Origin: Escherichia coli
Lineage (GTDB): Bacteria; Pseudomonadota; Gammaproteobacteria; Enterobacterales; Enterobacteriaceae
Reading direction: 5' to 3' (one strand)
Length of the DNA stretch: 64,000 bases
Assembly (NCBI RefSeq): GCF_030013205.1
Contig: NZ_CP122648.1
In this document: piece after piece, positions 1 to 64,000 of the stretch
How the letters are laid out: the number at the start of each line of letters is the position of its first letter
How positions within the stretch are numbered: the first letter of the stretch is position 1
Translations under genes and position numbers: made by a program
Notes under the pieces: generated by a model
Told to the model about the DNA's origin: nothing
What the model saw: only the letters and a program-made list of their open reading frames with translations
Database searches by the model: none

Positions 1-951
1 TTTAAGCGGCGCATCAATCGAGAATACCAGCGCAGCTACTTGTCCCAGGGTATTCGCAATGGCATAAATCACCATTAAAGTATTACCCATGTTGTAATAC
101 TCGCCCAGCTTCTGAAAGGCGTAATACTGACCGTTAGTCATTAAGTCATCCGGGATATTACGCGAGTCAAACATCATCCCCATCGCCAGTGAGCCCAGAA
201 TGGCACAAACCGCAACCATCACCGCCAGGCATAACATCCCTTTTGGAAATTCTTTTCCTGGGTTGCGCGTTTGATTAACGTAAGGAGAAATCTTCTCTGC
301 TCCGCCAACCGCGAAAACCAGCATTGAAATAGTGGTAATGTAGGTAAAGTCGATATGAGGAATGAACGTTTCCCAGGTAATGTTTGTGGTCGCAATATGC
401 ACTTCAGTAATTGCAGGCGCGGTTACCGCCATCGCCACATACAGGAGCGACATAACAAACATCGCAATCCCTGCCACAGAACCGACGATTTTCAGCGATT
501 TCATACCGCGTGAAGCAACCCACATAAAGAAGATAAACAGCACCAGCGTTAACCCCTGTAACGCTACGACTGAATATTCTTTGATTAACGAACCGTCGCC
601 TTTCATCGCCCAACCGAGCGCAATCAGTATTGCCTGGGGTTTTTGTGCCAGATAGGGAATATGCACTACCCAGTAGGTCCACGCGGCGAGGTAAGCCAGT
701 CCGGGTCCCATCGTGTGTTTAATCCAGGTACTGACCCCGCCCTTCCCATCTTTGAAGGTCGAGCCTAACTGACCAACAATTAGCGCATAAGGTGTGAAAT
801 AGAGCGCAAAGATAAACACCCATGAAAAAACAACCACCAGCCCCTGGTTGGCGTAGTTATTAACAACGTTGCCAAAACCCCAGACAGTGATAAAAGACAT
901 CAGCGCAATGTTGTACCATCGCAGCTGTTTTTCCTGAACATTCCCAGCCAT
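1..951 (-). CDS. ycaM: APC-family amino acid/polyamine transporter, N-terminal part only (gene continues beyond window start)
   Basis: Reverse-strand ORF with ATG at 951 (MAGNVQEKQLRWYNIALMSF...), multi-TM permease-like sequence; synteny next to ycaD/ycaC/dms. Confidence 0.7.
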   Translation of the reverse strand, partial: MAGNVQEKQLRWYNIALMSFITVWGFGNVVNNYANQGLVVVFSWVFIFALYFTPYALIVGQLGSTFKDGKGGVSTWIKHTMGPGLAYLAAWTYWVVHIPYLAQKPQAILIALGWAMKGDGSLIKEYSVVALQGLTLVLFIFFMWVASRGMKSLKIVGSVAGIAMFVMSLLYVAMAVTAPAITEVHIATTNITWETFIPHIDFTYITTISMLVFAVGGAEKISPYVNQTRNPGKEFPKGMLCLAVMVAVCAILGSLAMGMMFDSRNIPDDLMTNGQYYAFQKLGEYYNMGNTLMVIYAIANTLGQVAALVFSIDAPLK

Positions 952-1160
952 AGACAAATCCTTCGCCAAAATTAAAGGGGCATCTGTAAAACGAGGGATT
1001 ATGCGCGGCAAATAAGAAGTGCGGAAATAGCGAAATGCAAAATTATAACCTGCTGCACATTTTATTTTTAAACGAATAAAATTTGGAATAAAGCAAGTCA
1101 GATAGAAGAAACAAAAAAGCAGAGTGTGAAACAGTAAGTTCACACTCTGCTTGAATTCAT

Positions 1161-2309
1161 TTACACGTGAGCAACGGGTTTCGGCGTATGACCGGCGTTG
1201 CGAAGCAGCATCAGCAAATAGATAAACGATACGCTGGCGATCATGATAAACAATAAATTATCGGAGAAATTCTGCATTAGCATGGCAGTAAATGACGGGC
1301 CAAGCAGACTTCCCACGGTATAGCTCAACAGTAAGGCCTGGTTCATCGCCACCAGTTGATGATGTTCAACTTTCTCGCAAGCCCATGCCATCGCCACCGG
1401 ATATAGCGTAAAGCCAGCGGCACCGAGGATGAATAACGCAGGGGCCATCGCCGCCTGGCTAAGCATCGCGATACTGCCGAGAATGACGACAAAGACCTGA
1501 ACACGCAACACCAGCAGTCGGCCAAACTTATCCGCCAGACGTCCAATCGGCCATTGTCCAAGGATACCCGCACTGACCAGTACCGCCATCCAGAAACCAA
1601 TGCTGGCATTGCTCACCCCTTTGTGATTGAGGTACAGCGGCATCAGGCCATATAGAGATCCCAGAACGATTCCTGAGATAATGCAGCCATTCACGCCAAG
1701 CCGCGCCTGACGGAGTTTTAGCATTGACGTAATTGACGTCGAATCATGCTTTTCAGCCTGCTGATTCAGCACACGCGTAAACAACAGCGGTAAGATCCCT
1801 GCCAACGTCAAACCTGTAACCCACGGCAATACGGACATCAGCTCGGTTGAAACTTTGCTGACCAGTAACTGGCCTAAAAACGTTCCCACGTAATAAACCA
1901 TCATATACGCAGCAAGCAAACGCCCACGGTTACGTGACGTCCCACTGCACATCAGCGCGCTCTCAACAACCACCCAAATCATGGCACAGCCGACGCCGGC
2001 GACAAAACGCCAAGCCAACCAGCTCCAGAATCCAATCATCAGGCCAAGGCCGGCACAGCCAGCGGCAAAAATGAAGGAGGCCAGATAATAGCTGCGGTTA
2101 AAGCCAATGCGCTTAATGACATACCCTGTCAGCAATGTACCGACCAGGTTGCCGGTAAAATAGGATGAGCTGACAACGCCTACCTGCCATGTGGACATAT
2201 GTTCCTGGGCGAGCCAAAGCGGCACGAGTGTATTTAACACTGCGATCGCCAGAGTCAACAAAAGCAGGCCAGACAGCAAAAGCATGACAGGCCGGGTATA
2301 CGTGGACAT
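1161..2309 (-). CDS. ycaD: MFS transporter YcaD
   Basis: 382-aa [21 protein letters not shown]..., 12-TM MFS-like; synteny. Confidence 0.9.
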
Positions 2310-2623
2310 GAATTAAAACCGTGAGGAAGTTCAAATTTCATGCGCATCATGCCACCGCCAAAAACATTGTCAATGGGTGAAAATACGCGCATATCGCAGC
2401 GGAGGTATTATCGATTTATATTACTCATTCATAACGCTAATGCTGGAGAGATGATTAATCTCATCTGATTGTTTTTATTGATCTAACACAAATTTCATAC
2501 GCTTCGTTCAGTCGAAAAATTTCATGGTCACAGCAAACTCATATTTCCCGTCTATGCTTTCAGAGCAATGCATCGCGTCTGACCGATTTCAGACGTACCA
2601 CTGACTCTCGAAAGGAGAAGAGG

Positions 2624-3250
2624 ATGACCAAACCGTATGTTCGTCTTGATAAAAATGATGCTGCCGTTTTGCTTGTTGATCACCAGGCTGGTTTACTTTC
2701 CCTTGTACGGGATATCGAACCCGATAAGTTTAAAAATAACGTGCTGGCGCTGGGCGACCTGGCTAAGTATTTCAACTTACCTACTATTCTTACCACCAGT
2801 TTTGAAACCGGTCCTAACGGCCCATTAGTTCCAGAACTGAAAGCACAGTTTCCCGATGCACCTTACATTGCTCGCCCGGGAAATATTAACGCCTGGGATA
2901 ACGAAGATTTTGTAAAAGCTGTCAAAGCGACAGGTAAAAAACAGTTAATTATTGCCGGTGTGGTAACCGAAGTTTGCGTGGCATTCCCGGCGCTTTCAGC
3001 CATTGAAGAAGGGTTTGATGTATTTGTCGTGACTGATGCATCAGGGACCTTTAATGAAATTACCCGGCATTCGGCGTGGGATCGCATGTCGCAAGCTGGT
3101 GCGCAATTGATGACATGGTTCGGCGTGGCTTGCGAGCTGCACCGTGACTGGCGTAATGATATTGAAGGACTGGCGACGTTGTTCTCTAACCACATTCCTG
3201 ATTATCGTAATTTGATGACCAGTTATGACACATTAACGAAGCAGAAATAA
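2624..3250 (+). CDS. ycaC: isochorismatase-family hydrolase YcaC
   Basis: 208-aa ORF MTKPYVRLDKNDAAVLLVDHQAG..., cysteine hydrolase family. Confidence 0.9.
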   Translation: MTKPYVRLDKNDAAVLLVDHQAGLLSLVRDIEPDKFKNNVLALGDLAKYFNLPTILTTSFETGPNGPLVPELKAQFPDAPYIARPGNINAWDNEDFVKAVKATGKKQLIIAGVVTEVCVAFPALSAIEEGFDVFVVTDASGTFNEITRHSAWDRMSQAGAQLMTWFGVACELHRDWRNDIEGLATLFSNHIPDYRNLMTSYDTLTKQK

Positions 3251-3285
3251 AAGAGAACCGGGGTCGAAACCCCGGTTGTTACTGA

Positions 3286-4149
3286 TTAGCTTGCGACGGC
3301 CATCCCCACGGTCATATGCAAACCATAGAATACGCCGCGGCCGATTAATTCTCCTGCCAGAAGCAGAATGAATGAGACGGATAGTAGCGGAACCGCAGGC
3401 TGATAACCTTTTAGCTGTGGTGCAATCCACAAACACAGGGCAACAGCCAAAAGCACGATCCGCCAGGACATCAGCGCACCATAGTCCGGCACCAGCGCTG
3501 CGGCCTGCTGCACAGAACTATGAATAGTCGCCAGCTCTGCGCCCTGCATCACTGACATCACGCCACTCACTACCAGTGCCAGTACAGAAATGGCTGGCAG
3601 CAGACGCATCGCCCAGCCATCGACGCCAGCCAGACTCAGCAACAGGTAACCCAGTAACGGGCCGCCCATGAACATCGTCAGGAAGAAGCCCATCGGTGTC
3701 CAGATGCTGTACCAGGTGGGTACGGTATCGATGCTGTTATAGACACGCACCATCATCCAGACAAAGATGACGCCAAGAACCATCGTCACCACCAGCCACA
3801 GCGTACGCAATGCCGGTGACAGCTTTTTCAGCATTGCCAGTAACCAGCCGATGCCACCAACAGCAAAAAAGATGGAACCGCTGGCGATTTCGTTACTGAG
3901 TGCTGAAGCCCCTACCCGGTTGAGCGAGTTAAAGGCGCGCATCGGTGAACCAAGATGAAGCATAGAGGCGATAAAGCCAATGCCCATCAGCACCCATAAA
4001 CCAAACATGCAGGCAATAACACGCTGCTGGGCTTCTGCTCGCAGGTCGCCTTTGAGCAGCGCCAAAGCCAGAACGATAAAACCACCTGCTACACATTGCC
4101 CGAAGACCGTGAAGATCATCAGCGGCCATTCATGCCATCCACTTCCCAT
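3286..4149 (-). CDS. dmsC: DMSO reductase membrane anchor subunit
   Basis: ORF 3286..4212 trimmed to ATG at 4149 (MGSGWHEWPLMIF...), 287 aa, polytopic membrane protein directly downstream of dmsB. Confidence 0.9.
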   Translation of the reverse strand: MGSGWHEWPLMIFTVFGQCVAGGFIVLALALLKGDLRAEAQQRVIACMFGLWVLMGIGFIASMLHLGSPMRAFNSLNRVGASALSNEIASGSIFFAVGGIGWLLAMLKKLSPALRTLWLVVTMVLGVIFVWMMVRVYNSIDTVPTWYSIWTPMGFFLTMFMGGPLLGYLLLSLAGVDGWAMRLLPAISVLALVVSGVMSVMQGAELATIHSSVQQAAALVPDYGALMSWRIVLLAVALCLWIAPQLKGYQPAVPLLSVSFILLLAGELIGRGVFYGLHMTVGMAVAS

Positions 4150-4150
4150 C

Positions 4151-4768
4151 TCACACCTCCTTCGGGTTTGCCAGATAGCCAGTGGTATCCCCGGTCGGGC
4201 GGCTGTTGGCATTGGGTTTGATCACAATATTCGGTTTGGTAAAGTGAGCTCGCGGCAACGGCGCAACAGCCGCCAGATCGCCATGTTTTTTACGCAGCTC
4301 GTCGATAGGGCCGAAATCCAGCGCCCGCAGCGGGCAGGATTCTACGCAGATCGGTTTTTTCCCCTCCGCAACACGGTCATAACAACCATCGCATTTGGTC
4401 ATATGGCCTTTCGTTTCGTTATATTGCGGTGCGCCGTACGGGCAAGCCATATGGCAGTAACGGCAGCCAATGCACACATCTTCATCGACCACAACAAAAC
4501 CATCTTCACGTTTATGCATCGCACCGCTCGGGCAGACTTTAGTACAAGCCGGATCTTCGCAGTGGTTACATGAAATCGACAGATAGTAGGCAAACACGTT
4601 CTGATGCCAGACACCGTTATCTTCCTGCCAGTCACCGCCAGCATATTCATAAATGCGGCGGAAGCTGACTTCCGGCGTCAGATCTTTATAGTCTTTACAG
4701 GCCAGCTCGCATGTTTTGCAACCGGTGCAACGGCTGGAATCAATAAAAAATCCATACTGGGTTGTCAT
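4151..4768 (-). CDS. dmsB: DMSO reductase iron-sulfur subunit
   Basis: 205-aa ORF with four Cys clusters (CxxCxxCxxxCP), ferredoxin-type. Confidence 0.93.
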   Translation of the reverse strand: MTTQYGFFIDSSRCTGCKTCELACKDYKDLTPEVSFRRIYEYAGGDWQEDNGVWHQNVFAYYLSISCNHCEDPACTKVCPSGAMHKREDGFVVVDEDVCIGCRYCHMACPYGAPQYNETKGHMTKCDGCYDRVAEGKKPICVESCPLRALDFGPIDELRKKHGDLAAVAPLPRAHFTKPNIVIKPNANSRPTGDTTGYLANPKEV

Positions 4769-4778
4769 CGGTTACTCC

Positions 4779-7223
4779 TTACACCTTTTCAACCTGAACA
4801 AGGTTTGTATGTGACGGATTCCCCTTAGCGAGAGGAGACGGACGTTGAGTGGTCAGTACGTTGATACAACCGCCCTTATCGACACGTTTTGCATCCGGGT
4901 CATACCAGGCACCTTCACCCAGTGCGACCACACCCGGCATCATTCGTGGCGTCACTTTCGCCTCAATATGAACTTCACCACGGTCATTAAAGATCCTGAC
5001 ATTATCGCCGTTGTTGATACCGCGTTTTTGTGCATCAAGCGGGTTGATCCACATTTCCTGACGGCAAGCTGCTTTCAGCACATCAACGTTGCCGTAAGTT
5101 GAGTGAACGCGAGATTTGTAGTGGAAGCCAGTAAGCTGCAGCGGATATTGTTTGTTCAGCGGATCCTGATAACTTTCAAAGCCCGGCGTATAGATCGGCA
5201 GTGGATCGATCACATCGCCTTCTGGCAATTCCCAGGTCACGGCAATGTCAGCCAGCGCCTGCGAATAAATCTCAATTTTACCCGATGGCGTGGTCAGTGG
5301 ATTTGCCTGAGGATCTTCACGGAAAGCTTTATAAGCAACGTGGTGCCCTTGTGGGTCGCGCTTTTTAAAGATCCCCTGCTTGCGGAACTCTTCAAACGTT
5401 GGCAGTTCAGGAATCGCTTCCCGCGACTGGGCATACAGATGCCGCATCCACTCTTCCTGTGTACGGCCTTCAGTAAACTGTTGCTCAACGCCAAGACGTT
5501 TTGCCAGTTCGCTGGTCATTTCATAGATGGTCTTACATTCAAAGCGCGGTTTAATCACCTGATCGTTGAAAATCACGTAAGACATATTCCCGCAGGATGC
5601 ATCCAGTGCAAAGTCCATCTGTTCGGAAGCGGTGCAGTCAGGCAGCAGGATGTCAGCATATTTCGCTGATGAGGTCATGTGGCAGTCGATAACCACAATC
5701 AGCTCGCACTTCTTATCATCCTGAAGGATTTCATGGGTACGGTTGATTTCAGAATGCTGGTTAATCAGGCAGTTACCGGCATAGTTCCAGATCATTTTGA
5801 TCGGCACATCCAGCTTATCTTTCCCGCGCACACCATCACGCAGCGCTGTCATTTCCGGGCCACGTTCAATGGCATCGGTCCACATAAACATCGAAATGCT
5901 GGTCTGGATCGGGTTTTCGAGGGTCGGCATACGGACAAACGGTAAGCTGTATGAACCTTCACGCGCGCCGCTGTTGCCTCCGTTAATACCAACGTTACCG
6001 GTCAGAATCGCCAGCATCGAGATAGCACGGGTTGCGATTTCACCGTTAGCGTGACGCTGCGGGCCCCATCCCTGGCTGATGAACGCCGGTTTGGTACTAC
6101 CGATTTCACGAGCCAATTTGATGATTTTGTCTGCCGGAACACCGGTGATTTGCGAGGCCCATTCCGGCGTTTTAGCCACGCCATCTGGCCCTTCACCCAG
6201 AATATAAGCTTTATAGTGACCATTTTTCGGCGCACTGGCTGGCAGTGTTTTCTCGTCGTAGCCAACGCAATATTTATCGAGGAATGCCTGATCCACCAGG
6301 TTTTCGGTGATCATGACATACGCCAGACCGTTAACCAGTGCGGCATCTGTTCCCGGACGAATAGGGATCCACTCATCTTCGCGCCCGGCACCGGTGTCGG
6401 TATAGCGCGGATCGATGATGATCATGCGAGCATTAGATTTCTGGCGCGCCTGTTCAAGATAGTAAGTCACCCCACCGCCACTCATTCGCGTTTCGCCAGG
6501 GTTATTACCAAACAGCACTACCAGTTTACTGTTTTCGATATCCGACGGGCTGTTACCATCTGCCCAGCCGCCGTAGGTATAGTTCAAACCTTCCGCAATT
6601 TGCGCGGAAGAGTAGTCACCGTAATGGTTCAGATAACCGCCGCAGCAGTTCATCAGGCGAGCGACCAGGGTATTTCCCGGCGGCCAGGAGCGGGTCATGG
6701 TGCCACCCAGCGTACCGGTGCCATAGTTCAGATAGATGGATTCGTTGCCGTACTCTTTGATCAGGCGCTGCATATTGGTCGCGATGATGTCGTAGGCTTC
6801 TTCCCAGCTAATGCGCTCGAATTTGCCTTCACCGCGCGCCCCGACTCGTTTCATCGGATATTTCAGGCGGTCCGGATTGTAGACACGGCGACGCATGGAA
6901 CGCCCACGCAGACAGGCGCGCACCTGGTGCAGGCCGTCATAGTTGTCATCGCCGGTATTATCCGTTTCAACATATTTAATTTCACCGTCCACAACGTGCA
7001 TACGTAGCGGGCAGCGACTACCACAGTTAACTGTACAGGCGCTCCAGATAACCTTTTCGTCTGATTTTGTTGGAATGGCGCTATCGACAGCGTGCGCAAT
7101 CCGACTAAAAGGTAATGTTAACGCGCTGCTTGCCATTGCCAGGCCGCCGATCGCTGTCGTTTTTACCAAACCACGGCGACTCACCTCAGCAGCCAATACC
7201 GCATCAGGGATTTTCGTTTTCAT
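4779..7223 (-). CDS. dmsA: DMSO reductase catalytic molybdopterin subunit with Tat signal
   Basis: 814-aa ORF, N-terminal SRRGLVK twin-arginine motif, molybdopterin oxidoreductase family. Confidence 0.95.
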   Translation of the reverse strand: MKTKIPDAVLAAEVSRRGLVKTTAIGGLAMASSALTLPFSRIAHAVDSAIPTKSDEKVIWSACTVNCGSRCPLRMHVVDGEIKYVETDNTGDDNYDGLHQVRACLRGRSMRRRVYNPDRLKYPMKRVGARGEGKFERISWEEAYDIIATNMQRLIKEYGNESIYLNYGTGTLGGTMTRSWPPGNTLVARLMNCCGGYLNHYGDYSSAQIAEGLNYTYGGWADGNSPSDIENSKLVVLFGNNPGETRMSGGGVTYYLEQARQKSNARMIIIDPRYTDTGAGREDEWIPIRPGTDAALVNGLAYVMITENLVDQAFLDKYCVGYDEKTLPASAPKNGHYKAYILGEGPDGVAKTPEWASQITGVPADKIIKLAREIGSTKPAFISQGWGPQRHANGEIATRAISMLAILTGNVGINGGNSGAREGSYSLPFVRMPTLENPIQTSISMFMWTDAIERGPEMTALRDGVRGKDKLDVPIKMIWNYAGNCLINQHSEINRTHEILQDDKKCELIVVIDCHMTSSAKYADILLPDCTASEQMDFALDASCGNMSYVIFNDQVIKPRFECKTIYEMTSELAKRLGVEQQFTEGRTQEEWMRHLYAQSREAIPELPTFEEFRKQGIFKKRDPQGHHVAYKAFREDPQANPLTTPSGKIEIYSQALADIAVTWELPEGDVIDPLPIYTPGFESYQDPLNKQYPLQLTGFHYKSRVHSTYGNVDVLKAACRQEMWINPLDAQKRGINNGDNVRIFNDRGEVHIEAKVTPRMMPGVVALGEGAWYDPDAKRVDKGGCINVLTTQRPSPLAKGNPSHTNLVQVEKV

Positions 7224-7393
7224 AATGGCTCACTCAAGCTTGCTCACGATTGATTCCAGTAACAAACCGTATTGTGTAATTATTTCTATAGCAGGTCGCT
7301 ATATAGGCTTGTATACATCGAATAATTTGAAAATCAAAGAGATAGGTAGATTTTCACTCGAAAGTAGTATTACGTGTAAGTGAGGAGTAATTA

Positions 7394-7407
7394 TTGTTCG
7401 GTATCAA
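7394..7407. promoter_or_regulatory. FNR-like box TTGTT-N4-ATCAA upstream of dmsA
   Basis: Sequence ttgttcggtatcaa, one mismatch to the TTGAT-N4-ATCAA consensus; dmsABC is known to be FNR-activated. Confidence 0.4.
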
Positions 7408-7419
7408 AGGGAGACAAAA

Positions 7420-7439
7420 AAAGCGCCCGCAGGCGCTTT
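7420..7439. repeat. 20-bp direct repeat aaagcgcccgcaggcgcttt, putative attL core of the P2-like prophage
   Basis: Identical 20-mer occurs again at 28470..28489; together they bracket all phage genes. Confidence 0.55.
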
Positions 7440-7522
7440 AACGTTTCTTGCTCCCCCTGATGATTTACTTATTTTTCAACGAATAAGCCAAAACAGGGGG
7501 AACAAATTAACACAAATTATAA

Positions 7523-8515
7523 CTAATCGATGGACAGTTTATGGACACTTTCAGCCAGCGGATTAAAGTTGATCGCGTCCTGTAAGAAGTCCGGCGAAAA
7601 ATGAGCGTACGTCATTGTTTGCTGAATCGTTGCGTGCCCCAGGATTCGTTGCAACGTAACAATATTTCCGCCATTCATCATAAAGTGTGTGGCAAATGTA
7701 TGACGCATGACATGCGTAGCCTGCCCCTTCGGCAAATCCGGTTTCACCTCCTGAAGAATCTCCCGGAACTTCAGATAATCAACCTGATACAATAACCCCG
7801 TTCGACGGGTTTTAATCAGAGGCACGACCGAATCCGCCACAGGAACCGAACGGGATTTTCCGTTTTTGGTGTTAAAGAACGTCACCCGGTTGCCAACGAT
7901 ATGCTCTCCACGTAGTTCCGATGCTTCACTCCATCGGGCACCAGTAGAAAGACACAGAATGGCAACACGACGCGCATCACCCTCCAGTCGCTCAAGAAGC
8001 CGTTCAATCTCATCATCAGAAAGAAAGGCCATCTCTGTGTTCTGAACTTTCAGTTTTCGTATACCGCGTACAGGGTTCGCGTTGTGAAAGACCTCAGCTT
8101 CAATCAGCACCGTGAACATGGTAGACAGTACGCATAAGTCACGATTAATACTGGACGGCATTAATCCGGCCTGTAATTTCTCTGACCGATATTCAAGCAT
8201 AAATTTTCGCGTCATCTGACTGGCGCGAGGATCTCCCATTTCACGAACAACCTTCCCTAGCCTAACCCTGTAGCTATCCCCGTAAGCCTGATTACGCCCA
8301 TCAAGCATCCACCACGCATCAAGCAGCTCTGATAATCGCCGCTGATCAGCTGGCTTAGCCTGCCATGGCTTGTCATGAAAGTTCTGTAACACATACTTCT
8401 CAAACTCCTGAGCCTTTGATTTCAGGGCAAAGATTTTTCGAATCCGCTTTCCTTCCGCCCCCTGCGGTCTGACATCGACCTGATAACGTCCGTCTTTGAG
8501 TTGCTTAATCGACAT
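7523..8515 (-). CDS. int: P2-type tyrosine integrase
   Basis: Strong similarity to P2 Int as I recall it (SIKQLKDGRY..., LCLSTGARW, HxxRHTFATH, YAHF); ATG at 8515 with GGAGG RBS; the track start at 8530 is TTG. Confidence 0.9.
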   Translation of the reverse strand: MSIKQLKDGRYQVDVRPQGAEGKRIRKIFALKSKAQEFEKYVLQNFHDKPWQAKPADQRRLSELLDAWWMLDGRNQAYGDSYRVRLGKVVREMGDPRASQMTRKFMLEYRSEKLQAGLMPSSINRDLCVLSTMFTVLIEAEVFHNANPVRGIRKLKVQNTEMAFLSDDEIERLLERLEGDARRVAILCLSTGARWSEASELRGEHIVGNRVTFFNTKNGKSRSVPVADSVVPLIKTRRTGLLYQVDYLKFREILQEVKPDLPKGQATHVMRHTFATHFMMNGGNIVTLQRILGHATIQQTMTYAHFSPDFLQDAINFNPLAESVHKLSID

Positions 8516-8584
8516 GATTAGCCCCTCCAACGGATAAATTAACTAAACACTCCTTGCGATATGTAATTCGCTCAATGTGTAGAG

Positions 8585-8926
8585 TCAGCCAACATTGCGG
8601 CCTGATCGGGGTGATTTTTGGGTAATACCGATTGAAACCTGATCGCCCTCCGACTGAATAGATCCATCAAGAGAGAGAGCCGGAGCAATCTGCCCGGCGA
8701 CAGGTAGCGTCTTATCTTTTATTAGCCACAGCATGTATTTTTCAAAGCGATCGACTTGCAGAACCGCCTCAACGATTTTTGCTCTAGCGTTCTTTTGCCC
8801 CGATTCGTAATTCCTTATGGTTGCCAAAGACAACCCAGTAATATCCGCAAACTGCTTTTGTGTTAACCCTTCCGCCTTACGTATCTGACGTAACTTTTTT
8901 GCATAGTCTATTGACAAGATAACCAT
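8585..8926 (-). CDS. phage immunity repressor (CI/C-type, XRE HTH)
   Basis: HTH LTQKQFADITGLSLATIRNYESG; ATG at 8926 preferred over the TTG at 8980; leftward next to int as in P2/186. Confidence 0.7.
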   Translation of the reverse strand: MVILSIDYAKKLRQIRKAEGLTQKQFADITGLSLATIRNYESGQKNARAKIVEAVLQVDRFEKYMLWLIKDKTLPVAGQIAPALSLDGSIQSEGDQVSIGITQKSPRSGRNVG

Positions 8927-8947
8927 TTGAGTATTAACCTCTCGCAC

Positions 8948-8971
8948 AAAGATAACCGTTTGATTATCTTT
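8948..8971. promoter_or_regulatory. inverted repeat aaagataa-N8-ttatcttt in the repressor/early switch region
   Basis: Perfect 8-bp arms between the repressor start and the first rightward gene; candidate operator. Confidence 0.35.
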
Positions 8972-9030
8972 ACAAACCAAAACAAACCATCACAAGGCGC
9001 GACAAGCGCACCAACGCAAGAGGATAACAA

Positions 9031-9552
9031 ATGCGGGACTTCATTGCCGATAAAGAGTTATCTGACCACCAACCACTTCAGGAAAGTGACGCACTCAGCG
9101 GATCCATTGATGCCGCCAACGACGACGAACACGAAGAAAACAAGAAAAAGCGTTCCTACAAAAAAGGAGCGACTTTACGGCTGGATGGTCCGATCGCCGG
9201 GCTTTGCTCTCTGGAAAAAGGCGCGGCATATATTGGGCTAACAAAATCTGCACTGCGCGTAGCCATTCATCGCGGTCAAATGCCGGGACACAAGACGCGC
9301 ACAAACCCGGAAGATGAAAACTCAGACGGAGTATGGTGGTTTAACGCCAAAGAGTGGGACGCACTGGCTGACGAGCTACCGGAACTTGAGCCACCAGAAT
9401 GGCACAACTGGAAAAGTTACTGGACGTATGACCGCCAGAAAAGAAAGTTCTTTCCAGCTAATAAAGAAGACTGCCAGACCATTAACGGTAAGCGAGTTTA
9501 TACAGGCAGAAGCTCAAAACTGAACCAACTCAGAAACAACAGAGGCAACTAA
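9031..9552 (+). CDS. first rightward early gene, possible Cox/Apl-like HTH regulator (unusually long)
   Basis: ATG with GAGGA RBS; HTH-like stretch IGLTKSALRVAIHRGQMPG; occupies the position of cox/apl. Confidence 0.35.
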   Translation: MRDFIADKELSDHQPLQESDALSGSIDAANDDEHEENKKKRSYKKGATLRLDGPIAGLCSLEKGAAYIGLTKSALRVAIHRGQMPGHKTRTNPEDENSDGVWWFNAKEWDALADELPELEPPEWHNWKSYWTYDRQKRKFFPANKEDCQTINGKRVYTGRSSKLNQLRNNRGN

Positions 9553-9556
9553 TCGT

Positions 9557-9979
9557 ATGAAAACAAACACGTCAGATTTCACAATAACTATTTCAAAAAA
9601 TGACCAAGCATTAATTGATAACCTGAAATACCTTGCGGAAAAACATAATAACGGACGAATTGCAATTAATTTACGACACATCACAGGAGTAACAATTGTA
9701 ACCAGTTACTGGCATCTATATCTAATCGCTAAATCAGTACTGGAAAACAAAGATTCTGTTGTCAATGGAAGAGATGTAGATACTCTTCCTGCACAAATCA
9801 AACCGATAGCCTATCAATTGCGTAATCGTTTTAAAAATGAAGGTGGGATTATATTTGACTTTCCCGCAGCTGTAGCCGTGAGCTTCTCTCGGGAGGATAT
9901 ACTTCACTCATTTCGTTTTGCTCTATCAGGTGACGAGACATTATGGCAGCTAGAAGATGCCGGGAGCAGCCCGGCATAA
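9557..9979 (+). CDS. hypothetical protein, AT-rich gene
   Basis: 140-aa ORF, visibly AT-rich relative to neighbours. Confidence 0.45.
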   Translation: MKTNTSDFTITISKNDQALIDNLKYLAEKHNNGRIAINLRHITGVTIVTSYWHLYLIAKSVLENKDSVVNGRDVDTLPAQIKPIAYQLRNRFKNEGGIIFDFPAAVAVSFSREDILHSFRFALSGDETLWQLEDAGSSPA

Positions 9980-9985
9980 ATCAAA

Positions 9986-10177
9986 TTAAAAATCAACCAG
10001 TTGTGTGACAGGTGGGTATTTACGCTGAATTTTGTCAGTTACTAACGCCAGTAATATATGAATCTCTGCGTTTAATGCGTCTTTATCACCCGTCGTTTTT
10101 ACCCTAGGAGGGTTAATGTTATCCAGAGCAGCACTAAGGTCACTCAACAAATTAACAACTTTTTTATCTTCTGACAT
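9986..10177 (-). CDS. hypothetical small protein, lone reverse-strand gene
   Basis: 63-aa ORF with GAGG RBS 5 nt upstream of its start; convergent with the 140-aa gene. Confidence 0.35.
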   Translation of the reverse strand: MSEDKKVVNLLSDLSAALDNINPPRVKTTGDKDALNAEIHILLALVTDKIQRKYPPVTQLVDF

Positions 10178-10312
10178 GAAAACCTCTAAACAATTTAATT
10201 AAACATAAGCCAGGACCTGAACCGGCCAGTCCAAGTCCTAGACACACAAAAAATACCACAAATCAATACAAGGTGACACGAGTACACCTTACCGAAGGTA
10301 CAGAGTTTTAAT

Positions 10313-10663
10313 ATGAAACTACAGCGCAATTCTTCACAGCCGCGCTTCCGCAACGGTGCGGAACGCCACGCTAACCGTTTCGCTACCAGTGCATCACGTA
10401 GCAACTCTCGCTACAGCCTGAGCGAAACACACGCAACGCCGGATGGCTACCCAGTAAAACAAATCGGCGAGCATACCTGGCTGATTGAGAAAGCTGGAAT
10501 TGTGGTCCACAAATGCCCACGCAATCCGTTTACCGGAAACCGCATTTTTGCATTGAGCTGCGGCGACAATCAGTTCGGGCAGGATTTCACATTATACGAA
10601 GCACTTCGCACGGTTGATCGTCTGCTTCGCGGGCAAAGTTTTATTAAACAGGCTGATTTATAA
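10313..10663 (+). CDS. hypothetical protein
   Basis: 116-aa ORF in rightward gene block. Confidence 0.45.
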   Translation: MKLQRNSSQPRFRNGAERHANRFATSASRSNSRYSLSETHATPDGYPVKQIGEHTWLIEKAGIVVHKCPRNPFTGNRIFALSCGDNQFGQDFTLYEALRTVDRLLRGQSFIKQADL

Positions 10664-10673
10664 CAGGTGCGTT

Positions 10674-10961
10674 ATGACCAAAGAGCATGCACAAGGTGTA
10701 TTTATCCGTTTTATTGATTTTCGCGGTGAAATGTTATTACGCGCATCCGCTATTGATGGAGTGGCTCCAGCGGGTAAAAACGGAGCCAACGAAGCCACTT
10801 ACGTTTATCTGAACAGCACGCGACTGCTTGTGGAACTTCCGTACCAGACCGTACGAGAAATCATTAGTGAAGCTGAAAAGGCACGCCAGGCTAATGGCGA
10901 TAAACCCTATATCGAAATTATTTGTATGGATTCAGAAACTGAAATTCAGAAAGCAGATTAA
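10674..10961 (+). CDS. hypothetical protein
   Basis: ATG at 10674 with AGGTG RBS, directly after the previous stop. Confidence 0.45.
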   Translation: MTKEHAQGVFIRFIDFRGEMLLRASAIDGVAPAGKNGANEATYVYLNSTRLLVELPYQTVREIISEAEKARQANGDKPYIEIICMDSETEIQKAD

Positions 10962-10972
10962 AGGGCGTTGCG

Positions 10973-11215
10973 ATGGGCAAAGAATATAAAACTCTCATTA
11001 ACAAAGCACTTGAGCGTTTTTATTTTCGCTTAAGTGCATCAGGCGCTCATGCTGAACGTGCAGCCCGTGACTCATTGACCAGGGCAATCCGGAGTCTGTA
11101 TGACGTGGCTTTTTACGCTGATGATCTGGATGCACTTAACGAACTTTCCGAGCTGATCTGTGCCGCAGAATGCGGGGAACATATTGAACCGTATAAGCTG
11201 GGGAATATCGCATGA
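10973..11215 (+). CDS. hypothetical protein
   Basis: 80-aa ORF, tight spacing in operon. Confidence 0.45.
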   Translation: MGKEYKTLINKALERFYFRLSASGAHAERAARDSLTRAIRSLYDVAFYADDLDALNELSELICAAECGEHIEPYKLGNIA

Positions 11216-11325
11216 GTATATTTATCTCGTGGCTTGTTCTGATTATTTCGGTGATCTGCGCTATTGGCATTATGCGAATTATTCATTCAGTGAAAAAGAT
11301 TGAGCGTTTTTTCTCTGACGAATAA
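11212..11325 (+). CDS. 37-aa hydrophobic peptide (MSIFISWLVLIISVICAIGIMRIIHSVKKIERFFSDE), not in ORF track
   Basis: ATG overlaps the upstream stop (ATGA); single predicted TM segment. Confidence 0.3.
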   Translation: MSIFISWLVLIISVICAIGIMRIIHSVKKIERFFSDE

Positions 11326-11418
11326 CAGCACAAATAAAACACCAGATTAAATAAGAAAACGTGAAAACCATCCGAATTAACGGAGGCATTCACACACGTA
11401 AATAATGGAGATACAAAA

Positions 11419-11829
11419 ATGAACGCAAAAGAAAAAGGCATTATAACTGCGCTAAAAAATATATCGGAGACCGCAAACAGAGCCATTCAGGATGCAACAA
11501 ATGCAGGAATGATTGGGCCTGCCACCACAGCCATGATGATAGCAAGAGTAACCGCCGAAGCAGCCGAAATTATCGAAAAACAGGATGCTGAACTAACGGT
11601 TCTCAGAACACAATCAGTCACCGAACTGGATTTGTCTAACACCGGACGCCTTATTTACACAATTGGCTCGGAGCCACAGCAATACACCATTATCGTCGGA
11701 TTACAGGATAAATACCTGATCACTCCTCACCCCATAAGGGAATCAGAAATTCTGACAAATCTCCGCCTGATAGAGCGCTCTCAAGTCGCATTCATTGATG
11801 ACGCACAGCGCACCGTATTTAACGCATAG
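11419..11829 (+). CDS. hypothetical protein
   Basis: 136-aa ORF. Confidence 0.45.
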   Translation: MNAKEKGIITALKNISETANRAIQDATNAGMIGPATTAMMIARVTAEAAEIIEKQDAELTVLRTQSVTELDLSNTGRLIYTIGSEPQQYTIIVGLQDKYLITPHPIRESEILTNLRLIERSQVAFIDDAQRTVFNA

Positions 11830-11853
11830 GGTTACTGGACAAAGGGGGGCGCA

Positions 11854-12057
11854 ATGGCAATTAAGCGTTTTTCCGTCATTCGTTTCACATCCAGAGGGCG
11901 TGAATACGAGGTTGACGAACGGCTGATTAAAACGCTCGACCGTCACCGTTCGCAACCTGACGCGCATCACATTTACCTCACTGACGACACTTACTTCTGC
12001 GCCACCAACGTGGTGCAGGTGAATCTTATCAGACAGGTACAGGAGTCACGCAGATGA
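11854..12057 (+). CDS. hypothetical protein
   Basis: 67-aa ORF, overlapping stop/start with the next gene. Confidence 0.4.
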   Translation: MAIKRFSVIRFTSRGREYEVDERLIKTLDRHRSQPDAHHIYLTDDTYFCATNVVQVNLIRQVQESRR

Positions 12058-12299
12058 CCATTCTGGACTACATCACAGCCAATCCGGGTTGTAGCGGTGG
12101 AGAAATCGCCGCCGCGCTGAATACCCCAACCACAGCCATTAATGCTGAGTTGCGCCGACTCTGGCGTGACGGCTTAGTCATCAGAGAAGAGCGCAAAACA
12201 GGCGGTCGGTTCTCTTACCAGGTAAACCCGATGCCGTTCGGGTGTGGCAACCCACTTACTCACATGTTTAACCAGCTACTGAAGGAAGCCAGAGCATGA
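12054..12299 (+). CDS. small winged-helix-like DNA-binding protein
   Basis: 81-aa ORF, ...GEIAAALNTPTTAINAELRRLWRDGLV... resembles a winged helix. Confidence 0.45.
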   Translation: MTILDYITANPGCSGGEIAAALNTPTTAINAELRRLWRDGLVIREERKTGGRFSYQVNPMPFGCGNPLTHMFNQLLKEARA

Positions 12300-12595
12300 G
12301 CACCATCAACCACCAGGAACTACGCGAACTGGCGACTGACCTGCAACGAATGGCAACGCATCAAAAATTACTGGCGTTTCGCGCAATGCTCTCGCCATCT
12401 GCCGTGTTGGCACTACTGGATGAGCTGGAGCACGCCAGAACCACAGCGCCAGCCATTCGCCTGACGCTCCATCATGAAATCGCTGATTTCTGTGCACCAC
12501 TGGGTTCACCTGGCGAACCGGAAACACCGGAAGCAATGCAGCGAGAGCTGCTGCAACGCATCGACAAGGTTTTTGATTTTTTCCTTAACCAGTAA
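12296..12595 (+). CDS. hypothetical protein
   Basis: 99-aa ORF. Confidence 0.45.
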   Translation: MSTINHQELRELATDLQRMATHQKLLAFRAMLSPSAVLALLDELEHARTTAPAIRLTLHHEIADFCAPLGSPGEPETPEAMQRELLQRIDKVFDFFLNQ

Positions 12596-12606
12596 GGGAT
12601 CGCAGC

Positions 12607-12810
12607 ATGAACAAAAAGACCTGGTTTCGCGCATACATGTGGGCGCTGGTATGCGTCCTCGTTTCTCTCATTCTGTATGCAGGACTCCTCCCCCGAATGA
12701 TTTCATCAGACAGCTCCTTCCTGGTATTGCTGGGCATTTTCATTGCCATGCTGTACCCGGCAGGCGTTGTTCGCCTTTTCAGTAAGTACATCAAGGAAAT
12801 CAAACAATGA
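12607..12810 (+). CDS. small two-TM membrane protein, partner of downstream SPFH protein
   Basis: 67 aa with two hydrophobic helices; stop overlaps the SPFH start. Confidence 0.5.
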   Translation: MNKKTWFRAYMWALVCVLVSLILYAGLLPRMISSDSSFLVLLGIFIAMLYPAGVVRLFSKYIKEIKQ

Positions 12811-13637
12811 AGAAATTCAAACTCTTTCAGATTATCCCTCTTTTTGCCGCCATCCTGCTGGTTGGTTGCGATCGTGTTGAGCCAGGTAATGTGGGCATCA
12901 AAGTCAACAAACTGGGCGACGACAAAGGCGTCGGTGAAGTGGTTGGTGTTGGCCGCTACTGGACTGGCTGGAATACCGAGGTTTACATCTTCCCGACCTT
13001 CAAACAAATGAAGACCTACGATGAGCCGTTCAGCTTCCAGATGAGTGACGGCACAACCATCGGCTATCACATCGGTGTGGCCTACAAGGTTGATCCATCC
13101 AAAGTTACTACAGTGTTTCAGACCTACCGCAAAGGCGTGGATGACATTACCGACACTGACCTGCGCCAGAAGATCGCCGATGCACTCAACCGACTGGCCA
13201 GCAAAATGACCACCGACAAATTTATCGACGGCGGGAAATCTGAACTACTGGATGCAGCTCTTAAAGACATTCAGGAGGAAATGACACCCATCGGTATTCA
13301 GGTAATGAGCCTCTCATATGTGGGTAAGCCGGAGTACCCGTCAACCGTTATCGACAGCATTAATGCCAAAGTCACGGCAAACCAGAAAACCCTGCAACGC
13401 GAACAGGAAGTCAAGCAACGTGAAGCAGAAGCCAACATGTTGCGCGCAGAAGCTGCCGGACAGGCTGATGCCATTCGCACAAAAGCCCAGGCTGAAGCCG
13501 ACGCCATTCGTTTACGCGGTGAAGCTCTGCGCCAGAATCCCGGCGTTATGGAGCTGGAAGCAATCAACAAATGGAACGGCACGCTGCCGCAATACATGAC
13601 CAGCAATACCGCTGTTCCGTTTGTTCCGGTGAAGTAA
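12807..13637 (+). CDS. SPFH/band-7 (prohibitin-like) lipoprotein
   Basis: Lipobox LLVGC after signal peptide; SPFH-like core and Ala/Glu-rich coiled-coil C-terminus. Confidence 0.75.
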   Translation: MKKFKLFQIIPLFAAILLVGCDRVEPGNVGIKVNKLGDDKGVGEVVGVGRYWTGWNTEVYIFPTFKQMKTYDEPFSFQMSDGTTIGYHIGVAYKVDPSKVTTVFQTYRKGVDDITDTDLRQKIADALNRLASKMTTDKFIDGGKSELLDAALKDIQEEMTPIGIQVMSLSYVGKPEYPSTVIDSINAKVTANQKTLQREQEVKQREAEANMLRAEAAGQADAIRTKAQAEADAIRLRGEALRQNPGVMELEAINKWNGTLPQYMTSNTAVPFVPVK

Positions 13638-13643
13638 TTAAAC

Positions 13644-13668
13644 CCGGCCAGTGAAAATCACTGGCCGG
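13644..13668 (+). terminator. 11-bp-stem hairpin after SPFH gene
   Basis: ccggccagtga-aaat-cactggccgg; a T-run follows about 12 nt later. Confidence 0.4.
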
Positions 13669-14004
13669 AGCAGTATCAGGATTTTTTAGTATGCCGTTCT
13701 CACAAAAAAACCGCTTGCCATGCCGCAATCAGTCAGGTTACATTTCCGCTGCACCTCATAAAACGGGTGCCGGGATTTCCACCCCGCTGACAACCAAAGC
13801 GCACAACCGCGCCAGCGGTTTTTTTGTGCGTACCGTATCGCCACGTCTTTTTCGCACACGAATTATGGTGGGGCGTATGGGGCCGACTTCGGTCGGGCCG
13901 GGTTCTTTGGTTGCCGGTTGTGGAAACCCTGTACGTCTCACCACCCCGAGTTTTCCACCTCTGGATGGTGAGTTTTCAAAACTTACAACCAAAGAGGCCA
14001 CACC

Positions 14005-14235
14005 ATGGCAAACCGCAAACAACAGCGCACATACGCTGCGCGTCGTCACATCCAGACTGAAATCAACCGCAGACTTTTCCGCGCATTCCGCGTCGCGCAA
14101 ATCATGCACATCAATATGCTGCATGAACGCAGTCACGCACTATCGAACAGCTATTCCGCCTCTGTTTTCAGCTATCTGGCGGATGATCTGCGCGAGCTTC
14201 AGCAGCTCATCCAGCAGCAAAACAAACTCCATTAA
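14005..14235 (+). CDS. hypothetical basic protein
   Basis: 76-aa ORF with AGAGG RBS. Confidence 0.4.
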   Translation: MANRKQQRTYAARRHIQTEINRRLFRAFRVAQIMHINMLHERSHALSNSYSASVFSYLADDLRELQQLIQQQNKLH

Positions 14236-14307
14236 TTCCTGTTCCGGGCCTTTCCTGCACCTTGCGGCGGGAGGCCTTCGCACATCTGTAACAAGAGGAG
14301 TGCCGCA

Positions 14308-14673
14308 ATGATTCTCGCCAACGACTTTCTTGAATACCTGCTCAACACAGAGCGTGATCTTGCCGTTCGCGTGCGTGACCGTTATGACATGTACCTGAAA
14401 TCCCTGCCTGTACCGCAGCTCGCTGACGGAAAGATTGTTATTGATGGCCGCTACATGATTGACAGCCACGAGGGAAATTACAGGCTTTACCGCATTGAAG
14501 GCGGCACCCCGTCCGTTATTGGCATTTACCAGCGCCCATCCTCTGCGATCGTCGATGTGATTGCAGACAGCATCCGCATCACACATCACTATGCCGACAC
14601 AGAAGACACCGTGCTGGAAATTCAGCGGCTGGCTACAGTCTGCCGCGACACCCTGAATGGCATGACGAAGTAA
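14308..14673 (+). CDS. hypothetical protein
   Basis: 121-aa ORF with AGAGGA RBS. Confidence 0.45.
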   Translation: MILANDFLEYLLNTERDLAVRVRDRYDMYLKSLPVPQLADGKIVIDGRYMIDSHEGNYRLYRIEGGTPSVIGIYQRPSSAIVDVIADSIRITHHYADTEDTVLEIQRLATVCRDTLNGMTK

Positions 14674-14679
14674 ATCACT

Positions 14680-14967
14680 ATGACAGCAGAGTACATCAGG
14701 GACTGGCAACAACCGCGCCACGCAGTGGGGCGTGAAGGAACGGGGATCCCTGCTCCTGAAGCGGTGGAAGGTGTCGCAACGTCACAGGCCGACATTATCG
14801 ACCGTTTTAATGCGCTGGAAACCCGCCATCAGCAGGACAGCCAGAAAATCACTTTACTGACCACAGAGCTGACAGCACTGAAGGAAAAACTGCGCACGCA
14901 GGACGGCGATCCGCAGAACCGGTTCACCGCAACGGGCGCAGCCTCCGATCAACTGGCTGACTTCTGA
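14680..14967 (+). CDS. hypothetical protein
   Basis: 95-aa ORF. Confidence 0.4.
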   Translation: MTAEYIRDWQQPRHAVGREGTGIPAPEAVEGVATSQADIIDRFNALETRHQQDSQKITLLTTELTALKEKLRTQDGDPQNRFTATGAASDQLADF

Positions 14968-14990
14968 TAAGACAAAGGAGCAAATTTTTT

Positions 14991-15254
14991 ATGAATCTGG
15001 TGATGTCAGATATTACCCGCAACAAGCTGGGTTGCTATATGGCGCAGCAGGCGTCGCTTAACAACATCCCGGTATCTGCACTGGTATCGCGATTTACCGT
15101 GGAACCCTCGGTGTCCGCCATTGCTGCCGCACTGCATGTGCACGGTGTGCAACGCGTGGAAATAATCGAACCCACACAGAATATGGCCATCAGCGACATA
15201 CAGGCGGCGCGCTGTGAGTCATTCACCATCAGCGAAGGTGGACGCAATGAGTAA
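14991..15254 (+). CDS. hypothetical protein
   Basis: 87-aa ORF with AAGGAG RBS; overlaps the gpI start by 8 nt. Confidence 0.45.
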   Translation: MNLVMSDITRNKLGCYMAQQASLNNIPVSALVSRFTVEPSVSAIAAALHVHGVQRVEIIEPTQNMAISDIQAARCESFTISEGGRNE

Positions 15255-15774
15255 TTCGCTGTTACCACCATCAGCCAGCAATTTCATGCGTTGTGCCGAA
15301 GCCGTCGGGACACGCATTACAGACATTCCGGTAGACCTCAACACGCTGTGGTCGCCGGATACCTGCCCGGTGCATCTGCTGCCTTATCTCGCCTGGGCAT
15401 TTTCCGTTGACCGCTGGGATCGCAACTGGCCGGAAGAGACAAAGCGACAGGTGATTCGTGATGCATGGCTGATACACCGACACAAGGGAACCATCAGCGC
15501 ACTGCGCCGGGCCATTGAGCCGCTGGGATATCTCATTCGTGTGTCTGAGTGGTGGGAGTTCGACGGCGAACCCGGAACATTCAAGGTTGATGTTGGCACG
15601 CTGGACAGTGGTGTGACCGAGGAAATGTATCTGGAAATGGAACGGCTGATTGCCGATGCCAAACCCGCAAGTCGCCACCTTATCGGCCTGAACATTATCC
15701 AGGACATTCCTGGCTATCTGTATACAGGCGGTGTGGTCTGTGATGGTGATGTTATTACTGTTTATCCCGGATAA
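15247..15774 (+). CDS. P2-like tail protein I
   Basis: ATG at 15247 (MSNSLLPPSAS...) with AGGTGG RBS; family motifs LWSPDTCP, LLPYLAWAFSVDRWD. Confidence 0.8.
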   Translation: MSNSLLPPSASNFMRCAEAVGTRITDIPVDLNTLWSPDTCPVHLLPYLAWAFSVDRWDRNWPEETKRQVIRDAWLIHRHKGTISALRRAIEPLGYLIRVSEWWEFDGEPGTFKVDVGTLDSGVTEEMYLEMERLIADAKPASRHLIGLNIIQDIPGYLYTGGVVCDGDVITVYPG

Positions 15775-15784
15775 GTGAGAAACA

Positions 15785-18442
15785 ATGAGCACGAAATTTA
15801 AAACCGTTATCACTACTGCCGGAGCCGCGAAGCTGGCAGCCGCCACTGTCCCCGGCGGGAAAAAAGTAACTCTGTCTGCAATGGCCGTGGGTGACGGTAA
15901 TGGCAAATTGCCGGTGCCGGATGCCGGTCAGACGAAACTGGTGCATGAGGTCTGGCGTCACGCTCTGAATAAAGTCAGCGTGGATAACAAGAATAAAAAC
16001 TATATCGTGGCTGAACTGGTTGTACCGCCAGAAGTGGGCGGCTTCTGGATGCGTGAGCTGGGTCTGTATGACGATGCCGGAACACTGATTGCGGTCGCTA
16101 ACATGGCGGAAAGCTATAAACCTGAACTCGCTGAAGGCTCCGGGCGCGCGCAGACCTGCCGCATGGTTATTATTGTCAGCAACGTGGCGTCCGTTGAGCT
16201 GAGTATTGATGCCAGCACAGTGATGGCGACGCAGGATTACGTCGATGACAAAATCGCAGAGCATGAGCAGTCCCGCCGCCATCCTGACGCCACGCTGACA
16301 GAAAAAGGTTTTACTCAGTTAAGTAGCGCAACAAACAGCACCAGTGAAGAGCTGGCGGCAACGCCAAAGGCAGTAAAAGCAGCCTATGACAATGCTGAAA
16401 AACGTATGCAGAAAGACCAGAACGGTGACGATATTCCAGATAAGGGCGCTTTTCTGGACAACGTTGGCGTTACCAGCCTGACGTTTATGAAAAACAATGG
16501 CGAAATGCCGCTTGATGCTGACTTGAATACATTTGGTCCCGTTAAGGCTTATCTTGGCATCTGGTCTAAAGCAACATCCACCAACGCAACACTGGAGAAA
16601 AATTTCCCGGAAGATAATGCTGTCGGTGTGCTTGAGGTTTTTGCAGCTGGCAATTTTGCAGGCACGCAACGTTTTATCACGAGAGACGGCAATGTATACA
16701 TGCGTAAACTCGCCAATAAGTGGAATGGCACTGATGGTCCGTGGGGCGTATGGCGTCACACTCAATCAGCTACCCGCCCTTTGAGTACGACTATAGACCT
16801 GAATACGCTTGGAGCCGCTGAGCATCTTGGTTTATGGCGTAACAGTAGCTCGGCTATAGCTTCATATGAACGCAATTATCCAGAGGAAGGCGGCTTTGCT
16901 CAGGGGACGCTTGAGATCCTCGAAGGCGGGAATTATGGAAGAACGCAACGTTATACCACTCGTCGTGGGAATATGTACGTTCGCTGCCTTGCGGCAAGCT
17001 GGGATGCATCAAATCCGCAGTGGGAACCGTGGTTAAGAGTCGGTCATCAGTCAGAGAGCCGTTATTACGAAGGTGATTTGAATGTTCTAACCGACCCCGG
17101 TATTTACAGTGTTACAGGAAAGGCGACAAACGGTCCGATGCTGGACGCTGCTGGGGCGACATTGCTTGGGATACTGGAAGTAATCAGGCGTTTTGATGGT
17201 GTATCTGTCTGGCAGCGTTACACAACCACAGGGAAATCAGAAACCACACAGGGGCGCACTTTTGAGCGCGTCTACGCCGGGAGCACATGGACCGAATGGC
17301 GAGAAGTGTATAACTCCTTTTCGTTGCCCCTGAATATGGGGATCGGTGGCGCAGTGGCAAAACTCACCAGCCTGGACTGGCAGACCTACGATTTTGTGCC
17401 GGGCAGTCTGATAACCGTTCGGCTTGATAACATGACCAATATTCCCGACGGTATGGACTGGGGCGTCATTGATGGCAACCTGATAAACATCGCTGTTGGT
17501 CCGAGTGATGATTCCGGTACGGGGCGCTCAATGCATGTATGGCGCAGCACTGTAAGTAAAGCGAATTACCGCTTTTTTATGGTTCGCATTTCAGGAAATC
17601 CGGGAAGCCGCACGATTACGACAAGACGTGTGCCAATTATCGACGAAGCTCAGACATGGGCGGCGAAACAGACATTCAGCGGTGGTCTTTCTGGCGAACT
17701 ATCCGGCAATGCTGCTACAGCAACAAAGCTGAAAACGGCAAGGACAATTAACGGCGTAAAATTTGACGGCTCGGCAAATATTGAAGCGTTTCCGCCAGGT
17801 GTTCCGCTGCCGTGGCCATCAGATACTGTGCCGTCTGGTTACGCCCTGATGCAGGGACAGACTTTTGATAAATCTGCATACCCGAAACTTGCAGTCGCTT
17901 ATCCGTCAGGCGTGATCCCGGATATGCGTGGCTGGACAATCAAGGGCAAACCCGCCAGTGGTCGGGCCGTATTGTCTCTGGAACAGGACGGCATTAAATC
18001 GCACACCCACAGTGCCAGCGCATCCAGTACGGATTTGGGTACGAAAACCACATCGTCGTTTGATTACGGTACTAAATCAACGAATAACACAGGTGCACAT
18101 ACCCACAATGTATCTGGTACTGCAAATAGTGCTGGCGCACATACTCATACCGTTCCATTAAGGAGACCAAACAGTGGCGGTATGAATTTCGACTGGCTGG
18201 ATGGTGCATCAAGTGGCACGGTGGTGGGGAATGGAACTGTGCCTTCTTCTGGCGCACATACCCACTCAGTATCAGGTACCGCTACAAGTGCTGGGGCACA
18301 TGCACACACTGTTGGTATTGGCGCTCATACGCACTCTGTTGCGATTGGTTCACATGGACACACCATCACCGTTAACGCTGCTGGTAACGCGGAAAACACC
18401 GTTAAAAACATCGCATTTAATTATATTGTGAGGCTTGCATAA
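15785..18442 (+). CDS. P2-like tail fiber protein H
   Basis: 885-aa ORF; conserved N-terminus [21 protein letters not shown]...; C-terminal His-rich repeats (GAHTHxV). Confidence 0.85.
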
Positions 18443-19059
18443 TGGCATTCAGAATGAGTGAACAATCACGTACTGTAAAAATTTATAACCTGCTGGCCGG
18501 AACTAATGAGTTTATTGGTGAAGGTGACGCATATATTCCACCTCATACAGGGCTGCCAGCCAATTCTACAGATATCGCCCCACCGGAAATTCCTGCTGGC
18601 TTTGTGGCAGTTTTTAACAGTGAAAATGAATCGTGGAATATTGTTGAAGACCATCGTGGTAAAACGGTCTATGACGTGGCATCGGGGGACGCGTTGTTTA
18701 TTTCTGAACCCGGACCGCTACCAGAGAATGTCACCTGGTTGTCGCCAGCAGGGGAGTATCAGAAGTGGGACGGCGTATCCTGGGTGAAGGATGAGGAAGC
18801 AGAAAAACTGTTTCGGATACGGGAAGCGGAAGAGAAAAAGGCAAGGTTGATCCAGGAAGCAACAGATAACATCGCAATTCTGCAGGATGCAGTTAATCTT
18901 GAAATAGCAACAAACGAGGAAAATTCACAACTGGATTCCTGGAGAAAATACAGAGTATTAGTGAGTAGAATTGACACCAGTACAGCTCCGGATATCGTAT
19001 GGCCAGAGCTGATGAATCAGGGTTATGTGCGGGAGGACGAGCAGATAACTTCAGACTGA
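18442..19059 (+). CDS. tail fiber assembly protein (gpG-like)
   Basis: 205-aa ORF immediately after H with overlapping stop/start. Confidence 0.7.
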
Positions 19060-19586
19060 AATTTAGTGATGAATGTTGAATCATCTGGAATATCATGCAA
19101 TACCAATGCATGAGCACCTATTGTGACATTGTTTCCTATACGCACTTTGCCACCAAGAATGGTGGCATTACAACCAATGGTCACATTATGTCCTATAACA
19201 ATATCCATATCATTAAAATCACCACGCAGCCCAATAGTTACCCCTGGTTTTATTGAACAATTTTCACCGATTGTTACTTTGTGACCGATAACAACACTGT
19301 TGAGATAAGAAATATCAAAGCCTTTCCCTATATTTACAGTTAAAGGGACTGTTACATTATATTTATCAAGAATGAAACGTTCTATTTTCCCCGCAATCTT
19401 CCGACAGCATCCGCCTTTATCAAAAAGGTATTTGGCTATGCGCCACCAAAATAAATAACGAACTCTTCTATGTTTTATTGCGCGAACAATTGCCTTTCGC
19501 CAGGAGAAAGGACGCTCGCTACCGATTACTTCATAGTGAATACAATCTTTAAGTTCATTAATATTCATATCTCTATTATTCAGCAT
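19023..19586 (-). CDS. hexapeptide-repeat (LbH) acetyltransferase, AT-rich cargo gene
   Basis: Repeated [LIV]-G-x-x-x-x motifs ([22 protein letters not shown]...); AT-rich; sits at the P2 Z/fun position. Confidence 0.75.
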
Positions 19587-19756
19587 AAGATAATCATGTG
19601 ACCAATTATTGTAATAATTTTAATGGTATGTTTCTACTGGCTATCCAGCGTGTCTGATGTCCAGTAACAAATCGTTAACACTGGTGCAATCAAATGGTGA
19701 GTGTTAAGACTGGCCACTTATTACCAGGTATGAGGGTATGAGTGGCCAGCATTAAA

Positions 19757-20251
19757 TCAGAACAGCCCTTTAACTGAACTGGCCGCGCTGTTAAGGGATG
19801 ATGTCACTTTATCTTTGAAGCCGGACAGCATATCGCTGAACGATGAGGATTGCAGGCGCTCCCGCAAATCCTCATCACAGCGTTCAAGGGTCAGTGAAAA
19901 TTCTATCTTTTTCGCCTTACCGTAGCGATCAAACTCGGAACGGGTCGTATTCGTTTCGGTCAGGACATACATGCCGTAAATCTGCCCGACGCCATCAATA
20001 AGAGGCCAGGGGCGTCCTGTATACGCCTGCGTGGTCAGCAGCGACAGCGACACTTCGCCACCTGTAATTTCAGGATAAAGCACACCAGAAAGAACGATGC
20101 GATCATCACCTGCACCGATATACTGCCAGCTTGCTGAACGGTTAACGCGTTCATTTTTCACATGCCGCCAGCTTTTGTTTTGCTGTAACTGCTGATGCGG
20201 CAGCGTGCGCAGCTCAAAAACAAACATGCCGTAGATCATCATCATGGCCAT
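19757..20251 (-). CDS. P2-like tail protein U
   Basis: 164-aa ORF following T on the minus strand. Confidence 0.7.
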   Translation of the reverse strand: MAMMMIYGMFVFELRTLPHQQLQQNKSWRHVKNERVNRSASWQYIGAGDDRIVLSGVLYPEITGGEVSLSLLTTQAYTGRPWPLIDGVGQIYGMYVLTETNTTRSEFDRYGKAKKIEFSLTLERCDEDLRERLQSSSFSDMLSGFKDKVTSSLNSAASSVKGLF

Positions 20252-20257
20252 GACTCC

Positions 20258-29895: not shown

Positions 29896-31239
29896 TTAAC
29901 GGTAGCGTTTTATGGGGCTATTTTGATCCTGTTCAGCCAGCCAGGCGAGCTTTTCGCCAATCTTGCCTTCAAGGCCCCTGTTTGTCGGGAAATAATAGCG
30001 TGTTTGTGCTATTTCCGGCGGGAAGTAAACCTCACCGGCAGCATAAGCGTTTGCTTCATCATGAGCGTAACGATATTCCTGCCCGTAGCCCATTTCCTTC
30101 ATTAATTTCGTCGGCGCATTACGCAAATGAACCGGCACGTCATAATCCGGACGTTCGCGAGCATCCGCCAGCGCGGCTTTAAACGCAGTGTAGACAGCGT
30201 TGCTTTTTGGCGCGCAGGCCAGGTAAACAATCGCCTGAGCAATGGCGCGTTCTCCTTCCGCCGGGCCAACTCGGGTAAAGCAATCCCAGGCCGCAATTGC
30301 CACCTGCATCGCTCGTGGATCAGCATTACCCACATCTTCCGACGCTATCGCCAGACAGCGACGCGCGACATATAACGGATCGCCACCGGCAGTAATAATT
30401 CGCGCATACCAGTACAGCGCCGCATCGGGTGCGCTACCACGTACCGACTTATGCAGTGCGGAAATGAGATCGTAAAAGCGATCGCCTTTGTTATCAAAGC
30501 GGGCGCTACGTTCACCGGCGATTTCGGTCAGTAATTCAGGCTTCAGGACCCGCTTACCGCTATCATCGACTTCGGCCATATCCGCCATCATTTCCAGCGT
30601 ATTTAACGCCCGGCGCGCGTCGCCATTCACCAGTTCAGCAATGGCGCGTCGCGTTTCATCTGGCAGAACTATATCCTGACCACCATAGCCACGGGTTTTG
30701 TCTTCCATCGCCTGAGTAAGCACCTGCTCAATATCCTCTGTACTCAGGGATTTCAGCAGATAGACACGGGCACGGGAAAGCAGTGCCGAGTTAAGTTCAA
30801 ACGACGGGTTTTCAGTGGTTGCGCCAATAAAAGTGATGGTGCCGTCTTCAATATGTGGCAGAAATGCATCCTGCTGGCTTTTGTTGAATCGGTGAACTTC
30901 GTCAACAAAAAGAATAGTGCGGCGACCAGCATTGCGGTTTTGCCGAGCGCGCTCGATCGCCTCGCGAATCTCTTTCACGCCAGAAGTAACGGCAGAAATA
31001 CGTTCCACATCAGCGTTCGCATAGCGGGCAATCACTTCAGCGAGGGTTGTTTTGCCGGTACCCGGTGGCCCCCAGAGGATCATAGAATGCAAATGCCCGG
31101 CTTCGATAGCACGCGGCAACGGCTTCCCCGCAGCCAACAAATGTTGCTGGCCGATATACTGTGCTAAATTTTCTGGCCGCATACGCGCGGCCAGAGGTTG
31201 AAAAGTATTATCCGAAAAATCGAGCGACAGATTGCTCAC
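29896..31239 (-). CDS. rarA: replication-associated recombination protein A (AAA+ ATPase)
   Basis: 447-aa ORF with Walker [10 protein letters not shown]. Confidence 0.93.
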
Positions 31240-31249
31240 TCAGGTGCCT

Positions 31250-31864
31250 CTACTTACGTTGATCATCTACCGTTACGCCTTGCGGCGGGGTGAAGGTAAA
31301 TTTCGCTGCATCCACAGTCCCATTTTGCTGGGATTTCAGCTGATAACTGCTGCGCTGATCGTCCTGCTCCACCGCGCTAAACTGATGGATTGTGCCATCA
31401 CGTCCCACGTTAATGGTGAACTGCTTCAGATTGCCATTGCTGGCTTTCGGCGTCAGGACAAAGTCATCGCCATTCTGTTTGATATTGTACTGCTGCCAGT
31501 CGCTGGACTGGTTGCGGGCAATCAGCATAAACGGCGTATTACCGGTGGCATCTTTCAGCCAGGTTGCCGTAGCTTGCTCAACGAACGGGTTATAGAACCA
31601 CAGTGTTTTACCGTCAGAAACCAGAATGCTTTCATCAGGTTGAGTCATATGCCAGTTGAATAAGTTTGGACGTTTCACCCACAGATCGCCCTGGCCTTCC
31701 TGCACCGCCGCGCCGCTACCGTCAGTCACTTTTTGTGTGAAGCTGGCGTGGAAGCTGCTGACTTTATCCAGGCGGCTTTTAAGATCGCTTGCGGCATCAG
31801 CCCAAACGCTGCTTGCTACTAAGCTTGAGAGTAATGCACAGGTGATGGCAATTTTTTTCATCAT
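31250..31864 (-). CDS. lolA: outer-membrane lipoprotein carrier protein LolA
   Basis: 204-aa ORF with signal peptide; synteny. Confidence 0.93.
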
Positions 31865-32019
31865 TATTCCTCAAATTACGTCACTCCCGATCGGGAGTTC
31901 CCTCTACTCTCTATTCCAGGCTAATAATCAGCTTGAGGAAAGAAGAAAATACTGAATTTTCAGTTGTTAGAGTGCCGGATGCGACGCTACCGAGCCTTAT
32001 CCGGCCTACGATGCATTAA

Positions 32020-35000
32020 TTAGTCAAACGGCGGTGGGGCCAGCACTTCACGATTACCGTTGTGCCCCTGTTCGCTGACAATCCCCTGCGCTTCCATCTG
32101 TTCGATAATACGCGCTGCACGGTTATAACCAATGCGGAACTGACGCTGTACGCCAGAAATTGATGCTTTGCGTTTTTCAGTGACAAACTGCACCGCCTGA
32201 TCGAACAACGGATCCAGCTCTTCAGCGCCATCGAAACCGCCCGCGCCACCTTCGCTTTCGCTGTCGGAGGTGATGCCATCAACATACTGTGGGCGACCAC
32301 GCGCTTTCCAGTCCTGCACCACGGCATGAACTTCCTGATCGCGAACAAAAGCACCATGGACACGTACCGGCAACGTGGAGTTCGGCCCAGAGTAGAGCAT
32401 ATCCCCCATACCCAGCAGTGATTCCGCACCAGCCTGATCAAGAATGGTACGTGAGTCAATCTTACTGGATACGGTAAAGGCGATACGGGTCGGAATATTC
32501 GCTTTAATCAGACCAGTAATAACATCAACCGATGGACGCTGAGTTGCCAGTACGAGGTGGATACCCGCGGCACGGGCTTTTTGCGCCAGACGTGCTATCA
32601 GCTCTTCCACTTTTTTACCTACGGTCATCATCAGGTCGGCAAATTCGTCCACCAAAACCACAATGTATGGTTCTTTTTTCAGCACCGGATGCTGGACGTC
32701 CATACTGTCACCCGGCTTCCAGTACGGGTCTGGAATCGGACGCATCATGCGATCGGCTTCAGCAATTTTTTCGTTATAACCCGCCAGATTACGCACACCT
32801 AGGGCGGACATCAGCTTATAACGACGTTCCATTTCATTTACGCACCAGCGCAAAGCGTTGGCAGCATCTTTCATGTCGGTAACGACTTCCGTTAACAGAT
32901 GCGGAATGCCTTCATAAACCGAAAGCTCCAGCATTTTCGGGTCGATCATGATGAAACGCACATCTTCTGGCTGTGCTTTATAAAGCATGCTCAGGATCAT
33001 CGCGTTCACACCGACAGACTTACCGGAACCGGTAGTCCCCGCAACCAACAAGTGCGGCATTTTCGCCAGATCGGCAACCACCGGCTCACCGGCGATATCT
33101 TTACCCAGTACCACGGTTAATGGCGACGGATTATCGCGGAATTTGGCGTTATCCAAAACTTCGCGCAGATATACGGTTTGTCGTTTTTTATTCGGTAACT
33201 CCAGACCTACATAGGGTTTGCCAGGAATAACTTCAACGACACGCACCGCCACCGTCGAAAGTGAACGGGCAAGGTCACGTGACAAGTTAGAAATACGCGC
33301 CGCTTTTACGCCCGGTGCCAGGTTCAATTCAAAGCGAGTGATAACCGGCCCCGGAGAATAATTGACGACATCGGCTTTAATACGGAAATCAGCCAGACGC
33401 GCTTCCACCAGACGCGCCATTTGTTCAAGCGCAAAGGTATCTACCGGCTCCACTTCGCTCGGCGGAGGTGTCAACAAATCCAAAGAAGGCAGCGGCGTCG
33501 TCGGTTTATGCAACGGACGGCTGTCGCCATTACGCATCAACAGCGGATGAAGCAGGGTATCCTGCGGCTGTGGCGCAACTGGCTGTTGTGGCTGCTGATA
33601 CTGCGGCTGCGGTGCAACCGGTTGTTGTGGCTGCTGATACTGCTGCTGCGGCGCAACCGGTTGTTGTGGCTGCTGATACTGCGGCTGCGGTGCAACCGGT
33701 TGTTGCGGCTGCTGATATTGTGGCTGCGGCGCAACCTGCTGTTGTGGCTGCTGATACTGCTGCTGCGGTGCAACCGGTTGTTGCGGCTGCTGTACAGGTT
33801 CAACAATTGGCGTAAACAACGGTTCGTGTGGACCATCATCCAGCAACGCTTTCATTGGCGAAAATTCAAAATCATCCAGCGAGAACGGATTCGCCCCAGC
33901 CGGTTGTTCGCCGGAATAACGTTGTTGTTGAGTTTGCGCAAACTGACGAGCCAGTTCAGCCTCTGCCGCAGCATCTGCATCTTCTGCGTTTACGGGCACA
34001 TCATGTTGATACTGTTCGCCATAGCGTTGCTGCTGTGTCTGGGCGAACTGACGTGCCAGTTCATCCTGCTGCATCGCATCGATTTCATCATCGTTGTACT
34101 GATCGCCAGAATCGTACTGATTGCGCTGGGCTTCACGGGCTTTTTCTTCTGCCGCACGCTGTGAGGGCAGCTTAATACCGTAAGACGCCAATTCACGACG
34201 AGTTGGCACGCGGATACGTTTCGGTCGTGGCAACTGCGGGCCAATCCCCTCTTTGACCTGCGGACGCGGTCCACCGCTATTTGCCAGACTGAAGACTGGC
34301 GCGGCAACGGTTGCGGCAGCCCCCGTCGCCAGTGTCGCTTTTTTCACGCCAGATGCCAGCGGAGAAACAGCGGCAGCGGCTTCTACTGGAGGTACTGCTG
34401 CAACAGAAGGTGCTTTCAGCGAAGATTTGATCGGTTCTGGTTCTTTAACCGGTTCAGGAATCGGTTGATACCAGGCCGCAAGTTGTTCACGTTCACGGGC
34501 ACGCTTCTCTTCCACTTCTTCAAAATAGTAAAGCGGCGGACGCGCGGGTTTTGTCTCTTCTACAACGGGCTCAGGCTCCACAACAGGGTGCTGTTCAACG
34601 GGTTGCGGCTGTTGGTACAACGGCTCCTGAGCGGCTGGCTGCTGATAAGTTTGCTCAGTCTGGTATGTAGACTGTGGAGCAAAAGTGGATTGCTGCTCTT
34701 CGGCTTGCCAGGCGTTACCTGCCGCCGTTTGTTCTGGCGCAGGGGCGTAATACGGCTGTTGCGCAGACTGTTCCGCCGCAGTTGCATAATACGGCTGCTG
34801 AACAGGTTGTTCCGCCGCAGGAGCGTAGTGAGGTTGTTGCACAGGTTGTTCCGCTGCTGGCGCATAATACGGCGGCTGTGGCTGTACAGGTTGTTGCAGC
34901 GGCTCATTATATTGCACTGCAGGCTGCGCATATTGTGGCTGCTGTGGGTAACCTTCCGGTGCCGGAGCAATCACCGGCTCTCCCGTTTGTGGACCCGGTA

Positions 35001-36087
35001 CAGGCTGCCAGGCTACTGTAGGTTGCGAAGGTGGAACATCAACAGAGGCAACAGGCGGCGTCTGAGTCACAGGTTCAACCGGCGCAGCCCAGCTTTGTGT
35101 CGCCGTGGTAGCAGCAGCTGCTACAGCAACAGGTTCGGTAATTGGCGCACCATTTAATAATGGATCGTATTCGTCATATTCTGGCTGCGTTGCACGATTG
35201 CCCGAAAAGAGGACGTCGTCAGGGTCGGCAGCCACACCGCGTGCAGTGTAGGTAATCTCTTCGTCATCATCCATCCGCTTACCGGAGAACAACGCAGCGT
35301 CTGTTTGCCGCCCCATCGGATTAATGAATTTTTCCGCCAACCGTTTACGACGCGCTAACGCGCCGCGAAGAATACGGGCACGGCGTGATTCATGCTGTTT
35401 GCCGTGATTTTCATCTTCATACTCTTCGTCATCTTCATACTCATCTTCATCGACCCAGGTATCATCGCGACGGGTACGATTACTGGCGAAGGTGAGAATG
35501 TTTAAAATCCAGCCGCCGAGTTTTTCAGCAATGGTCACCCATGACCAACCGGTGAACAGCGTCAGACCCGCAGCCCAAACGCAGAGCAGCGCAATAGTTC
35601 CCCCGCTACTGTGTAGCAGTGGTTGTAGCGTAGTGCTTAGTAAGCTGCCAATGACGCCACCGGAGGCAAAATACCAGATATCGTCAGCGTTGATTGCCGC
35701 CAGACCACAGGAGGTAAGGATGAGCGCCAAAACGCCAATGATGCGTAGCGAAACGGCAAAATAATCAATGTATTCGTCGCTGGACTGATGACGCCAGGCA
35801 AACCAACAACCGCCGACAATAATGACGGGAATGGTGTAAGCCATCACGCCAAAAATAAAGAACAGCGTATCTGCCAGCCACGCACCGGGCATCCCACCTA
35901 AATTATGGATAGGTTCATGCCAGGCCGTTTGCGACCAGCTGGGGTCCGAAGGGTTAAAGCTTAGTAAGGCAGCCATCAACCAGACGGCAAACAGGACAAT
36001 AAGGATCAGCAACGCCTCCAGAAGGCGGCGGCCGCTACTTAACTTTGTCAATGTGACTTCTTTGTCTTCAGTGTATTCCTGGCTCAA
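32020..36087 (-). CDS. ftsK: DNA translocase FtsK
   Basis: 1355-aa ORF: N-terminal TM domain, long Pro/Gln-rich linker, C-terminal motor with Walker A. Confidence 0.95.
33575..33800. repeat. about 5.5 tandem copies of a 39-bp unit inside the ftsK linker (encodes [13 protein letters not shown] repeats)
   Basis: Repeated ctgctgatactgcggctgcggtgcaaccggttgttgtgg visible on the plus strand. Confidence 0.7.
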
Positions 36088-36221
36088 GAAAGGCTCTCCA
36101 GGTTACAGGCTTTTCCTGCCCGATGCTAAAACGGACAACAGTACCAGGTTACCCCAGTACTGTTGCTGTATGGATTAACAGGAGTGTAATCAAAATACGC
36201 CGATTTTGCACCTGTTCCGTG

Positions 36222-36716
36222 TTAGCGCGTCTTAATAACCAGACGATTACTCTGCTTGACTTCTTCCATAACAACGTATGTCCGTGTGTCATTGACGCCA
36301 GGCAGACGCAGCAGGGTTTCCCCCAGCAACTTACGGTAAGCTGACATATCCGGCACGCGTGTTTTCAACAGGTAGTCGAAATCACCGGATACTAAATGAC
36401 ACTCCTGAATTTCTTCAAGTTTTTGTACAGCGGTATTGAATTGTTCAAACACATCCGGTGCGCCACGATTCAGAGTAATCTCAACGAATACCAGAAGTGA
36501 TGCATCCAGATAATGAGGGTTCAGCAGCGCCGTATAGCCCTGAATAAACCCTTGTCTTTCCAGCCGACGCACACGCTCAAGGCACGGCGTTGGGGAAAGT
36601 CCCACACGTTTAGAAAGCTCGACGTTAGAAATACGCCCATCCTTTTGCAACTCATTAAGAATGTTACGATCGATACGGTCGAGATCTTTGCCTGGGCGCT
36701 TCTTGCTATCTACCAT
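36222..36716 (-). CDS. lrp: leucine-responsive regulatory protein
   Basis: ATG at 36716 (MVDSKKRPGKDLDRIDRNIL...), 164 aa, AsnC family. Confidence 0.95.
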   Translation of the reverse strand: MVDSKKRPGKDLDRIDRNILNELQKDGRISNVELSKRVGLSPTPCLERVRRLERQGFIQGYTALLNPHYLDASLLVFVEITLNRGAPDVFEQFNTAVQKLEEIQECHLVSGDFDYLLKTRVPDMSAYRKLLGETLLRLPGVNDTRTYVVMEEVKQSNRLVIKTR

Positions 36717-37142
36717 TATTATTGTCTCTCTGTATTCCTTCCCTACTCCTGTCTGACCCTGAAACATCACTGTTCAGAGTCGCTACCCGTCACGATAGAC
36801 CGAAATCATGAAGATTCACGGCGCGCAATGCCTGGGTCTACGGTGAGAAGACCGTTGCCTTGTGGCAGCTATCGACATCACGAATGGCGTCTGTCCACGC
36901 CATACGTAGATTTCACTAGCACGGTAAACATGGTATTTACATGCATGGTTATGCGCATATAAGAATACTGTTTTTTTCTTCCTCGAATGTTTTCGCAAAA
37001 CACCAGGGGATTGTCAAAGCAAAACATCGATTTTTAGTACAACATGCCAGATATTCATTACCAGGGGCGTTTATTCATCATTTAATCGGCTTATAAAGCG
37101 GGAAATTTAAGTAGCAGAGGTGATAATGACGGGAGAATTTGA

Positions 37143-38225
<1,083 letters not shown>

Positions 38226-38252
38226 TTTTACAAATCAGTAACAAAAGTAAAG

Positions 38253-38291
38253 AAGGCGACACCATGCGACTATGGGTCGCCTTTATTTTTT
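38253..38291 (+). terminator. rho-independent terminator after trxB
   Basis: aggcgac...gtcgcct hairpin followed by ttattttttcc. Confidence 0.5.
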
Positions 38292-38347
38292 CCTCGTTGT
38301 AACATTGCTCTGCAAATAATTCTGATAACTCACCTGCTAAGCGTGCA

Positions 38348-40114
38348 ATGAATAAATCCCGTCAAAAAGAGTTAACCCGCTGGTTAAAACAGCAAAGCGT
38401 CATCTCCCAACGTTGGCTGAATATTTCTCGTCTGCTGGGCTTTGTGAGCGGCATATTGATCATTGCCCAAGCCTGGTTCATGGCGCGAATTCTGCAACAT
38501 ATGATTATGGAGAATATTCCCCGTGAAGCCCTGCTGCTTCCCTTTACGTTACTGGTTCTGACCTTTGTACTGCGCGCATGGGTGGTCTGGTTACGCGAAC
38601 GGGTGGGTTATCACGCCGGGCAGCATATCCGCTTTGCCATCCGCCGTCAGGTTCTCGACCGTCTGCAACAAGCAGGGCCAGCGTGGATTCAGGGTAAACC
38701 GGCGGGGAGCTGGGCGACGCTGGTACTCGAGCAAATTGACGATATGCATGATTACTATGCACGCTACCTGCCGCAAATGGCGCTGGCAGTGTCGGTGCCG
38801 TTGCTGATTGTGGTGGCTATCTTCCCCTCTAACTGGGCTGCGGCGCTCATTCTGCTGGGCACTGCTCCGTTAATTCCGTTGTTTATGGCGCTGGTTGGAA
38901 TGGGGGCTGCCGATGCTAACCGACGTAACTTTCTCGCTCTTGCTCGCTTAAGTGGGCATTTTCTCGATCGCCTGCGCGGCATGGAAACATTGCGTATTTT
39001 TGGTCGTGGTGAAGCTGAAATTGAAAGTATTCGTTCTGCTTCGGAAGATTTCCGCCAACGGACAATGGAAGTGCTACGGCTGGCGTTTTTATCCTCCGGC
39101 ATTCTCGAATTTTTTACCTCGCTGTCAATTGCTCTGGTGGCGGTCTACTTTGGTTTTTCCTATCTCGGCGAGCTGGATTTTGGTCACTATGATACTGGCG
39201 TGACGCTGGCTGCGGGTTTTCTGGCCCTGATCCTTGCGCCGGAGTTTTTCCAGCCATTACGCGATCTCGGTACGTTTTATCATGCTAAAGCCCAGGCTGT
39301 TGGCGCAGCTGACAGTCTGAAAACGTTTATGGAAACCCCGCTCGCCCATCCGCAACGTGGTGAGGCGGAATTAGCATCAACCGATCCGGTGACCATTGAA
39401 GCCGAGGATCTGTTTATTACATCACCAGAAGGTAAAACGCTGGCTGGACCGCTGAACTTTACTTTGCCAGCAGGCCAACGTGCAGTGTTGGTTGGTCGCA
39501 GCGGTTCAGGTAAAAGCTCACTGCTGAACGCGCTTTCTGGTTTTCTCTCATATCAGGGATCGCTACGAATCAACGGGATAGAATTACGCGATTTATCACC
39601 GGAATCATGGCGTAAACATCTCTCCTGGGTTGGGCAAAACCCACAATTACCGGCAGCAACACTACGGGATAACGTACTACTGGCACGACCTGATGCCAGC
39701 GAACACGAGTTACAAACAGCGCTGGATAACGCCTGGGTCAGTGAGTTTCTACCGCTCCTGCCACAAGGCGTTGATACGCCTGTTGGCGACCAGGCTGCCC
39801 GCCTTTCCGTGGGGCAGGCACAGCGCGTGGCGGTGGCCCGAGCATTACTAAATCCCTGTTCGCTATTACTGTTGGATGAACCCGCTGCCAGCCTTGATGC
39901 TCACAGTGAACAGCGCGTAATGGAGGCGCTTAATGCCGCCTCTCTGCGCCAGACAACGTTAATGGTCACCCACCAGTTAGAAGATCTTGCTGACTGGGAT
40001 GTCATTTGGGTAATGCAGGATGGTCAGATTATTGAGCAAGGACGTTACGCGGAATTAAGTGTGGCTGGTGGCCCATTCGCCACATTACTGGCCCATCGTC
40101 AGGAGGAGATTTAA
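38348..40114 (+). CDS. cydD: ABC transporter CydD (cysteine/glutathione exporter)
   Basis: 588-aa ABC TMD-NBD fusion, Walker A GRSGSGKSS. Confidence 0.95.
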   Translation: MNKSRQKELTRWLKQQSVISQRWLNISRLLGFVSGILIIAQAWFMARILQHMIMENIPREALLLPFTLLVLTFVLRAWVVWLRERVGYHAGQHIRFAIRRQVLDRLQQAGPAWIQGKPAGSWATLVLEQIDDMHDYYARYLPQMALAVSVPLLIVVAIFPSNWAAALILLGTAPLIPLFMALVGMGAADANRRNFLALARLSGHFLDRLRGMETLRIFGRGEAEIESIRSASEDFRQRTMEVLRLAFLSSGILEFFTSLSIALVAVYFGFSYLGELDFGHYDTGVTLAAGFLALILAPEFFQPLRDLGTFYHAKAQAVGAADSLKTFMETPLAHPQRGEAELASTDPVTIEAEDLFITSPEGKTLAGPLNFTLPAGQRAVLVGRSGSGKSSLLNALSGFLSYQGSLRINGIELRDLSPESWRKHLSWVGQNPQLPAATLRDNVLLARPDASEHELQTALDNAWVSEFLPLLPQGVDTPVGDQAARLSVGQAQRVAVARALLNPCSLLLLDEPAASLDAHSEQRVMEALNAASLRQTTLMVTHQLEDLADWDVIWVMQDGQIIEQGRYAELSVAGGPFATLLAHRQEEI

Positions 40115-41836
40115 ATGCGCGCTTTGCTACCCTATCTGGCACTGTATAAACGTCATAAATGGATGTTAAGTCTTGGTATTGTGCTGGCAATTGTCACGCT
40201 GCTCGCCAGTATCGGTCTGTTGACACTTTCCGGCTGGTTCCTCTCGGCCTCAGCGGTAGCGGGGGTTGCCGGACTGTACAGCTTCAACTATATGCTACCC
40301 GCTGCGGGCGTGCGTGGTGCAGCAATCACCCGTACTGCCGGGCGCTATTTTGAACGTCTGGTAAGTCACGACGCGACTTTCCGCGTGTTGCAGCATCTGC
40401 GCATTTATACCTTCAGCAAATTGCTGCCCCTCTCCCCTGCAGGACTGGCGCGCTATCGTCAGGGCGAATTGCTCAACCGCGTGGTGGCGGATGTTGATAC
40501 GCTCGATCATCTTTACCTGCGCGTTATCTCGCCGCTGGTGGGCGCTTTTGTGGTGATTATGGTGGTGACAATCGGGTTAAGTTTCCTTGATTTCACCCTC
40601 GCCTTTACGCTGGGCGGCATTATGTTACTGACGCTTTTCCTGATGCCACCACTGTTTTATCGTGCGGGGAAAAGCACCGGGCAAAATCTGACTCATCTTC
40701 GCGGGCAGTATCGCCAACAACTGACGGCCTGGCTGCAAGGGCAAGCTGAGCTGACCATTTTTGGTGCCAGCGATCGTTATCGCACGCAGTTAGAGAATAC
40801 CGAAATTCAGTGGCTGGAAGCGCAACGTCGTCAATCTGAACTCACCGCATTATCGCAAGCGATAATGCTGCTCATTGGCGCGTTAGCGGTGATCCTGATG
40901 CTGTGGATGGCGTCTGGCGGCGTTGGCGGCAATGCTCAACCCGGCGCGTTAATTGCCCTGTTTGTCTTCTGCGCGTTAGCCGCGTTTGAAGCACTGGCAC
41001 CAGTAACGGGTGCATTTCAGCATCTGGGGCAAGTCATTGCCTCTGCCGTACGGATCACTGACTTAACGGTTCAAAAACCGGAAGTCACCTTCCCTGATAC
41101 CCAAACTCGTGTTGCCGATCGCGTTTCGCTGACGTTACGGGATGTTCAATTCACTTATCCGGAGCAATCCCAACAGGCACTTAAAGGGATTTCTCTTCAG
41201 GTAAACGCCGGGGAACATATAGCGATTCTCGGGCGAACCGGATGCGGCAAATCAACACTGTTACAACTGCTGACCCGCGCATGGGACCCGCAACAAGGCA
41301 AGATTTTGCTTAACGATAGCCCCATAGCCAGCCTGAATGAAGCGGCTCTACGACAGACCATCAGCGTTGTTCCTCAGCGAGTGCATCTGTTTAGCGCCAC
41401 GCTGCGTGATAATCTGTTACTCGCCTCACCTGGCAGTAGTGATGAGGCTCTGGCGGAGATCTTGCGTCGCGTTGGTCTGGAGAAGCTGCTCGAGGATGCA
41501 GGTCTCAACAGTTGGTTGGGTGAAGGCGGACGCCAGCTCTCCGGTGGTGAACTGCGCCGTCTGGCTATCGCCCGTGCGCTGTTACATGATGCGCCGCTGG
41601 TATTGCTGGATGAACCTACAGAAGGCTTAGATGCCACAACCGAAAGTCAGATCCTTGAATTGCTTGCAGAAATGATGCGTGAGAAAACGGTGTTAATGGT
41701 CACCCATCGACTTCGCGGACTCTCTCGTTTCCAACAAATAATAGTGATGGACAACGGGCAAATTATTGAGCAAGGTACTCACGCAGAACTGCTTGCCAGA
41801 CAGGGGCGTTATTACCAGTTCAAGCAGGGTTTGTAA
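40115..41836 (+). CDS. cydC: ABC transporter CydC
   Basis: 573 aa, start abuts the cydD stop, Walker A GRTGCGKST. Confidence 0.95.
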   Translation: MRALLPYLALYKRHKWMLSLGIVLAIVTLLASIGLLTLSGWFLSASAVAGVAGLYSFNYMLPAAGVRGAAITRTAGRYFERLVSHDATFRVLQHLRIYTFSKLLPLSPAGLARYRQGELLNRVVADVDTLDHLYLRVISPLVGAFVVIMVVTIGLSFLDFTLAFTLGGIMLLTLFLMPPLFYRAGKSTGQNLTHLRGQYRQQLTAWLQGQAELTIFGASDRYRTQLENTEIQWLEAQRRQSELTALSQAIMLLIGALAVILMLWMASGGVGGNAQPGALIALFVFCALAAFEALAPVTGAFQHLGQVIASAVRITDLTVQKPEVTFPDTQTRVADRVSLTLRDVQFTYPEQSQQALKGISLQVNAGEHIAILGRTGCGKSTLLQLLTRAWDPQQGKILLNDSPIASLNEAALRQTISVVPQRVHLFSATLRDNLLLASPGSSDEALAEILRRVGLEKLLEDAGLNSWLGEGGRQLSGGELRRLAIARALLHDAPLVLLDEPTEGLDATTESQILELLAEMMREKTVLMVTHRLRGLSRFQQIIVMDNGQIIEQGTHAELLARQGRYYQFKQGL

Positions 41837-41877
41837 GCTATTATTGAACGATCCGACTAGCGTGGAGTTTTGCGGTC

Positions 41878-42582
41878 ATGCGCCTGGTTCAGCTTTCTCG
41901 CCATTCAATAGCCTTCCCTTCCCCGGAAGGCGCATTACGTGAGCCTAACGGCCTGCTGGCACTGGGGGGCGATCTTAGCCCTGCGCGCCTGTTAATGGCT
42001 TACCAGCGTGGTATTTTTCCGTGGTTTTCTCCAGGTGACCCCATCCTCTGGTGGTCGCCCGATCCTCGCGCGGTGCTTTGGCCTGAATCACTGCATATCA
42101 GCCGTAGTATGAAGCGATTTCATAAACGCTCGCCCTATCGTGTCACGATGAATTACGCTTTTGGTCAGGTCATTGAAGGCTGTGCCAGCGATCGCGAAGA
42201 AGGAACCTGGATCACGCGTGGCGTGGTCGAAGCCTACCATCGCCTTCACGAACTCGGTCATGCCCACTCTATTGAAGTCTGGCGTGAAGATGAGCTTGTC
42301 GGCGGTATGTACGGCGTGGCCCAGGGAACGCTATTTTGTGGCGAGTCCATGTTCAGCCGGATGGAAAATGCGTCTAAAACGGCGCTTCTGGTATTCTGTG
42401 AGGAATTTATTGGTCATGGCGGTAAACTTATCGACTGCCAGGTCCTTAACGATCACACAGCGTCGCTTGGTGCCTGCGAAATTCCCCGCCGGGATTACCT
42501 CAATTATCTCAATCAAATGCGCCTCGGACGATTGCCGAATAATTTCTGGGTACCACGGTGCTTGTTTTCACCACAAGAATGA
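41878..42582 (+). CDS. aat: leucyl/phenylalanyl-tRNA--protein transferase
   Basis: 234-aa ORF; synteny. Confidence 0.92.
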
Positions 42583-42863
42583 ATGTTTTCGGCACATTTC
42601 TCCCCAGAGTGTTATAATTGCGGTCGCAGAGTTGGTTACGCTCATTACCCCGCTGCCGATAAGGAATTTTTCGCGTCAGGTAACGCCCATCGTTTATCTC
42701 ACCGCTCCCTTATACGTTGCGCTTTTGGTGCGGCTTAGCCGTGTGTTTTCGGAGTAATGTGCCGAACCTGTTTGTTGCGATTTAGCGCGCAAATCTTTAC
42801 TTATTTACAGAACTTCGGCATTATCTTGCCGGTTCAAATTACGGTAGTGATACCCCAGAGGAT

Positions 42864-43085
<222 letters not shown>

Positions 43086-43266
43086 TTGTTTTACCGCCTG
43101 ATGGGCGAAGAGAAAGAACGAGTAAAAGGTCGGTTTAACCGGCCTTTTTATTTTGTGATATGTATGAAGTACTTTGGAAGTATAAGTCCATAACTTGTCT
43201 CGATGTAGATATACTGCACAACTTGTTTACAGTATGAGCAAACAATAATTATCATTAAAATTCTTC

Positions 43267-43295
43267 TTGACCGTTTTACTCCAACTCCCTATAGT
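43267..43295 (+). promoter_or_regulatory. sigma70-like promoter (TTGACC-17-TATAGT) upstream of tRNA-Ser
   Basis: Near-consensus -35 and -10 with 17-bp spacer about 40 nt upstream of the tRNA 5' end. Confidence 0.4.
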
Positions 43296-43338
43296 AGCGC
43301 CCCGTTGCCACCCATGAGGTTTGGTAGCAAAACAATTT

Positions 43339-43426
43339 GGTGAGGTGTCCGAGTGGCTGAAGGAGCACGCCTGGAAAGTGTGTATACGGCAACGTATCGG
43401 GGGTTCGAATCCCCCCCTCACCGCCA
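43339..43426 (+). tRNA. serW: tRNA-Ser (anticodon GGA)
   Basis: 88-nt GGTGAGGTGTCCGAGTGG...TTCGAATCCCCCCCTCACCGCCA with long variable arm and GGA in the anticodon loop. Confidence 0.93.
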
Positions 43427-43472
43427 TATTCAAAGAAGAGCTCGTACGAAAGTAGGGGCTTTTTTTTCGCAT
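43408..43472. repeat. direct repeat copy 1 (tRNA-Ser 3' end plus terminator)
   Basis: aatccccccctcaccgccatattcaaagaagagctcgtacgaaagtaggggcttttttttcgcat. Confidence 0.7.
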
Positions 43473-43587
43473 ATTGCACACACCGGGGGGATGAGAAGCC
43501 CCGACCGGGGTTCGACAACTGGCGCAGCCAGTTGGACAGACCACGAACACAGTGAGTGGGCTGCCCGCAGGGCGAGCGAAGCGAGTC

Positions 43588-43651
43588 AATCCCCCCCTCA
43601 CCGCCATATTTAAAGAAAAACTCGTACGAAAGTACGAGTTTTTTTTCGCAT
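43588..43651. repeat. direct repeat copy 2 (duplicated tRNA-Ser 3' end plus terminator)
   Basis: aatccccccctcaccgccatatttaaagaaaaactcgtacgaaagtacgagttttttttcgcat, near-identical to copy 1. Confidence 0.7.
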
Positions 43652-43889
43652 TTTATCTGCCTGTACGGCAGTGAACTCAAATACTACACGTTTAGTCCGT
43701 TATTAATAAAGCAAAACCATCTCATTTTCCTGCTACCACCCTTTTTTATCCTTACCTTCCCGCAGCACTAATTATCAACAACTTACCATCATCATCAAAA
43801 AAAGGGTCTGAACCTCCTCCACCCCATAAACAAAAAGTCCGTAACCTCTTTCGAGATTACGGACTTCACCAACCTACCTGACAATTAGA

Positions 43890-46166
43890 TTAATGCGCTG
43901 CTTCCGCCTTGTGCTTTTGTGCACTCTGGAATCCGTAAGTCAGCTCATTTTTCTCTTTATCCAGCGCGACGGTGACCTGACCGCCGTCCACCAGCGAACC
44001 AAACAACAGTTCGTTGGCGAGCGGTTTTTTCAGGTTGTCCTGGATGACACGCGCCATCGGACGTGCGCCCATTGCCCGGTCGTAACCTTTCTCGGCTAGC
44101 CAGTTACGCGCTTCCTGGCTCACTTCCAGAGAAACACCTTTCTGATCCAACTGAACCTGCAACTCGACGATGAATTTATCCACTACCTGATGGATCACGT
44201 CGGTTGACAGATGATCGAACCAGATAATGTTGTCGAGACGGTTACGAAACTCCGGCGTAAAGATCTTCTTGATCTCTTCCATCGCATCGGTGCTGTTGTC
44301 CTGGTGGATAAGACCAATCGATTTACGCTCAGTTTCTCGTACCCCAGCGTTGGTGGTCATCACCAATACCACGTTACGGAAGTCCGCTTTGCGTCCGTTG
44401 TTATCGGTCAGCGTACCGTTGTCCATCACCTGCAACAGAATATTGAACACGTCCGGGTGCGCTTTCTCGATTTCGTCCAGCAGCAGCACCGCATGTGGAT
44501 GCTTGATGACCGCATCAGTCAGCAAACCGCCCTGATCAAAACCAACGTATCCCGGAGGCGCACCAATCAGACGGCTGACGGTATGGCGTTCCATATACTC
44601 GGACATATCAAAGCGCAGAAGCTCAATGCCCAAAGCTTTCGAAAGCTGTAGCGTCACCTCTGTTTTCCCGACCCCGGTAGGGCCGGCAAACAGGAACGAA
44701 CCGACCGGTTTATGTTCGTGACCTAAACCTGCACGCGCCATCTTAATGGCTTCAGTCAGCGCCTCGATGGCTTTATCCTGACCGAAGACCAGCATTTTCA
44801 GGCGATCGCCGAGGTTTTTCAGGGTATCGCGGTCACTCTGAGAAACACTCTTCTCTGGAATGCGCGCAATACGGGCCACCACGGACTCAATATCCGCCAC
44901 ATTAACGGTTTTCTTGCGTTTGCTTACCGGCATCAGGCGTGCGCGAGCGCCCGCTTCGTCGATAACGTCAATGGCTTTATCCGGCAGATGACGATCGTTA
45001 ATGTATTTCACCGCCAGCTCTACCGCTGCACGCACCGCTTTTGCGGTATAACGCACGTCGTGGTGCGCTTCATACTTCGGTTTCAGGCCATTGATGATTT
45101 GAACAGTTTCTTCGATCGACGGTTCAGTAATATCAATTTTCTGGAAGCGACGCGCCAGAGCACGGTCTTTCTCGAAAATGTTGCTGAACTCCTGATAGGT
45201 TGTCGAACCAATTACGCGAATTTTACCGCTGGAGAGCAACGGTTTGATTAGGTTAGCCGCATCGACCTGACCACCAGACGCTGCACCCGCACCGATAATG
45301 GTGTGGATCTCATCAATAAACAGGATGCTGTTAGTGTCCTGCTCCAGCTGCTTGAGCAACGCTTTAAAACGTTTTTCAAAGTCGCCGCGATATTTTGTGC
45401 CCGCTAACAGAGAACCGATATCGAGAGAGTAAATCGTACAGTCAGCCATCACTTCCGGCACATCGCCCTGAACAATTCGCCAGGCAAGACCTTCTGCAAT
45501 CGCGGTTTTACCGACACCAGATTCCCCCACCAGCAGCGGGTTGTTTTTACGGCGACGGCAGAGAACCTGAATAGCACGCTCCAGCTCCTTCTCACGACCA
45601 ATCAGTGGGTCGATTCCGCCCACGCGCGCAAGCTGATTCAGGTTCGTCGTGAAATTCTCCATACGTTCCTCCCCACCAGCTTGTTCTTCGCTGTTTGGCT
45701 GGCTGCCAGGATCAGAAGACTGTGTCGGCTCGTCTTTACGCGTGCCATGAGAGATAAAGTTCACCACATCGAGACGGCTGACTTCATGTTTACGCAACAG
45801 ATATGCCGCCTGCGACTCCTGTTCGCTAAAGATAGCGACCAGAACGTTTGCACCGGTAACCTCATTGCGACCGGAGGACTGGACATGGAAGACCGCACGT
45901 TGCAGTACACGCTGAAAACTCAGCGTCGGCTGTGTGTCGCGCTCCTCTTCACTGGCAGGCAGAACAGGTGTGGTTTGTTCAATAAAGGCTTCCAGTTCCT
46001 GACGGAGCGCAACCAAATCCACAGAACACGCTTCCAGCGCCTCCCGGGCAGATGGGTTACTGAGCAGCGCCAGTAACAAGTGCTCGACGGTCATAAACTC
46101 ATGACGGTGCTCGCGCGCTCTGGCGAAAGCCATATTTAAACTGAGTTCCAGTTCTTGATTGAGCAT
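43890..46166 (-). CDS. clpA: ATP-dependent Clp protease ATP-binding subunit ClpA
   Basis: ATG at 46166 ([19 protein letters not shown]...), 758 aa, two AAA+ modules. Confidence 0.95.
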
Positions 46167-46196
46167 AGGCACCTCCCCCAATTTTTATGCCTGCAT

Positions 46197-46517
46197 TCAG
46201 GCTTTTTCTAGCGTACACAGCAATGGATGCTCATTCTCCCTCGCGTACTTGTTCACCATCGCCACTTTGGTTTCTGCAACCTCGGCGGTAAAGACTCCGC
46301 AAATGGCCTTCCCCTGGTAGTGAACAGCGAGCATCAATTGCGTTGCACGTTCTACATCATAAGAAAAGAATTTTTGTAACACGTCAATAACAAACTCCAT
46401 CGGAGTGTAATCATCATTGACTAATATCACTTTATACATAGATGGCGGTTTTAGCGCGTCGCGAACTTTTTCTTCCGCCAGTTGATCAAAGTCCAGCCAG
46501 TCGTTCGTTTTACCCAT
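46197..46517 (-). CDS. clpS: Clp adaptor ClpS
   Basis: 106-aa [46 protein letters not shown]... Confidence 0.95.
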
Positions 46518-46690
46518 TGTCAGTTATCATCTTCGGTTACGGTTATCGGCAGAACGCCCTGCCGCTGACAAGAGCTTATTTGCCTGACCAATCTACTCCA
46601 CATGATAGATAACTATCATTTATATCATTTAGTTAATTAGTCTTTATTTTTCATTATGTTGCAAATAACAACCCCGTCAAAAACAGTGAT

Positions 46691-46715
46691 ATTAACTACA
46701 CCATTAACTACACCG
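46691..46715. repeat. island-end repeat attaactacaccattaactacaccg (tandem 12-mers)
   Basis: Near-identical 25-mer at 57068..57092; both followed by CGAACAA-type motifs. Confidence 0.6.
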
Positions 46716-47303
46716 CTTCACGAACAATATCGAACAACCGCGAACAAAGATCAACACGCTTTAATCATTATCATTTTCCGGCTATCCGTCATGAAGCTGG
46801 TGGATGATCTGCGTGGTGATTTCCACCATTCAGAGCAGGGGCGGTCATCATGACCATGCCATAACAAAAACCCCATATTCGTGGTTTTTCTGTGTCGGGG
46901 CTATTCTGCTGTTGCCGTGCTGGTGGATATTCTCCGGTATGCGGCTCCCCATATCGGCATCAGGCCCACCAGCGTGAAGCGTTTTTCATTTTTCGCGGGT
47001 ATAAAAAATCGATGGGGCGGGCAGTCCTGAAGACGTCAGGGTACGGAGATTTGACCCGCCCCTCCCTGTGCATGAGCACAATAAGTAACCGAAGGCGGAA
47101 TTCCGCCCTCGGTACTTACATATGAGAAACGATATTTCTTCCACCGATACCCTTTATTTGGGTATTGCGAGTAAGCCCCAAAATCTGGGTGTTACTCTTA
47201 CTACCCAAACTACGGGTAGTTTCCGTAGTTTCATGGTCGAGTTGCAAATCTGCAACTCACCCACCAGCCAACGCAATTTTGCGTTATCGGGAATATCAGC
47301 AAG

Positions 47304-47591
47304 TTACCGCCGCAGTCGTTCCGGCTTCTTCCACTGGTAAGTATTTTTCGCGCTCTCCCTCCGTTGTTGAGAACGGCGACGGTATGCCAGCAACTCAAGG
47401 ACTCTGGTTCGTATGTTGCGCATATCCACGCCGTTAAGCTCAATACCATCACGGCGCATCACCTCAGCAACAACACGCGCGTAATTTTCAGCGGTGACTG
47501 TATCCGGCTGCGCGGCCTGTTCGTCAGCCAACTGGCTGATTCCACCAGCACAGCGGATTAATCGCAGTATTTCAGATTCGGTCATTATCAT
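47304..47591 (-). CDS. hypothetical protein downstream of terS-like gene
   Basis: 95-aa ORF, ATG overlaps the upstream stop. Confidence 0.5.
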   Translation of the reverse strand: MIMTESEILRLIRCAGGISQLADEQAAQPDTVTAENYARVVAEVMRRDGIELNGVDMRNIRTRVLELLAYRRRSQQRRESAKNTYQWKKPERLRR

Positions 47592-48073
47592 GCCTGTTTT
47601 GCGACCTCATTCACTACGTCATTTTTTACCATCCGGCTGATAATCTGATTACACAAATCGTCAATAATTGACTGCACTCTGTTTACTGCCATCGGTTTAA
47701 GCCCGGCATCACGTGCCAGAATATTGGGGAGTTTTGCCAGTTCCTCGCTTACGATTTCCCCCCATATAGCCATCTCTTTTCGCACATCATCGGCGGGTAT
47801 GAGTTGCGCCGTTTCCTGTTCGAACTTGAGGCGTTCACGTTCGGACTGATACCAGGCCTTACGGTCTTGTGGCTCCATTTCTTCCAGTGATGCCGGAACG
47901 GGAAGATCAAGAAAACAGGTCAGAATGTCAGTCACCCGATAGAGTTTCAGCTTGTCATGCCCTCCGGCTGGCTGGATGTTTTTCAGCCTTGCCGCCGCAG
48001 TCTGACGACATATTCCCGCTATCGCCGCCAGTTGATTAATGTTCAGCATCAGATTTTTCAGTTCTCGATCCAT
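47588..48073 (-). CDS. Nu1-like small terminase subunit / packaging-redirection (Rpp-like) protein
   Basis: ATG at 48073 (MDRELKNLMLNINQLAAIAGICRQTAAARL...), N-terminal wHTH plus coiled coil resembling lambda Nu1; the track start at 48160 is TTG. Confidence 0.55.
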   Translation of the reverse strand: MDRELKNLMLNINQLAAIAGICRQTAAARLKNIQPAGGHDKLKLYRVTDILTCFLDLPVPASLEEMEPQDRKAWYQSERERLKFEQETAQLIPADDVRKEMAIWGEIVSEELAKLPNILARDAGLKPMAVNRVQSIIDDLCNQIISRMVKNDVVNEVAKQA

Positions 48074-48226
48074 ACCCGCTCCAGAATGTTTTAAACATGC
48101 ATCTTGCGAACAACTTTCAGAAGAGGTCAAAAAATGCGCTATATGTTGAGCATAAAACAAGCAAAATTAACATGCCAAAAATAAAAATACTTAAAATTCA
48201 ATACAATATGAAGATGATGATGACGA

Positions 48227-48322
48227 ATGAAAATGCAAAAACTAGCCTTTTTCCGCGCCGCTCCCGCCCCGTGGCAGACCACTCCACCGGGAGGACCCGT
48301 AAAAAAGGCGGCTGTCGCCGCC
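48227..48322. repeat. conserved intergenic element A (about 72 nt shared with element B, then a GC hairpin)
   Basis: About 85 percent identical to 50761..50832; hairpin ggcggctgtcgccgcc at 48307..48322. Confidence 0.6.
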
Positions 48323-48329
48323 CTTGTTG

Positions 48330-50243
48330 TCATGCTCCACTCGATTTCAGTAATCCGCGATAATCGAGGGCCGCGACACCTGCATCTATGCGCACTTTCC
48401 AGGCGACACCATCAACAGTAAAGCCCACCTGCTCCTCAAGATATGGCGTATCCATACCATCAAGATAAGCGACTTCTATTGTGTCCATCCCCTTAGCTGC
48501 GGCTACATACCATTCCTTGCTATTGGCCTTATCAAGACGTGGCTCAACAATTACTTCTGCCATATCTTTCACCACGTTAATGATGCCGGGGTTCTGATTG
48601 ATAGTGCTCTCATCACCAACCGGAAAGACTGATGACGATGACAGAATGGCGCGACGCGCGGCAGATTCCAGCGCGGCAGGGACCAGAACAAAAGCAGGGG
48701 TAATATTCAGTGAGTCGCCGTTAGCATCCTCCTGGAGGCGCATCAGCTTACGGGCTTCATCAAGCCCCACCATGTCCATATCCTTCGCAATAAGATTTTT
48801 ATGATCGGCATGGAATAACGCTTTACCATCCGTAAATTTGCCGTTGCTGGTTAACAGAAGATAAACCAGATTACCTACTGTTCTGGCGGCCGCACGCCCC
48901 ATCGCCATGGGGATTGTAGTTAACTGGGTCAGGTCATCGTTGATAATGGCCTGACGGGTAACAGAAAAAATATTACCGTATGTGGCCAGCGCAATAGGTA
49001 CACCTTTATCGCTGGTGGTGATGTATTTATATTCCGCACCTTCCGGTACTTTATCCAGCTTTGAAAAACCATTCAGACCAACGCGCTTTGCTTCATGAAA
49101 GTTTGAAAGCGATCCGGTACGCGTCCATTTCTGGAACGTTTCGCCGCTGTCCTGCCAGCCTTTCAGCACTGATTTTTCAGCACCACCAGCCAGAATATGA
49201 GAAAAATCGCTGCTGCTGTGTGTGAAAGCTGCATTAACGACCTGCGAGCGATTTAAAAAACTGCCAACACTGATACCACGATCAGTTAGTGATGCCTGGG
49301 CCATTTCAAAAAGGCTCATCATCGCGTAAGGATTTCCCCGCTCTGGGCGTTCATACCCAAGACGAGAATAAAGCCCCTGACGAATTGCATCGCCTGTTAT
49401 GTTCCCGTTACCGGCATAAATATGAGTCGGGATATTTTTATTGGATGGCGTGGACTCGCGCCCCAGCTCGTTCAACAACTTTTCACGGGCCATCTCCGGT
49501 GTACATGATGCATCCTCCAGGCACGCCATTTTGATCCCGTCGTAACGACTGCCGAACAGGCTAAACACTTCACTTATTCCGTTGATGCGCTTCTGTTCAT
49601 TACCAGCAATATTGGCTGCTCCCTGTGGCGGGGTAATCATTCCTTTAATGGTTTCAGGCATGTGTGAAAAATCTCCTGTGCGTTTCGATTCAATTCGCGC
49701 CATTGCTGTGACAGATGGCAACAATTCATCAGCAAAACCGTGCTTAAGGCATTCTTTCCCGTCCATCCAGGTTTCATCTTCCAGCATGGCGGTAATTTCC
49801 TGTGCTGATTTGCCCGTTTTTCTGGCATAAGCAGGGACTAACACGGTTTCCACCTTATCCAGCAAATCAGCATAATCACGCATATCACCAGCATTTCCGC
49901 CAGAGATACCCCACGGCTTATGTATCATCATCATGGCGTTTTCCGGCATCACAACACGATCGCCAGCCATTGCGACAACCGAAGCCATTGAAGCCGCAAC
50001 ACCATCGATATAAACCGTAATTTCTGCCGGATGATTCCGTAACAGGTTATAGATGGCGATGCCTTCAAACACGTCACCACCTGGCGAATGGATCCGCAGG
50101 TCGATATGTGAGACATCGCCCAGGGCTTTCAGGTCTTCCGCAAACTGCTTCGCGGTAATACCGAAGCCGCCAATTTCTTCATAGATGGATATTTCTGCCG
50201 CTCCGCGAACACCCAGCGCCTTAATGGTGTACCAGTGATTCAT
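48330..50243 (-). CDS. prohead protease (ClpP/S49-like) fused to HK97-fold major capsid protein
   Basis: Single 637-aa ORF; N-terminal serine-protease-like region (HSPGGDVFEGIAIYN...), C-terminal roughly 400 aa capsid-like. Confidence 0.8.
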   Translation of the reverse strand: MNHWYTIKALGVRGAAEISIYEEIGGFGITAKQFAEDLKALGDVSHIDLRIHSPGGDVFEGIAIYNLLRNHPAEITVYIDGVAASMASVVAMAGDRVVMPENAMMMIHKPWGISGGNAGDMRDYADLLDKVETVLVPAYARKTGKSAQEITAMLEDETWMDGKECLKHGFADELLPSVTAMARIESKRTGDFSHMPETIKGMITPPQGAANIAGNEQKRINGISEVFSLFGSRYDGIKMACLEDASCTPEMAREKLLNELGRESTPSNKNIPTHIYAGNGNITGDAIRQGLYSRLGYERPERGNPYAMMSLFEMAQASLTDRGISVGSFLNRSQVVNAAFTHSSSDFSHILAGGAEKSVLKGWQDSGETFQKWTRTGSLSNFHEAKRVGLNGFSKLDKVPEGAEYKYITTSDKGVPIALATYGNIFSVTRQAIINDDLTQLTTIPMAMGRAAARTVGNLVYLLLTSNGKFTDGKALFHADHKNLIAKDMDMVGLDEARKLMRLQEDANGDSLNITPAFVLVPAALESAARRAILSSSSVFPVGDESTINQNPGIINVVKDMAEVIVEPRLDKANSKEWYVAAAKGMDTIEVAYLDGMDTPYLEEQVGFTVDGVAWKVRIDAGVAALDYRGLLKSSGA

Positions 50244-50449
50244 TGCTCCCCCCCAGATGCAAAACCATTCTTATCAAGCCACGCGTTAACCGCGTGTCTG
50301 ACAATCTGCGCCGCACCTGGTAATGGTTGGTCAGGATGATGATTTATGTGGTCGATCCTGTACTGCTTAAGGCGCATAACGGTCTGCGCATCCAGATGAA
50401 CGGAACCACCTTTTACCTCGCCTGTGTTCAGGTCGTTAATACAATTCAC
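50240..50449 (-). CDS. hypothetical small protein (non-ATG start)
   Basis: 69-aa ORF with GTG start and AGAGGA RBS; stop overlaps the capsid start. Confidence 0.4.
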   Translation of the reverse strand: MNCINDLNTGEVKGGSVHLDAQTVMRLKQYRIDHINHHPDQPLPGAAQIVRHAVNAWLDKNGFASGGEQ

Positions 50450-50760
50450 AGTAACTTCCTCTTACTGACTAAACTGCGCGCATTATTGATCGATAAAAGT
50501 GGTAGATAAACATATTTCTATCATAAAAATAGATTAATCAGATTCAGACACAAAAAAGCCGGAGAGAATCCGGCATAAATATCCCGCCATCTGAACACGT
50601 TTTGCACAGGCAACTCCATCTGGCAGGTGAAAAACAAATTTATTTATATATTTCAATTAATTGCAAACTGGTCTAATGACAGGGAGAAAAAAATATTGTA
50701 CAGGTGAAAACAGAAATAACTTTTAATTATCAATAAATTACTACACATGCTGCCGCCGCC

Positions 50761-50858
50761 ATGAAAATGCAAAAACCAGCCTTTTTCCGCGACGCTCCCG
50801 CCCCGTGGCAGGTCACTACACCGGGAGGACCCATAAAAAAGCCGGATTGCTCCGGCTT
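50761..50858. repeat. conserved intergenic element B (copy of element A core, different terminal hairpin)
   Basis: atgaaaatgcaaaaaccagcctttttccgcg...ccgggaggaccc then gccggattgctccggc hairpin with T-run on the minus strand. Confidence 0.6.
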
Positions 50859-50872
50859 CTGTTACTCGTTGC

Positions 50873-51295
50873 TTAAAACGGTATGTTATCCCCGTACGGA
50901 TCATCATTTCCCGCCTGTTGTTTTGCTCTGCTCAGTGCATCAGTAGCCTGCCCCTGTTGGCCTTTTTTGCCGCCCGGTCGCGCCGTTCTCGCACTGATTA
51001 CGCTGTCTGCGATAACCTGCCAGCCCTGCCGCGTCTCCCCGTTCTGTCCGGTCCACTGGCTCACCTGCATGTTACCCGCCACGCTCAGGAGTTCACCCTT
51101 GCGGTGCTTTGCCAGTGCTTCGGCCTGTCTGCCAAACGCCAGGACGGATAACCACATCGTCGCCGTTCCGTCATCTGCCTGGCTGCACGGAAGTGGGACC
51201 GCCATACTCGCCATCGTCATTTGTGTACCCTTGCTGGTGGTCTTTAACTGCGGGTCAGCCACCAGCCGCCCGTAAGCCGCTATCTGTGCTGTCAT
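50873..51295 (-). CDS. single-stranded DNA-binding protein (SSB-like)
   Basis: 140 aa, OB-fold-like N-terminus and acidic C-terminal tail DDPYGDNIPF like the SSB DDDIPF tail. Confidence 0.65.
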   Translation of the reverse strand: MTAQIAAYGRLVADPQLKTTSKGTQMTMASMAVPLPCSQADDGTATMWLSVLAFGRQAEALAKHRKGELLSVAGNMQVSQWTGQNGETRQGWQVIADSVISARTARPGGKKGQQGQATDALSRAKQQAGNDDPYGDNIPF

Positions 51296-51537
51296 GCTGT
51301 CTGCTCTCCGGTTTTAACGTTGATGGTTGTCACCTGTTCCGCTTCGGCAATCTCCCGTTCTGTCAGCGTGGCAAAGTTTGCAGCTGCCGTTGTCATGAAT
51401 GAGCTAATCAGTTCGGGATGTGCTTTCGCATATCCTTCCCCGGCGTTGCGGTCGATGATTTTTATCGACACCCTTAACCAGTGTTCCGTCAAATCAAGGG
51501 CGTGCGATTGTGATTTTTTTGTGTGCTTCGCTGTCAT
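51292..51537 (-). CDS. hypothetical protein
   Basis: 81-aa ORF overlapping the SSB start. Confidence 0.45.
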   Translation of the reverse strand: MTAKHTKKSQSHALDLTEHWLRVSIKIIDRNAGEGYAKAHPELISSFMTTAAANFATLTEREIAEAEQVTTINVKTGEQTA

Positions 51538-51583
51538 AGGCTTTATCTCACAGCAGTAAATTAAAATTTTTGCGTTTTAACCC

Positions 51584-51812
51584 TTCACCTGTTCACCTTT
51601 TGATATTTTATCTTTTAATTCATAATGTTAAGGGGTGAACAGTTTCACAAAAACTATTCACCAACTGTTCACCACTGTTCACCCTTGAAGCTCAATAAAC
51701 AATCAAAAAGGTGAACAGTGAATAGTTTGGTGAACAGTTCATAAATAACTGTTCACCCTATAACATACTGATACAAAAGATATTTATGACAGGGTGAACA
51801 GTGGTGAACAGT
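51584..51812. repeat. iteron array: at least 9 copies of TGTTCACC/GGTGAACA in both orientations (P4 ori/crr-like)
   Basis: Octamers counted at 51590, 51634, 51666, 51676, 51710, 51729, 51750, 51793, 51803, with TATTCACC variants; immediately downstream of the alpha-like gene. Confidence 0.7.
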
Positions 51813-51824
51813 TATTCCATAAGT

Positions 51825-53642
51825 TTAATTTTTGCTATCGTCATTAGTGACCGATACACATGATGGCATCCAGTCTTCTGATTCCTCCGTCAGTGTCACG
51901 TTTGAACGCAAACCGTGCTTCGTTTTCCGTTTCATATACTCCCTGCCATATTCCGCCATTGCCCCCGGCATATCTTTACCGAAGCGCGTCAGTGTTACAG
52001 GTTTACCAAACCCATGTGCCCTCATATAAGCCAGATAGGCATGATAGAGATACCTGCGTGGGCTGAATGGCACAATTTCAGCATTACCCACTAACAGGCC
52101 ATCACACATTACCGACGCCATGAGATAGCCGCAGAAGTCCACCAGCGAATCCCCCTCTCGCTTTATCGCCAGTGCTTCTTCAGATTTCTGCTGCTCATAT
52201 AACAGGCGTCTGGCTTCGTCCTGGTCAGCAAACCGTGTAAGCAGATGGCGAATCACTACCGCCAGCTCACCTTCTATTTTTTCCGCCAGCATTGGATCGC
52301 GTTCGTTCTCCGGTACAACTTCCGAAAAATTGAATATCACCCGACGACGTGAGATCCCCCCGCTGCGGTCACTGAATGACATGGCGTTATTGTTAACCGC
52401 CAGCACTACTGCCGGAATACGCGTTGAGTAGGGGGCTTTGTGTTTCGGGTCAATTGCCACCTTGTCACCGCCTGTAATGGCCTTAATTCCTGCCCCATCA
52501 CCAGCGTAGCGGGTCATATCCGGCATGATAATCAGCGAAAAGCCAACCACTAACGCGCGTTCCCTTGCATCTTCCAGCGCCTTCATGCTTGCCGATACTG
52601 TGTTGGCCTTACCCGCCAGCATGGTGCAAATCTCCGCCATCACGCTTTTACCACTTCCCCCTGGACCTGTTACCTCAATGAATAACTGCCAGTCGTACCG
52701 GTTCGCCAGCACCATGAATAATGCAGCCAGTACGCGATCCGCCTTGCGGTCATTCTCAGCCACCGAACGGCGTAACCACTTCCAGAAATTCGGCGCATGT
52801 GTTGCCAGCGTTTCCCCCTCTGCTGGTGGGCTGAAAGGTAATTCACTGGCAATTAACAACCAGTCGTTTTTGTTATGCTCCCGAAAATTACCTGTTCTGG
52901 TATCAAATACCCCGTTACTGAATCCAATCAGGTTACGGGCTGTATTCCCCATAACAGGCAAACTTAACTTCATGGTATCGACCGCCGATTTAATGGCGTT
53001 CTGCGAATAGCTGATCTCCGCATCAATGAAAATCTGTGCCATAGCTCGCTGTAATTCTTTATCCTGTACTGGCTCCCATACAACGCCGTTGTAATGGTGA
53101 ACAGTGTCAGAGTCAGCATGAATCGCCAGTTCACCGCCATAATGTGCCAGGAGAACTTCGCCGCGTTGACTTGCTCCCATCTGGTTAAGCGCCAGTGATG
53201 AAGCGTTATCGTCTTTTACCCGCTCTTTTTTCTTTACAGGCAGTTCAACTACCTTTTTCTTTTCCGCCTGCTCTGCCCGTTCACGTTCCAGATATTCGCG
53301 CCAGTTCTCCCGTTTCTGGCTGTGCATTCCTTCAGGGTAATAATCAGCATCCCTGACACCTGCCGCTGCCAGTTTCTGCCCGATGGTATTAACAAGCCCC
53401 GGACGCAATAACCCCGCCTGGTAGAGACGCACGCGATAGCGTCCGTCCGGTACGATTTGCAGGTTGTCCAGTTCGGCAAGTTGTTGCTCTCCAAGCCAGA
53501 CAGGTGGCACGTTATCGCCAGCCAGTCGCCCGTCCTGTTCCTGCCACTGCTTCGCATGTGCCCACGCATCACTACCCGCAAAAATGATGACTTCCGTCAT
53601 TTTGTCACGCGGCTGGTGTTTTAAATTTGGCGCTTTTTTCAT
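51825..53642 (-). CDS. P4 alpha-like replication protein (D5_N / SF3 helicase, primase-helicase family)
   Basis: Walker A GPGGSGKS; ATG at 53642 with GGAGAG RBS; the track start at 53657 is GTG. Confidence 0.8.
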   Translation of the reverse strand: MKKAPNLKHQPRDKMTEVIIFAGSDAWAHAKQWQEQDGRLAGDNVPPVWLGEQQLAELDNLQIVPDGRYRVRLYQAGLLRPGLVNTIGQKLAAAGVRDADYYPEGMHSQKRENWREYLERERAEQAEKKKVVELPVKKKERVKDDNASSLALNQMGASQRGEVLLAHYGGELAIHADSDTVHHYNGVVWEPVQDKELQRAMAQIFIDAEISYSQNAIKSAVDTMKLSLPVMGNTARNLIGFSNGVFDTRTGNFREHNKNDWLLIASELPFSPPAEGETLATHAPNFWKWLRRSVAENDRKADRVLAALFMVLANRYDWQLFIEVTGPGGSGKSVMAEICTMLAGKANTVSASMKALEDARERALVVGFSLIIMPDMTRYAGDGAGIKAITGGDKVAIDPKHKAPYSTRIPAVVLAVNNNAMSFSDRSGGISRRRVIFNFSEVVPENERDPMLAEKIEGELAVVIRHLLTRFADQDEARRLLYEQQKSEEALAIKREGDSLVDFCGYLMASVMCDGLLVGNAEIVPFSPRRYLYHAYLAYMRAHGFGKPVTLTRFGKDMPGAMAEYGREYMKRKTKHGLRSNVTLTEESEDWMPSCVSVTNDDSKN

Positions 53643-53938
53643 TTCGGCTCTCTCCACGCGGCAATCATGTTTTTCAGTTCCTGCAGTTTTTTATCCACAT
53701 CCACACGTGACACATGGTTATTTCTGGAAGTCGGGATTTCCCGCCGGAATCTGCTAATAAAGATCTCCACGTTCAGCGAACTATGAAATGAATAGCCATC
53801 ACGAATAAAATACACACGGTCAAACATCAGTTCTTTTACCGTTACTCTGTTACCGTTCTTATCCAGATAAATAGCGCCGGGGATAATTTTGGGGTGTGCA
53901 TAACCGCTGGCAGTCAAGCCAGATAAATATGTTCTCAT
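53639..53938 (-). CDS. hypothetical protein
   Basis: 99-aa ORF, overlapping start/stop with the alpha-like gene. Confidence 0.45.
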   Translation of the reverse strand: MRTYLSGLTASGYAHPKIIPGAIYLDKNGNRVTVKELMFDRVYFIRDGYSFHSSLNVEIFISRFRREIPTSRNNHVSRVDVDKKLQELKNMIAAWREPK

Positions 53939-53944
53939 GATTAT

Positions 53945-54265
53945 TTATCCCCGATTTGAATCAGTATTCGCTTTCTTTATGGCATTTAATGCATCTGTGG
54001 CATTTTCAATGGTGCACCGTAACGAAATATCAAACTGCCCAAGCATTGCCAGTAACAAACCGATATTACCCATATCAATGCGCATGGCCTTTTCGTCATA
54101 GTCCTCATTTTCTGACGCATGCCACATCAGGCTACCAATTGACGCAACAGCCATTGATATATTGTCAGTAGCCCCATCAGCAGCGGAATAAACCTTTTTA
54201 GCAATATCATGCTCACAGTTAAAATGCGGATTAATCAGGTACTGGTAATTTGACATATCAGGCAT
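53945..54265 (-). CDS. hypothetical protein
   Basis: 106-aa ORF. Confidence 0.45.
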   Translation of the reverse strand: MPDMSNYQYLINPHFNCEHDIAKKVYSAADGATDNISMAVASIGSLMWHASENEDYDEKAMRIDMGNIGLLLAMLGQFDISLRCTIENATDALNAIKKANTDSNRG

Positions 54266-54461
54266 GGCACACCCCCTGACGAATACGGGCGGCGAATACC
54301 ATCACGTAGCCAGCCGGGGATTGCTGGCGTGCTTCCTGTTCACTGGTGGCCTCAATGGTAATCACGCGCGGTTGTGCCGTGCTCAGGGCGATAAAACGCC
54401 AGATGTATTTATTCAGGTTGTACGAGTCCCGCCCTTGCGGGTGTCTGGTATAATTTCTCAT
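54258..54461 (-). CDS. hypothetical small protein (real part of a spurious 302-aa track ORF)
   Basis: Internal ATG at 54461 with GAGG RBS (MRNYTRHPQGRDSYNLNKYIW...). Confidence 0.3.
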   Translation of the reverse strand: MRNYTRHPQGRDSYNLNKYIWRFIALSTAQPRVITIEATSEQEARQQSPAGYVMVFAARIRQGVCHA

Positions 54462-54540
54462 AGCTGCCTCGATACTGTTGCTATCGTTGGTGGTTAGACG
54501 CCCTGCATGTGTGCCACCACTGCGGGGCGTTGTTGCTTGG

Positions 54541-54630
54541 TGCATCGCACCATTCGTTTTTAACCTATCAGCAAGTGAATCGCACTTCAAGCCTTTCTCT
54601 GAAATTTTTTTTGTGTATACTGAATCGCAC
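54541..54630. promoter_or_regulatory. three direct repeats TG(C/A)ATCGCAC plus a TATACT -10-like box upstream of the RHH gene
   Basis: Copies at 54541, 54576 and 54621; TATACT at 54616..54621. Confidence 0.4.
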
Positions 54631-54651
54631 CAACTTAGAGAGGATTCAGTA

Positions 54652-54831
54652 ATGGCAACAGGTTCAACAAATAATAAGTCGCAACAGTTAAATGCCAGAT
54701 TCCCGCATGATGTTGTTGCAGACTTAGAAAAAAATTTAGATGAAGGTGAAAGCAAGGCGCAATTTATAGTTACTGCCGTTAAAGGCGAGATCAAACGCCG
54801 CCAGCGCCGCAAGGCCAAAGAGCAGGAGTAA
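54652..54831 (+). CDS. ribbon-helix-helix (Arc/CopG-like) DNA-binding protein
   Basis: 59 aa; N-terminal beta-strand-like LNARFPHDVVADL; GAGAGG RBS. Confidence 0.55.
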   Translation: MATGSTNNKSQQLNARFPHDVVADLEKNLDEGESKAQFIVTAVKGEIKRRQRRKAKEQE

Positions 54832-54873
54832 CCATCACCAGCGCCGTGGTGTGAGTAACTACGGCGCATTGCT

Positions 54874-55062
54874 ATGCAGGACAACACAATGACCGATAAA
54901 GAATTGACCAAAACATTATCACCGGCACGGAAAAGACGGCGCAGAAAGATAGAGCATGAATCAGAAAGATTCGCGCCATGTGCTTTTGCTCTTGAGAAAT
55001 TCCTTAAAGAGCACAGGAAAAAGCTCTCGTTGCAAACCTTGGAACGAACCAAATCTGACTGA
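54874..55062 (+). CDS. hypothetical small basic protein
   Basis: 62-aa ORF followed by hairpin ggcgaccgcccccggtcgcc with T-run. Confidence 0.3.
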   Translation: MQDNTMTDKELTKTLSPARKRRRRKIEHESERFAPCAFALEKFLKEHRKKLSLQTLERTKSD

Positions 55063-55176
55063 TCACATTGCCCACCAGCCGCAAATGTGGCATTGTTGGT
55101 GATGCGTTCAAGTTTAGTGTGTATCCATTGGCGACCGCCCCCGGTCGCCTTTGTTTTATATGTCATATGCTCCCCT

Positions 55177-55386
55177 TTACGCTGCCTTGCCTGAATTAAT
55201 GCGATCCCGGCTTTTAACCCATTCCATAACCTCGGACAGCAGCCAACCTACAGAACGACCGCCCAGATTACGGCGTGACGGGAAATTCCCTTTTTTCTCC
55301 AGTTCATAGCGTGTAGTGCGACACACTCCAGTTAACTTACGACATTCATCCTCACGGATTACGCGATCTTCATTTATTTCACGCAT
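55177..55386 (-). CDS. alpA: AlpA-family transcriptional regulator
   Basis: 69 aa, MREINEDRVIREDECRKLTGVCRTTRYELEKKGNFP... typical AlpA/Xis HTH. Confidence 0.8.
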   Translation of the reverse strand: MREINEDRVIREDECRKLTGVCRTTRYELEKKGNFPSRRNLGGRSVGWLLSEVMEWVKSRDRINSGKAA

Positions 55387-55805
55387 ACAAAAACCTACAT
55401 AAAAAATTACGTATATAAACTTTTCTCTTAGCTGTAGATATATGAGATCGGATATTACTTAGATTCTTTTTTCACCTCTTAAATTAAAAACACAACCTTG
55501 CTAAAGGCTTTGTTCGCTAAGGTTCGTAGAAGCTCGTTAGTGTTTAAAATCGTGTCACGAGTTTTTAAGCGATGCAACAAAAAATGTCGTTACTTGGCAT
55601 TACGCTTGAATTATCTCATTAAAAACAAATAGATAAACCATCAAGTGTTGGAACAATCAAGAAACAGAGAATAAAAGTTCAGAAGAAGACATTCCAATTT
55701 TTTGATGGTTGACATATATAAAGCGAAGATATTTGCAGATATTTTCCGATATTCTACGATTTATTCACGGCTGTAATCTCTTAAAGAAAAAACAGCCGTA
55801 ATTTG

Positions 55806-57053
55806 TCAAGAATTTTGGGGGTAAATTCGCGGGGTCATAACAACGATTTTTTCATCATTGTTCTGGAGAAGCTCGAGACGGTCTACCCATAGATTAAGAG
55901 CATCACGTTTTGCATCAAGATAACGGGAGTGGTTATAGACTCGTTGCATCCCCGGCATCTGGTGGGCGGTAAGCTGCTCGACAATATGCGGATCCACGCC
56001 TAAATCGTTCAGCATGGTTGTAAATGTGTGCCGGATGTCATGCAACGACCAGGGGGCTTGATTAATGCGTCTGTGTGCCGTTCTTCCGTACTCTGCTACG
56101 GATGATTGCCCTTTCAGTTCTCCAAGCAATAAGCCCGTGTGCCTGTTCTTCTCCACCAGCTTCATGACAAACGGCAAGATCGCTTCCGGTATTGGCCTGA
56201 ATATTGCTACCTTCGTTTTGCTGTGTTCTTTCGGCACAGTCCAGAGCATTTCTTTAAAATCCCATTCCTGAACCTCGGAGCGTCTTAGCTCAGTGGTACG
56301 GCATCCAAAGACAATCAGAAGGCGAATTAAGGCGCTGTAGTACGGCGGGAAAATTTTTTCATCCAGTGCGCGGAGTAGCTCGCCAAGCTCCTTGTTTGTT
56401 AGCACTCGCTCGCTTATTTCTGCTTTTTTTCCCACATCACCTACGACCATATCATCAAGAACGTTACTGACGGCGTAGCGACGTTTACGGCAGTACTTAA
56501 GCGCCTGCTTGCATACCTGCAACAAAAAGCCGGCTGATACCGGATTACGCTTAGCAAGCTGGTCAAAACAGGCCAGCCAGTGGCGTAACTCGCATTTATC
56601 CAGCGGCATAGCACCAATCTGGCTGATTATGTGCTTATTGATCCGGCTTTTCAGTGATTCGTGGTCAGTGCGCTTTTCCTTCGCGTATGACTCAAGCCAG
56701 TAAGTGATCGCGTCCTTAACCGTTACAGGTGCTAACGCTTCCTGCACTGTGTGATTAAGCTCATGGCGTGGATTTTTCCCCTCCGCCAGCCAGGCGCGAC
56801 ACTGTGCCGCTTTTTCTCTGGCTGCTTTCAGGCTCAGATCGGGATAGTTGCCCAGTCTCAGGCGTTCCGGTGATACCTGCCTGCCAGTTCCGGCCCTGTA
56901 AGTGAAATACCAGGTTAACAGGCCATTGGTTGAATGCCTTACGCTAAGGTTGCCACCATCATTAAAAAAGGTGTTTTTTGTGGTTGGTGATCCGCTTAAT
57001 TTTCGTAAAAGAGTGTCGCTAAGTCTATGAATTGCCCTGCTCATGTTTCGCAT
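55806..57053 (-). CDS. int: tyrosine integrase (P4-type)
   Basis: 415 aa with catalytic-region motifs (HDIRHTFTT, YNHSRY); at the island end next to cspD. Confidence 0.9.
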   Translation of the reverse strand: MRNMSRAIHRLSDTLLRKLSGSPTTKNTFFNDGGNLSVRHSTNGLLTWYFTYRAGTGRQVSPERLRLGNYPDLSLKAAREKAAQCRAWLAEGKNPRHELNHTVQEALAPVTVKDAITYWLESYAKEKRTDHESLKSRINKHIISQIGAMPLDKCELRHWLACFDQLAKRNPVSAGFLLQVCKQALKYCRKRRYAVSNVLDDMVVGDVGKKAEISERVLTNKELGELLRALDEKIFPPYYSALIRLLIVFGCRTTELRRSEVQEWDFKEMLWTVPKEHSKTKVAIFRPIPEAILPFVMKLVEKNRHTGLLLGELKGQSSVAEYGRTAHRRINQAPWSLHDIRHTFTTMLNDLGVDPHIVEQLTAHQMPGMQRVYNHSRYLDAKRDALNLWVDRLELLQNNDEKIVVMTPRIYPQNS

Positions 57054-57067
57054 TTCCGGTCATCAAA

Positions 57068-57092
57068 ATTAACTACACCATTGACTACACCG
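57068..57092. repeat. island-end repeat attaactacaccattgactacaccg
   Basis: 24 of 25 identical to 46691..46715; 15 bp beyond the integrase start. Confidence 0.6.
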
Positions 57093-57448
57093 TGCATCGT
57101 ACAAGGGCAAACAGCGACGAACAAGGGCGAACAAGAAAAACGAAATTTTCCTTTATAATCATAGCAATAAATGAGATAGATACACCACGACGAACACCCG
57201 CGAACACTAACTGATAAATAACTATCATCTATCGTTGGCATCAGCGACATCTGTCACATTCCTGTCAATAGCGTTAACTGCTTCAAATTTTTGATTCATA
57301 CCTGCCCCCTGGCCCCTGTCAAATGCTTGACGGCTCGCCCTAATTCTCTAAATTGTATTTCTAGAGTTGACGAGGTTTTGAACAGCCCCCTCTCTGACCC
57401 CGGTTTATTCCATCTTACTTGTATAAGATTTGCGAAGGATGTCGAAGC

Positions 57449-57673
57449 ATGGAAAAGGGTACTGTTAAGTGGTTCAACAATGCCAAAGGGTTTGGTTTCA
57501 TCTGCCCTGAAGGCGGCGGCGAAGATATTTTCGCTCATTATTCCACCATTCAGATGGATGGTTACAGAACGCTAAAAGCTGGACAATCCGTTCAGTTTGA
57601 TGTCCACCAGGGGCCAAAAGGCAATCACGCCAGTGTTATTGTGCCCGTCGAAGTAGAAGCGGCAGTCGCATAG
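57449..57673 (+). CDS. cspD: cold-shock-domain protein CspD
   Basis: ATG at 57449 (MEKGTVKWFNNAKGFGFI...), 74 aa; the track start at 57419 is TTG. Confidence 0.93.
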   Translation: MEKGTVKWFNNAKGFGFICPEGGGEDIFAHYSTIQMDGYRTLKAGQSVQFDVHQGPKGNHASVIVPVEVEAAVA

Positions 57674-57745
57674 CTCTTCTGTCTCATTGTGTACATCCTA
57701 AAGGCAAAATGCCAGCCCGATCGGCTGGCATTTTTATCTCAAAAA

Positions 57746-59692
57746 TTACTCTCGTGCCAGAGCATCTACTGGATCCAGTCGTGCCGCATTTCGTGCGGGT
57801 AACCAGCCAAATAAAATCCCGGTGACCGTCGAGCAGAGAAACGCCAGCAGCAGCGCCAACGGTGAAAAACCAATCTCCCAGCCGGGTAAGAAAAGCTGCA
57901 AGGTGAAAGCAATTAACAGTGACAGTGTTATTCCCAACGCGCCACCGACCAGGCAAACCAGTACGGCTTCGATCAGGAACTGTTGCAAAACATCGCTTGC
58001 TCGCGCACCTACAGCCATGCGAATGCCAATTTCCCGCGTCCGCTCGGTCACTGACACCAGCATAATGTTCATTACACCAATACCGCCCACCACCAGCGAA
58101 ATCACCGCCACCAGCGTCAGAAACAGTTGTAAAGTACGTGTGGTCTTTTCAACGGTTTTCAAGACGCCGTCCATGTTCCAGGTAAAGAAATCCTTCTTTC
58201 CGTGGCGCAGTGAAAGTAAACGCGTGAGTTGCTGTTCCGCCTCGGCGCTGTCAAAGCCTTCTTTCACCCTGACAGTAATGGAGTTAAGCCACGACTGGCC
58301 CATAACTCGCCCGGACATCGTGCTGTAAGGTAGCCAGACACGCAGCACTTTACTGCTACCAAACATCGACTGTTTTTCTTCCGCCACACCAATGACTCTG
58401 GCGGGCATATTGCCGACCAGAATCACCTCGCCAACCACATCTGCTTTATGGGGGAAAAGCTGGCGGCGAGTATTACTGTCGAGAACCACGACCTGCGCAC
58501 GACCGTTCAGCTGCTCCTGATTAAAGGTGTTCCCTTCACTGAAGGTCATGCCATAGACATTAAAATAATCGCCGCTCACGCCATTGGCACTGGCAGCCAC
58601 ATCAACATTGTTATAACGCAGGCGCAGGTTTTGCGAGACGGCAGGTGTGGCTGAGGCGACCCACGGTTGTTTTTGGATGGCGATTAAGTCGTCGTACTTC
58701 AGCGCCTGCTGATATTGCGGATCGTCATCGCCAAAATCTTTCCCGGGATAGACATCAATAGTATTCGTACCAATAGAACGAATATCCGCCAGCACCATTT
58801 GTTTGGCGGCGTCACCCACCACGACAATGGAAACCACCGACGCAATACCGATAATAATCCCCAGCATGGTCAGTAAAGTACGCATTTTATTCGCTGCCAG
58901 CGCCCGCCATGCCATCGTCAGCGCCTCGTTAAAACCACTGACAAACTGCCGCCAGCCAGACGCCGTGTTGACAGCAGGTTCCGTCCCGCCAGCAACATTC
59001 ACTTTTTCAATGGCGGGAGGATTGCGCACAATTTCGCCGTCGCGAATTTCGATCACCCGCTCGGCCTGAGCAGCGACCTGCGGATCGTGGGTAACGATAA
59101 TCACCGTATGCCCGCGATCGCGCAGCTGATGCAGGATCGCCATCACCTCTTCGCCAGAATGGCTGTCCAGTGCGCCGGTCGGTTCATCGGCAAGAATTAC
59201 CTGACCGCCGTTCATCAATGCCCGCGCGATGCTGACGCGCTGTTGCTGACCACCCGAAAGCTGTGCCGGATAATACTCTGTACGGTCTTCCAGCCCCAGT
59301 CGTTGCAGCAACTCCTGGGCGCGAAGCAGCCGCTGTTTCCGCTCAAGACCGGCATAGACGGCGGGTACTTCAACGTTCTGCTCGGCGGTTAAATGCGAAA
59401 GCAAATGGTAACGCTGGAAAATAAAGCCGAAATGCTCGCGGCGCAGTTGCGCCAGCGCATCGGCGTCCAGAGTGGCAACATCCTGACCGGCTACGCGATA
59501 GGTGCCGCTGGTGGCCTTATCCAGGCAGCCGAGAATATTCATCAGGGTCGATTTACCGGAACCCGAAGCGCCGACAATCGCCACCATCTCACCAGCATAA
59601 ATATCGAGGGTGATGCCCTTCAGCACCTCAACCTGCTCATCACCGGCAGGATAGCTGCGACGAATATCCTTTAATTCGAGCAAGGGCGTCAT
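57746..59692 (-). CDS. macB: macrolide export ABC transporter MacB
   Basis: 648-aa N-terminal NBD (GASGSGKST) fused to FtsX-like permease. Confidence 0.95.
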
Positions 59693-60804
59693 TGTGCAGC
59701 TCCTGGTTTGGCCTCACCAATCACCACTTCATCGCCCGCTTCCAGCCCTTTGACAATCTCAACATCGGTATCGTTACGTGCGCCAATCGTCACTTCACGC
59801 TCGCGTGTTTCACCATTACGCAACAATTTGACTTTATAACGATTATCGCCAACCGGATCGCCTAACGCCGACAGAGGGATCGTCAGCACATTTTTCACAT
59901 CGGTGAGCTGAATATGCACTTGCGCGGTCATATCCAGCCGCAGCAAACCATTGGGGTTGGGTACTTCAAAACGGGCGTAATAGAAAATAGCGTCGTTAAC
60001 CTTTTCCGGCGTCGGTAGCACATCCTTGATTTGCCCCTCGTAGCGCGTCAGTGGATCGCCAAGCACCGTAAACCAAGCTTTTTGCCCCGGCTTCAGGTGG
60101 ATTACATCCGCTTCAGAAACCTGCGCTTTTACCAGCATGGTGCTCATATCTGCCAGCGTCAGAATGTTCGGTGCTTGTTGTGCGGCAATCACCGTCTGGC
60201 CTTGCAGAGTGGTTATTTGCGTGACTTCCCCGGCCATCGGGGCAACGATGCGGGTGTAATCGAGATTGGTTTTAGCCGTATCGAGTGAGGCCTGATTGCG
60301 CTTGATTTGCGCGTCAATGGTGCCAATTTGCGCCTGTTTCACAGCCATCTCCGTCGCGGCGGTATCGAGATCCTGCTGTGAAACCGCTTGCGTTTGTGCA
60401 AGACGTTGCTGACGGGAATACGTCACCCGCGCCAGTTTCAGCTCCGCTTCCGCCTGCTGCCGCTGCGCGCGTAGCTCCATCAGCGTTGCTTCCACCTCCT
60501 TAATCTGGTTTTCAGCCTGTTCAGGATCAATAACCCCTAAAAGCTGGTCTTTTTTTACTTTATCGCCAATCGCCACCGACAGCGTTTTCAACTGACCGCT
60601 GACCTGCGCGCCCACATCAACCTTACGCAGCGCGTCCAGCTTTCCGGTCGCCAGCACGCTTTGCTGTAAATCACCGGGGCGCACAATCAGCGTCTGATAA
60701 GTCGGCACGGGTGCGTTAAGAATTCTCCATAACGTAATCAGCCCGGCAATGACTATCACCAGCGCAATAACGTAACGCTTCTTCACGGTTTTCCGCTTTT
60801 TCAT
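59689..60804 (-). CDS. macA: membrane fusion protein MacA
   Basis: ATG at 60804 ([15 protein letters not shown]...), RND adaptor family. Confidence 0.93.
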
Positions 60805-60918
60805 AAATATTCTGAATACTCCATATGCCAATCCGGGTCATTAACTTCAACGAAATATCAACAAAACCCTAAAATTTACGTTAGTAATCACACTATTGAT
60901 GTTTGGTTAAGATACGCA

Positions 60919-61911
60919 ATGGTGAAATCGACGTCATGTATAACCATTGATTTCATGAATATGTCGCAGCTAACTGAACGGACCTTTACGCCATCTGAAT
61001 CTCTCAGCAGCCTGTCACTTTTTCTTAGTCTGGCACGTGGACAGTGTCGGCCGGGTAAATTCTGGCATCGCCGTAGTTTTCGCCAGAAATTTTTGCTGCG
61101 CTCGTTGATTATGCCGCGTTTAAGCGTTGAGTGGATGAACGAACTTTCCCACTGGCCTAATCTCAATGTGTTGTTAACGCGCCAGCCGCGACTGCCTGTG
61201 CGTCTGCATCGCCCTTACCTTGCGGCGAATCTTAGCCGTAAGCAATTGCTGGAGGCGTTACGTTACCATTATGCGTTACTCCGCGGATGTATGTCGGCGG
61301 AAGAATTCAGCTTATATTTGAATACCCCCGGGCTGCAACTGGCGAAGCTGGAAGGCAAAAACGGCGAGCAGTTCACACTTGAGCTGACCATGATGATCTC
61401 AATGGATAAAGAAGGTGACAGCACAATCCTGTTCCGCAACAGCGAAGGTATTCCTCTGGCAGAGATCACGTTTACCCTGTGTGAATATCAGGGGGAAAGA
61501 ACAATGTTTATTGGCGGACTGCAAGGCGCAAAATGGGAAATTCCACATCAGGAAATCCAGAATGCGACGAAAGCCTGCCACGGGCTATTTCCCAAACGCC
61601 TTGTGATGGAAGCGGCCTGTCTGTTTGCCCAACGTTTGCAGGTAGAGCAGATCATTGCCGTCAGCAATGAAACACATATTTACCGCAGCCTGCGTTATCG
61701 CGATAAAGAAGGCAAGATCCATGCTGATTACAACGCGTTCTGGGAGTCGGTAGGCGGCGTATGTGATGCTGAACGCCATTACCGCCTTCCGGCACAGATA
61801 GCACGAAAAGAGATTGCCGAAATCGCCAGTAAAAAACGGGCTGAATACCGTCGGCGCTATGAGATGCTCGACGCTATTCAGCCACAAATGGCCACGATGT
61901 TTCGCGGTTAA
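60919..61911 (+). CDS. ybjX: VirK/YbjX-family protein
   Basis: 330-aa ORF; synteny after macA; true start may be an internal ATG (MNMSQL...). Confidence 0.8.
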   Translation: MVKSTSCITIDFMNMSQLTERTFTPSESLSSLSLFLSLARGQCRPGKFWHRRSFRQKFLLRSLIMPRLSVEWMNELSHWPNLNVLLTRQPRLPVRLHRPYLAANLSRKQLLEALRYHYALLRGCMSAEEFSLYLNTPGLQLAKLEGKNGEQFTLELTMMISMDKEGDSTILFRNSEGIPLAEITFTLCEYQGERTMFIGGLQGAKWEIPHQEIQNATKACHGLFPKRLVMEAACLFAQRLQVEQIIAVSNETHIYRSLRYRDKEGKIHADYNAFWESVGGVCDAERHYRLPAQIARKEIAEIASKKRAEYRRRYEMLDAIQPQMATMFRG

Positions 61912-63566
61912 TCCGCGCGACCGCGCGCCAGCCACAGCACGCGTGAGAACATTTTTTTCAGCAGCGTCGGTACGGAATCCACACCACGACGTCCTGCCTC
62001 CATTGCCACTTCAATGGCAAGATCGGGTTTGGAAGAGCGATGGATCGCTTTCGAGATAATTTTGCGCAGATTCATCGGTACATTTTCCGGGATTTGCGCC
62101 ACGCGGTGGAACACATCGGAAAATCCCTGGCGATACATAAAATGTTCCATATCCAGCGCCGGTAACGCCGTTAAATGTTCTCGTTCGGCTTCCCGATCGT
62201 TATTCAACAGGCTGCGTACCGTAGCGGCATATTTCTTCCCTGCCTCATCGCCATCGACCAGTACATGCCATTCAATCCCCATTCGCCGGGCAAATTTAAC
62301 CAGTGGCTTTAGCCCGGACTGGGCAAACTCAATGACCTTGATCCCTTCGGCATCAAAATGATGTCCGCACTGACGCGCCAGTTCATTGATAACCCAGGTT
62401 TCCGTTTCGCCTTCCACCAGCAGCCAGCAGCGTGCAAACAGCGATGACGGACGATTAAAACGAATGTGGAAAGAGATGCGTCGGCTGTCTTCGGTACTCA
62501 AACCACTCGGCCCCAGACGCCAGGCGGCAACGCGCGAGGACTCACGTACCAGTCGGCAAACATGTTCTACCGGCGTTAACGAAAGCAGCTCGCCAGAGTT
62601 GGTGGTGGCAATGCGCTGCAATGGCAGAAGATTCAACAGATGCCAGGCAACTGAAAGCATAATGGGGTGTAAACGGGTTTCTGGATCTTCGATCAGCAAC
62701 AATGGACGGGCGTCTTTATCCAGTCGCAATGTGCCTTTTGCCTGCAACAAAGTAGCAAACAGGCCGAGCAAAATAACCCGATACGAGCGCCCTCCTGGTC
62801 GGTCAATCATCCGGTTGATGATATCCAGATAGCGCCAGCTTCGTTGCTCATTGCTGGCTCGCCGCCGCATTAAACGATATCGCGCCTGTCCGGCCCCCTG
62901 CTCAGAGAAATAATGCTCAAGCAGCTGTACCATTGCGGAAAGTCCCTGACGAATCTGTCCATCAGAGAGATTTTGCGGATGTGAGGACAACTCACGGGCG
63001 AGGAAATCGAGCTGGCGCGCGGTGACTTCCACATTGGGGACATTTGGCACCGTGCCGTTACGAATACGGCGCATAAAACGGGCATCACGCAAGCGCAGCA
63101 CCGGCATTAAACGCACCAGATGGCGTGCCTGATCGTTAATATCCTCGACATCAATCGGATGTCCGTCTTTATCGAGAAAACTGCGCAGTGTCATCACGCT
63201 GCCGTCTTCCGCACTCTCCCCTTCCAGACGATAAAAAATACGGTGATAGCCATCGGTGCATGGCGTCCAGCACGCTTCCAGCGGCCGATAGCGGCGAACC
63301 CGATGTCGGCCTGGCAGCGATTCGCGGAAGGTCAAAATAATATGCAGATGATGTTCTCGCCCGTTGATATCTCCCGGCGGGAACCAGAAATCGTCGCGCT
63401 CAAAATGGTAGAGATCTAATTCTGGCGATAGCAGCAGGGTTAAGGCGTCCAGCAAGCTGGATTTACCCCACGCGTTCTCCCCAATCAGGACGTTGTTTTG
63501 TTCCAGCATCAACGACAAACGGTTGATACCGCGAAAACCCACAATTTCAACGCGCTCAAGAATCAT
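61908..63566 (-). CDS. ybjD: OLD-family ATP-dependent endonuclease homolog
   Basis: 552-aa ORF, N-terminal ATPase (ENAWGKSSLLDAL), Toprim-like C-terminal region. Confidence 0.88.
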   Translation of the reverse strand: MILERVEIVGFRGINRLSLMLEQNNVLIGENAWGKSSLLDALTLLLSPELDLYHFERDDFWFPPGDINGREHHLHIILTFRESLPGRHRVRRYRPLEACWTPCTDGYHRIFYRLEGESAEDGSVMTLRSFLDKDGHPIDVEDINDQARHLVRLMPVLRLRDARFMRRIRNGTVPNVPNVEVTARQLDFLARELSSHPQNLSDGQIRQGLSAMVQLLEHYFSEQGAGQARYRLMRRRASNEQRSWRYLDIINRMIDRPGGRSYRVILLGLFATLLQAKGTLRLDKDARPLLLIEDPETRLHPIMLSVAWHLLNLLPLQRIATTNSGELLSLTPVEHVCRLVRESSRVAAWRLGPSGLSTEDSRRISFHIRFNRPSSLFARCWLLVEGETETWVINELARQCGHHFDAEGIKVIEFAQSGLKPLVKFARRMGIEWHVLVDGDEAGKKYAATVRSLLNNDREAEREHLTALPALDMEHFMYRQGFSDVFHRVAQIPENVPMNLRKIISKAIHRSSKPDLAIEVAMEAGRRGVDSVPTLLKKMFSRVLWLARGRAD

Positions 63567-63990
63567 ACCCCCTCCAGAAATATGTGACTTATCCTTTACG
63601 CTGGCAGTATAACGGGAAAGGCCTTGCTAATACGTGATGACATCACATTTAAGCATGGCAAATGTCTGAAAAATGAGCGAATAATCGCGTTATACTCCCT
63701 CTTGCTGATAAGCCTGCAAAAACAACAAAATCAAATAATTAGCATGATAAATTATTTTTTATTACGCCTAAAGGATTAAATCTTTCGCTTGCACTACACT
63801 GTCAATCAGACAAATGACTATATGGGGCAACCCGCTGTTGCCCTAAATCAAATTTACTGGATTTATTTATCTGGCGAATGATTTGCCTTCGTTTTTAAAA
63901 TAGCCGCGCATTATTTCCGTCGTCACTTTTTTACGACGACCCTATAAAACGACCATATTTTTCACAGGGTCAATTTTTAATTGAGGTGGA

Positions 63991-64000
63991 TATGTTCAGA
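63991..64000 (+). CDS. aqpZ: start of aquaporin Z (first codons only, MFR...)
   Basis: ATGTTCAGA at window end with synteny expectation; too short to verify. Confidence 0.35.

Follow-up and report, generated by a model that had tools for sequence, protein, structure and literature searches.

A probable PICI-type replication origin built on P4-type iterons in an Escherichia coli chromosomal island

Directly 3′ of an alpha-like helicase gene on an Escherichia coli chromosome lies a dense array of short repeats that we read as the replication origin (ori) of a ~10.4-kb phage-inducible chromosomal island (PICI) located between clpS and cspD. We assign this reading, in which the array would serve as an iteron-type theta origin, a probability of roughly 0.85. 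Judged from its sequence and that of its relatives, the array is very probably a PICI-type origin built on P4-type iterons.

Results

A cluster of octamers follows the helicase gene

An exact search found 12 copies of the octamer TGTTCACC in the 64-kb window (the whole stretch of DNA that was analysed), compared with 2.17 ± 1.47 in dinucleotide shuffles, among which the maximum was 7. Nine of these copies fall within only 221 bp (51590–51810), where the expectation is ~0.007 (Poisson P ~2e-25; composition-corrected P ~1e-26). Four are on the + strand, at 51590, 51666, 51676 and 51750, and five on the − strand, at 51634, 51710, 51729, 51793 and 51803. A one-mismatch copy, TATTCACC at 51655 (+), and two copies with two mismatches, CCTTCACC at 51582 (+) and TATTCACT at 51717 (−), bring the array to 12 sites, nine of them exact and three variant or degenerate. 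The extended form CTGTTCACC is common to all nine exact copies, eight of which are preceded by an A. The extended first repeat ends at 51812 and the helicase stop codon occupies 51825–51827 (− strand), leaving a gap of 12–13 nt. The initial annotation, which had described at least nine octamers in both orientations, plus variants, starting 13 bp past this stop codon, was thus right about the number and orientation of the repeats, the distance and the coordinates of the array. Elsewhere on the island TGTTCACC occurs only once, at 53096, inside the helicase gene.

The window comes from the E. coli chromosome: cydDC, aat, serW, clpA and clpS lie on one side of the island, and cspD and macBA on the other. 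Between clpS and yljB/cspD, the island occupies approximately 46691–57133. An imperfect direct repeat marks its two ends (46691–46756 and 57068–57133) and reads ATTAACTACACCATT(A/G)ACTACACC followed by CGAACAA-type repeats. Integration targeted to a tRNA was considered and rejected, as there is no tRNA gene at the island borders. In the RefSeq annotation of an identical copy from strain KGu016, from which the island genes were taken, the gene order is integrase, AlpA-type regulator, YlcI/YnfO, Icd-like, DUF4222, initiator, array, 81-aa ORF, SSB, ClpP-protease/major-capsid fusion and a DUF1441 TerS-like gene. The integrase (55806–57044, − strand) and AlpA (55177–55386, − strand; Pfam Phage_AlpA) genes mark the regulatory end of the island. 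The whole array lies inside a 287-bp intergenic region (51538–51824) between the helicase gene and a conserved 81-aa gene directly downstream of the putative origin (51292–51537, − strand; phrog_1231), and next to the latter is the island's own ssb gene, for a single-strand DNA-binding protein (50873–51295, − strand).

Two other features of the island were recorded. At 48330–50243 (− strand), a single 637-aa gene encodes a ClpP-like prohead protease fused to an HK97-type major capsid protein, and the annotated genes of the 10-kb island include no portal or large terminase gene. A 94-nt direct repeat, 88% identical between its two intergenic copies (48227–48320 and 50761–50854), is found upstream of the capsid-protease and the DUF1441/terS genes. 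On the − strand it begins with an intrinsic-terminator hairpin, the stems of which differ between the copies and pair in both, and continues with a conserved GC-rich hairpin and a U-rich stretch. This repeat had no significant Rfam match and is possibly a leader or regulatory element that late genes share. After an Rfam scan of the whole island returned sub-threshold chance matches only, we abandoned a structured-RNA reading.

Of 5426 complete E. coli genomes, 52 contain the complete island and 593 the 287-bp array region, with no feature annotated over the array. Single genomes carry up to six copies of the array, so that co-resident islands would share one initiator/origin specificity.

Twelve sites form two inverted units with AT-rich spacers

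The 244-nt array is an imperfect palindrome with its centre near 51696 and an inverted repeat at 51609–51664 and 51727–51782. Folded as single-stranded DNA, it forms one long hairpin of −50.7 kcal/mol, compared with −22.1 for shuffles (z −8.25). The 12 sites make up two inverted units of ~110 bp around this centre, and the order within each unit is two tandem sites, an AT-rich spacer of ~36 bp, a single inverted site and three tandem sites. Read on the − strand, the left unit has sites at 51676, 51666 and 51655, the inverted site at 51634, a 36-bp spacer, and sites at 51590 and 51582, with start-to-start spacings of 10, 11, 21 and 44 bp. The right unit, read on the + strand, has sites at 51710, 51717 and 51729, the inverted site at 51750, a 35-bp spacer, and sites at 51793 and 51803; here the spacings are 19 bp (7 + 12 via the degenerate middle site), 21, 43 and 10 bp. 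Most sites lie ~10, 11, 21 or 43–44 bp apart, that is, near whole helical turns.

The left outer pair (51582–51597, + strand), formed by the degenerate CCTTCACC and an exact TGTTCACC, aligns with the outer tandem pair of the P4 ori. It is followed by the left AT-rich spacer (51598–51633), a candidate unwinding element. A conserved motif, TTAAC-T(T/A)(A/C)TG-AAT, is found on the − strand of this spacer, and the GC content falls here to the minimum of the region (0.20 at 51590–51629). Next are the left single inverted site, an exact TGTTCACC (51634–51641, − strand), and the left inner triple (51655–51683, + strand), in which TATTCACC and two copies of TGTTCACC are spaced by 11 and 10 bp. A central 26-bp spacer (51684–51709) contains the dyad centre and leads into the right inner triple (51710–51736, − strand), where two copies of TGTTCACC enclose the degenerate TATTCACT. 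The right single inverted site, again TGTTCACC (51750–51757, + strand), borders the right AT-rich spacer (51758–51792), which is likewise a candidate unwinding element, contains the motif TAACATACTGAT and has a GC content of 0.275–0.30. The array closes with the right outer tandem pair (51793–51810, − strand), two copies of TGTTCACC at 10-bp spacing, within which GGTGAACAGTGGTGAACAG is identical to positions 9310–9328 of the P4 ori. No other DNA in the region is as AT-rich as the two spacers, each of which is bordered by sites.

The adjacent gene encodes an SF3 helicase with a P4-type origin-binding domain

The initiator gene (51825–53642, − strand), annotated in RefSeq as a ‘DNA primase family protein’, encodes a 605-aa alpha-like SF3 helicase. 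Pfam detects D5_N, a DUF5906 P-loop and Pox_D5 (winged helix) in this protein, which is 51% identical to residues 320–771 of P4 alpha. Its last ~100 residues (~497–596; 51855–52154, − strand) match PDB 1KA8, the solved P4 origin-binding domain (E 1.8e-24), as well as Pox_D5, and by homology constitute a C-terminal winged-helix origin-binding domain. Within it, the ‘wing’ (residues 571–584, KRKTKHGLRSNVTL; 51891–51932, − strand) covaries with the iteron sequence, as described below. P4 alpha binds the origin repeats via its C-terminal winged helix, then unwinds and primes (PMC4234260; PMC4889955; PMC2777425).

The N-terminal ~105 aa (53328–53642, − strand) form a domain with a predicted Toprim-like fold, in which Pfam matched no primase and canonical acidic motifs were not visible. 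P4 alpha, in contrast, has an N-terminal Zn-ribbon and Toprim primase, both of which are needed for its self-priming. Pfam found no such region in the 605-aa protein, and hhalign detected no similarity between a profile of its N-terminal domain and the Toprim region of P4 alpha. This part of the protein is modular: a different N-terminus is found in homologues from Pectobacterium, Serratia and Yersinia, and the E. coli-type domain is also seen fused to AAA_25/RepA-type helicases.

The array resembles the P4 ori in sequence and the P4 crr in position

The initial annotation had identified the octamer as the P4 iteron, correctly: TGTTCACC is the ‘ori type 1 repeat’ of P4 in the annotation of GenBank X51522. 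This annotation has 16 such features, ten in crr (4291–4590) and six in ori (9310–9413). Eleven of the 16 are exact copies of TGTTCACC, with no other copies in the P4 genome, and the remaining ones are single-base variants, among them TATTCACC in crr. In a BLAST search of the array against a phage collection, the left inner triple aligned to P4 ori 9304–9378 (78.7% identity over 73 bp), and the array also matched vB_KppS-Ant, a 16.5-kb induced element. A five-way alignment brought P4 ori 9300–9420, both halves of the array and both halves of the origin region of the PICI EcCICFT073 into one colinear frame, and the spacer motif TTAAC-TACTG-AT is common to the P4 ori, the array and the EcCICFT073 ori. 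The claim of a P4 ori/crr-like arrangement was borne out in that the P4 ori core aligns colinearly with either half of the array.

The P4 ori and the array thus have an identical octamer and a ~110-bp unit with the same site order, with spacings of 10, 11, 22, 43 and 10 bp in P4 compared with 10, 11, 21 and 44 bp and with 19, 21, 43 and 10 bp in the two units here. P4 alpha and the 605-aa protein are homologous SF3 helicases with a winged-helix origin-binding domain. However, P4 has a single unit at ori and, 4.7 kb from it, crr as a distinct element; here, one array is made up of two fused inverted units. The P4 crr, which adjoins the alpha stop codon at 4636, is similar to the array in lying directly 3′ of the initiator gene, in having the same octamer and the TATTCACC variant, and in its two-unit structure. 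Unlike the units of the array, those of crr are 120 bp long and directly repeated, have tandem sites 9 bp apart and contain more degenerate sites, and BLAST aligned the array to ori, not to crr. The array therefore resembles the P4 ori in site order and sequence, and crr in position. No second iteron cluster was found on the island, nor within ±3 kb at homologous loci. By analogy with P4, which needs two separated iteron regions, ori and crr, the presence of one region here counts against the origin reading.

The island is of the EcCICFT073 type

For Gram-negative PICIs, the ori is reported to lie directly 3′ of rep, in a region where sets of iterons flank AT-rich DNA (Fillol-Salom et al., 2018, PMC6092414). 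In the same study, a temperature-sensitive plasmid was kept at the restrictive temperature when it carried the EcCICFT073 rep-ori segment, and deletion of rep or ori impaired maintenance (PMC6092414). The replication module of EcCICFT073 has the same order as that of the island described here (int, alpA, YlcI, Icd-like, DUF4222, initiator, iteron region of ~288 bp, small ORF, ssb), so that the position of the 81-aa gene is filled there as well. The EcCICFT073 Pri-Rep and the 605-aa protein have the same domain set and are 49% identical over 596 aligned positions, including the N-terminal domain. The EcCICFT073 origin likewise lies directly 3′ of the initiator gene and consists of two inverted units with AT-rich spacers. 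In contrast, EcCICFT073 has T(G/A/C)TCTACC as its octamer where the present island has TGTTCACC, the wing reads TRKVKGVTQTN in EcCICFT073 and KRKTKHGLRSN here, and the packaging genes and the chromosomal attachment site of the two islands differ.

The features that define a PICI were found on the island: a unidirectional int-alpA-...-pri-rep module, a putative origin 3′ of the initiator, and iterons flanking AT-rich DNA. Unlike P4, the island has none of sid, psu and delta. P4 also encodes the copy-number regulator Cnr, upstream of alpha, of which the island has no homologue; neither ORF upstream of the helicase gene aligns to P4 ORF106/DUF5375. Because of these absences, the island is of PICI type (EcCICFT073 family) and is not a strict P4 replicon. 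The suggestion of an autonomous P4-type replicon therefore survives in part. The octamer, the colinearity with the P4 ori core, the SF3 helicase with its winged helix, the homologous and experimentally tested EcCICFT073 rep-ori and a 10.8-kb circular record (below) speak for it; what speaks against it is the lack of Zn-ribbon/Toprim and Cnr, the single palindromic array in place of ori plus crr, and the PICI type of the island.

The origins of SaPIs and Gram-positive PICIs probably have unrelated iteron sequences and go with a different initiator lineage. They are alike in layout, being located immediately 3′ of rep, with iterons flanking AT-rich DNA and allele-specific rep-ori pairing (PMC6092414).

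A circular record of 10,790 bp, NZ_CP148328.1, was deposited as a complete E. coli plasmid and is essentially the same island. Its array is intact, the 81-aa and ssb genes are lost, and there is an extra ‘tail assembly protein’ gene. The record suggests an episomal or extrachromosomal circular form; alternatively, it could represent excised circles or an assembly artefact, and not stable replication.

Iteron sequence covaries with the wing of the initiator

Among 80 close relatives in IMG/VR, 79 keep 6–9 exact copies in the 420 bp past the stop codon. Iteron columns are 98.7% conserved and spacer columns 94.2%, which is weak evidence alone given how closely related these sequences are. In vB_KppS-Ant, at 75% DNA identity, the positions of the sites are kept and the spacers have diverged.

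A homologue scan with one genome per species yielded 80 Enterobacterales homologues. Nearly all of those with ~560–605 aa have an array directly past the stop codon; at two loci (L093 and L103), no clearly enriched octamer was found after the gene. The octamer is TGTTCACC in Citrobacter, Klebsiella, Raoultella, Pluralibacter and Pectobacterium, TCTCCACC in Rahnella, Yersinia and Edaphovirga, TCTCCACT in Erwinia, TGTCCGCC or TGTCCACC in Serratia, TGTCTACC in Kluyvera georgiana and TATCTACC in Raoultella ornithinolytica, and the repeat in Oceanisphaera is TATACAC. A more distant relative, Serratia phage Scapp, has TTGCACTTTT repeats. The Pasteurella Pmp7 homologue gave no clear downstream direct-repeat family with the seeds used and is excluded from the covariation table. 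For the full-length P4-like alpha homologues of 774–777 aa from Yersinia, Pantoea, Serratia and Rahnella (L158–L165; ~55% identical), 450 bp past the gene were searched for TGTTCACC, which is absent there, and octamer counts over the first 350 bp showed none that is clearly enriched.

In an alignment of the C-terminal domain, most positions are near-invariant among the short proteins, and the wing that follows EYGxEY differs per iteron class. At one locus (L062; IMGVR_UViG_2784132061_000002, 4690–5050), a 95%-identical helicase is followed by a TGTTCAT(T/C) array, not by TGTTCACC, and five of the 31 substitutions in this protein are inside wing residues 572–578 (KRKTKHGL → KKRTTAGV). By sequence, this locus reads as a natural specificity switch. 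A Kluyvera protein, 85% identical and with a rewritten wing, goes with the octamer TGTCTACC. Pectobacterium proteins have another N-terminal domain and the same wing, and keep TGTTCACC, which indicates that iteron identity tracks the winged helix and not the N-terminus or the packaging genes. Covariation with the winged helix is what would be expected if this domain binds the repeats.

A model for initiation at the array

In the mechanism that we propose, the island would first be induced and excised. The 605-aa helicase would then bind the 12 TGTTCACC-type sites via its C-terminal winged helix, with the wing setting specificity, and would assemble into hexamers on the phased sites that flank the two AT-rich spacers. 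These hexamers could melt the spacers and unwind outward, while the island's own SSB would coat the single strands and the host polymerase would complete theta-type replication. Priming is assumed to come from host DnaG or from a non-canonical activity, because the Toprim-like fold at the N-terminus of the helicase has no recognisable catalytic motifs. We infer binding, spacer melting, initiation and bidirectionality at the array from the comparisons above.

Alternative explanations

The strongest of the alternatives, itself unlikely, is that the array is mainly a transcriptional operator, through which the helicase would regulate read-through into, or expression of, the 81-aa and ssb genes. 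A consensus scan of 51200–52000 found no sigma-70-like promoter and no terminator-like site; because the flanking genes are co-oriented and these signals are absent, transcription may cross the array and an operator role is possible. It is also general plasmid biology that iteron-binding initiators often autoregulate. However, the same lack of a sigma-70-like promoter argues against an operator, phased sites flanking AT-rich spacers are the architecture of P4 and PICI origins, and NZ_CP148328.1 keeps the full array although the 81-aa and ssb genes have been lost. A secondary regulatory role may exist beside origin function.

We consider it quite improbable, and rank it below the operator, that the array is a crr-like cis enhancer only, with the true initiation site elsewhere on the island and both elements needed. 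The array directly follows the helicase gene, as crr does in P4, and crr is required in cis for P4 replication (PMC6092414). Against this, neither the island nor the ±3 kb around homologous loci contain the second cluster that such an arrangement calls for, the sequence and site order match the P4 ori and not crr, and the EcCICFT073 rep with its adjacent region is sufficient for replication (PMC6092414).

A role as the pac site for the island's small terminase (DUF1441) is very improbable. The island does encode a TerS-like protein, and pac sites can be repeat-rich, but the array stays with the helicase gene despite different packaging modules in vB_KppS-Ant, EcCICFT073 and other genera, its sequence covaries with the helicase wing, and its sites are identical to those of P4 alpha. 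Finally, although the region is AT-rich, the reading of the repeats as a chance or low-complexity product of AT-rich intergenic DNA is refuted by P values of ~1e-25 to 1e-26, by the fact that no shuffle equals the observed count, and by the retention of the array across genera.

Discussion

Both the P4 iteron and the layout of PICI origins are already known. Three points that emerge from the sequence comparison may be new: that the P4 ori is equivalent to half of a PICI origin, the two sharing a ~110-bp unit; that wing-iteron pairs would define at least eight specificities; and that one PICI lineage appears to have the exact specificity of P4, TGTTCACC.

P4-like satellites and PICIs are regarded as independently evolved. 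A broader proposal, which we offer tentatively and regard as rather doubtful, is that the PICI origin is an inverted duplication of the P4 ori core and that alpha and the PICI Pri-Rep are one initiator family, with the wing encoding at least eight specificities. P4-like satellites and islands could then fire or titrate each other's origins in a shared cell, a possibility that arises because a PICI lineage uses P4's exact specificity. If the proposal is true, it would mean replication cross-talk or incompatibility between two satellite families, and the wing-iteron pairs would be a ready set of orthogonal origin/initiator modules. The natural variants, 95% and 85% identical proteins that go with other octamers, point to wing residues 572–578 as the specificity determinant; they may supply a recognition code that can be tested directly, and cross-talk between satellites could have its basis here.

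On the origin reading, the array would mark the origin, acting in cis, of a satellite replication module that is widespread in E. coli. With the origin and its cognate initiator known, these islands could be delimited, cloned and tracked.

Follow-up and report, generated by a model that had tools for sequence, protein, structure and literature searches.

An Icd-like gene, a variable slot and an RgdR-family gene at the front of the alpA-to-replicase operon of an EcCICFT073-type PICI in Escherichia coli

Three small minus-strand genes, here called genes 1, 2 and 3, precede the replicase gene of a genomic island in Escherichia coli. The explanation that fits best as a whole, and that we consider probable, is that they form the front of the alpA-to-replicase operon of a PICI and encode a Kil/Icd product, the product of a variable slot and an RgdR-family product, respectively. 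The family memberships, gene order, coupling geometry, selection and open-frame conservation on which this explanation draws are established. Two of the three genes belong to described families, and the unexpected architectural feature is a long reading frame upstream of gene 1 that has been kept open. The locus alone adds little, being another copy of a block known from E. coli genomes and from the model island EcCICFT073.

In the window (the whole 64,000-nt stretch of DNA that was analysed), the ORFs of 67, 106 and 99 aa are present on the minus strand exactly where the initial annotation had placed them: gene 1 at 54258..54461, gene 2 at 53945..54265 and gene 3 at 53639..53938. Read from the sequence, the stop of gene 1 and the start of gene 2 overlap by 8 nt (ATGCCTGA), genes 2 and 3 are separated by a 6-nt gap, and the stop of gene 3 overlaps the replicase ATG at 53642 by 4 nt (ATGA). 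The good ribosome-binding sites noted earlier were also found, as Shine-Dalgarno-like runs (GAGG, GGGGG, GGGGA and GGAGAGAG) before each start. The three genes indeed stand first in a replication operon, between a divergent control region upstream and a P4-alpha-like helicase gene downstream.

The same three coding sequences are annotated by PGAP in an E. coli locus with 99.9% identity. Of 5426 complete E. coli genomes, 374 (about 7%) contain the three-gene block over at least 80% of its length. Among 80 IMG/VR loci, whose sequences are mosaic relatives rather than independent samples, the distinct close alleles are intact in 44 of 44 cases for gene 1, 26 of 26 for gene 2 and 28 of 28 for gene 3. 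The pN/pS ratios of the annotated frames are 0.35, 0.38 and 0.37, respectively, against 0.57–1.6 in the off frames, and all three genes are under purifying selection. Full-length relatives of the three genes were found down to 25–42% identity. The PGAP calls, the genome frequency, the intact alleles, the pN/pS ratios and the distant full-length relatives together argue that these ORFs are more than chance. When conservation in related islands was checked, as the initial annotation had proposed, genes 1 and 3 were found in every one of about 90 loci. A tblastn search of 50,697 phage records gave no match for genes 2 and 3 and a single weak match for gene 1, in a cf-PICI-like record, and PADLOC returned nothing meaningful for the locus.

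The island that carries these genes spans 46691..57092 and is bounded by an att-like repeat, ATTAACTACACCATT(A/G)ACTACACCG; in the PGAP context it is flanked by clpS and yljB/cspD. It had been taken for a phage satellite of the P4 type. The first part of that assignment holds and the second does not, as the island, roughly 10.4 kb long, is by sequence comparison a PICI of the EcCICFT073 type. The PICI layout is present (int, alpA, a control or Bro zone, pri-rep with ori, late genes and flanking att repeats; the four-zone scheme is described in PMC10111431), and the size lies within the range of about 10–15 kb expected of PICIs. The gene order of EcCICFT073 is identical, namely int, alpA, an antisense hypothetical gene and YlcI, an Icd-like gene, small genes, a DUF4222 gene, pri and SSB. 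Both islands have an integrase directed at a chromosomal site and AlpA as activator; AlpA has been described as the helper-induced activator of PICI genes, and helper-phage induction and mobilisation have been shown for EcCICFT073 only (PMC6092414). The two islands differ in the slot, where EcCICFT073 has four genes of about 75 aa in place of gene 2, in the replicase allele, in the integration site (roxA-phoQ in EcCICFT073, clpS-cspD here) and in the late region, which encodes a separate capsid and decoration protein in EcCICFT073 and a ClpP-capsid fusion and a DUF1441 protein here. A PDB sequence search with the DUF1441 protein returned nothing.

In a BLASTP comparison of nine operon-region products (int, the capsid fusion and DUF1441 were excluded from the query set) with all P4 proteins, only alpha and ORF88 were matched, and homologues of sid, delta, psu, epsilon and cnr were absent among the nine. 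The replicase (51825..53642, minus strand, 605 aa) contains D5_N, DUF5906 and Pox_D5 domains and is 50.7% identical to P4 alpha over residues 320–771 only, that is, over the helicase/DNA-binding part. Its N-terminal domain of about 140 aa is unrelated to the first ~320 residues of P4 alpha, presumably the primase part, which have no counterpart here. This domain is instead common to DUF927 (95% identity) and RepA (69%) replicases, and the protein consists of a shared N-terminal domain followed by a P4-alpha-like helicase and ori-binding part. Ori-like iterons are present at 51634..51822 with the sequence GGTGAACA, the reverse complement of TGTTCACC, which we take to be the P4 type-1 repeat; the P4 record gives the coordinates of that repeat.

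Gene 3, directly upstream of the replicase gene, matches PF13973 with 61.1 bits (cut-off 27) over residues 16–67, and we assign it to the DUF4222 proteins, the family of RgdR. The initial annotation had seen no recognisable motif in any of the three genes; this was correct for gene 2, which is genuinely uncharacterised, and not for gene 1 (NF033153, see below) or gene 3. The AF2 model of gene 3 has an SH3/KOW-like barrel and a C-terminal helix, for which a fold search returned only generic SH3, KOW and Tudor barrels (E at least 0.04); a PDB sequence search gave nothing. RgdR (ECs1581) is a 99-aa DUF4222 protein encoded in OI-51/CP-933C of E. coli O157:H7, and its gene, like gene 3, lies directly upstream of a replicase gene. 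The same is true of its homologue C1493 in EcCICFT073, an island of the same kind. The RGD tripeptide found at residues 20–22 in O157-type and CFT073-type alleles is absent from gene 3, which has P20-G21-A22; identity to the RGD-carrying alleles is about 35–38%, and the RGD allele of one O157-type locus, so classed by locus, aligns end to end with gene 3. K35, a residue that matters in RgdR, is invariant in the gene 3 alignment.

Activation of LEE1 and of type III secretion, together with repression of motility, has been described for both RgdR and C1493. RgdR shows non-specific DNA binding, and its authors have proposed a co-factor role. Higher LEE expression with lower motility resembles the loss of H-NS silencing. 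Gene 3 could accordingly be read as an RgdR-like transcription co-factor or modulator of nucleoid proteins rather than a replication factor, its adjacency to the replicase gene being mere linkage. We regard this as a real possibility but lean against it. The RgdR phenotypes represent EHEC cross-talk, most carriers are without LEE, and the protein in the window is without RGD. The ATGA coupling to replicases with the shared N-terminal domain is, moreover, nearly invariant: it occurs in 56 of 58 distinct allele combinations and spans alpha-like, DUF927 and RepA replicases. Gene 3 alleles correlate with the alleles of the replicase N-terminal domain (r = 0.62), which could be plain linkage. On the preferred reading, gene 3 would be an SH3-like protein made stoichiometrically with the replicase, most likely working, as island replication begins, with the replicase N-terminal domain or else on DNA or nucleoid proteins. 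RgdR has so far been known only as an EHEC virulence regulator; here its family is conserved beside PICI replicases, and its standing as a conserved partner gene of three PICI replicase types is a pointer to its native job.

Gene 1 scores 70.1 bits against NF033153 (cut-off 25) over profile positions 1–48. In the same profile search the controls, the C-terminus of the P4 eta/kil ORF and P1 Icd, scored 73.9 and 52.6 bits, respectively. Gene 1 is on this basis assigned to the Icd-like family, together with P1 Icd and the P4 Kil/Eta C-terminus. The three proteins align over a core of the form F..A....E.EAR.....AR, with identities of about 25% to Kil and 30% to P1 Icd; a PDB sequence search with gene 1 found nothing. 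Homology to a known P4 gene, which the initial annotation had named as an outcome that would speak against it, was thus found for gene 1, and its interpretation as a whole is partly supported. P1 icd is likewise the small first ORF of its operon (immI: c4, icd, ant), and in both cases the stop overlaps the next gene, by 4 nt between icd and ant1 and by 8 nt here. In P1, the C4 antisense RNA controls icd and the next gene encodes an antirepressor, whereas gene 1 precedes replication genes. According to the P1 annotation, Icd inhibits cell division and is needed for the downstream ant to be expressed.

The likeness to P4 extends to the arrangement of the gene, since kil is a short ORF of about 65 aa (we take its product to be 65 aa long) that has its own Shine-Dalgarno sequence and is nested in a long ORF, just as gene 1 is. 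The Shine-Dalgarno GAGG and the ATG of gene 1 are conserved in all 44 upstream variants, and the long ORF of 7 distinct intervals ends 20 nt short of gene 1, unfused; the short 67-aa form is therefore real. The leader gene known from P4 (kil/eta) and P1 (icd) has a homologue in PICIs. In the founding PICI paper, only Int, AlpA and Pri-Rep were given as shared with P4 (PMC6092414).

An Icd-like gene has also been linked to phage-triggered cell death. For this response in ECOR61, the Icd-like protein was named the likely effector, suppressor insertions fell in the Icd-like gene and in the two small genes immediately downstream, and reconstitution needed six linked genes, primase included; for lethality upon expression of P22 Abc1, P4 kil was proposed as the responsible gene (Silas et al., bioRxiv 10.1101/2023.04.06.535777). 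The 8-nt overlap geometry in ECOR61 matches the junction of genes 1 and 2. The Icd-like gene and the slot gene or genes could thus form an abortive-infection or programmed-cell-death module that is triggered by proteins of non-helper phages and in which replication is secondary. We think this rather doubtful. The slot genes of ECOR61 (61 and 63 aa) have no established kinship to gene 2, the effect on reconstitution was weak, and the universal position at the head of the operon, together with the precedent of regulatory leader ORFs in P4 and P1, fits a role in the life cycle of the island at least as well. In the life-cycle reading that we favour, gene 1 would be the Kil/Icd-type product of the island, by analogy with family members that arrest division or kill when expressed.

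Gene 2 occupies a slot whose contents vary between islands: O157-type islands have three genes of about 77 aa at this place and EcCICFT073 has four, where the present island has the single 106-aa gene. It matches phrog_15327 (1.4e-71), which is annotated as of unknown function, and has no Pfam, NCBIfam or PADLOC match. A deep sequence search found about five distant relatives among 1.84 billion representatives; of four distant ones (27–42% identity), both of the two that were looked up share the operon position. Three large repeat proteins (TPR and Ig-like repeats), with many matching stretches, were also returned and are regarded as repeat-amplified noise around a YDEK...NLGL motif. The AF2 model (pLDDT 79) has two long helices, and the fold search against PDB and BFVD found nothing beyond generic helical hairpins (EsxB and UvsY among them), each with E of at least 0.5. 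As modelled, gene 2 is an acidic helical hairpin of a tiny orphan family. It would be one of several interchangeable slot cargoes and would most likely act by binding another protein.

The initial annotation had read all three genes as satellite cargo of undefined kind (epsilon-like derepressors, helper-interference or anti-defence proteins) and the 302-aa ORF as noise. Gene 2 lends itself to such a view, being acidic, helical and of unknown function in a slot of varying contents, and the empty PADLOC result speaks neither for nor against a defence role. In P4, the small genes for epsilon and Cnr separate the immunity leader from alpha; Cnr (ORF106) has 106 aa like gene 2 and lies directly upstream of alpha, as gene 3 does before the replicase gene. 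Homology to epsilon and Cnr was examined and rejected: PF25738 and DUF5375 match the P4 proteins and none of the window proteins, and BLASTP found nothing. Because genes 1 and 3 occur in all of the ~90 loci examined and belong to named families, they are not cargo, and the long ORF is conserved. We therefore judge the cargo reading of the three genes unlikely and retain the alpA-to-replicase operon front as the preferred one.

The 302-aa ORF (54258..55166, minus strand) is in frame with gene 1 and had been dismissed as a spurious extension of it. It has its own Shine-Dalgarno sequence (AGGGGAG) and an ATG 10 nt past the alpA stop. Of 39 distinct intervals from related loci, 35 keep a long frame uninterrupted between the alpA stop and gene 1, with 8–28 stops in the other sense frames. 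In the window itself this interval contains 11 and 17 stops in the other sense frames and 0 in the gene 1 frame. The nested arrangement in the gene 1 frame is kept in 28 of the 39 intervals. Four are broken or frameshifted, two of them without an inserted gene (e.g. L079 and L088) and the other two with additional inserted genes (e.g. L019 and L059). As the ORF is broken in these four and unfused in the seven mentioned above, the fusion protein cannot be essential. Selection on the extension was judged by stop-codon avoidance. Across the 35 open intervals, 0 stops of the long frame lie opposite YlcI or the adjoining small ORF hyp62 and 18 lie elsewhere, these last being, from their likely positions, the frame ends; the other sense frames have 434–469, 100–101 and 62–82 stops, the first of these ranges being the one to set against the 18 in the 6461 codons outside the antisense genes. 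In EcCICFT073 the frame is open for 367 codons.

The N-terminal 235 aa of the long ORF are rich in Cys, Ser, Leu and Arg. The frame has stayed open, yet its sequence resembles antisense filler. That the frame is an untranslated by-product of antisense codon usage or of close kinship among the loci is quite improbable: the wobble positions of the long frame and YlcI do coincide (worked out manually from the coordinates; this is the most permissive antisense phase), the extension matches no Pfam domain and PGAP leaves the ORF unannotated, but the frame is equally stop-free outside the antisense genes, it persists across YlcI alleles differing by 35–63% (37–65% identity), in islands without YlcI (L020 and L027) and in a distant island whose gene 2 is only 42% identical, and it begins with a strong Shine-Dalgarno sequence and an ATG directly after alpA.

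The counterpart of the long ORF in P4 is eta. The P4 long ORF begins right after ORF88, as the 302-aa ORF begins right after the alpA homologue, and in both elements the long ORF with its nested short form heads an operon ending in an alpha-type replicase. P4 eta has a Phage_ASH domain (PF10554 matches the P4 ORF but not the 302-aa ORF) and contains the CI (C4-type) RNA and a seqA/isrK element, neither of which was found in the island. Unlike in P4, the long frame here is antisense to two plus-strand genes, YlcI/YnfO and hyp62. For P4, eta translation has been proposed to prevent termination, with kil as the truncated form (PMC10111431).

These features suggest an operon built for nearly uninterrupted translation, running from alpA over 10 nt to the long ORF, through an 8-nt overlap to gene 2, over 6 nt to gene 3 and through a 4-nt overlap to the replicase gene. 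We infer every activity of the gene products in what follows. By analogy with eta/kil, gene 1 would be made in two forms: the 67-aa form, with start signals of its own (Shine-Dalgarno sequence and ATG), from transcripts begun at a putative promoter in the control region between YlcI and gene 1, and the 302-aa form from alpA-initiated transcripts. Translation of the long frame would mainly serve to keep the stretch of roughly 700 nt opposite YlcI occupied by ribosomes, so that the induced transcript would escape premature termination and reach the replication genes. A bolder version starts from the ~360 nt that would code on both strands, and holds that the alpA-coupled frame across YlcI/YnfO is a translation-dependent switch replacing the CI-RNA immunity of P4; we propose it tentatively, at somewhat less than an even chance. 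Whether induced transcripts get as far as the toxin and replication genes would then depend on ribosome transit, in a convergent arrangement with a functional YlcI/YnfO repressor gene pair on the opposite strand and a frame that ends in the Icd-like domain. A frame kept open opposite a YlcI/YnfO gene offers a testable model of the route from AlpA induction to the replication genes and of the way in which the island is kept silent. The existence of a master repressor is described as still unclear in the PICI literature (PMC6092414).

The alpA gene (55177..55386, minus strand) encodes a member of the PICI activator/excisionase family (PF05930, 59.5 bits) that is 43% identical to P4 ORF88/Vis. 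The YlcI/YnfO-family gene (54652..54831, plus strand, 59 aa) matches NF041551 with 63.3 bits and is annotated by PGAP; its product, ribbon-helix-helix-like on visual inspection, is a candidate repressor of the island. Downstream of it lies hyp62 (54874..55062, plus strand; PGAP 54889-55062, 57 aa), which matches phrog_21027. The 190-bp divergent control region holds three exact direct repeats of GTGCGATNCA (54541..54630, minus strand; at 54541, 54576 and 54621), of which only one other exact copy exists in the 64 kb, and these are candidate operators. The positions of the repeats relative to the putative promoters were read from the sequence by inspection; promoter prediction returned none at the position of the putative promoter, which was assigned from weak hexamers.

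A conserved leader hairpin (54498..54530, minus strand) lies 38–70 nt upstream of the gene 1 ATG, with compensatory changes in both stems (RNAalifold, 14 variants), and a second small stem at 54470-54486 abuts the gene 1 Shine-Dalgarno sequence. The hairpin was considered as a C4, isrK or c4-a1b1 RNA and gave no matches; at E up to 10, none of these RNAs was found in 53500-55500 or 54440-54660, and the P4 control scored 74.9, 60.8 and 44.1 bits. An intrinsic terminator of the YlcI-hyp62 transcript (55130..55159, plus strand) lies inside codons 7–13 of the long ORF, and each YlcI allele class is accompanied by its own repeats or palindromes in the intergenic region.

Three consecutive small genes on the minus strand precede the replicase gene: gene 1 (67 aa, 54258–54461), gene 2 (106 aa, 53945–54265) and gene 3 (99 aa, 53639–53938). 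As read from the sequence, the start of gene 2 shares 8 nt with the stop of gene 1, a gap of 6 nt separates gene 2 from gene 3, and the ATG of the 605-aa replicase gene overlaps the gene 3 stop (ATGA, 53642–53639). A purine-rich run lies 5′ of the start codon of each small gene. The initial annotation had proposed these genes and suggested examining whether their frames are conserved among related loci. They are real: PGAP calls exactly the same three CDSs in a 99.9% identical E. coli locus, and in 80 IMG/VR loci retrieved using gene 1 the distinct close alleles of all three are intact, with a summed pN/pS in the annotated frames of 0.35, 0.38 and 0.37 for genes 1, 2 and 3, compared with 0.57–1.6 in other frames. 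At least 80% of the three-gene block is found in 374 of 5426 complete E. coli genomes. The description of all three genes as unknown does not hold, as gene 1 is Icd-like and gene 3 belongs to DUF4222, leaving gene 2 alone as an orphan. The block is a real yet ordinary piece of a common satellite.

The island harboring these genes, approximately 10.4 kb between clpS and yljB/cspD, is bounded in the clpS–cspD intergenic region by a 25-nt att-like repeat (46691–46715 and 57068–57092). The integration site is not a tRNA gene; serW and a pair of RtT elements are found 3 kb to the left. The gene order is integrase, AlpA, a plus-strand YlcI/YnfO-family gene, a second small plus-strand ORF, genes 1–3, replicase, an 81-aa ORF, SSB, a ClpP-protease/major-capsid fusion, a DUF1441 protein and a 95-aa ORF. 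Among the island products compared with P4 proteins, only the replicase and AlpA (43% identity to P4 ORF88) show a resemblance, and no likeness to sid, delta, psu, epsilon or cnr was found. The model Gram-negative PICI EcCICFT073 shares the order int, alpA, antisense hypothetical and YlcI/YnfO genes, Icd-like gene, small genes, DUF4222, pri and SSB. This matching order and the P4 likeness limited to replicase and AlpA identify the element as an EcCICFT073-type PICI, not a P4-type satellite. In PICIs of this type, AlpA is the helper-induced activator (PMC6092414). A 94-nt direct repeat with 88% identity (48227–48320 and 50761–50854) lies on either side of the ClpP-protease/major-capsid fusion gene, and each copy opens a small ORF-like stretch (ATGAAAATGCAAAAAC...).

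The Icd-like model NF033153 matches gene 1 at 70.1 bits (cut-off 25), the C-terminal third of the ORF named cI in the P4 record at 73.9 bits, and P1 Icd at 52.6 bits. In the P4 cI-named ORF, an ATG preceded by AGGAGG opens the final 65 codons, which we take to be kil. A common core aligns among gene 1, P4 Kil and P1 Icd at 25–30% identity. In P4, the CI RNA and the seqA element lie immediately upstream of the Icd-like-ended ORF; neither turned up in the window, even with permissive searches of 53500–55500. The P1 annotation describes Icd as an inhibitor of cell division that is required to express the overlapping ant gene, and P4 Kil is reported to be a truncated form of Eta that kills cells (PMC10111431). 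In ECOR61, cell death is triggered by a phage accessory gene, and suppressors map to an Icd-like gene and the next two small genes (bioRxiv 10.1101/2023.04.06.535777).

Gene 1 forms the C-terminal end, in frame, of a 302-aa minus-strand ORF (54258–55166) that had been dismissed as spurious. This long ORF has its own start at 55166, 10 nt past the alpA stop, with AGGGGAG ahead of it, and across 715 nt the gene 1 frame contains no stops, compared with 11 and 17 in the other two sense frames. The interval is likewise open in the gene 1 frame in four other loci, EcCICFT073 has 367 codons open in the corresponding frame, and the open-frame islands include one whose gene 2 is only 42% identical. When 39 distinct alpA-to-gene-1 intervals were compared, the gene 1 frame was open in 28, a further seven carried a 299–401-codon ORF in a different frame ending 20 nt short of the gene 1 ATG, and four were broken or contained extra genes. 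An open frame is thus retained in 35 of 39 intervals, plus EcCICFT073, and the long ORF is not a spurious extension.

Such a frame could be a by-product of the codon structure of the two plus-strand genes antisense to it, YlcI (54652–54831) and a small hypothetical gene, hyp62 (54874–55062). This explanation was rejected because stop avoidance is equally strict inside and outside the antisense genes; outside them, the long frame has 18 stops, which we infer to be frame ends, versus 434–469 in the other sense frames. No domain was found in the extension by profile search, and its sequence looks like filler. We conclude from these sequence comparisons that the selected property is likely to be translation through the alpA-to-gene-1 interval, and that fusion to the Icd-like domain, though common, is dispensable. 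Selection for translating the long ORF agrees with the account of P4 eta, the translation of which allows late transcripts to escape termination (PMC10111431). The conserved long frame antisense to YlcI/YnfO is the sole unexpected result of this analysis. The same DNA carries the long minus-strand frame and both plus-strand genes, and the wobble positions coincide.

In EcCICFT073 (L092, 2767–3853), the long ORF carries the motif ISESGFYKLI in its N-terminal part; by eye the motif looks like the tail end of a Bro-N/antirepressor domain, which suggests that the long ORFs descended from Bro-network proteins. A related locus, L005, contains a second, partial Icd-like pseudogene (4943–5192) upstream of YlcI and adjoining an ORF6N gene, as though a YlcI–Icd–gene 2–DUF4222 block had been inserted into an older Bro-Icd gene.

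The 190-bp spacer between gene 1 and YlcI is a divergent control region with three exact direct repeats of GTGCGATNCA (54541–54550, 54576–54585 and 54621–54630). On the minus strand, a conserved hairpin (54498–54530) lies 38–70 nt 5′ of gene 1; it shows compensatory base changes and has no match to an Rfam family. A second small stem (54470–54486) abuts the gene 1 Shine-Dalgarno sequence. An invariant CTAACCACCAACGAT separates the hairpin from this stem. The gene 1 Shine-Dalgarno sequence and ATG are invariant among the upstream variants compared. Repeats or palindromes in this region differ from one YlcI allele class to another, a pattern that fits a candidate role for YlcI as an allele-specific DNA-binding repressor and that could also reflect linkage. 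For the YlcI–hyp62 transcript, a strong intrinsic terminator is present on the plus strand (55130–55159), convergent with alpA; the opposite strand of the terminator encodes a conserved KATGGGRQW near the long-ORF start.

Gene 2 matches only phrog_15327, a family without assigned function. When all 1.84 billion representatives were scanned, one relative at 66% identity and four at 27–42% emerged; the two looked up both belong to similar islands, with an Icd-like gene on one side and a replicase on the other. Elsewhere, the slot is occupied by three or four unrelated genes of ~75 aa, and we regard gene 2 as exchangeable cargo. The AF2 model (pLDDT 79) is a hairpin of two helices, for which a fold search gave no informative match, and the protein is acidic (15 Asp/Glu versus 8 Lys/Arg by hand count). 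Gene 2 probably acts through binding a protein.

Gene 3 matches DUF4222 at 61.1 bits, and its AF2 model (pLDDT 74) is an SH3/KOW-like barrel with a C-terminal helix. Within DUF4222 are RgdR (ECs1581) of O157:H7 and EcCICFT073 C1493; each activates LEE1 as well as type III secretion and represses motility, and RgdR binds DNA non-specifically. Gene 3 is ~35–38% identical to the RGD-carrying alleles, sharing K35 with the RgdR family but having PGA where RgdR has RGD. A DUF4222 gene lies directly 5′ of the replicase in every related locus possessing one, with the ATGA overlap in 56 of 58 distinct combinations, and the replicases are of three otherwise unrelated kinds (alpha-like, DUF927 and RepA/AAA_25). 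These share an N-terminal domain of ~140 aa (residues 1–140, 53223–53642, minus strand, in the island) at 69–95% identity, with no Pfam match. The shared domain and the constant upstream DUF4222 gene point to a native role for gene 3 beside the replicase, although it may instead act as a nucleoid or transcription co-factor. The island replicase is 50.7% identical to P4 alpha residues 320–771, and the N-terminal domain stands where P4 alpha has its first ~320 residues, presumably the primase part. Just downstream of the replicase gene are five iterons, GGTGAACA(GT), at 51634–51822, with an extra copy within the gene (53093–53106); their sequence is the reverse complement of TGTTCACC, the type-1 repeat of the P4 ori.

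Follow-up and report, generated by a model that had tools for sequence, protein, structure and literature searches.

A YlcI/YnfO-family ribbon-helix-helix protein as the probable class-specific repressor of the replication operon in an Escherichia coli chromosomal island

The DNA analysed here (the window) is a 64-kb stretch of E. coli chromosome which carries an island of about 10.5 kb between clpS and cspD. Within this island, a swappable cassette of about 290 bp, consisting of repeated sites, two predicted promoters and the first 45 codons of a gene for a 59-aa ribbon-helix-helix (RHH) protein, was found between near-identical flanks in the stretch that separates alpA from the replication genes. 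The protein belongs to the YlcI/YnfO family, and it is probably an Arc/Mnt-like repressor of class-specific recognition, acting on the replication operon as well as on its own gene, with induction by AlpA going around the block. Comparison of related loci strongly supports the three repeats upstream of the gene as putative operators of the protein, as their cores change together with its N-terminal strand. We infer the binding of the protein to DNA from this co-variation and from the position of the sites.

The island and the divergent RHH gene

The island carries a tyrosine integrase gene (int, 55806-57053, minus strand), alpA (55177-55386, minus strand; Pfam Phage_AlpA, E=2.9e-16), a P4-type primase gene (51825-53657, minus strand), and genes for an SSB and a ClpP-protease/capsid fusion protein. 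The succession of int, alpA, a replication module with a P4-type primase and late/capsid genes at a fixed chromosomal site is that of a Gram-negative phage-inducible chromosomal island (PICI) of the type of the archetypal EcCICFT073 (PMC6092414). The replication operon, which has the same direction as alpA, runs on the minus strand in the order Icd-like gene, 106-aa ORF, DUF4222 and primase. Its first gene, the presumed target of repression, encodes a 67-aa Icd-like protein (54258-54461, minus strand; NCBIfam NF033153, E=1.2e-19), and an Icd-like gene holds the same first place in most of the related loci. The 5′ leader of this operon contains a GC-rich hairpin (54500-54530, minus strand), the stem of which was recovered by RNAalifold with compensatory changes; at the pair 37-70, for instance, 7 sequences have CG, 7 have AU and 1 has GC. 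The gap occupied by the cassette has been termed a dynamic "Bro zone" in a 2023 survey, in which only Bro-domain proteins and C4-type RNAs were described there (PMC10111431).

The gene of the 59-aa protein (MATGSTNNKSQQLNARFPHDVVADLEKNLDEGESKAQFIVTAVKGEIKRRQRRKAKEQE) lies on the plus strand at 54652-54831 behind a GAGG Shine-Dalgarno sequence (54640-54643), and it is transcribed away from the minus-strand Icd-like/primase operon, as an earlier note on this DNA had stated. The protein scored 63.3 bits (E=1.5e-17) with the NCBIfam model NF041551 (YlcI/YnfO), for which the cutoff is 30, and the identical gene in RefSeq is likewise annotated as YlcI/YnfO. The same note had called it an RHH protein, and this was borne out by an N-terminal beta-strand followed by two helices, with the G-x-S/T/N turn ahead of helix 2 being present as G32-E33-S34, in which E33 does not vary and the conservation of G32 is 90% or more. 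The RHH fold is thus well supported, although the sequence families give no such support: Pfam yielded no match at E≤0.1, the Arc model and PF13132 (DUF3950) included, no helix-turn-helix family of Pfam or NCBIfam was matched, and the PHROGs family of the protein is one of unknown function. Nothing but noise came back when a profile was run against PDB sequences, and Foldseek was uninformative too. The C-terminus is a short basic tail of about 10 residues without a toxin-binding domain. In the full-text literature, no functional study was found on YlcI/YnfO, on RHH proteins in PICIs or on AlpA antitermination in satellites.

The strand of the protein, QQLNARFPHDV, resembles QFNLRWPREV of Arc, and pairwise BLASTP of the two proteins gave E=6e-4; homology to Arc at the sequence level appears marginal. 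In Arc, alternate strand residues contact bases, and by analogy positions 12, 14 and 16 would read DNA in the present protein. Across its relatives Arg16 is invariant, and the variable residues are 12, 13, 14 and 17.

Downstream of the RHH gene, and described as co-transcribed with it, is an ORF for a small basic protein (57 aa, pI 10.3; 54889-55062, plus strand) with AGGA 7 nt upstream. The start at 54889 is the same as the RefSeq call in an identical island, and an alternative start at 54874 has no Shine-Dalgarno sequence. With a dN/dS of 0.12-0.5 this ORF is a real gene; its core (ERFAPCAFALEKFLKEY) is conserved and the basic tract is present. It belongs to PHROG 21027, of unknown function, and has no Pfam match. 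The stem-loop in front of it (54841-54867, plus strand) is identical in the E. coli relatives, and the folded stretch 54832-54891, including a small second hairpin, reaches about -20 kcal/mol overall. The unit ends in an intrinsic terminator (GGCGACCGCCCCCGGTCGCC followed by a T-run; 55130-55159, plus strand), 18 nt from the alpA stop codon and convergent with alpA, so that the small basic ORF and the terminator facing alpA are both where the earlier note had seen them. The U-tract of this terminator exists on the plus strand only, and a scan of the minus strand from alpA to the Icd-like gene found no terminator-like site; transcripts of alpA could thus continue into the replication operon.

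Candidate operators and their change across specificity classes

The repeat TG(C/A)ATCGCAC occurs upstream of the RHH gene at 54541-54550, 54576-54585 and 54621-54630. The whole window holds 4 copies against 0.49 expected, a number that none of 100 shuffles reached, and three of the four are within 90 bp. Lengthened by one base, the three sites become 11-mers of the form GTG-N5-CAC (GTGCATCGCAC, GTGAATCGCAC and CTGAATCGCAC), for which no further match with one mismatch or less was found elsewhere in the window. The three copies were rightly noticed in the earlier note, but they are better described as 11-bp pseudo-palindromes than as the direct repeats it spoke of, as their orientation flips in some classes.

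Candidate operator site 1 (54540-54550) is part of the palindrome TGGTGC-ATC-GCACCA and lies at about +5 to +15 of a predicted leftward promoter; its position is conserved and its core is class-specific. Site 2 (54575-54585) abuts the -35 element of this promoter, starting at its last base, and fills the spacer. The predicted -35 element, TTGAAG (54590 to 54585, minus strand), belongs to a CTTGAAG that is nearly invariant across classes, and the predicted -10 element, TAGGTT (54567 to 54562, minus strand), has the form TAnnnT, which every class keeps at 17-18 nt downstream of the -35. The leftward promoter of the window matches the consensus at 7 of 12 positions and was not called by the promoter scan. 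Its equivalents in EcCICFT073 (TTGACG-18-TATAGT, 10/12) and in one further locus (L080; TTGAAG-18-TATACT, 9/12) were called, each as the sole promoter match of its region. In class B, that of EcCICFT073, site 1 overlaps the leftward -10, and it is at about +5 to +15 in most classes.

Site 3 (54620-54630) overlaps the -10 element and the predicted start point of the RHH promoter. The TATACT box (54616-54621, plus strand), the overlap of which with the last repeat was already remarked upon in the earlier note, is preserved as a (G)TATACTG found 31-36 nt before the ATG in most loci. This promoter has a good -10, no convincing -35 and a T-tract upstream. The last bases of the TATACT box and the point at which the RHH transcript is expected to begin fall within site 3, by which negative autoregulation is implied, and sites 1 and 2 would occupy classic repressor positions on the predicted promoter of the Icd-like/primase operon. 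With repeats on two divergent promoters, the protein could plausibly repress its own gene as well as the replication operon. Two other candidates in this region were discarded. The only promoter-like match that the scan gave in the window, on the minus strand at 54698 to 54671 inside the RHH ORF, was attributed to chance, as it needs AATAATAAG codons which are missing in other classes. A plus-strand terminator made of the site-1 hairpin and a T-run was dropped as well, because several classes lack the T-run and the AT-rich -10/start region of the leftward promoter accounts for it.

The comparison set consisted of 80 loci encoding relatives at 61-100% identity. Their intergenic order is kept as GC hairpin, site 1, a spacer of about 22 nt, site 2, TTCAAG, T-tract, (G)TATACTG, site 3, and Shine-Dalgarno sequence with ATG, and the distances of the sites from the ATG (-112, -77 and -32) are kept across the 80 loci too. 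Within this constant frame the outer GTG/CAC bases of the sites are invariant, and the 11-bp core varies in step with residues 12-14 and 17 of the strand, by which six classes were distinguished. The strand QQLNARF goes with the core GTGAATCGCAC, QALKARV with GTGTGGCCCAC, QQKTARI with GTGCAAGTCAC or GTGACTTGCAC, QMTTVRI with GTGTATTTCAC or GTGAAATACAC, and QKLQARA with GTGGAATCCAC or CTGGATTCCAG; the sixth core, GTGAATACCA, is that of 100-aa protein variants. Such joint change is indirect evidence that the paired strands of an RHH dimer may read the major groove of the DNA at these residues.

A test of repeated 9-mers against dinucleotide shuffles at each locus gave 2 of 300 for the window and 164 of 300 for class B, and was significant in some classes only; it was underpowered, as T-rich spacers inflate the null, and was replaced by a cross-class matrix. 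In this matrix each of the six site-2 motifs had its best match in the site-1 region belonging to the same class (9-11 of 11 bases, as against 5-9 for other classes), and the own site-3 region was clearly best in four of the six. The agreement of site 3 with the class motif is good in classes A, D and E, moderate in B and weak in C and F. The backgrounds of class A range from E. coli-type to Klebsiella/Enterobacter-type, and across them the spacers diverge whereas the three sites do not vary. Two classes have a site 1 which is the reverse complement of site 2, and a flip of orientation between classes fits a two-fold symmetric RHH assembly and not RNA pairing. As gene and operators are adjacent, part of the association between them is co-inheritance; the weight of the argument lies in separate sites having changed in concert, class by class. 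Taken in this way, the co-variation of core and beta-strand in six classes strongly supports the proposal of the earlier note that the repeats are operators of the RHH protein, as far as sequence comparison can do so.

Cassette mosaicism and the alternative readings

Alignment of the window with EcCICFT073 gave 90-100% identity over 54288-54497 (the Icd-like gene) and again over 54789-55028 (RHH codon 46 onwards and the greater part of the small ORF), and only 33-70% over 54498-54788. The divergent stretch comprises the leader hairpin, the operators, both promoters and the predicted DNA-reading part of the protein. Mosaicism of this kind is the hallmark of immunity regions in phages. The gene order in EcCICFT073 is alpA, a 57-aa ORF, a YlcI/YnfO gene, the Icd-like gene and the primase, with a cassette of another class; both small genes bear late-added locus tags there, which suggests later re-annotation.

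Of 5,426 complete E. coli genomes, 698 contained cassette-like DNA, 164 of them with an identity of at least 90%, and a single genome carried it at up to 5 places. Relatives of the protein were found throughout Enterobacterales, in Klebsiella, Salmonella, Enterobacter, Proteus, Morganella, Hafnia, Yersinia, Pectobacterium, Xenorhabdus and Cronobacter. A tblastn search of 50,697 deposited phage genomes gave no match to the subfamily of the window, so that among the collections searched this subfamily is found only in chromosomal islands and island-like contigs.

A different account of the two plus-strand genes would be a toxin-antitoxin-like pair, in which the RHH protein is an autoregulating antitoxin, the small basic protein is the toxin, and the repeats merely autoregulate the two-gene unit. 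We consider this very unlikely. Among the 81 loci in which the RHH gene and its sites are retained, a strict motif, which misses a variant small ORF in two loci (L013 and L077), picked up the small ORF in only 34, a lower bound, and not in the other 47, and this ORF is limited to Escherichia/Shigella. Where it occurs, its variants assort independently of the RHH class, and it lies a constant 57 nt downstream of the RHH gene with the stem-loop in between instead of overlapping it. An obligatorily linked toxin and a toxin-binding antitoxin tail, by which type II pairs are known, are thus both missing, the RHH protein ending in its short basic tail and the small ORF matching no toxin family in Pfam, NCBIfam or PHROGs; besides, two of the three sites are on the divergent promoter. 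The repeats might otherwise work in the transcript, as leader hairpins or as pairing targets for an immunity RNA in the manner of P4 seqA/seqC and the P1 a/b boxes. Site 1 does form a hairpin with co-varying flanks (AAGGTG/CACCTT, TAGGTG/CACCTA, TTGGTG/CACCAA) in a predicted leader adjoining the conserved structured hairpin, and the leader of sibling islands (locus L010, for example) does contain a true immunity module of the C4/isrK RNA type. We nevertheless hold the RNA-level account to be highly improbable. The scan of 50000-58000 with Rfam gave no C4, isrK or c4-a1b1 match at E≤1 and no CI, and the P4-like pairing boxes were dropped as a candidate for the window. Only site 1 is in the leftward transcript, since site 2 is in the promoter spacer and site 3 is upstream of the leftward -35, and the rightward transcript holds only part of site 3. 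The direct-repeat classes have no complementary partner, the flip of site orientation would be tolerated by a symmetric protein and not by RNA pairing, and the cores track the beta-strand of the protein. From the hairpin-keeping flanks, site 1 may have an additional role at the RNA level.

Short spaced repeats adjoining a replication module also resemble iterons, and some RHH proteins (TraM, omega/ParG) are architectural factors; the repeats could accordingly be imagined as an origin or packaging site read by the primase/Rep, or as the target of the RHH protein in an architectural capacity. Site class is, however, uncoupled from the primase allele, which counts against primase iterons: class A sites occur with primases whose identity ranges from 100% to 48%, or where no primase was detected, and the primase allele of the window (99% identity) is also found with the long-variant class. 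In every class the sites match promoter elements to the base, and the replication genes of Gram-negative PICIs are reported to colocalise with mapped origins downstream of the cassette region (PMC10111431). An iteron or accessory-factor site is in our view extremely unlikely.

Proposed mechanism and related systems

As a repressor, the RHH protein would bind the three 11-bp pseudo-palindromes (GTG-N5-CAC) in the 190-bp region between the back-to-back promoters. Occupancy of sites 1 and 2 would keep the Icd-like/primase operon silent in the quiescent island, and occupancy of site 3, over the -10 and the start point, would let the protein limit its own synthesis. The cassette would have diversified into at least six specificity classes and would recombine among near-identical islands, like phage immunity regions. 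Induction would probably go around the block, with helper-activated transcription of alpA running antisense through the cassette into the replication operon; this read-through step is purely an inference.

Helper phages switch on alpA, and AlpA, which is needed for induction, is sufficient when overexpressed, as its overexpression alone triggers excision and replication of EcCICFT073 (PMC6092414). No repressor of Gram-negative PICIs is known (PMC6092414), and the 59-aa protein is the strongest candidate to date for the "missing" one. As EcCICFT073 carries the same cassette and yet is induced in this way, AlpA must bypass or override the RHH protein, which is then not the sole gatekeeper. The two layers of induction control suggested in the earlier note are upheld to this extent: a regulator alongside AlpA is reasonable, given the sites on two divergent promoters, but AlpA overexpression alone induces EcCICFT073 (PMC6092414). 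The AlpA of P. aeruginosa is reported to be an antiterminator (PMC7969949), and such an activity would fit a bypass by read-through from alpA. It is tempting to go further and regard YlcI/YnfO RHH proteins as the unrecognised immunity repressors of Gram-negative PICIs, EcCICFT073 included, with at least six non-cross-reacting immunity types set by the swappable cassette of about 290 bp, and with AlpA transcribing or antiterminating through the cassette from behind, which would both silence the repressor gene by convergent transcription and bypass the repressed promoter. This extended version we rate as doubtful.

An RHH repressor with its operators would be a device of a known kind; what would be new is its setting, which is without a recognised repressor, the uncharacterised protein family and the set of specificity classes. 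If the protein is a repressor, it would offer a direct handle on how Gram-negative PICIs stay silent, would explain how several islands could coexist as different immunity classes, and would link AlpA induction to replication. It would also give the YlcI/YnfO family its first function, and the six natural protein/operator pairs would make a compact orthogonal repressor set.

Functionally, the closest known system would be the immI region of P22, in which the RHH repressors Mnt and Arc control the divergent promoters Pmnt and Pant (PMC11016777). By promoter prediction, the candidate operators of the window are likewise inside divergent core promoters. P22 is, however, a phage with two repressors, whereas the window holds a satellite with one; the operon of P22 encodes the antirepressor ant, whereas that of the window has no ant and consists of the Icd-like, 106-aa, DUF4222 and primase genes; and the Pfam Arc model is not matched by the protein of the window.

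With P4 and with P1 immI (c4 RNA, icd, ant) the island shares a proposed immunity-controlled promoter before a cell-division-inhibitor-like gene and replication genes, and an upstream alpA-type gene co-oriented with the replication genes (PMC10111431; PMC8546580 and its references). In P4 the early promoter PLE is controlled by the CI RNA and the late promoter PLL reads through the alpA homologue. The immunity factor of those systems is an RNA acting on the transcript, whereas a protein acting on DNA is proposed here. Sibling islands have a real isrK/C4 module just downstream of the leftward promoter, and the window has neither C4 nor isrK.

Stl and Str of the SaPIs are helix-turn-helix proteins. 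The earlier note had likened the present module to the Stl/Str master-repressor switch, which is borne out in part only: the likeness stands for position and proposed role, as Stl and the Rpr of Gram-positive PICIs are also small divergent regulators between the integrase side and the replication operon, with a part in quiescence (PMC6092414). It does not extend to the protein itself, which has the RHH fold, matches no helix-turn-helix family and is no Stl homologue. SaPIs, moreover, have no AlpA activator, whereas Gram-negative PICIs need AlpA (PMC6092414).

The K-12 proteins YlcI (of DLP12) and YnfO (of Qin) have the NCBIfam model NF041551 in common with the protein of the window. YlcI is similar in size (about 64 aa) and has an N-terminal strand with RFP, but its identity to the protein of the window is 23% over 31 residues, and it matches Pfam DUF3950 (PF13132) with 72.8 bits, which the protein of the window does not. 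The neighbourhoods differ as well: ylcI sits in a lambdoid prophage beside cos and the small terminase gene, whereas the gene of the window adjoins a replication operon.

RNA-based immunity modules and a second RHH type in the cassette slot

In the sibling island L010, which has the same RHH cassette, an RNA module of the P1 immI type (L010:2514-2715) splits the Icd-like ORF after codon 18. Rfam matches of this module were to isrK (75 bits), c4-a1b1 and C4 (82 bits), and islands of this type carry a second, intact Icd-like gene 3′ of it. The same combination of RHH cassette, split Icd-like ORF and RNA module was also observed at the loci L043, L051, L065, L076 and L079. Because L010-type islands possess the RHH cassette together with the isrK/C4 module, protein-based and RNA-based immunity can stand in series behind one promoter in these siblings. 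No such module was found at 50000-58000 of the window with the Rfam families C4, isrK and c4-a1b1 (E<=1).

In the EcCIEDL933-like island of E. coli O157:H7 FRIK944, the cassette slot (L082:3760-4224) was occupied by a different RHH-like ORF. This unannotated ORF of 57 aa (L082:3820-3993) begins MSTPLEKRSPPYQMRLPEDF and matched Pfam Arc with E=0.038; GGTAATTACCATGT occurs twice upstream of it, and the same small basic ORF as in the window lies downstream. RefSeq annotates an Icd-like pseudogene on the opposite strand of this slot, which was judged implausible. Both RHH types were found in tandem at locus L077.

Hairpins flanking the RHH gene

The Icd-like operon has in its predicted 5′ leader a GC-rich hairpin (54500-54530), followed by the conserved UCUAACCA motif; the hairpin is kept across classes, with compensatory base changes. 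On the other side, a stable stem-loop (54841-54867) was found between the stop codon of the RHH gene and the small ORF, and the folded stretch (54832-54891, about -20 kcal/mol) also holds a small second hairpin beside it. Those E. coli relatives that have the small ORF share an identical stem-loop, as read directly in EcCICFT073 and the O157:H7 island, and the gap between their two genes is always 57 nt. The stem-loop may act as a signal for processing or attenuation.

Further candidate regulators and the wider setting

A Bro-N/antirepressor-like ORF, co-oriented with alpA, lies between alpA and the RHH cassette in many relatives (EcCICFT073, L084:7773-8160; L014, L017 and L069-L075); it is conceivable that this putative island-encoded anti-repressor acts on the RHH protein. 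The window has no such ORF in this position.

At its start, the protease-capsid fusion gene overlaps with a 69-aa ORF (50240-50449, minus strand). This ORF showed no Pfam match and has a pattern of RHH-like appearance, VHLDAQTVMRLKQY...AAQIVRHAVNAWL; its product may be another small regulator, acting on the late genes.

In the DLP12 prophage of E. coli K-12 (L085:6252-6840), the family namesake ylcI is divergent from the small terminase gene nohD, from which a lambda-like cos region separates it, a setting quite unlike that of the satellite cassette. Next to the island's attachment side, the 5′ region of cspD matches the cspA thermoregulator of Rfam below threshold (57337-57737; 41.7 bits, gathering score 78).

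Follow-up and report, generated by a model that had tools for sequence, protein, structure and literature searches.

YbjD of Escherichia coli is an OLD-family protein with conserved motifs and vertical inheritance whose selected function may depend on its Toprim nuclease domain

The ybjD gene, a still-uncharacterized 'y-gene' of Escherichia coli, encodes the sole OLD-family protein that practically all members of E. coli, Salmonella, Klebsiella, and Enterobacter have in common, and the question that it raises is whether this protein serves in immunity against phages or has a native role of another kind in the cell. We analyzed the gene in a window of 64,000 nucleotides of E. coli DNA (contig NZ_CP122648.1 of assembly GCF_030013205.1), in which an earlier note had placed it at 61908–63566. 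The position was confirmed exactly by the bounds of an ORF that starts with ATG in the ORF list of the window, and the Pfam and PADLOC matches, the identity with the K-12 protein and the genome counts all agree with it, far beyond chance. The features of the locus are collected in Table 1.

Table 1. Features of the ybjD locus in the 64,000-nucleotide window.
Feature	Position	Strand	Basis
ybjD CDS (552 aa and stop), OLD-family ATPase-Toprim protein	61908..63566	minus	ORF list, Pfam, K-12 identity, AlphaFold model
Shine-Dalgarno sequence of ybjD, GGAGG	63571..63575	minus	Sequence; kept across genera
TATACT, -10-like hexamer about 40 nt 5' of the ybjD ATG	63606..63611	minus	Upstream alignment of 10 genera
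TTAA palindrome shared by the stop codons of convergent ybjD (minus) and ybjX (plus), 4-nt overlap	61908..61911		Sequence
ABC-type ATPase domain (DUF2813), residues 1-377, with a predicted helical insert (about 160-280) between two lobes	62436..63566	minus	Pfam; profile-to-PDB alignments; model
Walker A/P-loop GENAWGKS, residues 29-36 (K35)	63459..63482	minus	Translation; family alignment
Walker B, D-loop and H-loop region LLLIEDPETRLHP, residues 289-301	62664..62702	minus	Translation; family alignment
Toprim nuclease domain (378-470) and C-terminal helical domain (471-552)	61911..62435	minus	Pfam; conservation
Toprim catalytic glutamate motif EGETE (E385, E387, E389)	62400..62414	minus	Invariant in family alignment
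Toprim DxD motif DGD (D438-D440)	62247..62255	minus	Invariant in family alignment
E474, invariant acidic residue of the Toprim/C-terminal region	62145..62147	minus	Family alignment
K513, invariant lysine of the C-terminal helical domain	62028..62030	minus	Family alignment

The -10-like hexamer is contained in a CGyTATACTGC block, which is common to the Enterobacteriaceae genera in an alignment of the upstream regions of 10 genera, and may represent a promoter element of ybjD, as judged from the sequence. It was not called by a generic promoter scan because there is no good -35 element. A candidate regulatory palindrome, GTGATGtCATCAC, is also present upstream and is kept in Escherichia only in the same alignment. 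The gene is flanked by the divergent aqpZ and the convergent ybjX, which encodes a DUF535 protein, and the convergent ybjD–ybjX pair is listed as an excludon in ExcludonFinder (PMC12288877), with antisense transcriptional interference between the two genes being possible in Escherichia. DNA-repair papers mention ybjD solely for the use of the aqpZ–ybjD intergenic region as an insertion site.

The protein of the window is identical to K-12 YbjD (b0876), for which the name OldB has been proposed, at 550 of 552 residues (99.6%), and the only differences, S50L and M489V, are both located away from the conserved motifs. The gene also has the same length, start codon and aqpZ-ybjD-ybjX-macAB neighborhood as in K-12, in which the clpS–cspD gap is without the satellite island that it holds in this strain. 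YbjD was used as the seed in defining the OLD classes and was placed in Class 1 (Schiltz et al, 2019; PMC6755086), and a literature search under DUF2813 and b0876 gave nothing beyond that report. Furthermore, phage tests on YbjD, of the kind that the earlier note had proposed, have already been published (Atahualpa et al, 2026; PMC13261556). As an OLD-family protein, ybjD is, hence, already recognized, classified and tested in the literature. The description of its function as poorly defined, also given in the note, holds as well.

The assignment to the same ATPase and Toprim family as P2 Old and GajA, also made in that note, was supported consistently by sequence, profile and fold. PADLOC analysis of YbjD gave matches to the GajA models with E values down to 9e-80 (best model, PDLC00094) and to the Old model at 3e-24, and a search of the PDB with the YbjD family profile gave GajA at 2.6e-19 and Ts OLD (6P74) at 3.1e-19, with alignments covering residues 1-400/446. 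In a Foldseek search with the AlphaFold model (pLDDT of 84.7), GajA, Ts OLD and retron Eco8 OLD came first, followed by PtuA, Rad50 and SMC heads. Pfam assigned residues 1-375 to DUF2813 (E 4.5e-160) and residues 376-440 to OLD-like_TOPRIM (E 3.8e-16), with further matches to AAA_15, AAA_21 and SMC_N in the ATPase part. Long helices (residues 177-277) lie between the lobes of the ATPase in this model, and residues 162-176 and 223-244 have a pLDDT below 50.

The motifs were evaluated in an alignment of 59 relatives sharing 28-91% identity. G29, E30, E385, G386, E387, E389, D438, G439, D440, E474 and K513 were invariant, and G34, K35, E293, E296, H300 and P301 were conserved at 90% or more. The stretch of residues 289-301, including the conserved LLLIEDPE (289-296), aligns with the 'IEEPE..LH' motif of GajA and Ts OLD. 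EGETE aligns with 'LLIEGPSE' of Bacillus cereus GajA and 'LLVEG' of Ts OLD, and DGD with 'DnD' of GajA and 'DeD' of Ts OLD. The Toprim domain of Class 2 OLD proteins has a two-metal site (PMC6755086), in comparison with which E474 is a candidate second-metal ligand, and K513 is a candidate for the equivalent of the catalytic lysine. Thus, two features of the OLD family, namely, the ATPase motifs and a Toprim domain at the C-terminus having the Glu, the DxD, further acidic residues and a Lys, were both found in YbjD, and with its Walker A, Walker B and Toprim acidic residues intact, YbjD is, as far as its sequence indicates, a genuine OLD-family enzyme. No ATPase activity, nuclease activity or substrate was found to be reported for YbjD in the literature.

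The genomic context agrees with the definition of Class 1, in that ybjD stands alone, with no helicase, retron or split Toprim partner alongside. The tandem GajB that defines Class 2 (Gabija) is absent, and no UvrD-like helicase was detected next to the gene, whether in this strain, at 80 loci of Enterobacterales or at the loci of 7 distant DUF2813 relatives; nor was any other conserved partner gene, such as a retron, found in those 80 and 7 loci. The strong GajA HMM match reflects shared family membership only. With respect to Class 3, there is no reverse transcriptase ORF adjoining ybjD, and an Rfam search gave no retron ncRNA nearby. Class 4 (PARIS) has separate AriA and AriB, whereas the ATPase and Toprim domains of YbjD are in a single polypeptide of 552 aa, for which the PADLOC match to AriA is limited to the P-loop region. 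Class 1 proteins are smaller than those of Class 2, whose Toprim region has an extra helical insert; the length is 552 aa for YbjD, 575-598 aa for the solved GajA chains and 528 aa for Ts OLD. The OLD clade to which YbjD belongs (DUF2813) is a distinct one, carried on chromosomes, non-mobile and passed on vertically, in contrast to the OLD proteins of P2, Gabija, retrons and PARIS.

The distribution of the gene bears out the suggestion that it is core rather than accessory. Of 5426 complete E. coli genomes, 5424 (99.96%) carried ybjD at a DNA identity of 95-100%, under the annotation 'ybjD: ATP-dependent endonuclease'. Relatives of YbjD were found in at least 511 species, and the best 80 of these were all Enterobacterales, in which the order lysO-ybjD-macAB-cspD is kept and which gave a near-full-length, stop-free match in 79 cases of 80. 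The pairwise distances of YbjD track those of LysO (r = 0.93) and MacB (r = 0.88) with a slope of about 1, comparably to the MacB–LysO control (0.87). In comparison with E. albertii, omega was 0.016 for the whole ybjD and 0.005 for its Toprim segment, with values of 0.024 for macB and 0.065 for ybjX, indicating that ybjD and its housekeeping neighbors evolve at similar rates (omega of about 0.02). The Toprim segment (residues 378-552) was the most conserved part among 79 Enterobacterales orthologues and had the lowest dN/dS. Because dS is saturated, omega for pairs more distant than E. albertii is only approximate, and selection was therefore judged chiefly from the comparison with E. albertii and from relative dN.

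The evolutionary signature of defense genes, which consists of patchy presence, horizontal transfer and association with defense islands or mobile elements, was not found for ybjD. All of the 7 distant DUF2813 relatives were located alone among housekeeping genes and outside defense islands. Among the plasmid matches listed (full length, at least 42% identity), most were chromids of Mb size or mislabelled chromosomes, and a few small E. coli 'plasmid' records (42-88 kb) carried a ybjD–ybjX segment. A phage origin, raised by the match of phrog_4747 to YbjD at 6.7e-116, was ruled out, as a tblastn search of 50,697 phage records gave no YbjD-like gene except one 2-kb fragment. The PHROG matches to YbjD and YbjX are probably host DNA swept into prophage predictions.

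The surroundings of the gene raise the possibility that ybjD forms a functional unit with the convergent ybjX or with the satellite island, a cf-PICI-like element. The stop codons overlapping in TTAA and the excludon listing could be taken in favor of the former, and proximity in favor of the latter, since 4.7 kb separate the island's right-hand att repeat (57212-57232) from the stop codon of ybjD, in accordance with the distance of about 5 kb given previously. However, ybjX is missing in 20 of the 80 species that keep ybjD and is lacking beside the distant YbjD relatives, evolves 2.6 times faster, and correlates poorly with YbjD in distance (r = 0.48), by which a two-gene unit was ruled out. 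A link with the island was also ruled out, since strain 7/2 carries a 100% identical ybjD and, like K-12, no island, and the island integrase (at least 95% identity) is carried by roughly 2% of E. coli genomes versus 99.96% for ybjD. The closeness of ybjD and the island is, hence, a coincidence of two independent elements, and the probability that ybjD works as a unit with either neighbor is negligible. The gene is here an ordinary core gene without connection to the neighboring satellite island.

The published phenotypes were obtained with the K-12 allele, whose product is 99.6% identical to the window protein. The gene is natively expressed, and its deletion in the Keio collection caused no change in the response to 68 BASEL phages (PMC13261556). 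When ybjD was overexpressed from pBAD at a non-toxic dose of arabinose, the plaquing of Bas18 and Bas20 was decreased, and the plaques of the T7-like phages Bas64-68 became smaller (PMC13261556). The phage phenotype was retained on deletion of the Toprim domain and lost on deletion of the ATPase domain, and point mutations of three Toprim acidic residues caused no phenotypic change (PMC13261556). The K35A mutant also retained the defense phenotype and was more toxic, and no recBC-linked killing was observed (PMC13261556). In addition, the Keio deletion is viable, and no published phenotype was found for it in the literature, so that any housekeeping role should be non-essential or redundant.

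The unchanged phenotype of the Toprim mutants and of the Toprim deletion offers no direct support for nuclease activity of YbjD in vivo. The Toprim domain is, nevertheless, the part most strongly selected and yet dispensable for the phage effect, and therefore the selected role would be nuclease-dependent and one that has not yet been observed. This disparity, the recognition of which is the new contribution of the present analysis, hints at an undiscovered native role, possibly one outside defense. We consider it somewhat probable that YbjD is an intact OLD enzyme, the selected function of which is nuclease-dependent and either cellular or latent, and that its effect on phages is a side activity. 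In this scheme, an ABC-type ATPase head with a helical insert of the dimerization type would be followed by a Toprim nuclease with two metals and by a helical tail. The head may bind ATP and thereby keep the protein restrained, and the loss of ATP binding may unleash a toxic activity, whereas the Toprim site may cut nucleic acid, presumably by nicking or breaking DNA or by cleaving structured RNA. The native role could be in genome or RNA maintenance or in defense against other triggers, and the phage phenotype on overexpression could arise incidentally from the ATPase domain. As a narrower and more tentative form of this proposal, YbjD may be a domesticated OLD protein, that is, a vertically inherited, nuclease-dependent factor for genome or RNA maintenance corresponding to archaeal Cran1, with the phage effect as a by-product of the ATPase. 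Such a reading would span Enterobacterales and, via the DUF2813 clade, many other Gammaproteobacteria.

It is also possible, albeit with some doubt, that YbjD (OldB) is a stand-alone Class 1 defense protein that is dormant natively, is activated by a cue from the phage, such as falling nucleotide levels or one of its proteins, and stops infection via its ATPase and/or nuclease as a universal innate immunity. The specific effect on phages at a non-toxic dose fits a defense role, every characterized bacterial OLD class is defensive (PMC10568477), including the Class 1 defense nickase Vc OLD (PMC12392090), the PADLOC scores for GajA and Old are strong, and the greater toxicity of K35A recalls the ATP-inhibited GajA. 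The strong conservation of ybjD is compatible with a conserved immune function as well and does not exclude it. On the other hand, the deletion was without effect on the BASEL phages, and the phenotype requires overexpression and is independent of the most constrained domain. Also against it, the gene shows no population-genetic hallmarks of defense, being near-universal, fixed in synteny across an order, evolving at a housekeeping rate, and missing from the phage records (one 2-kb fragment apart) and, among the matches listed, from true plasmids, and all of the distant relatives are located outside defense islands. An orphaned Gabija GajA, having lost GajB or using a helicase encoded elsewhere, could account for the best PADLOC match and for the top PDB matches in both sequence and fold, and Class 2 has been reported to be nested in Class 1 diversity (PMC12796447). 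This is, however, very improbable and was rejected, because no helicase accompanies the gene in E. coli or in the sampled loci; furthermore, Ts OLD of Class 1 scores equally, and the identity to the solved GajA structures is only 12-15%. A role like that of P2 Old, in which YbjD would guard RecBCD and kill on its inhibition by cutting a tRNA anticodon stem, could be suggested by the shared family, the stand-alone organization, the match to the Old model, and the cleavage of tRNA-Thr(UGU) by activated P2 Old (PMC12445682). This role is extremely unlikely, given the identity of 18% between the two proteins (PMC6755086) and the virtual absence of YbjD-like proteins from phage genomes.

The distinction matters beyond this locus. 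If immunity is the true role of YbjD, innate defense would have in it a layer of unusual age and fixity. If the true role is in housekeeping, domesticated OLD members would exist in bacteria as they do in archaea, and 'defense' labels assigned by homology, for example, through GajA or Old HMM matches, would be misleading.

Among the OLD proteins known, Ts OLD of Thermus scotoductus (Class 1) resembles YbjD in standing alone and in combining an ABC ATPase with Toprim, and the inserted dimerization region of its ATPase may be shared as well. The family profile aligns with it over residues 2-446, and the Foldseek E value was 2e-17. It differs in an identity of about 16%, in having EGYGD after the catalytic Glu where YbjD has EGETE, and in its documented exo- and endonuclease and ATPase activities, none of which is reported for YbjD. 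Bacillus cereus GajA (Class 2, Gabija; 8SM3, 8X5I and others) is the best PDB match of YbjD in both fold and sequence, with the same layout of Walker A, Walker B and Toprim Glu/DxD, and ATP could act as a restraint in both, in that GajA is inhibited by ATP and K35A of YbjD is more toxic. GajA, however, requires the adjacent helicase GajB and assembles with it at a ratio of 4:4, whereas none of the lineages sampled has a helicase beside ybjD, and Gabija is patchy and mobile whereas YbjD is core.

P2 Old is, like YbjD, a single-gene ATPase-Toprim protein that is toxic when deregulated, but it is encoded by a phage, responds to the inhibition of RecBCD and cleaves tRNAs in the anticodon stem (PMC12445682), in contrast to the chromosomal YbjD, for which recBC-linked killing is not seen. 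Vc OLD of Vibrio cholerae (PMC12392090) is also bacterial and stands alone. It defends at its native level through ATPase and nuclease residues that are both required, whereas YbjD has a phenotype solely on overexpression and independently of Toprim and Walker A. A parallel to the domesticated form may be Cran1 of Saccharolobus (OLD clade U11), which is vertically inherited, follows the species tree as YbjD does, and has no evident role in defense, its overexpression being toxic through the ATPase domain (PMC12796447). Cran1 differs in that it is essential and cell cycle–regulated and belongs to another OLD clade and another domain of life, whereas ybjD is dispensable in the laboratory; it nonetheless provides a precedent for a vertically inherited OLD protein outside defense (PMC12796447).

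The coding potential at 61908-63566, where the earlier note had placed an OLD-family homolog, was confirmed by an open reading frame with exactly these coordinates, by Pfam and PADLOC matches and by identity with E. coli K-12 YbjD (b0876; 550/552 residues, the changes being S50L and M489V). In addition to DUF2813 (E = 4.5e-160) and OLD-like_TOPRIM (E = 3.8e-16), Pfam gave weaker P-loop family matches at the N-terminus, and the matching PADLOC models were GajA, the Class 2 (Gabija) OLD protein (best E = 9e-80), and Old (3e-24). When 1.84 billion representative proteins were searched, 1969 clusters reached E<=1e-3 and 334 reached E<=1e-30; 59 relatives with 28-91% identity were taken from this search and aligned. 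G29, E30, E385-G-E387, E389, D438-G-D440, E474, and K513 were invariant, and G34 and K35 (Walker A) and E293, E296, and H300 (Walker B, D-/H-loop) were at least 90% conserved. In the PDB, the family profile matched GajA structures (2.6e-19) and the Thermus scotoductus OLD of Class 1 (Ts OLD, 6P74; 3.1e-19) about equally, followed by PtuA, retron OLDs, Rad50, SMC, RecN, and RecF. The best-matching PDB folds for the AlphaFold2 model (mean pLDDT 84.7, pTM 0.83), in which confidence was low only at residues 162-176 and 223-244, were those of GajA, Ts OLD, and the retron-Eco8 OLD. Taken together, the motif conservation, profile matches, and model folds establish YbjD as a complete OLD-family ATPase-Toprim protein with its catalytic motif set intact, in the family of Old and GajA as had been proposed.

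Features of the ybjD region, the satellite island, and the rest of the window
Feature	Position	Strand	Detail
ybjD ORF	61908-63566	-	ATG start, 552 aa
Shine-Dalgarno	5 nt upstream of ybjD ATG	-	GGAGG
TATACT hexamer	~40 nt upstream of ybjD ATG	-	in CGyTATACTGC block common to Enterobacteriaceae genera
Perfect 13-bp palindrome	63634-63646	-	GTGATGtCATCAC; ~25 bp upstream of TATACT
DUF2813	YbjD residues 1-375		Pfam
OLD-like_TOPRIM	YbjD residues 376-440		Pfam
ybjX	60919-61911	+	DUF535/VirK family; convergent with ybjD
Palindrome with both stop codons (ybjD, ybjX)	61908-61911		TTAA
Terminator-like consensus hairpin	61835-61852	-	inside opposite gene's coding region
Terminator-like consensus hairpin	62211-62228	+	inside opposite gene's coding region
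Island direct repeats	46603-46623, 57212-57232		21 bp, imperfect (19/21 match); TGATAGATAACTATCATTTAT and TGATAAATAACTATCATCTAT
Integrase	55806-57053		island
AlpA	55177-55386		island
D5-type primase-helicase	51825-53657		island
SSB	50873-51295		island
ClpP-protease/HK97-capsid fusion	48330-50243		island
DUF1441 protein	47588-48160		island
Rfam-matched RNA regions	13751-13948; 7314-7448; 43339-43606

OLD classes are defined by gene context (PMC6755086, PMC10568477). The gene is flanked by the divergent aqpZ and by ybjX; no UvrD-like helicase, reverse transcriptase, or retron RNA was found beside it, and the ATPase and Toprim domains are fused in one protein. By this definition YbjD is a Class 1 OLD; checks for the hallmarks of Class 2 (Gabija), Class 3 (retron), and Class 4 (PARIS) were all negative. 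An orphaned GajA, suggested by the strong GajA HMM match, was rejected on the basis of seven distant DUF2813 relatives (35-45% identity; Vibrio, Motilimonas, and others from metagenomic lineages), all of which stand alone, their neighbours being housekeeping or metabolic genes (cysS/nrdAB, argS/hslUV, PTS genes, and ppsA/yajQ among them). Giant metagenomic DUF2813/OLD-Toprim proteins of 1000-1867 aa were also observed (P0150, P0162, P0164, P0165, P0174, P0198; L090/L091: 392-4360), and one of their genes adjoins those of a 1020-aa protein without domain matches and of PolA.

The pair ybjD-ybjX has been listed as a convergent excludon (PMC12288877). As an obligate partner, ybjX was ruled out by its absence from 20 of the 80 best-matching species (e.g., Klebsiella, Raoultella, Superficieibacter, and Brenneria), by its divergence (44-66% identity outside Escherichia, with evolution ~2.6 times faster than that of ybjD), and by the poor correlation of its distances with those of YbjD (r = 0.48). 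The conserved TATACT block, a putative promoter element, fits with ybjD being transcribed as a unit by itself; a generic promoter scan did not call it. The palindrome GTGATGtCATCAC is present in E. coli, has one mismatch in E. albertii, is absent from other genera, and may be a site for a lineage-specific regulator.

That ybjD is core rather than accessory, as the earlier note had thought probable, was borne out by its presence at 95-100% DNA identity in 5424 of 5426 complete E. coli genomes and by its constant position. Relatives were found in at least 511 species (one genome per species); the best 80 were without exception Enterobacterales, each with ybjD between lysO (with or without aqpZ) and ybjX/macAB/cspD, and 79 gave a near-full-length, stop-free match. 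Pairwise protein distances for YbjD tracked the LysO distances (r = 0.93) and the MacB distances (r = 0.88) with a slope of ~1 (MacB versus LysO, r = 0.87), a sign that ybjD has descended vertically and at the same pace as its housekeeping neighbours. The Nei-Gojobori dN/dS against E. albertii (dS 0.8, unsaturated) was 0.016 for ybjD, 0.024 for macB, and 0.065 for ybjX, and within ybjD it was 0.020 for the ATPase, 0.005 for the Toprim domain, and 0.008 for the C-terminal helices; the ranking was unchanged in more distant comparisons, although dS was saturated there. Only the first half of macA of E. albertii NBRC 107761 (3897-4514) aligned, with an aberrant dN (0.37), and this gene may be disrupted or mis-assembled. 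CACSKA010000002.1, labelled 'Chryseobacterium sp. 18061', carries a full Enterobacter-type lysO-aqpZ-ybjD-ybjX-macAB-cspD locus (YbjD 86% identical to that of E. coli) and is probably mislabelled or contaminated.

Compared with the island-free strain 7/2, the window has a 10.6-kb insertion at 46624-57211. The insertion lies at the 3' end of yljB, a small gene, with clpS on one side and cspD on the other, and its gene content, from integrase to DUF1441 protein, identifies it as a capsid-forming PICI-like satellite. Its right end lies 4.7 kb from ybjD, in line with the ~5 kb noted earlier. This proximity is coincidental: the ybjD of strain 7/2, which lacks the island, is 100% identical, and the island integrase was found at >=95% identity in only ~105 of 5426 complete E. 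coli genomes (~2%). Elsewhere in the window, Rfam matched isrK and C4 antisense RNA (prophage-like region; P1/P7-type immunity RNA), the sRNA STnc130, and a tRNA-Ser(GGA) with an RtT element behind it; strain 7/2 has a different number of repeats in the RtT region.

Except for a 2-kb fragment, no YbjD-like protein was found in 50,697 phage records. Close, full-length plasmid matches were mostly chromids or mislabelled chromosomes, the remainder being a few small E. coli records (42-88 kb) with a ybjD-ybjX segment. The distribution and evolution of ybjD are thus the opposite of the usual defence-gene signature. In PHROGs, phrog_4747 matched YbjD (6.7e-116) and phrog_35383 matched YbjX (1.2e-151); no phage genome in the same collection encodes either protein, and both families probably include genes of the host that were picked up when prophages were predicted.

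The OLD classes were defined with YbjD as query and with E. coli listed in Class 1 (Schiltz et al, 2019, PMC6755086), and the effect of YbjD on phages has been reported (Atahualpa et al, 2026, MicroPubl Biol, PMC13261556), so that ybjD as an OLD-family gene is already known. In the latter study, which proposed the name oldB, ybjD was found to be expressed. The phage challenge suggested in the earlier note had a divided outcome there: the Keio deletion left the plating of 68 BASEL phages unchanged, whereas pBAD expression at 0.001% arabinose gave fewer Bas18/Bas20 plaques and smaller Bas64-68 plaques. This phenotype was kept when the Toprim domain carried point mutations or was deleted, the domain thus being dispensable for it, and was lost on ATPase deletion; K35A kept it with higher toxicity, so that ATP binding is unneeded for the phenotype and appears to restrain toxicity (PMC13261556).

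The Toprim domain is under very strong purifying selection, which conflicts with this reported dispensability. The conflict suggests that the native function of YbjD, described earlier as poorly defined, may be other than phage defence, and it is this point that could be of use to specialists. A P2-Old-like mechanism, in which YbjD would guard RecBCD and cut tRNA, is disfavoured because YbjD, unlike P2 Old, did not kill a temperature-sensitive recBC strain (PMC13261556). A latent immune role against triggers outside those tried so far is somewhat less likely than a cellular one. A conserved cellular role in DNA or RNA maintenance is somewhat more likely than dedicated immunity. In YbjD, the ABC-ATPase head and the two-metal motif set of the Toprim domain are intact, the fold is that of an OLD protein, the gene stands alone, and inheritance is vertical, with constraint strongest on the Toprim domain. 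We infer that YbjD would act as an ATP-gated nuclease, that its selected function, one yet to be observed, would need the Toprim site, and that defence on over-expression would be a by-product of the ATPase domain. A precedent for such a cellular role is the archaeal OLD protein Cran1, which is vertically inherited and has a non-defence function (PMC12796447).
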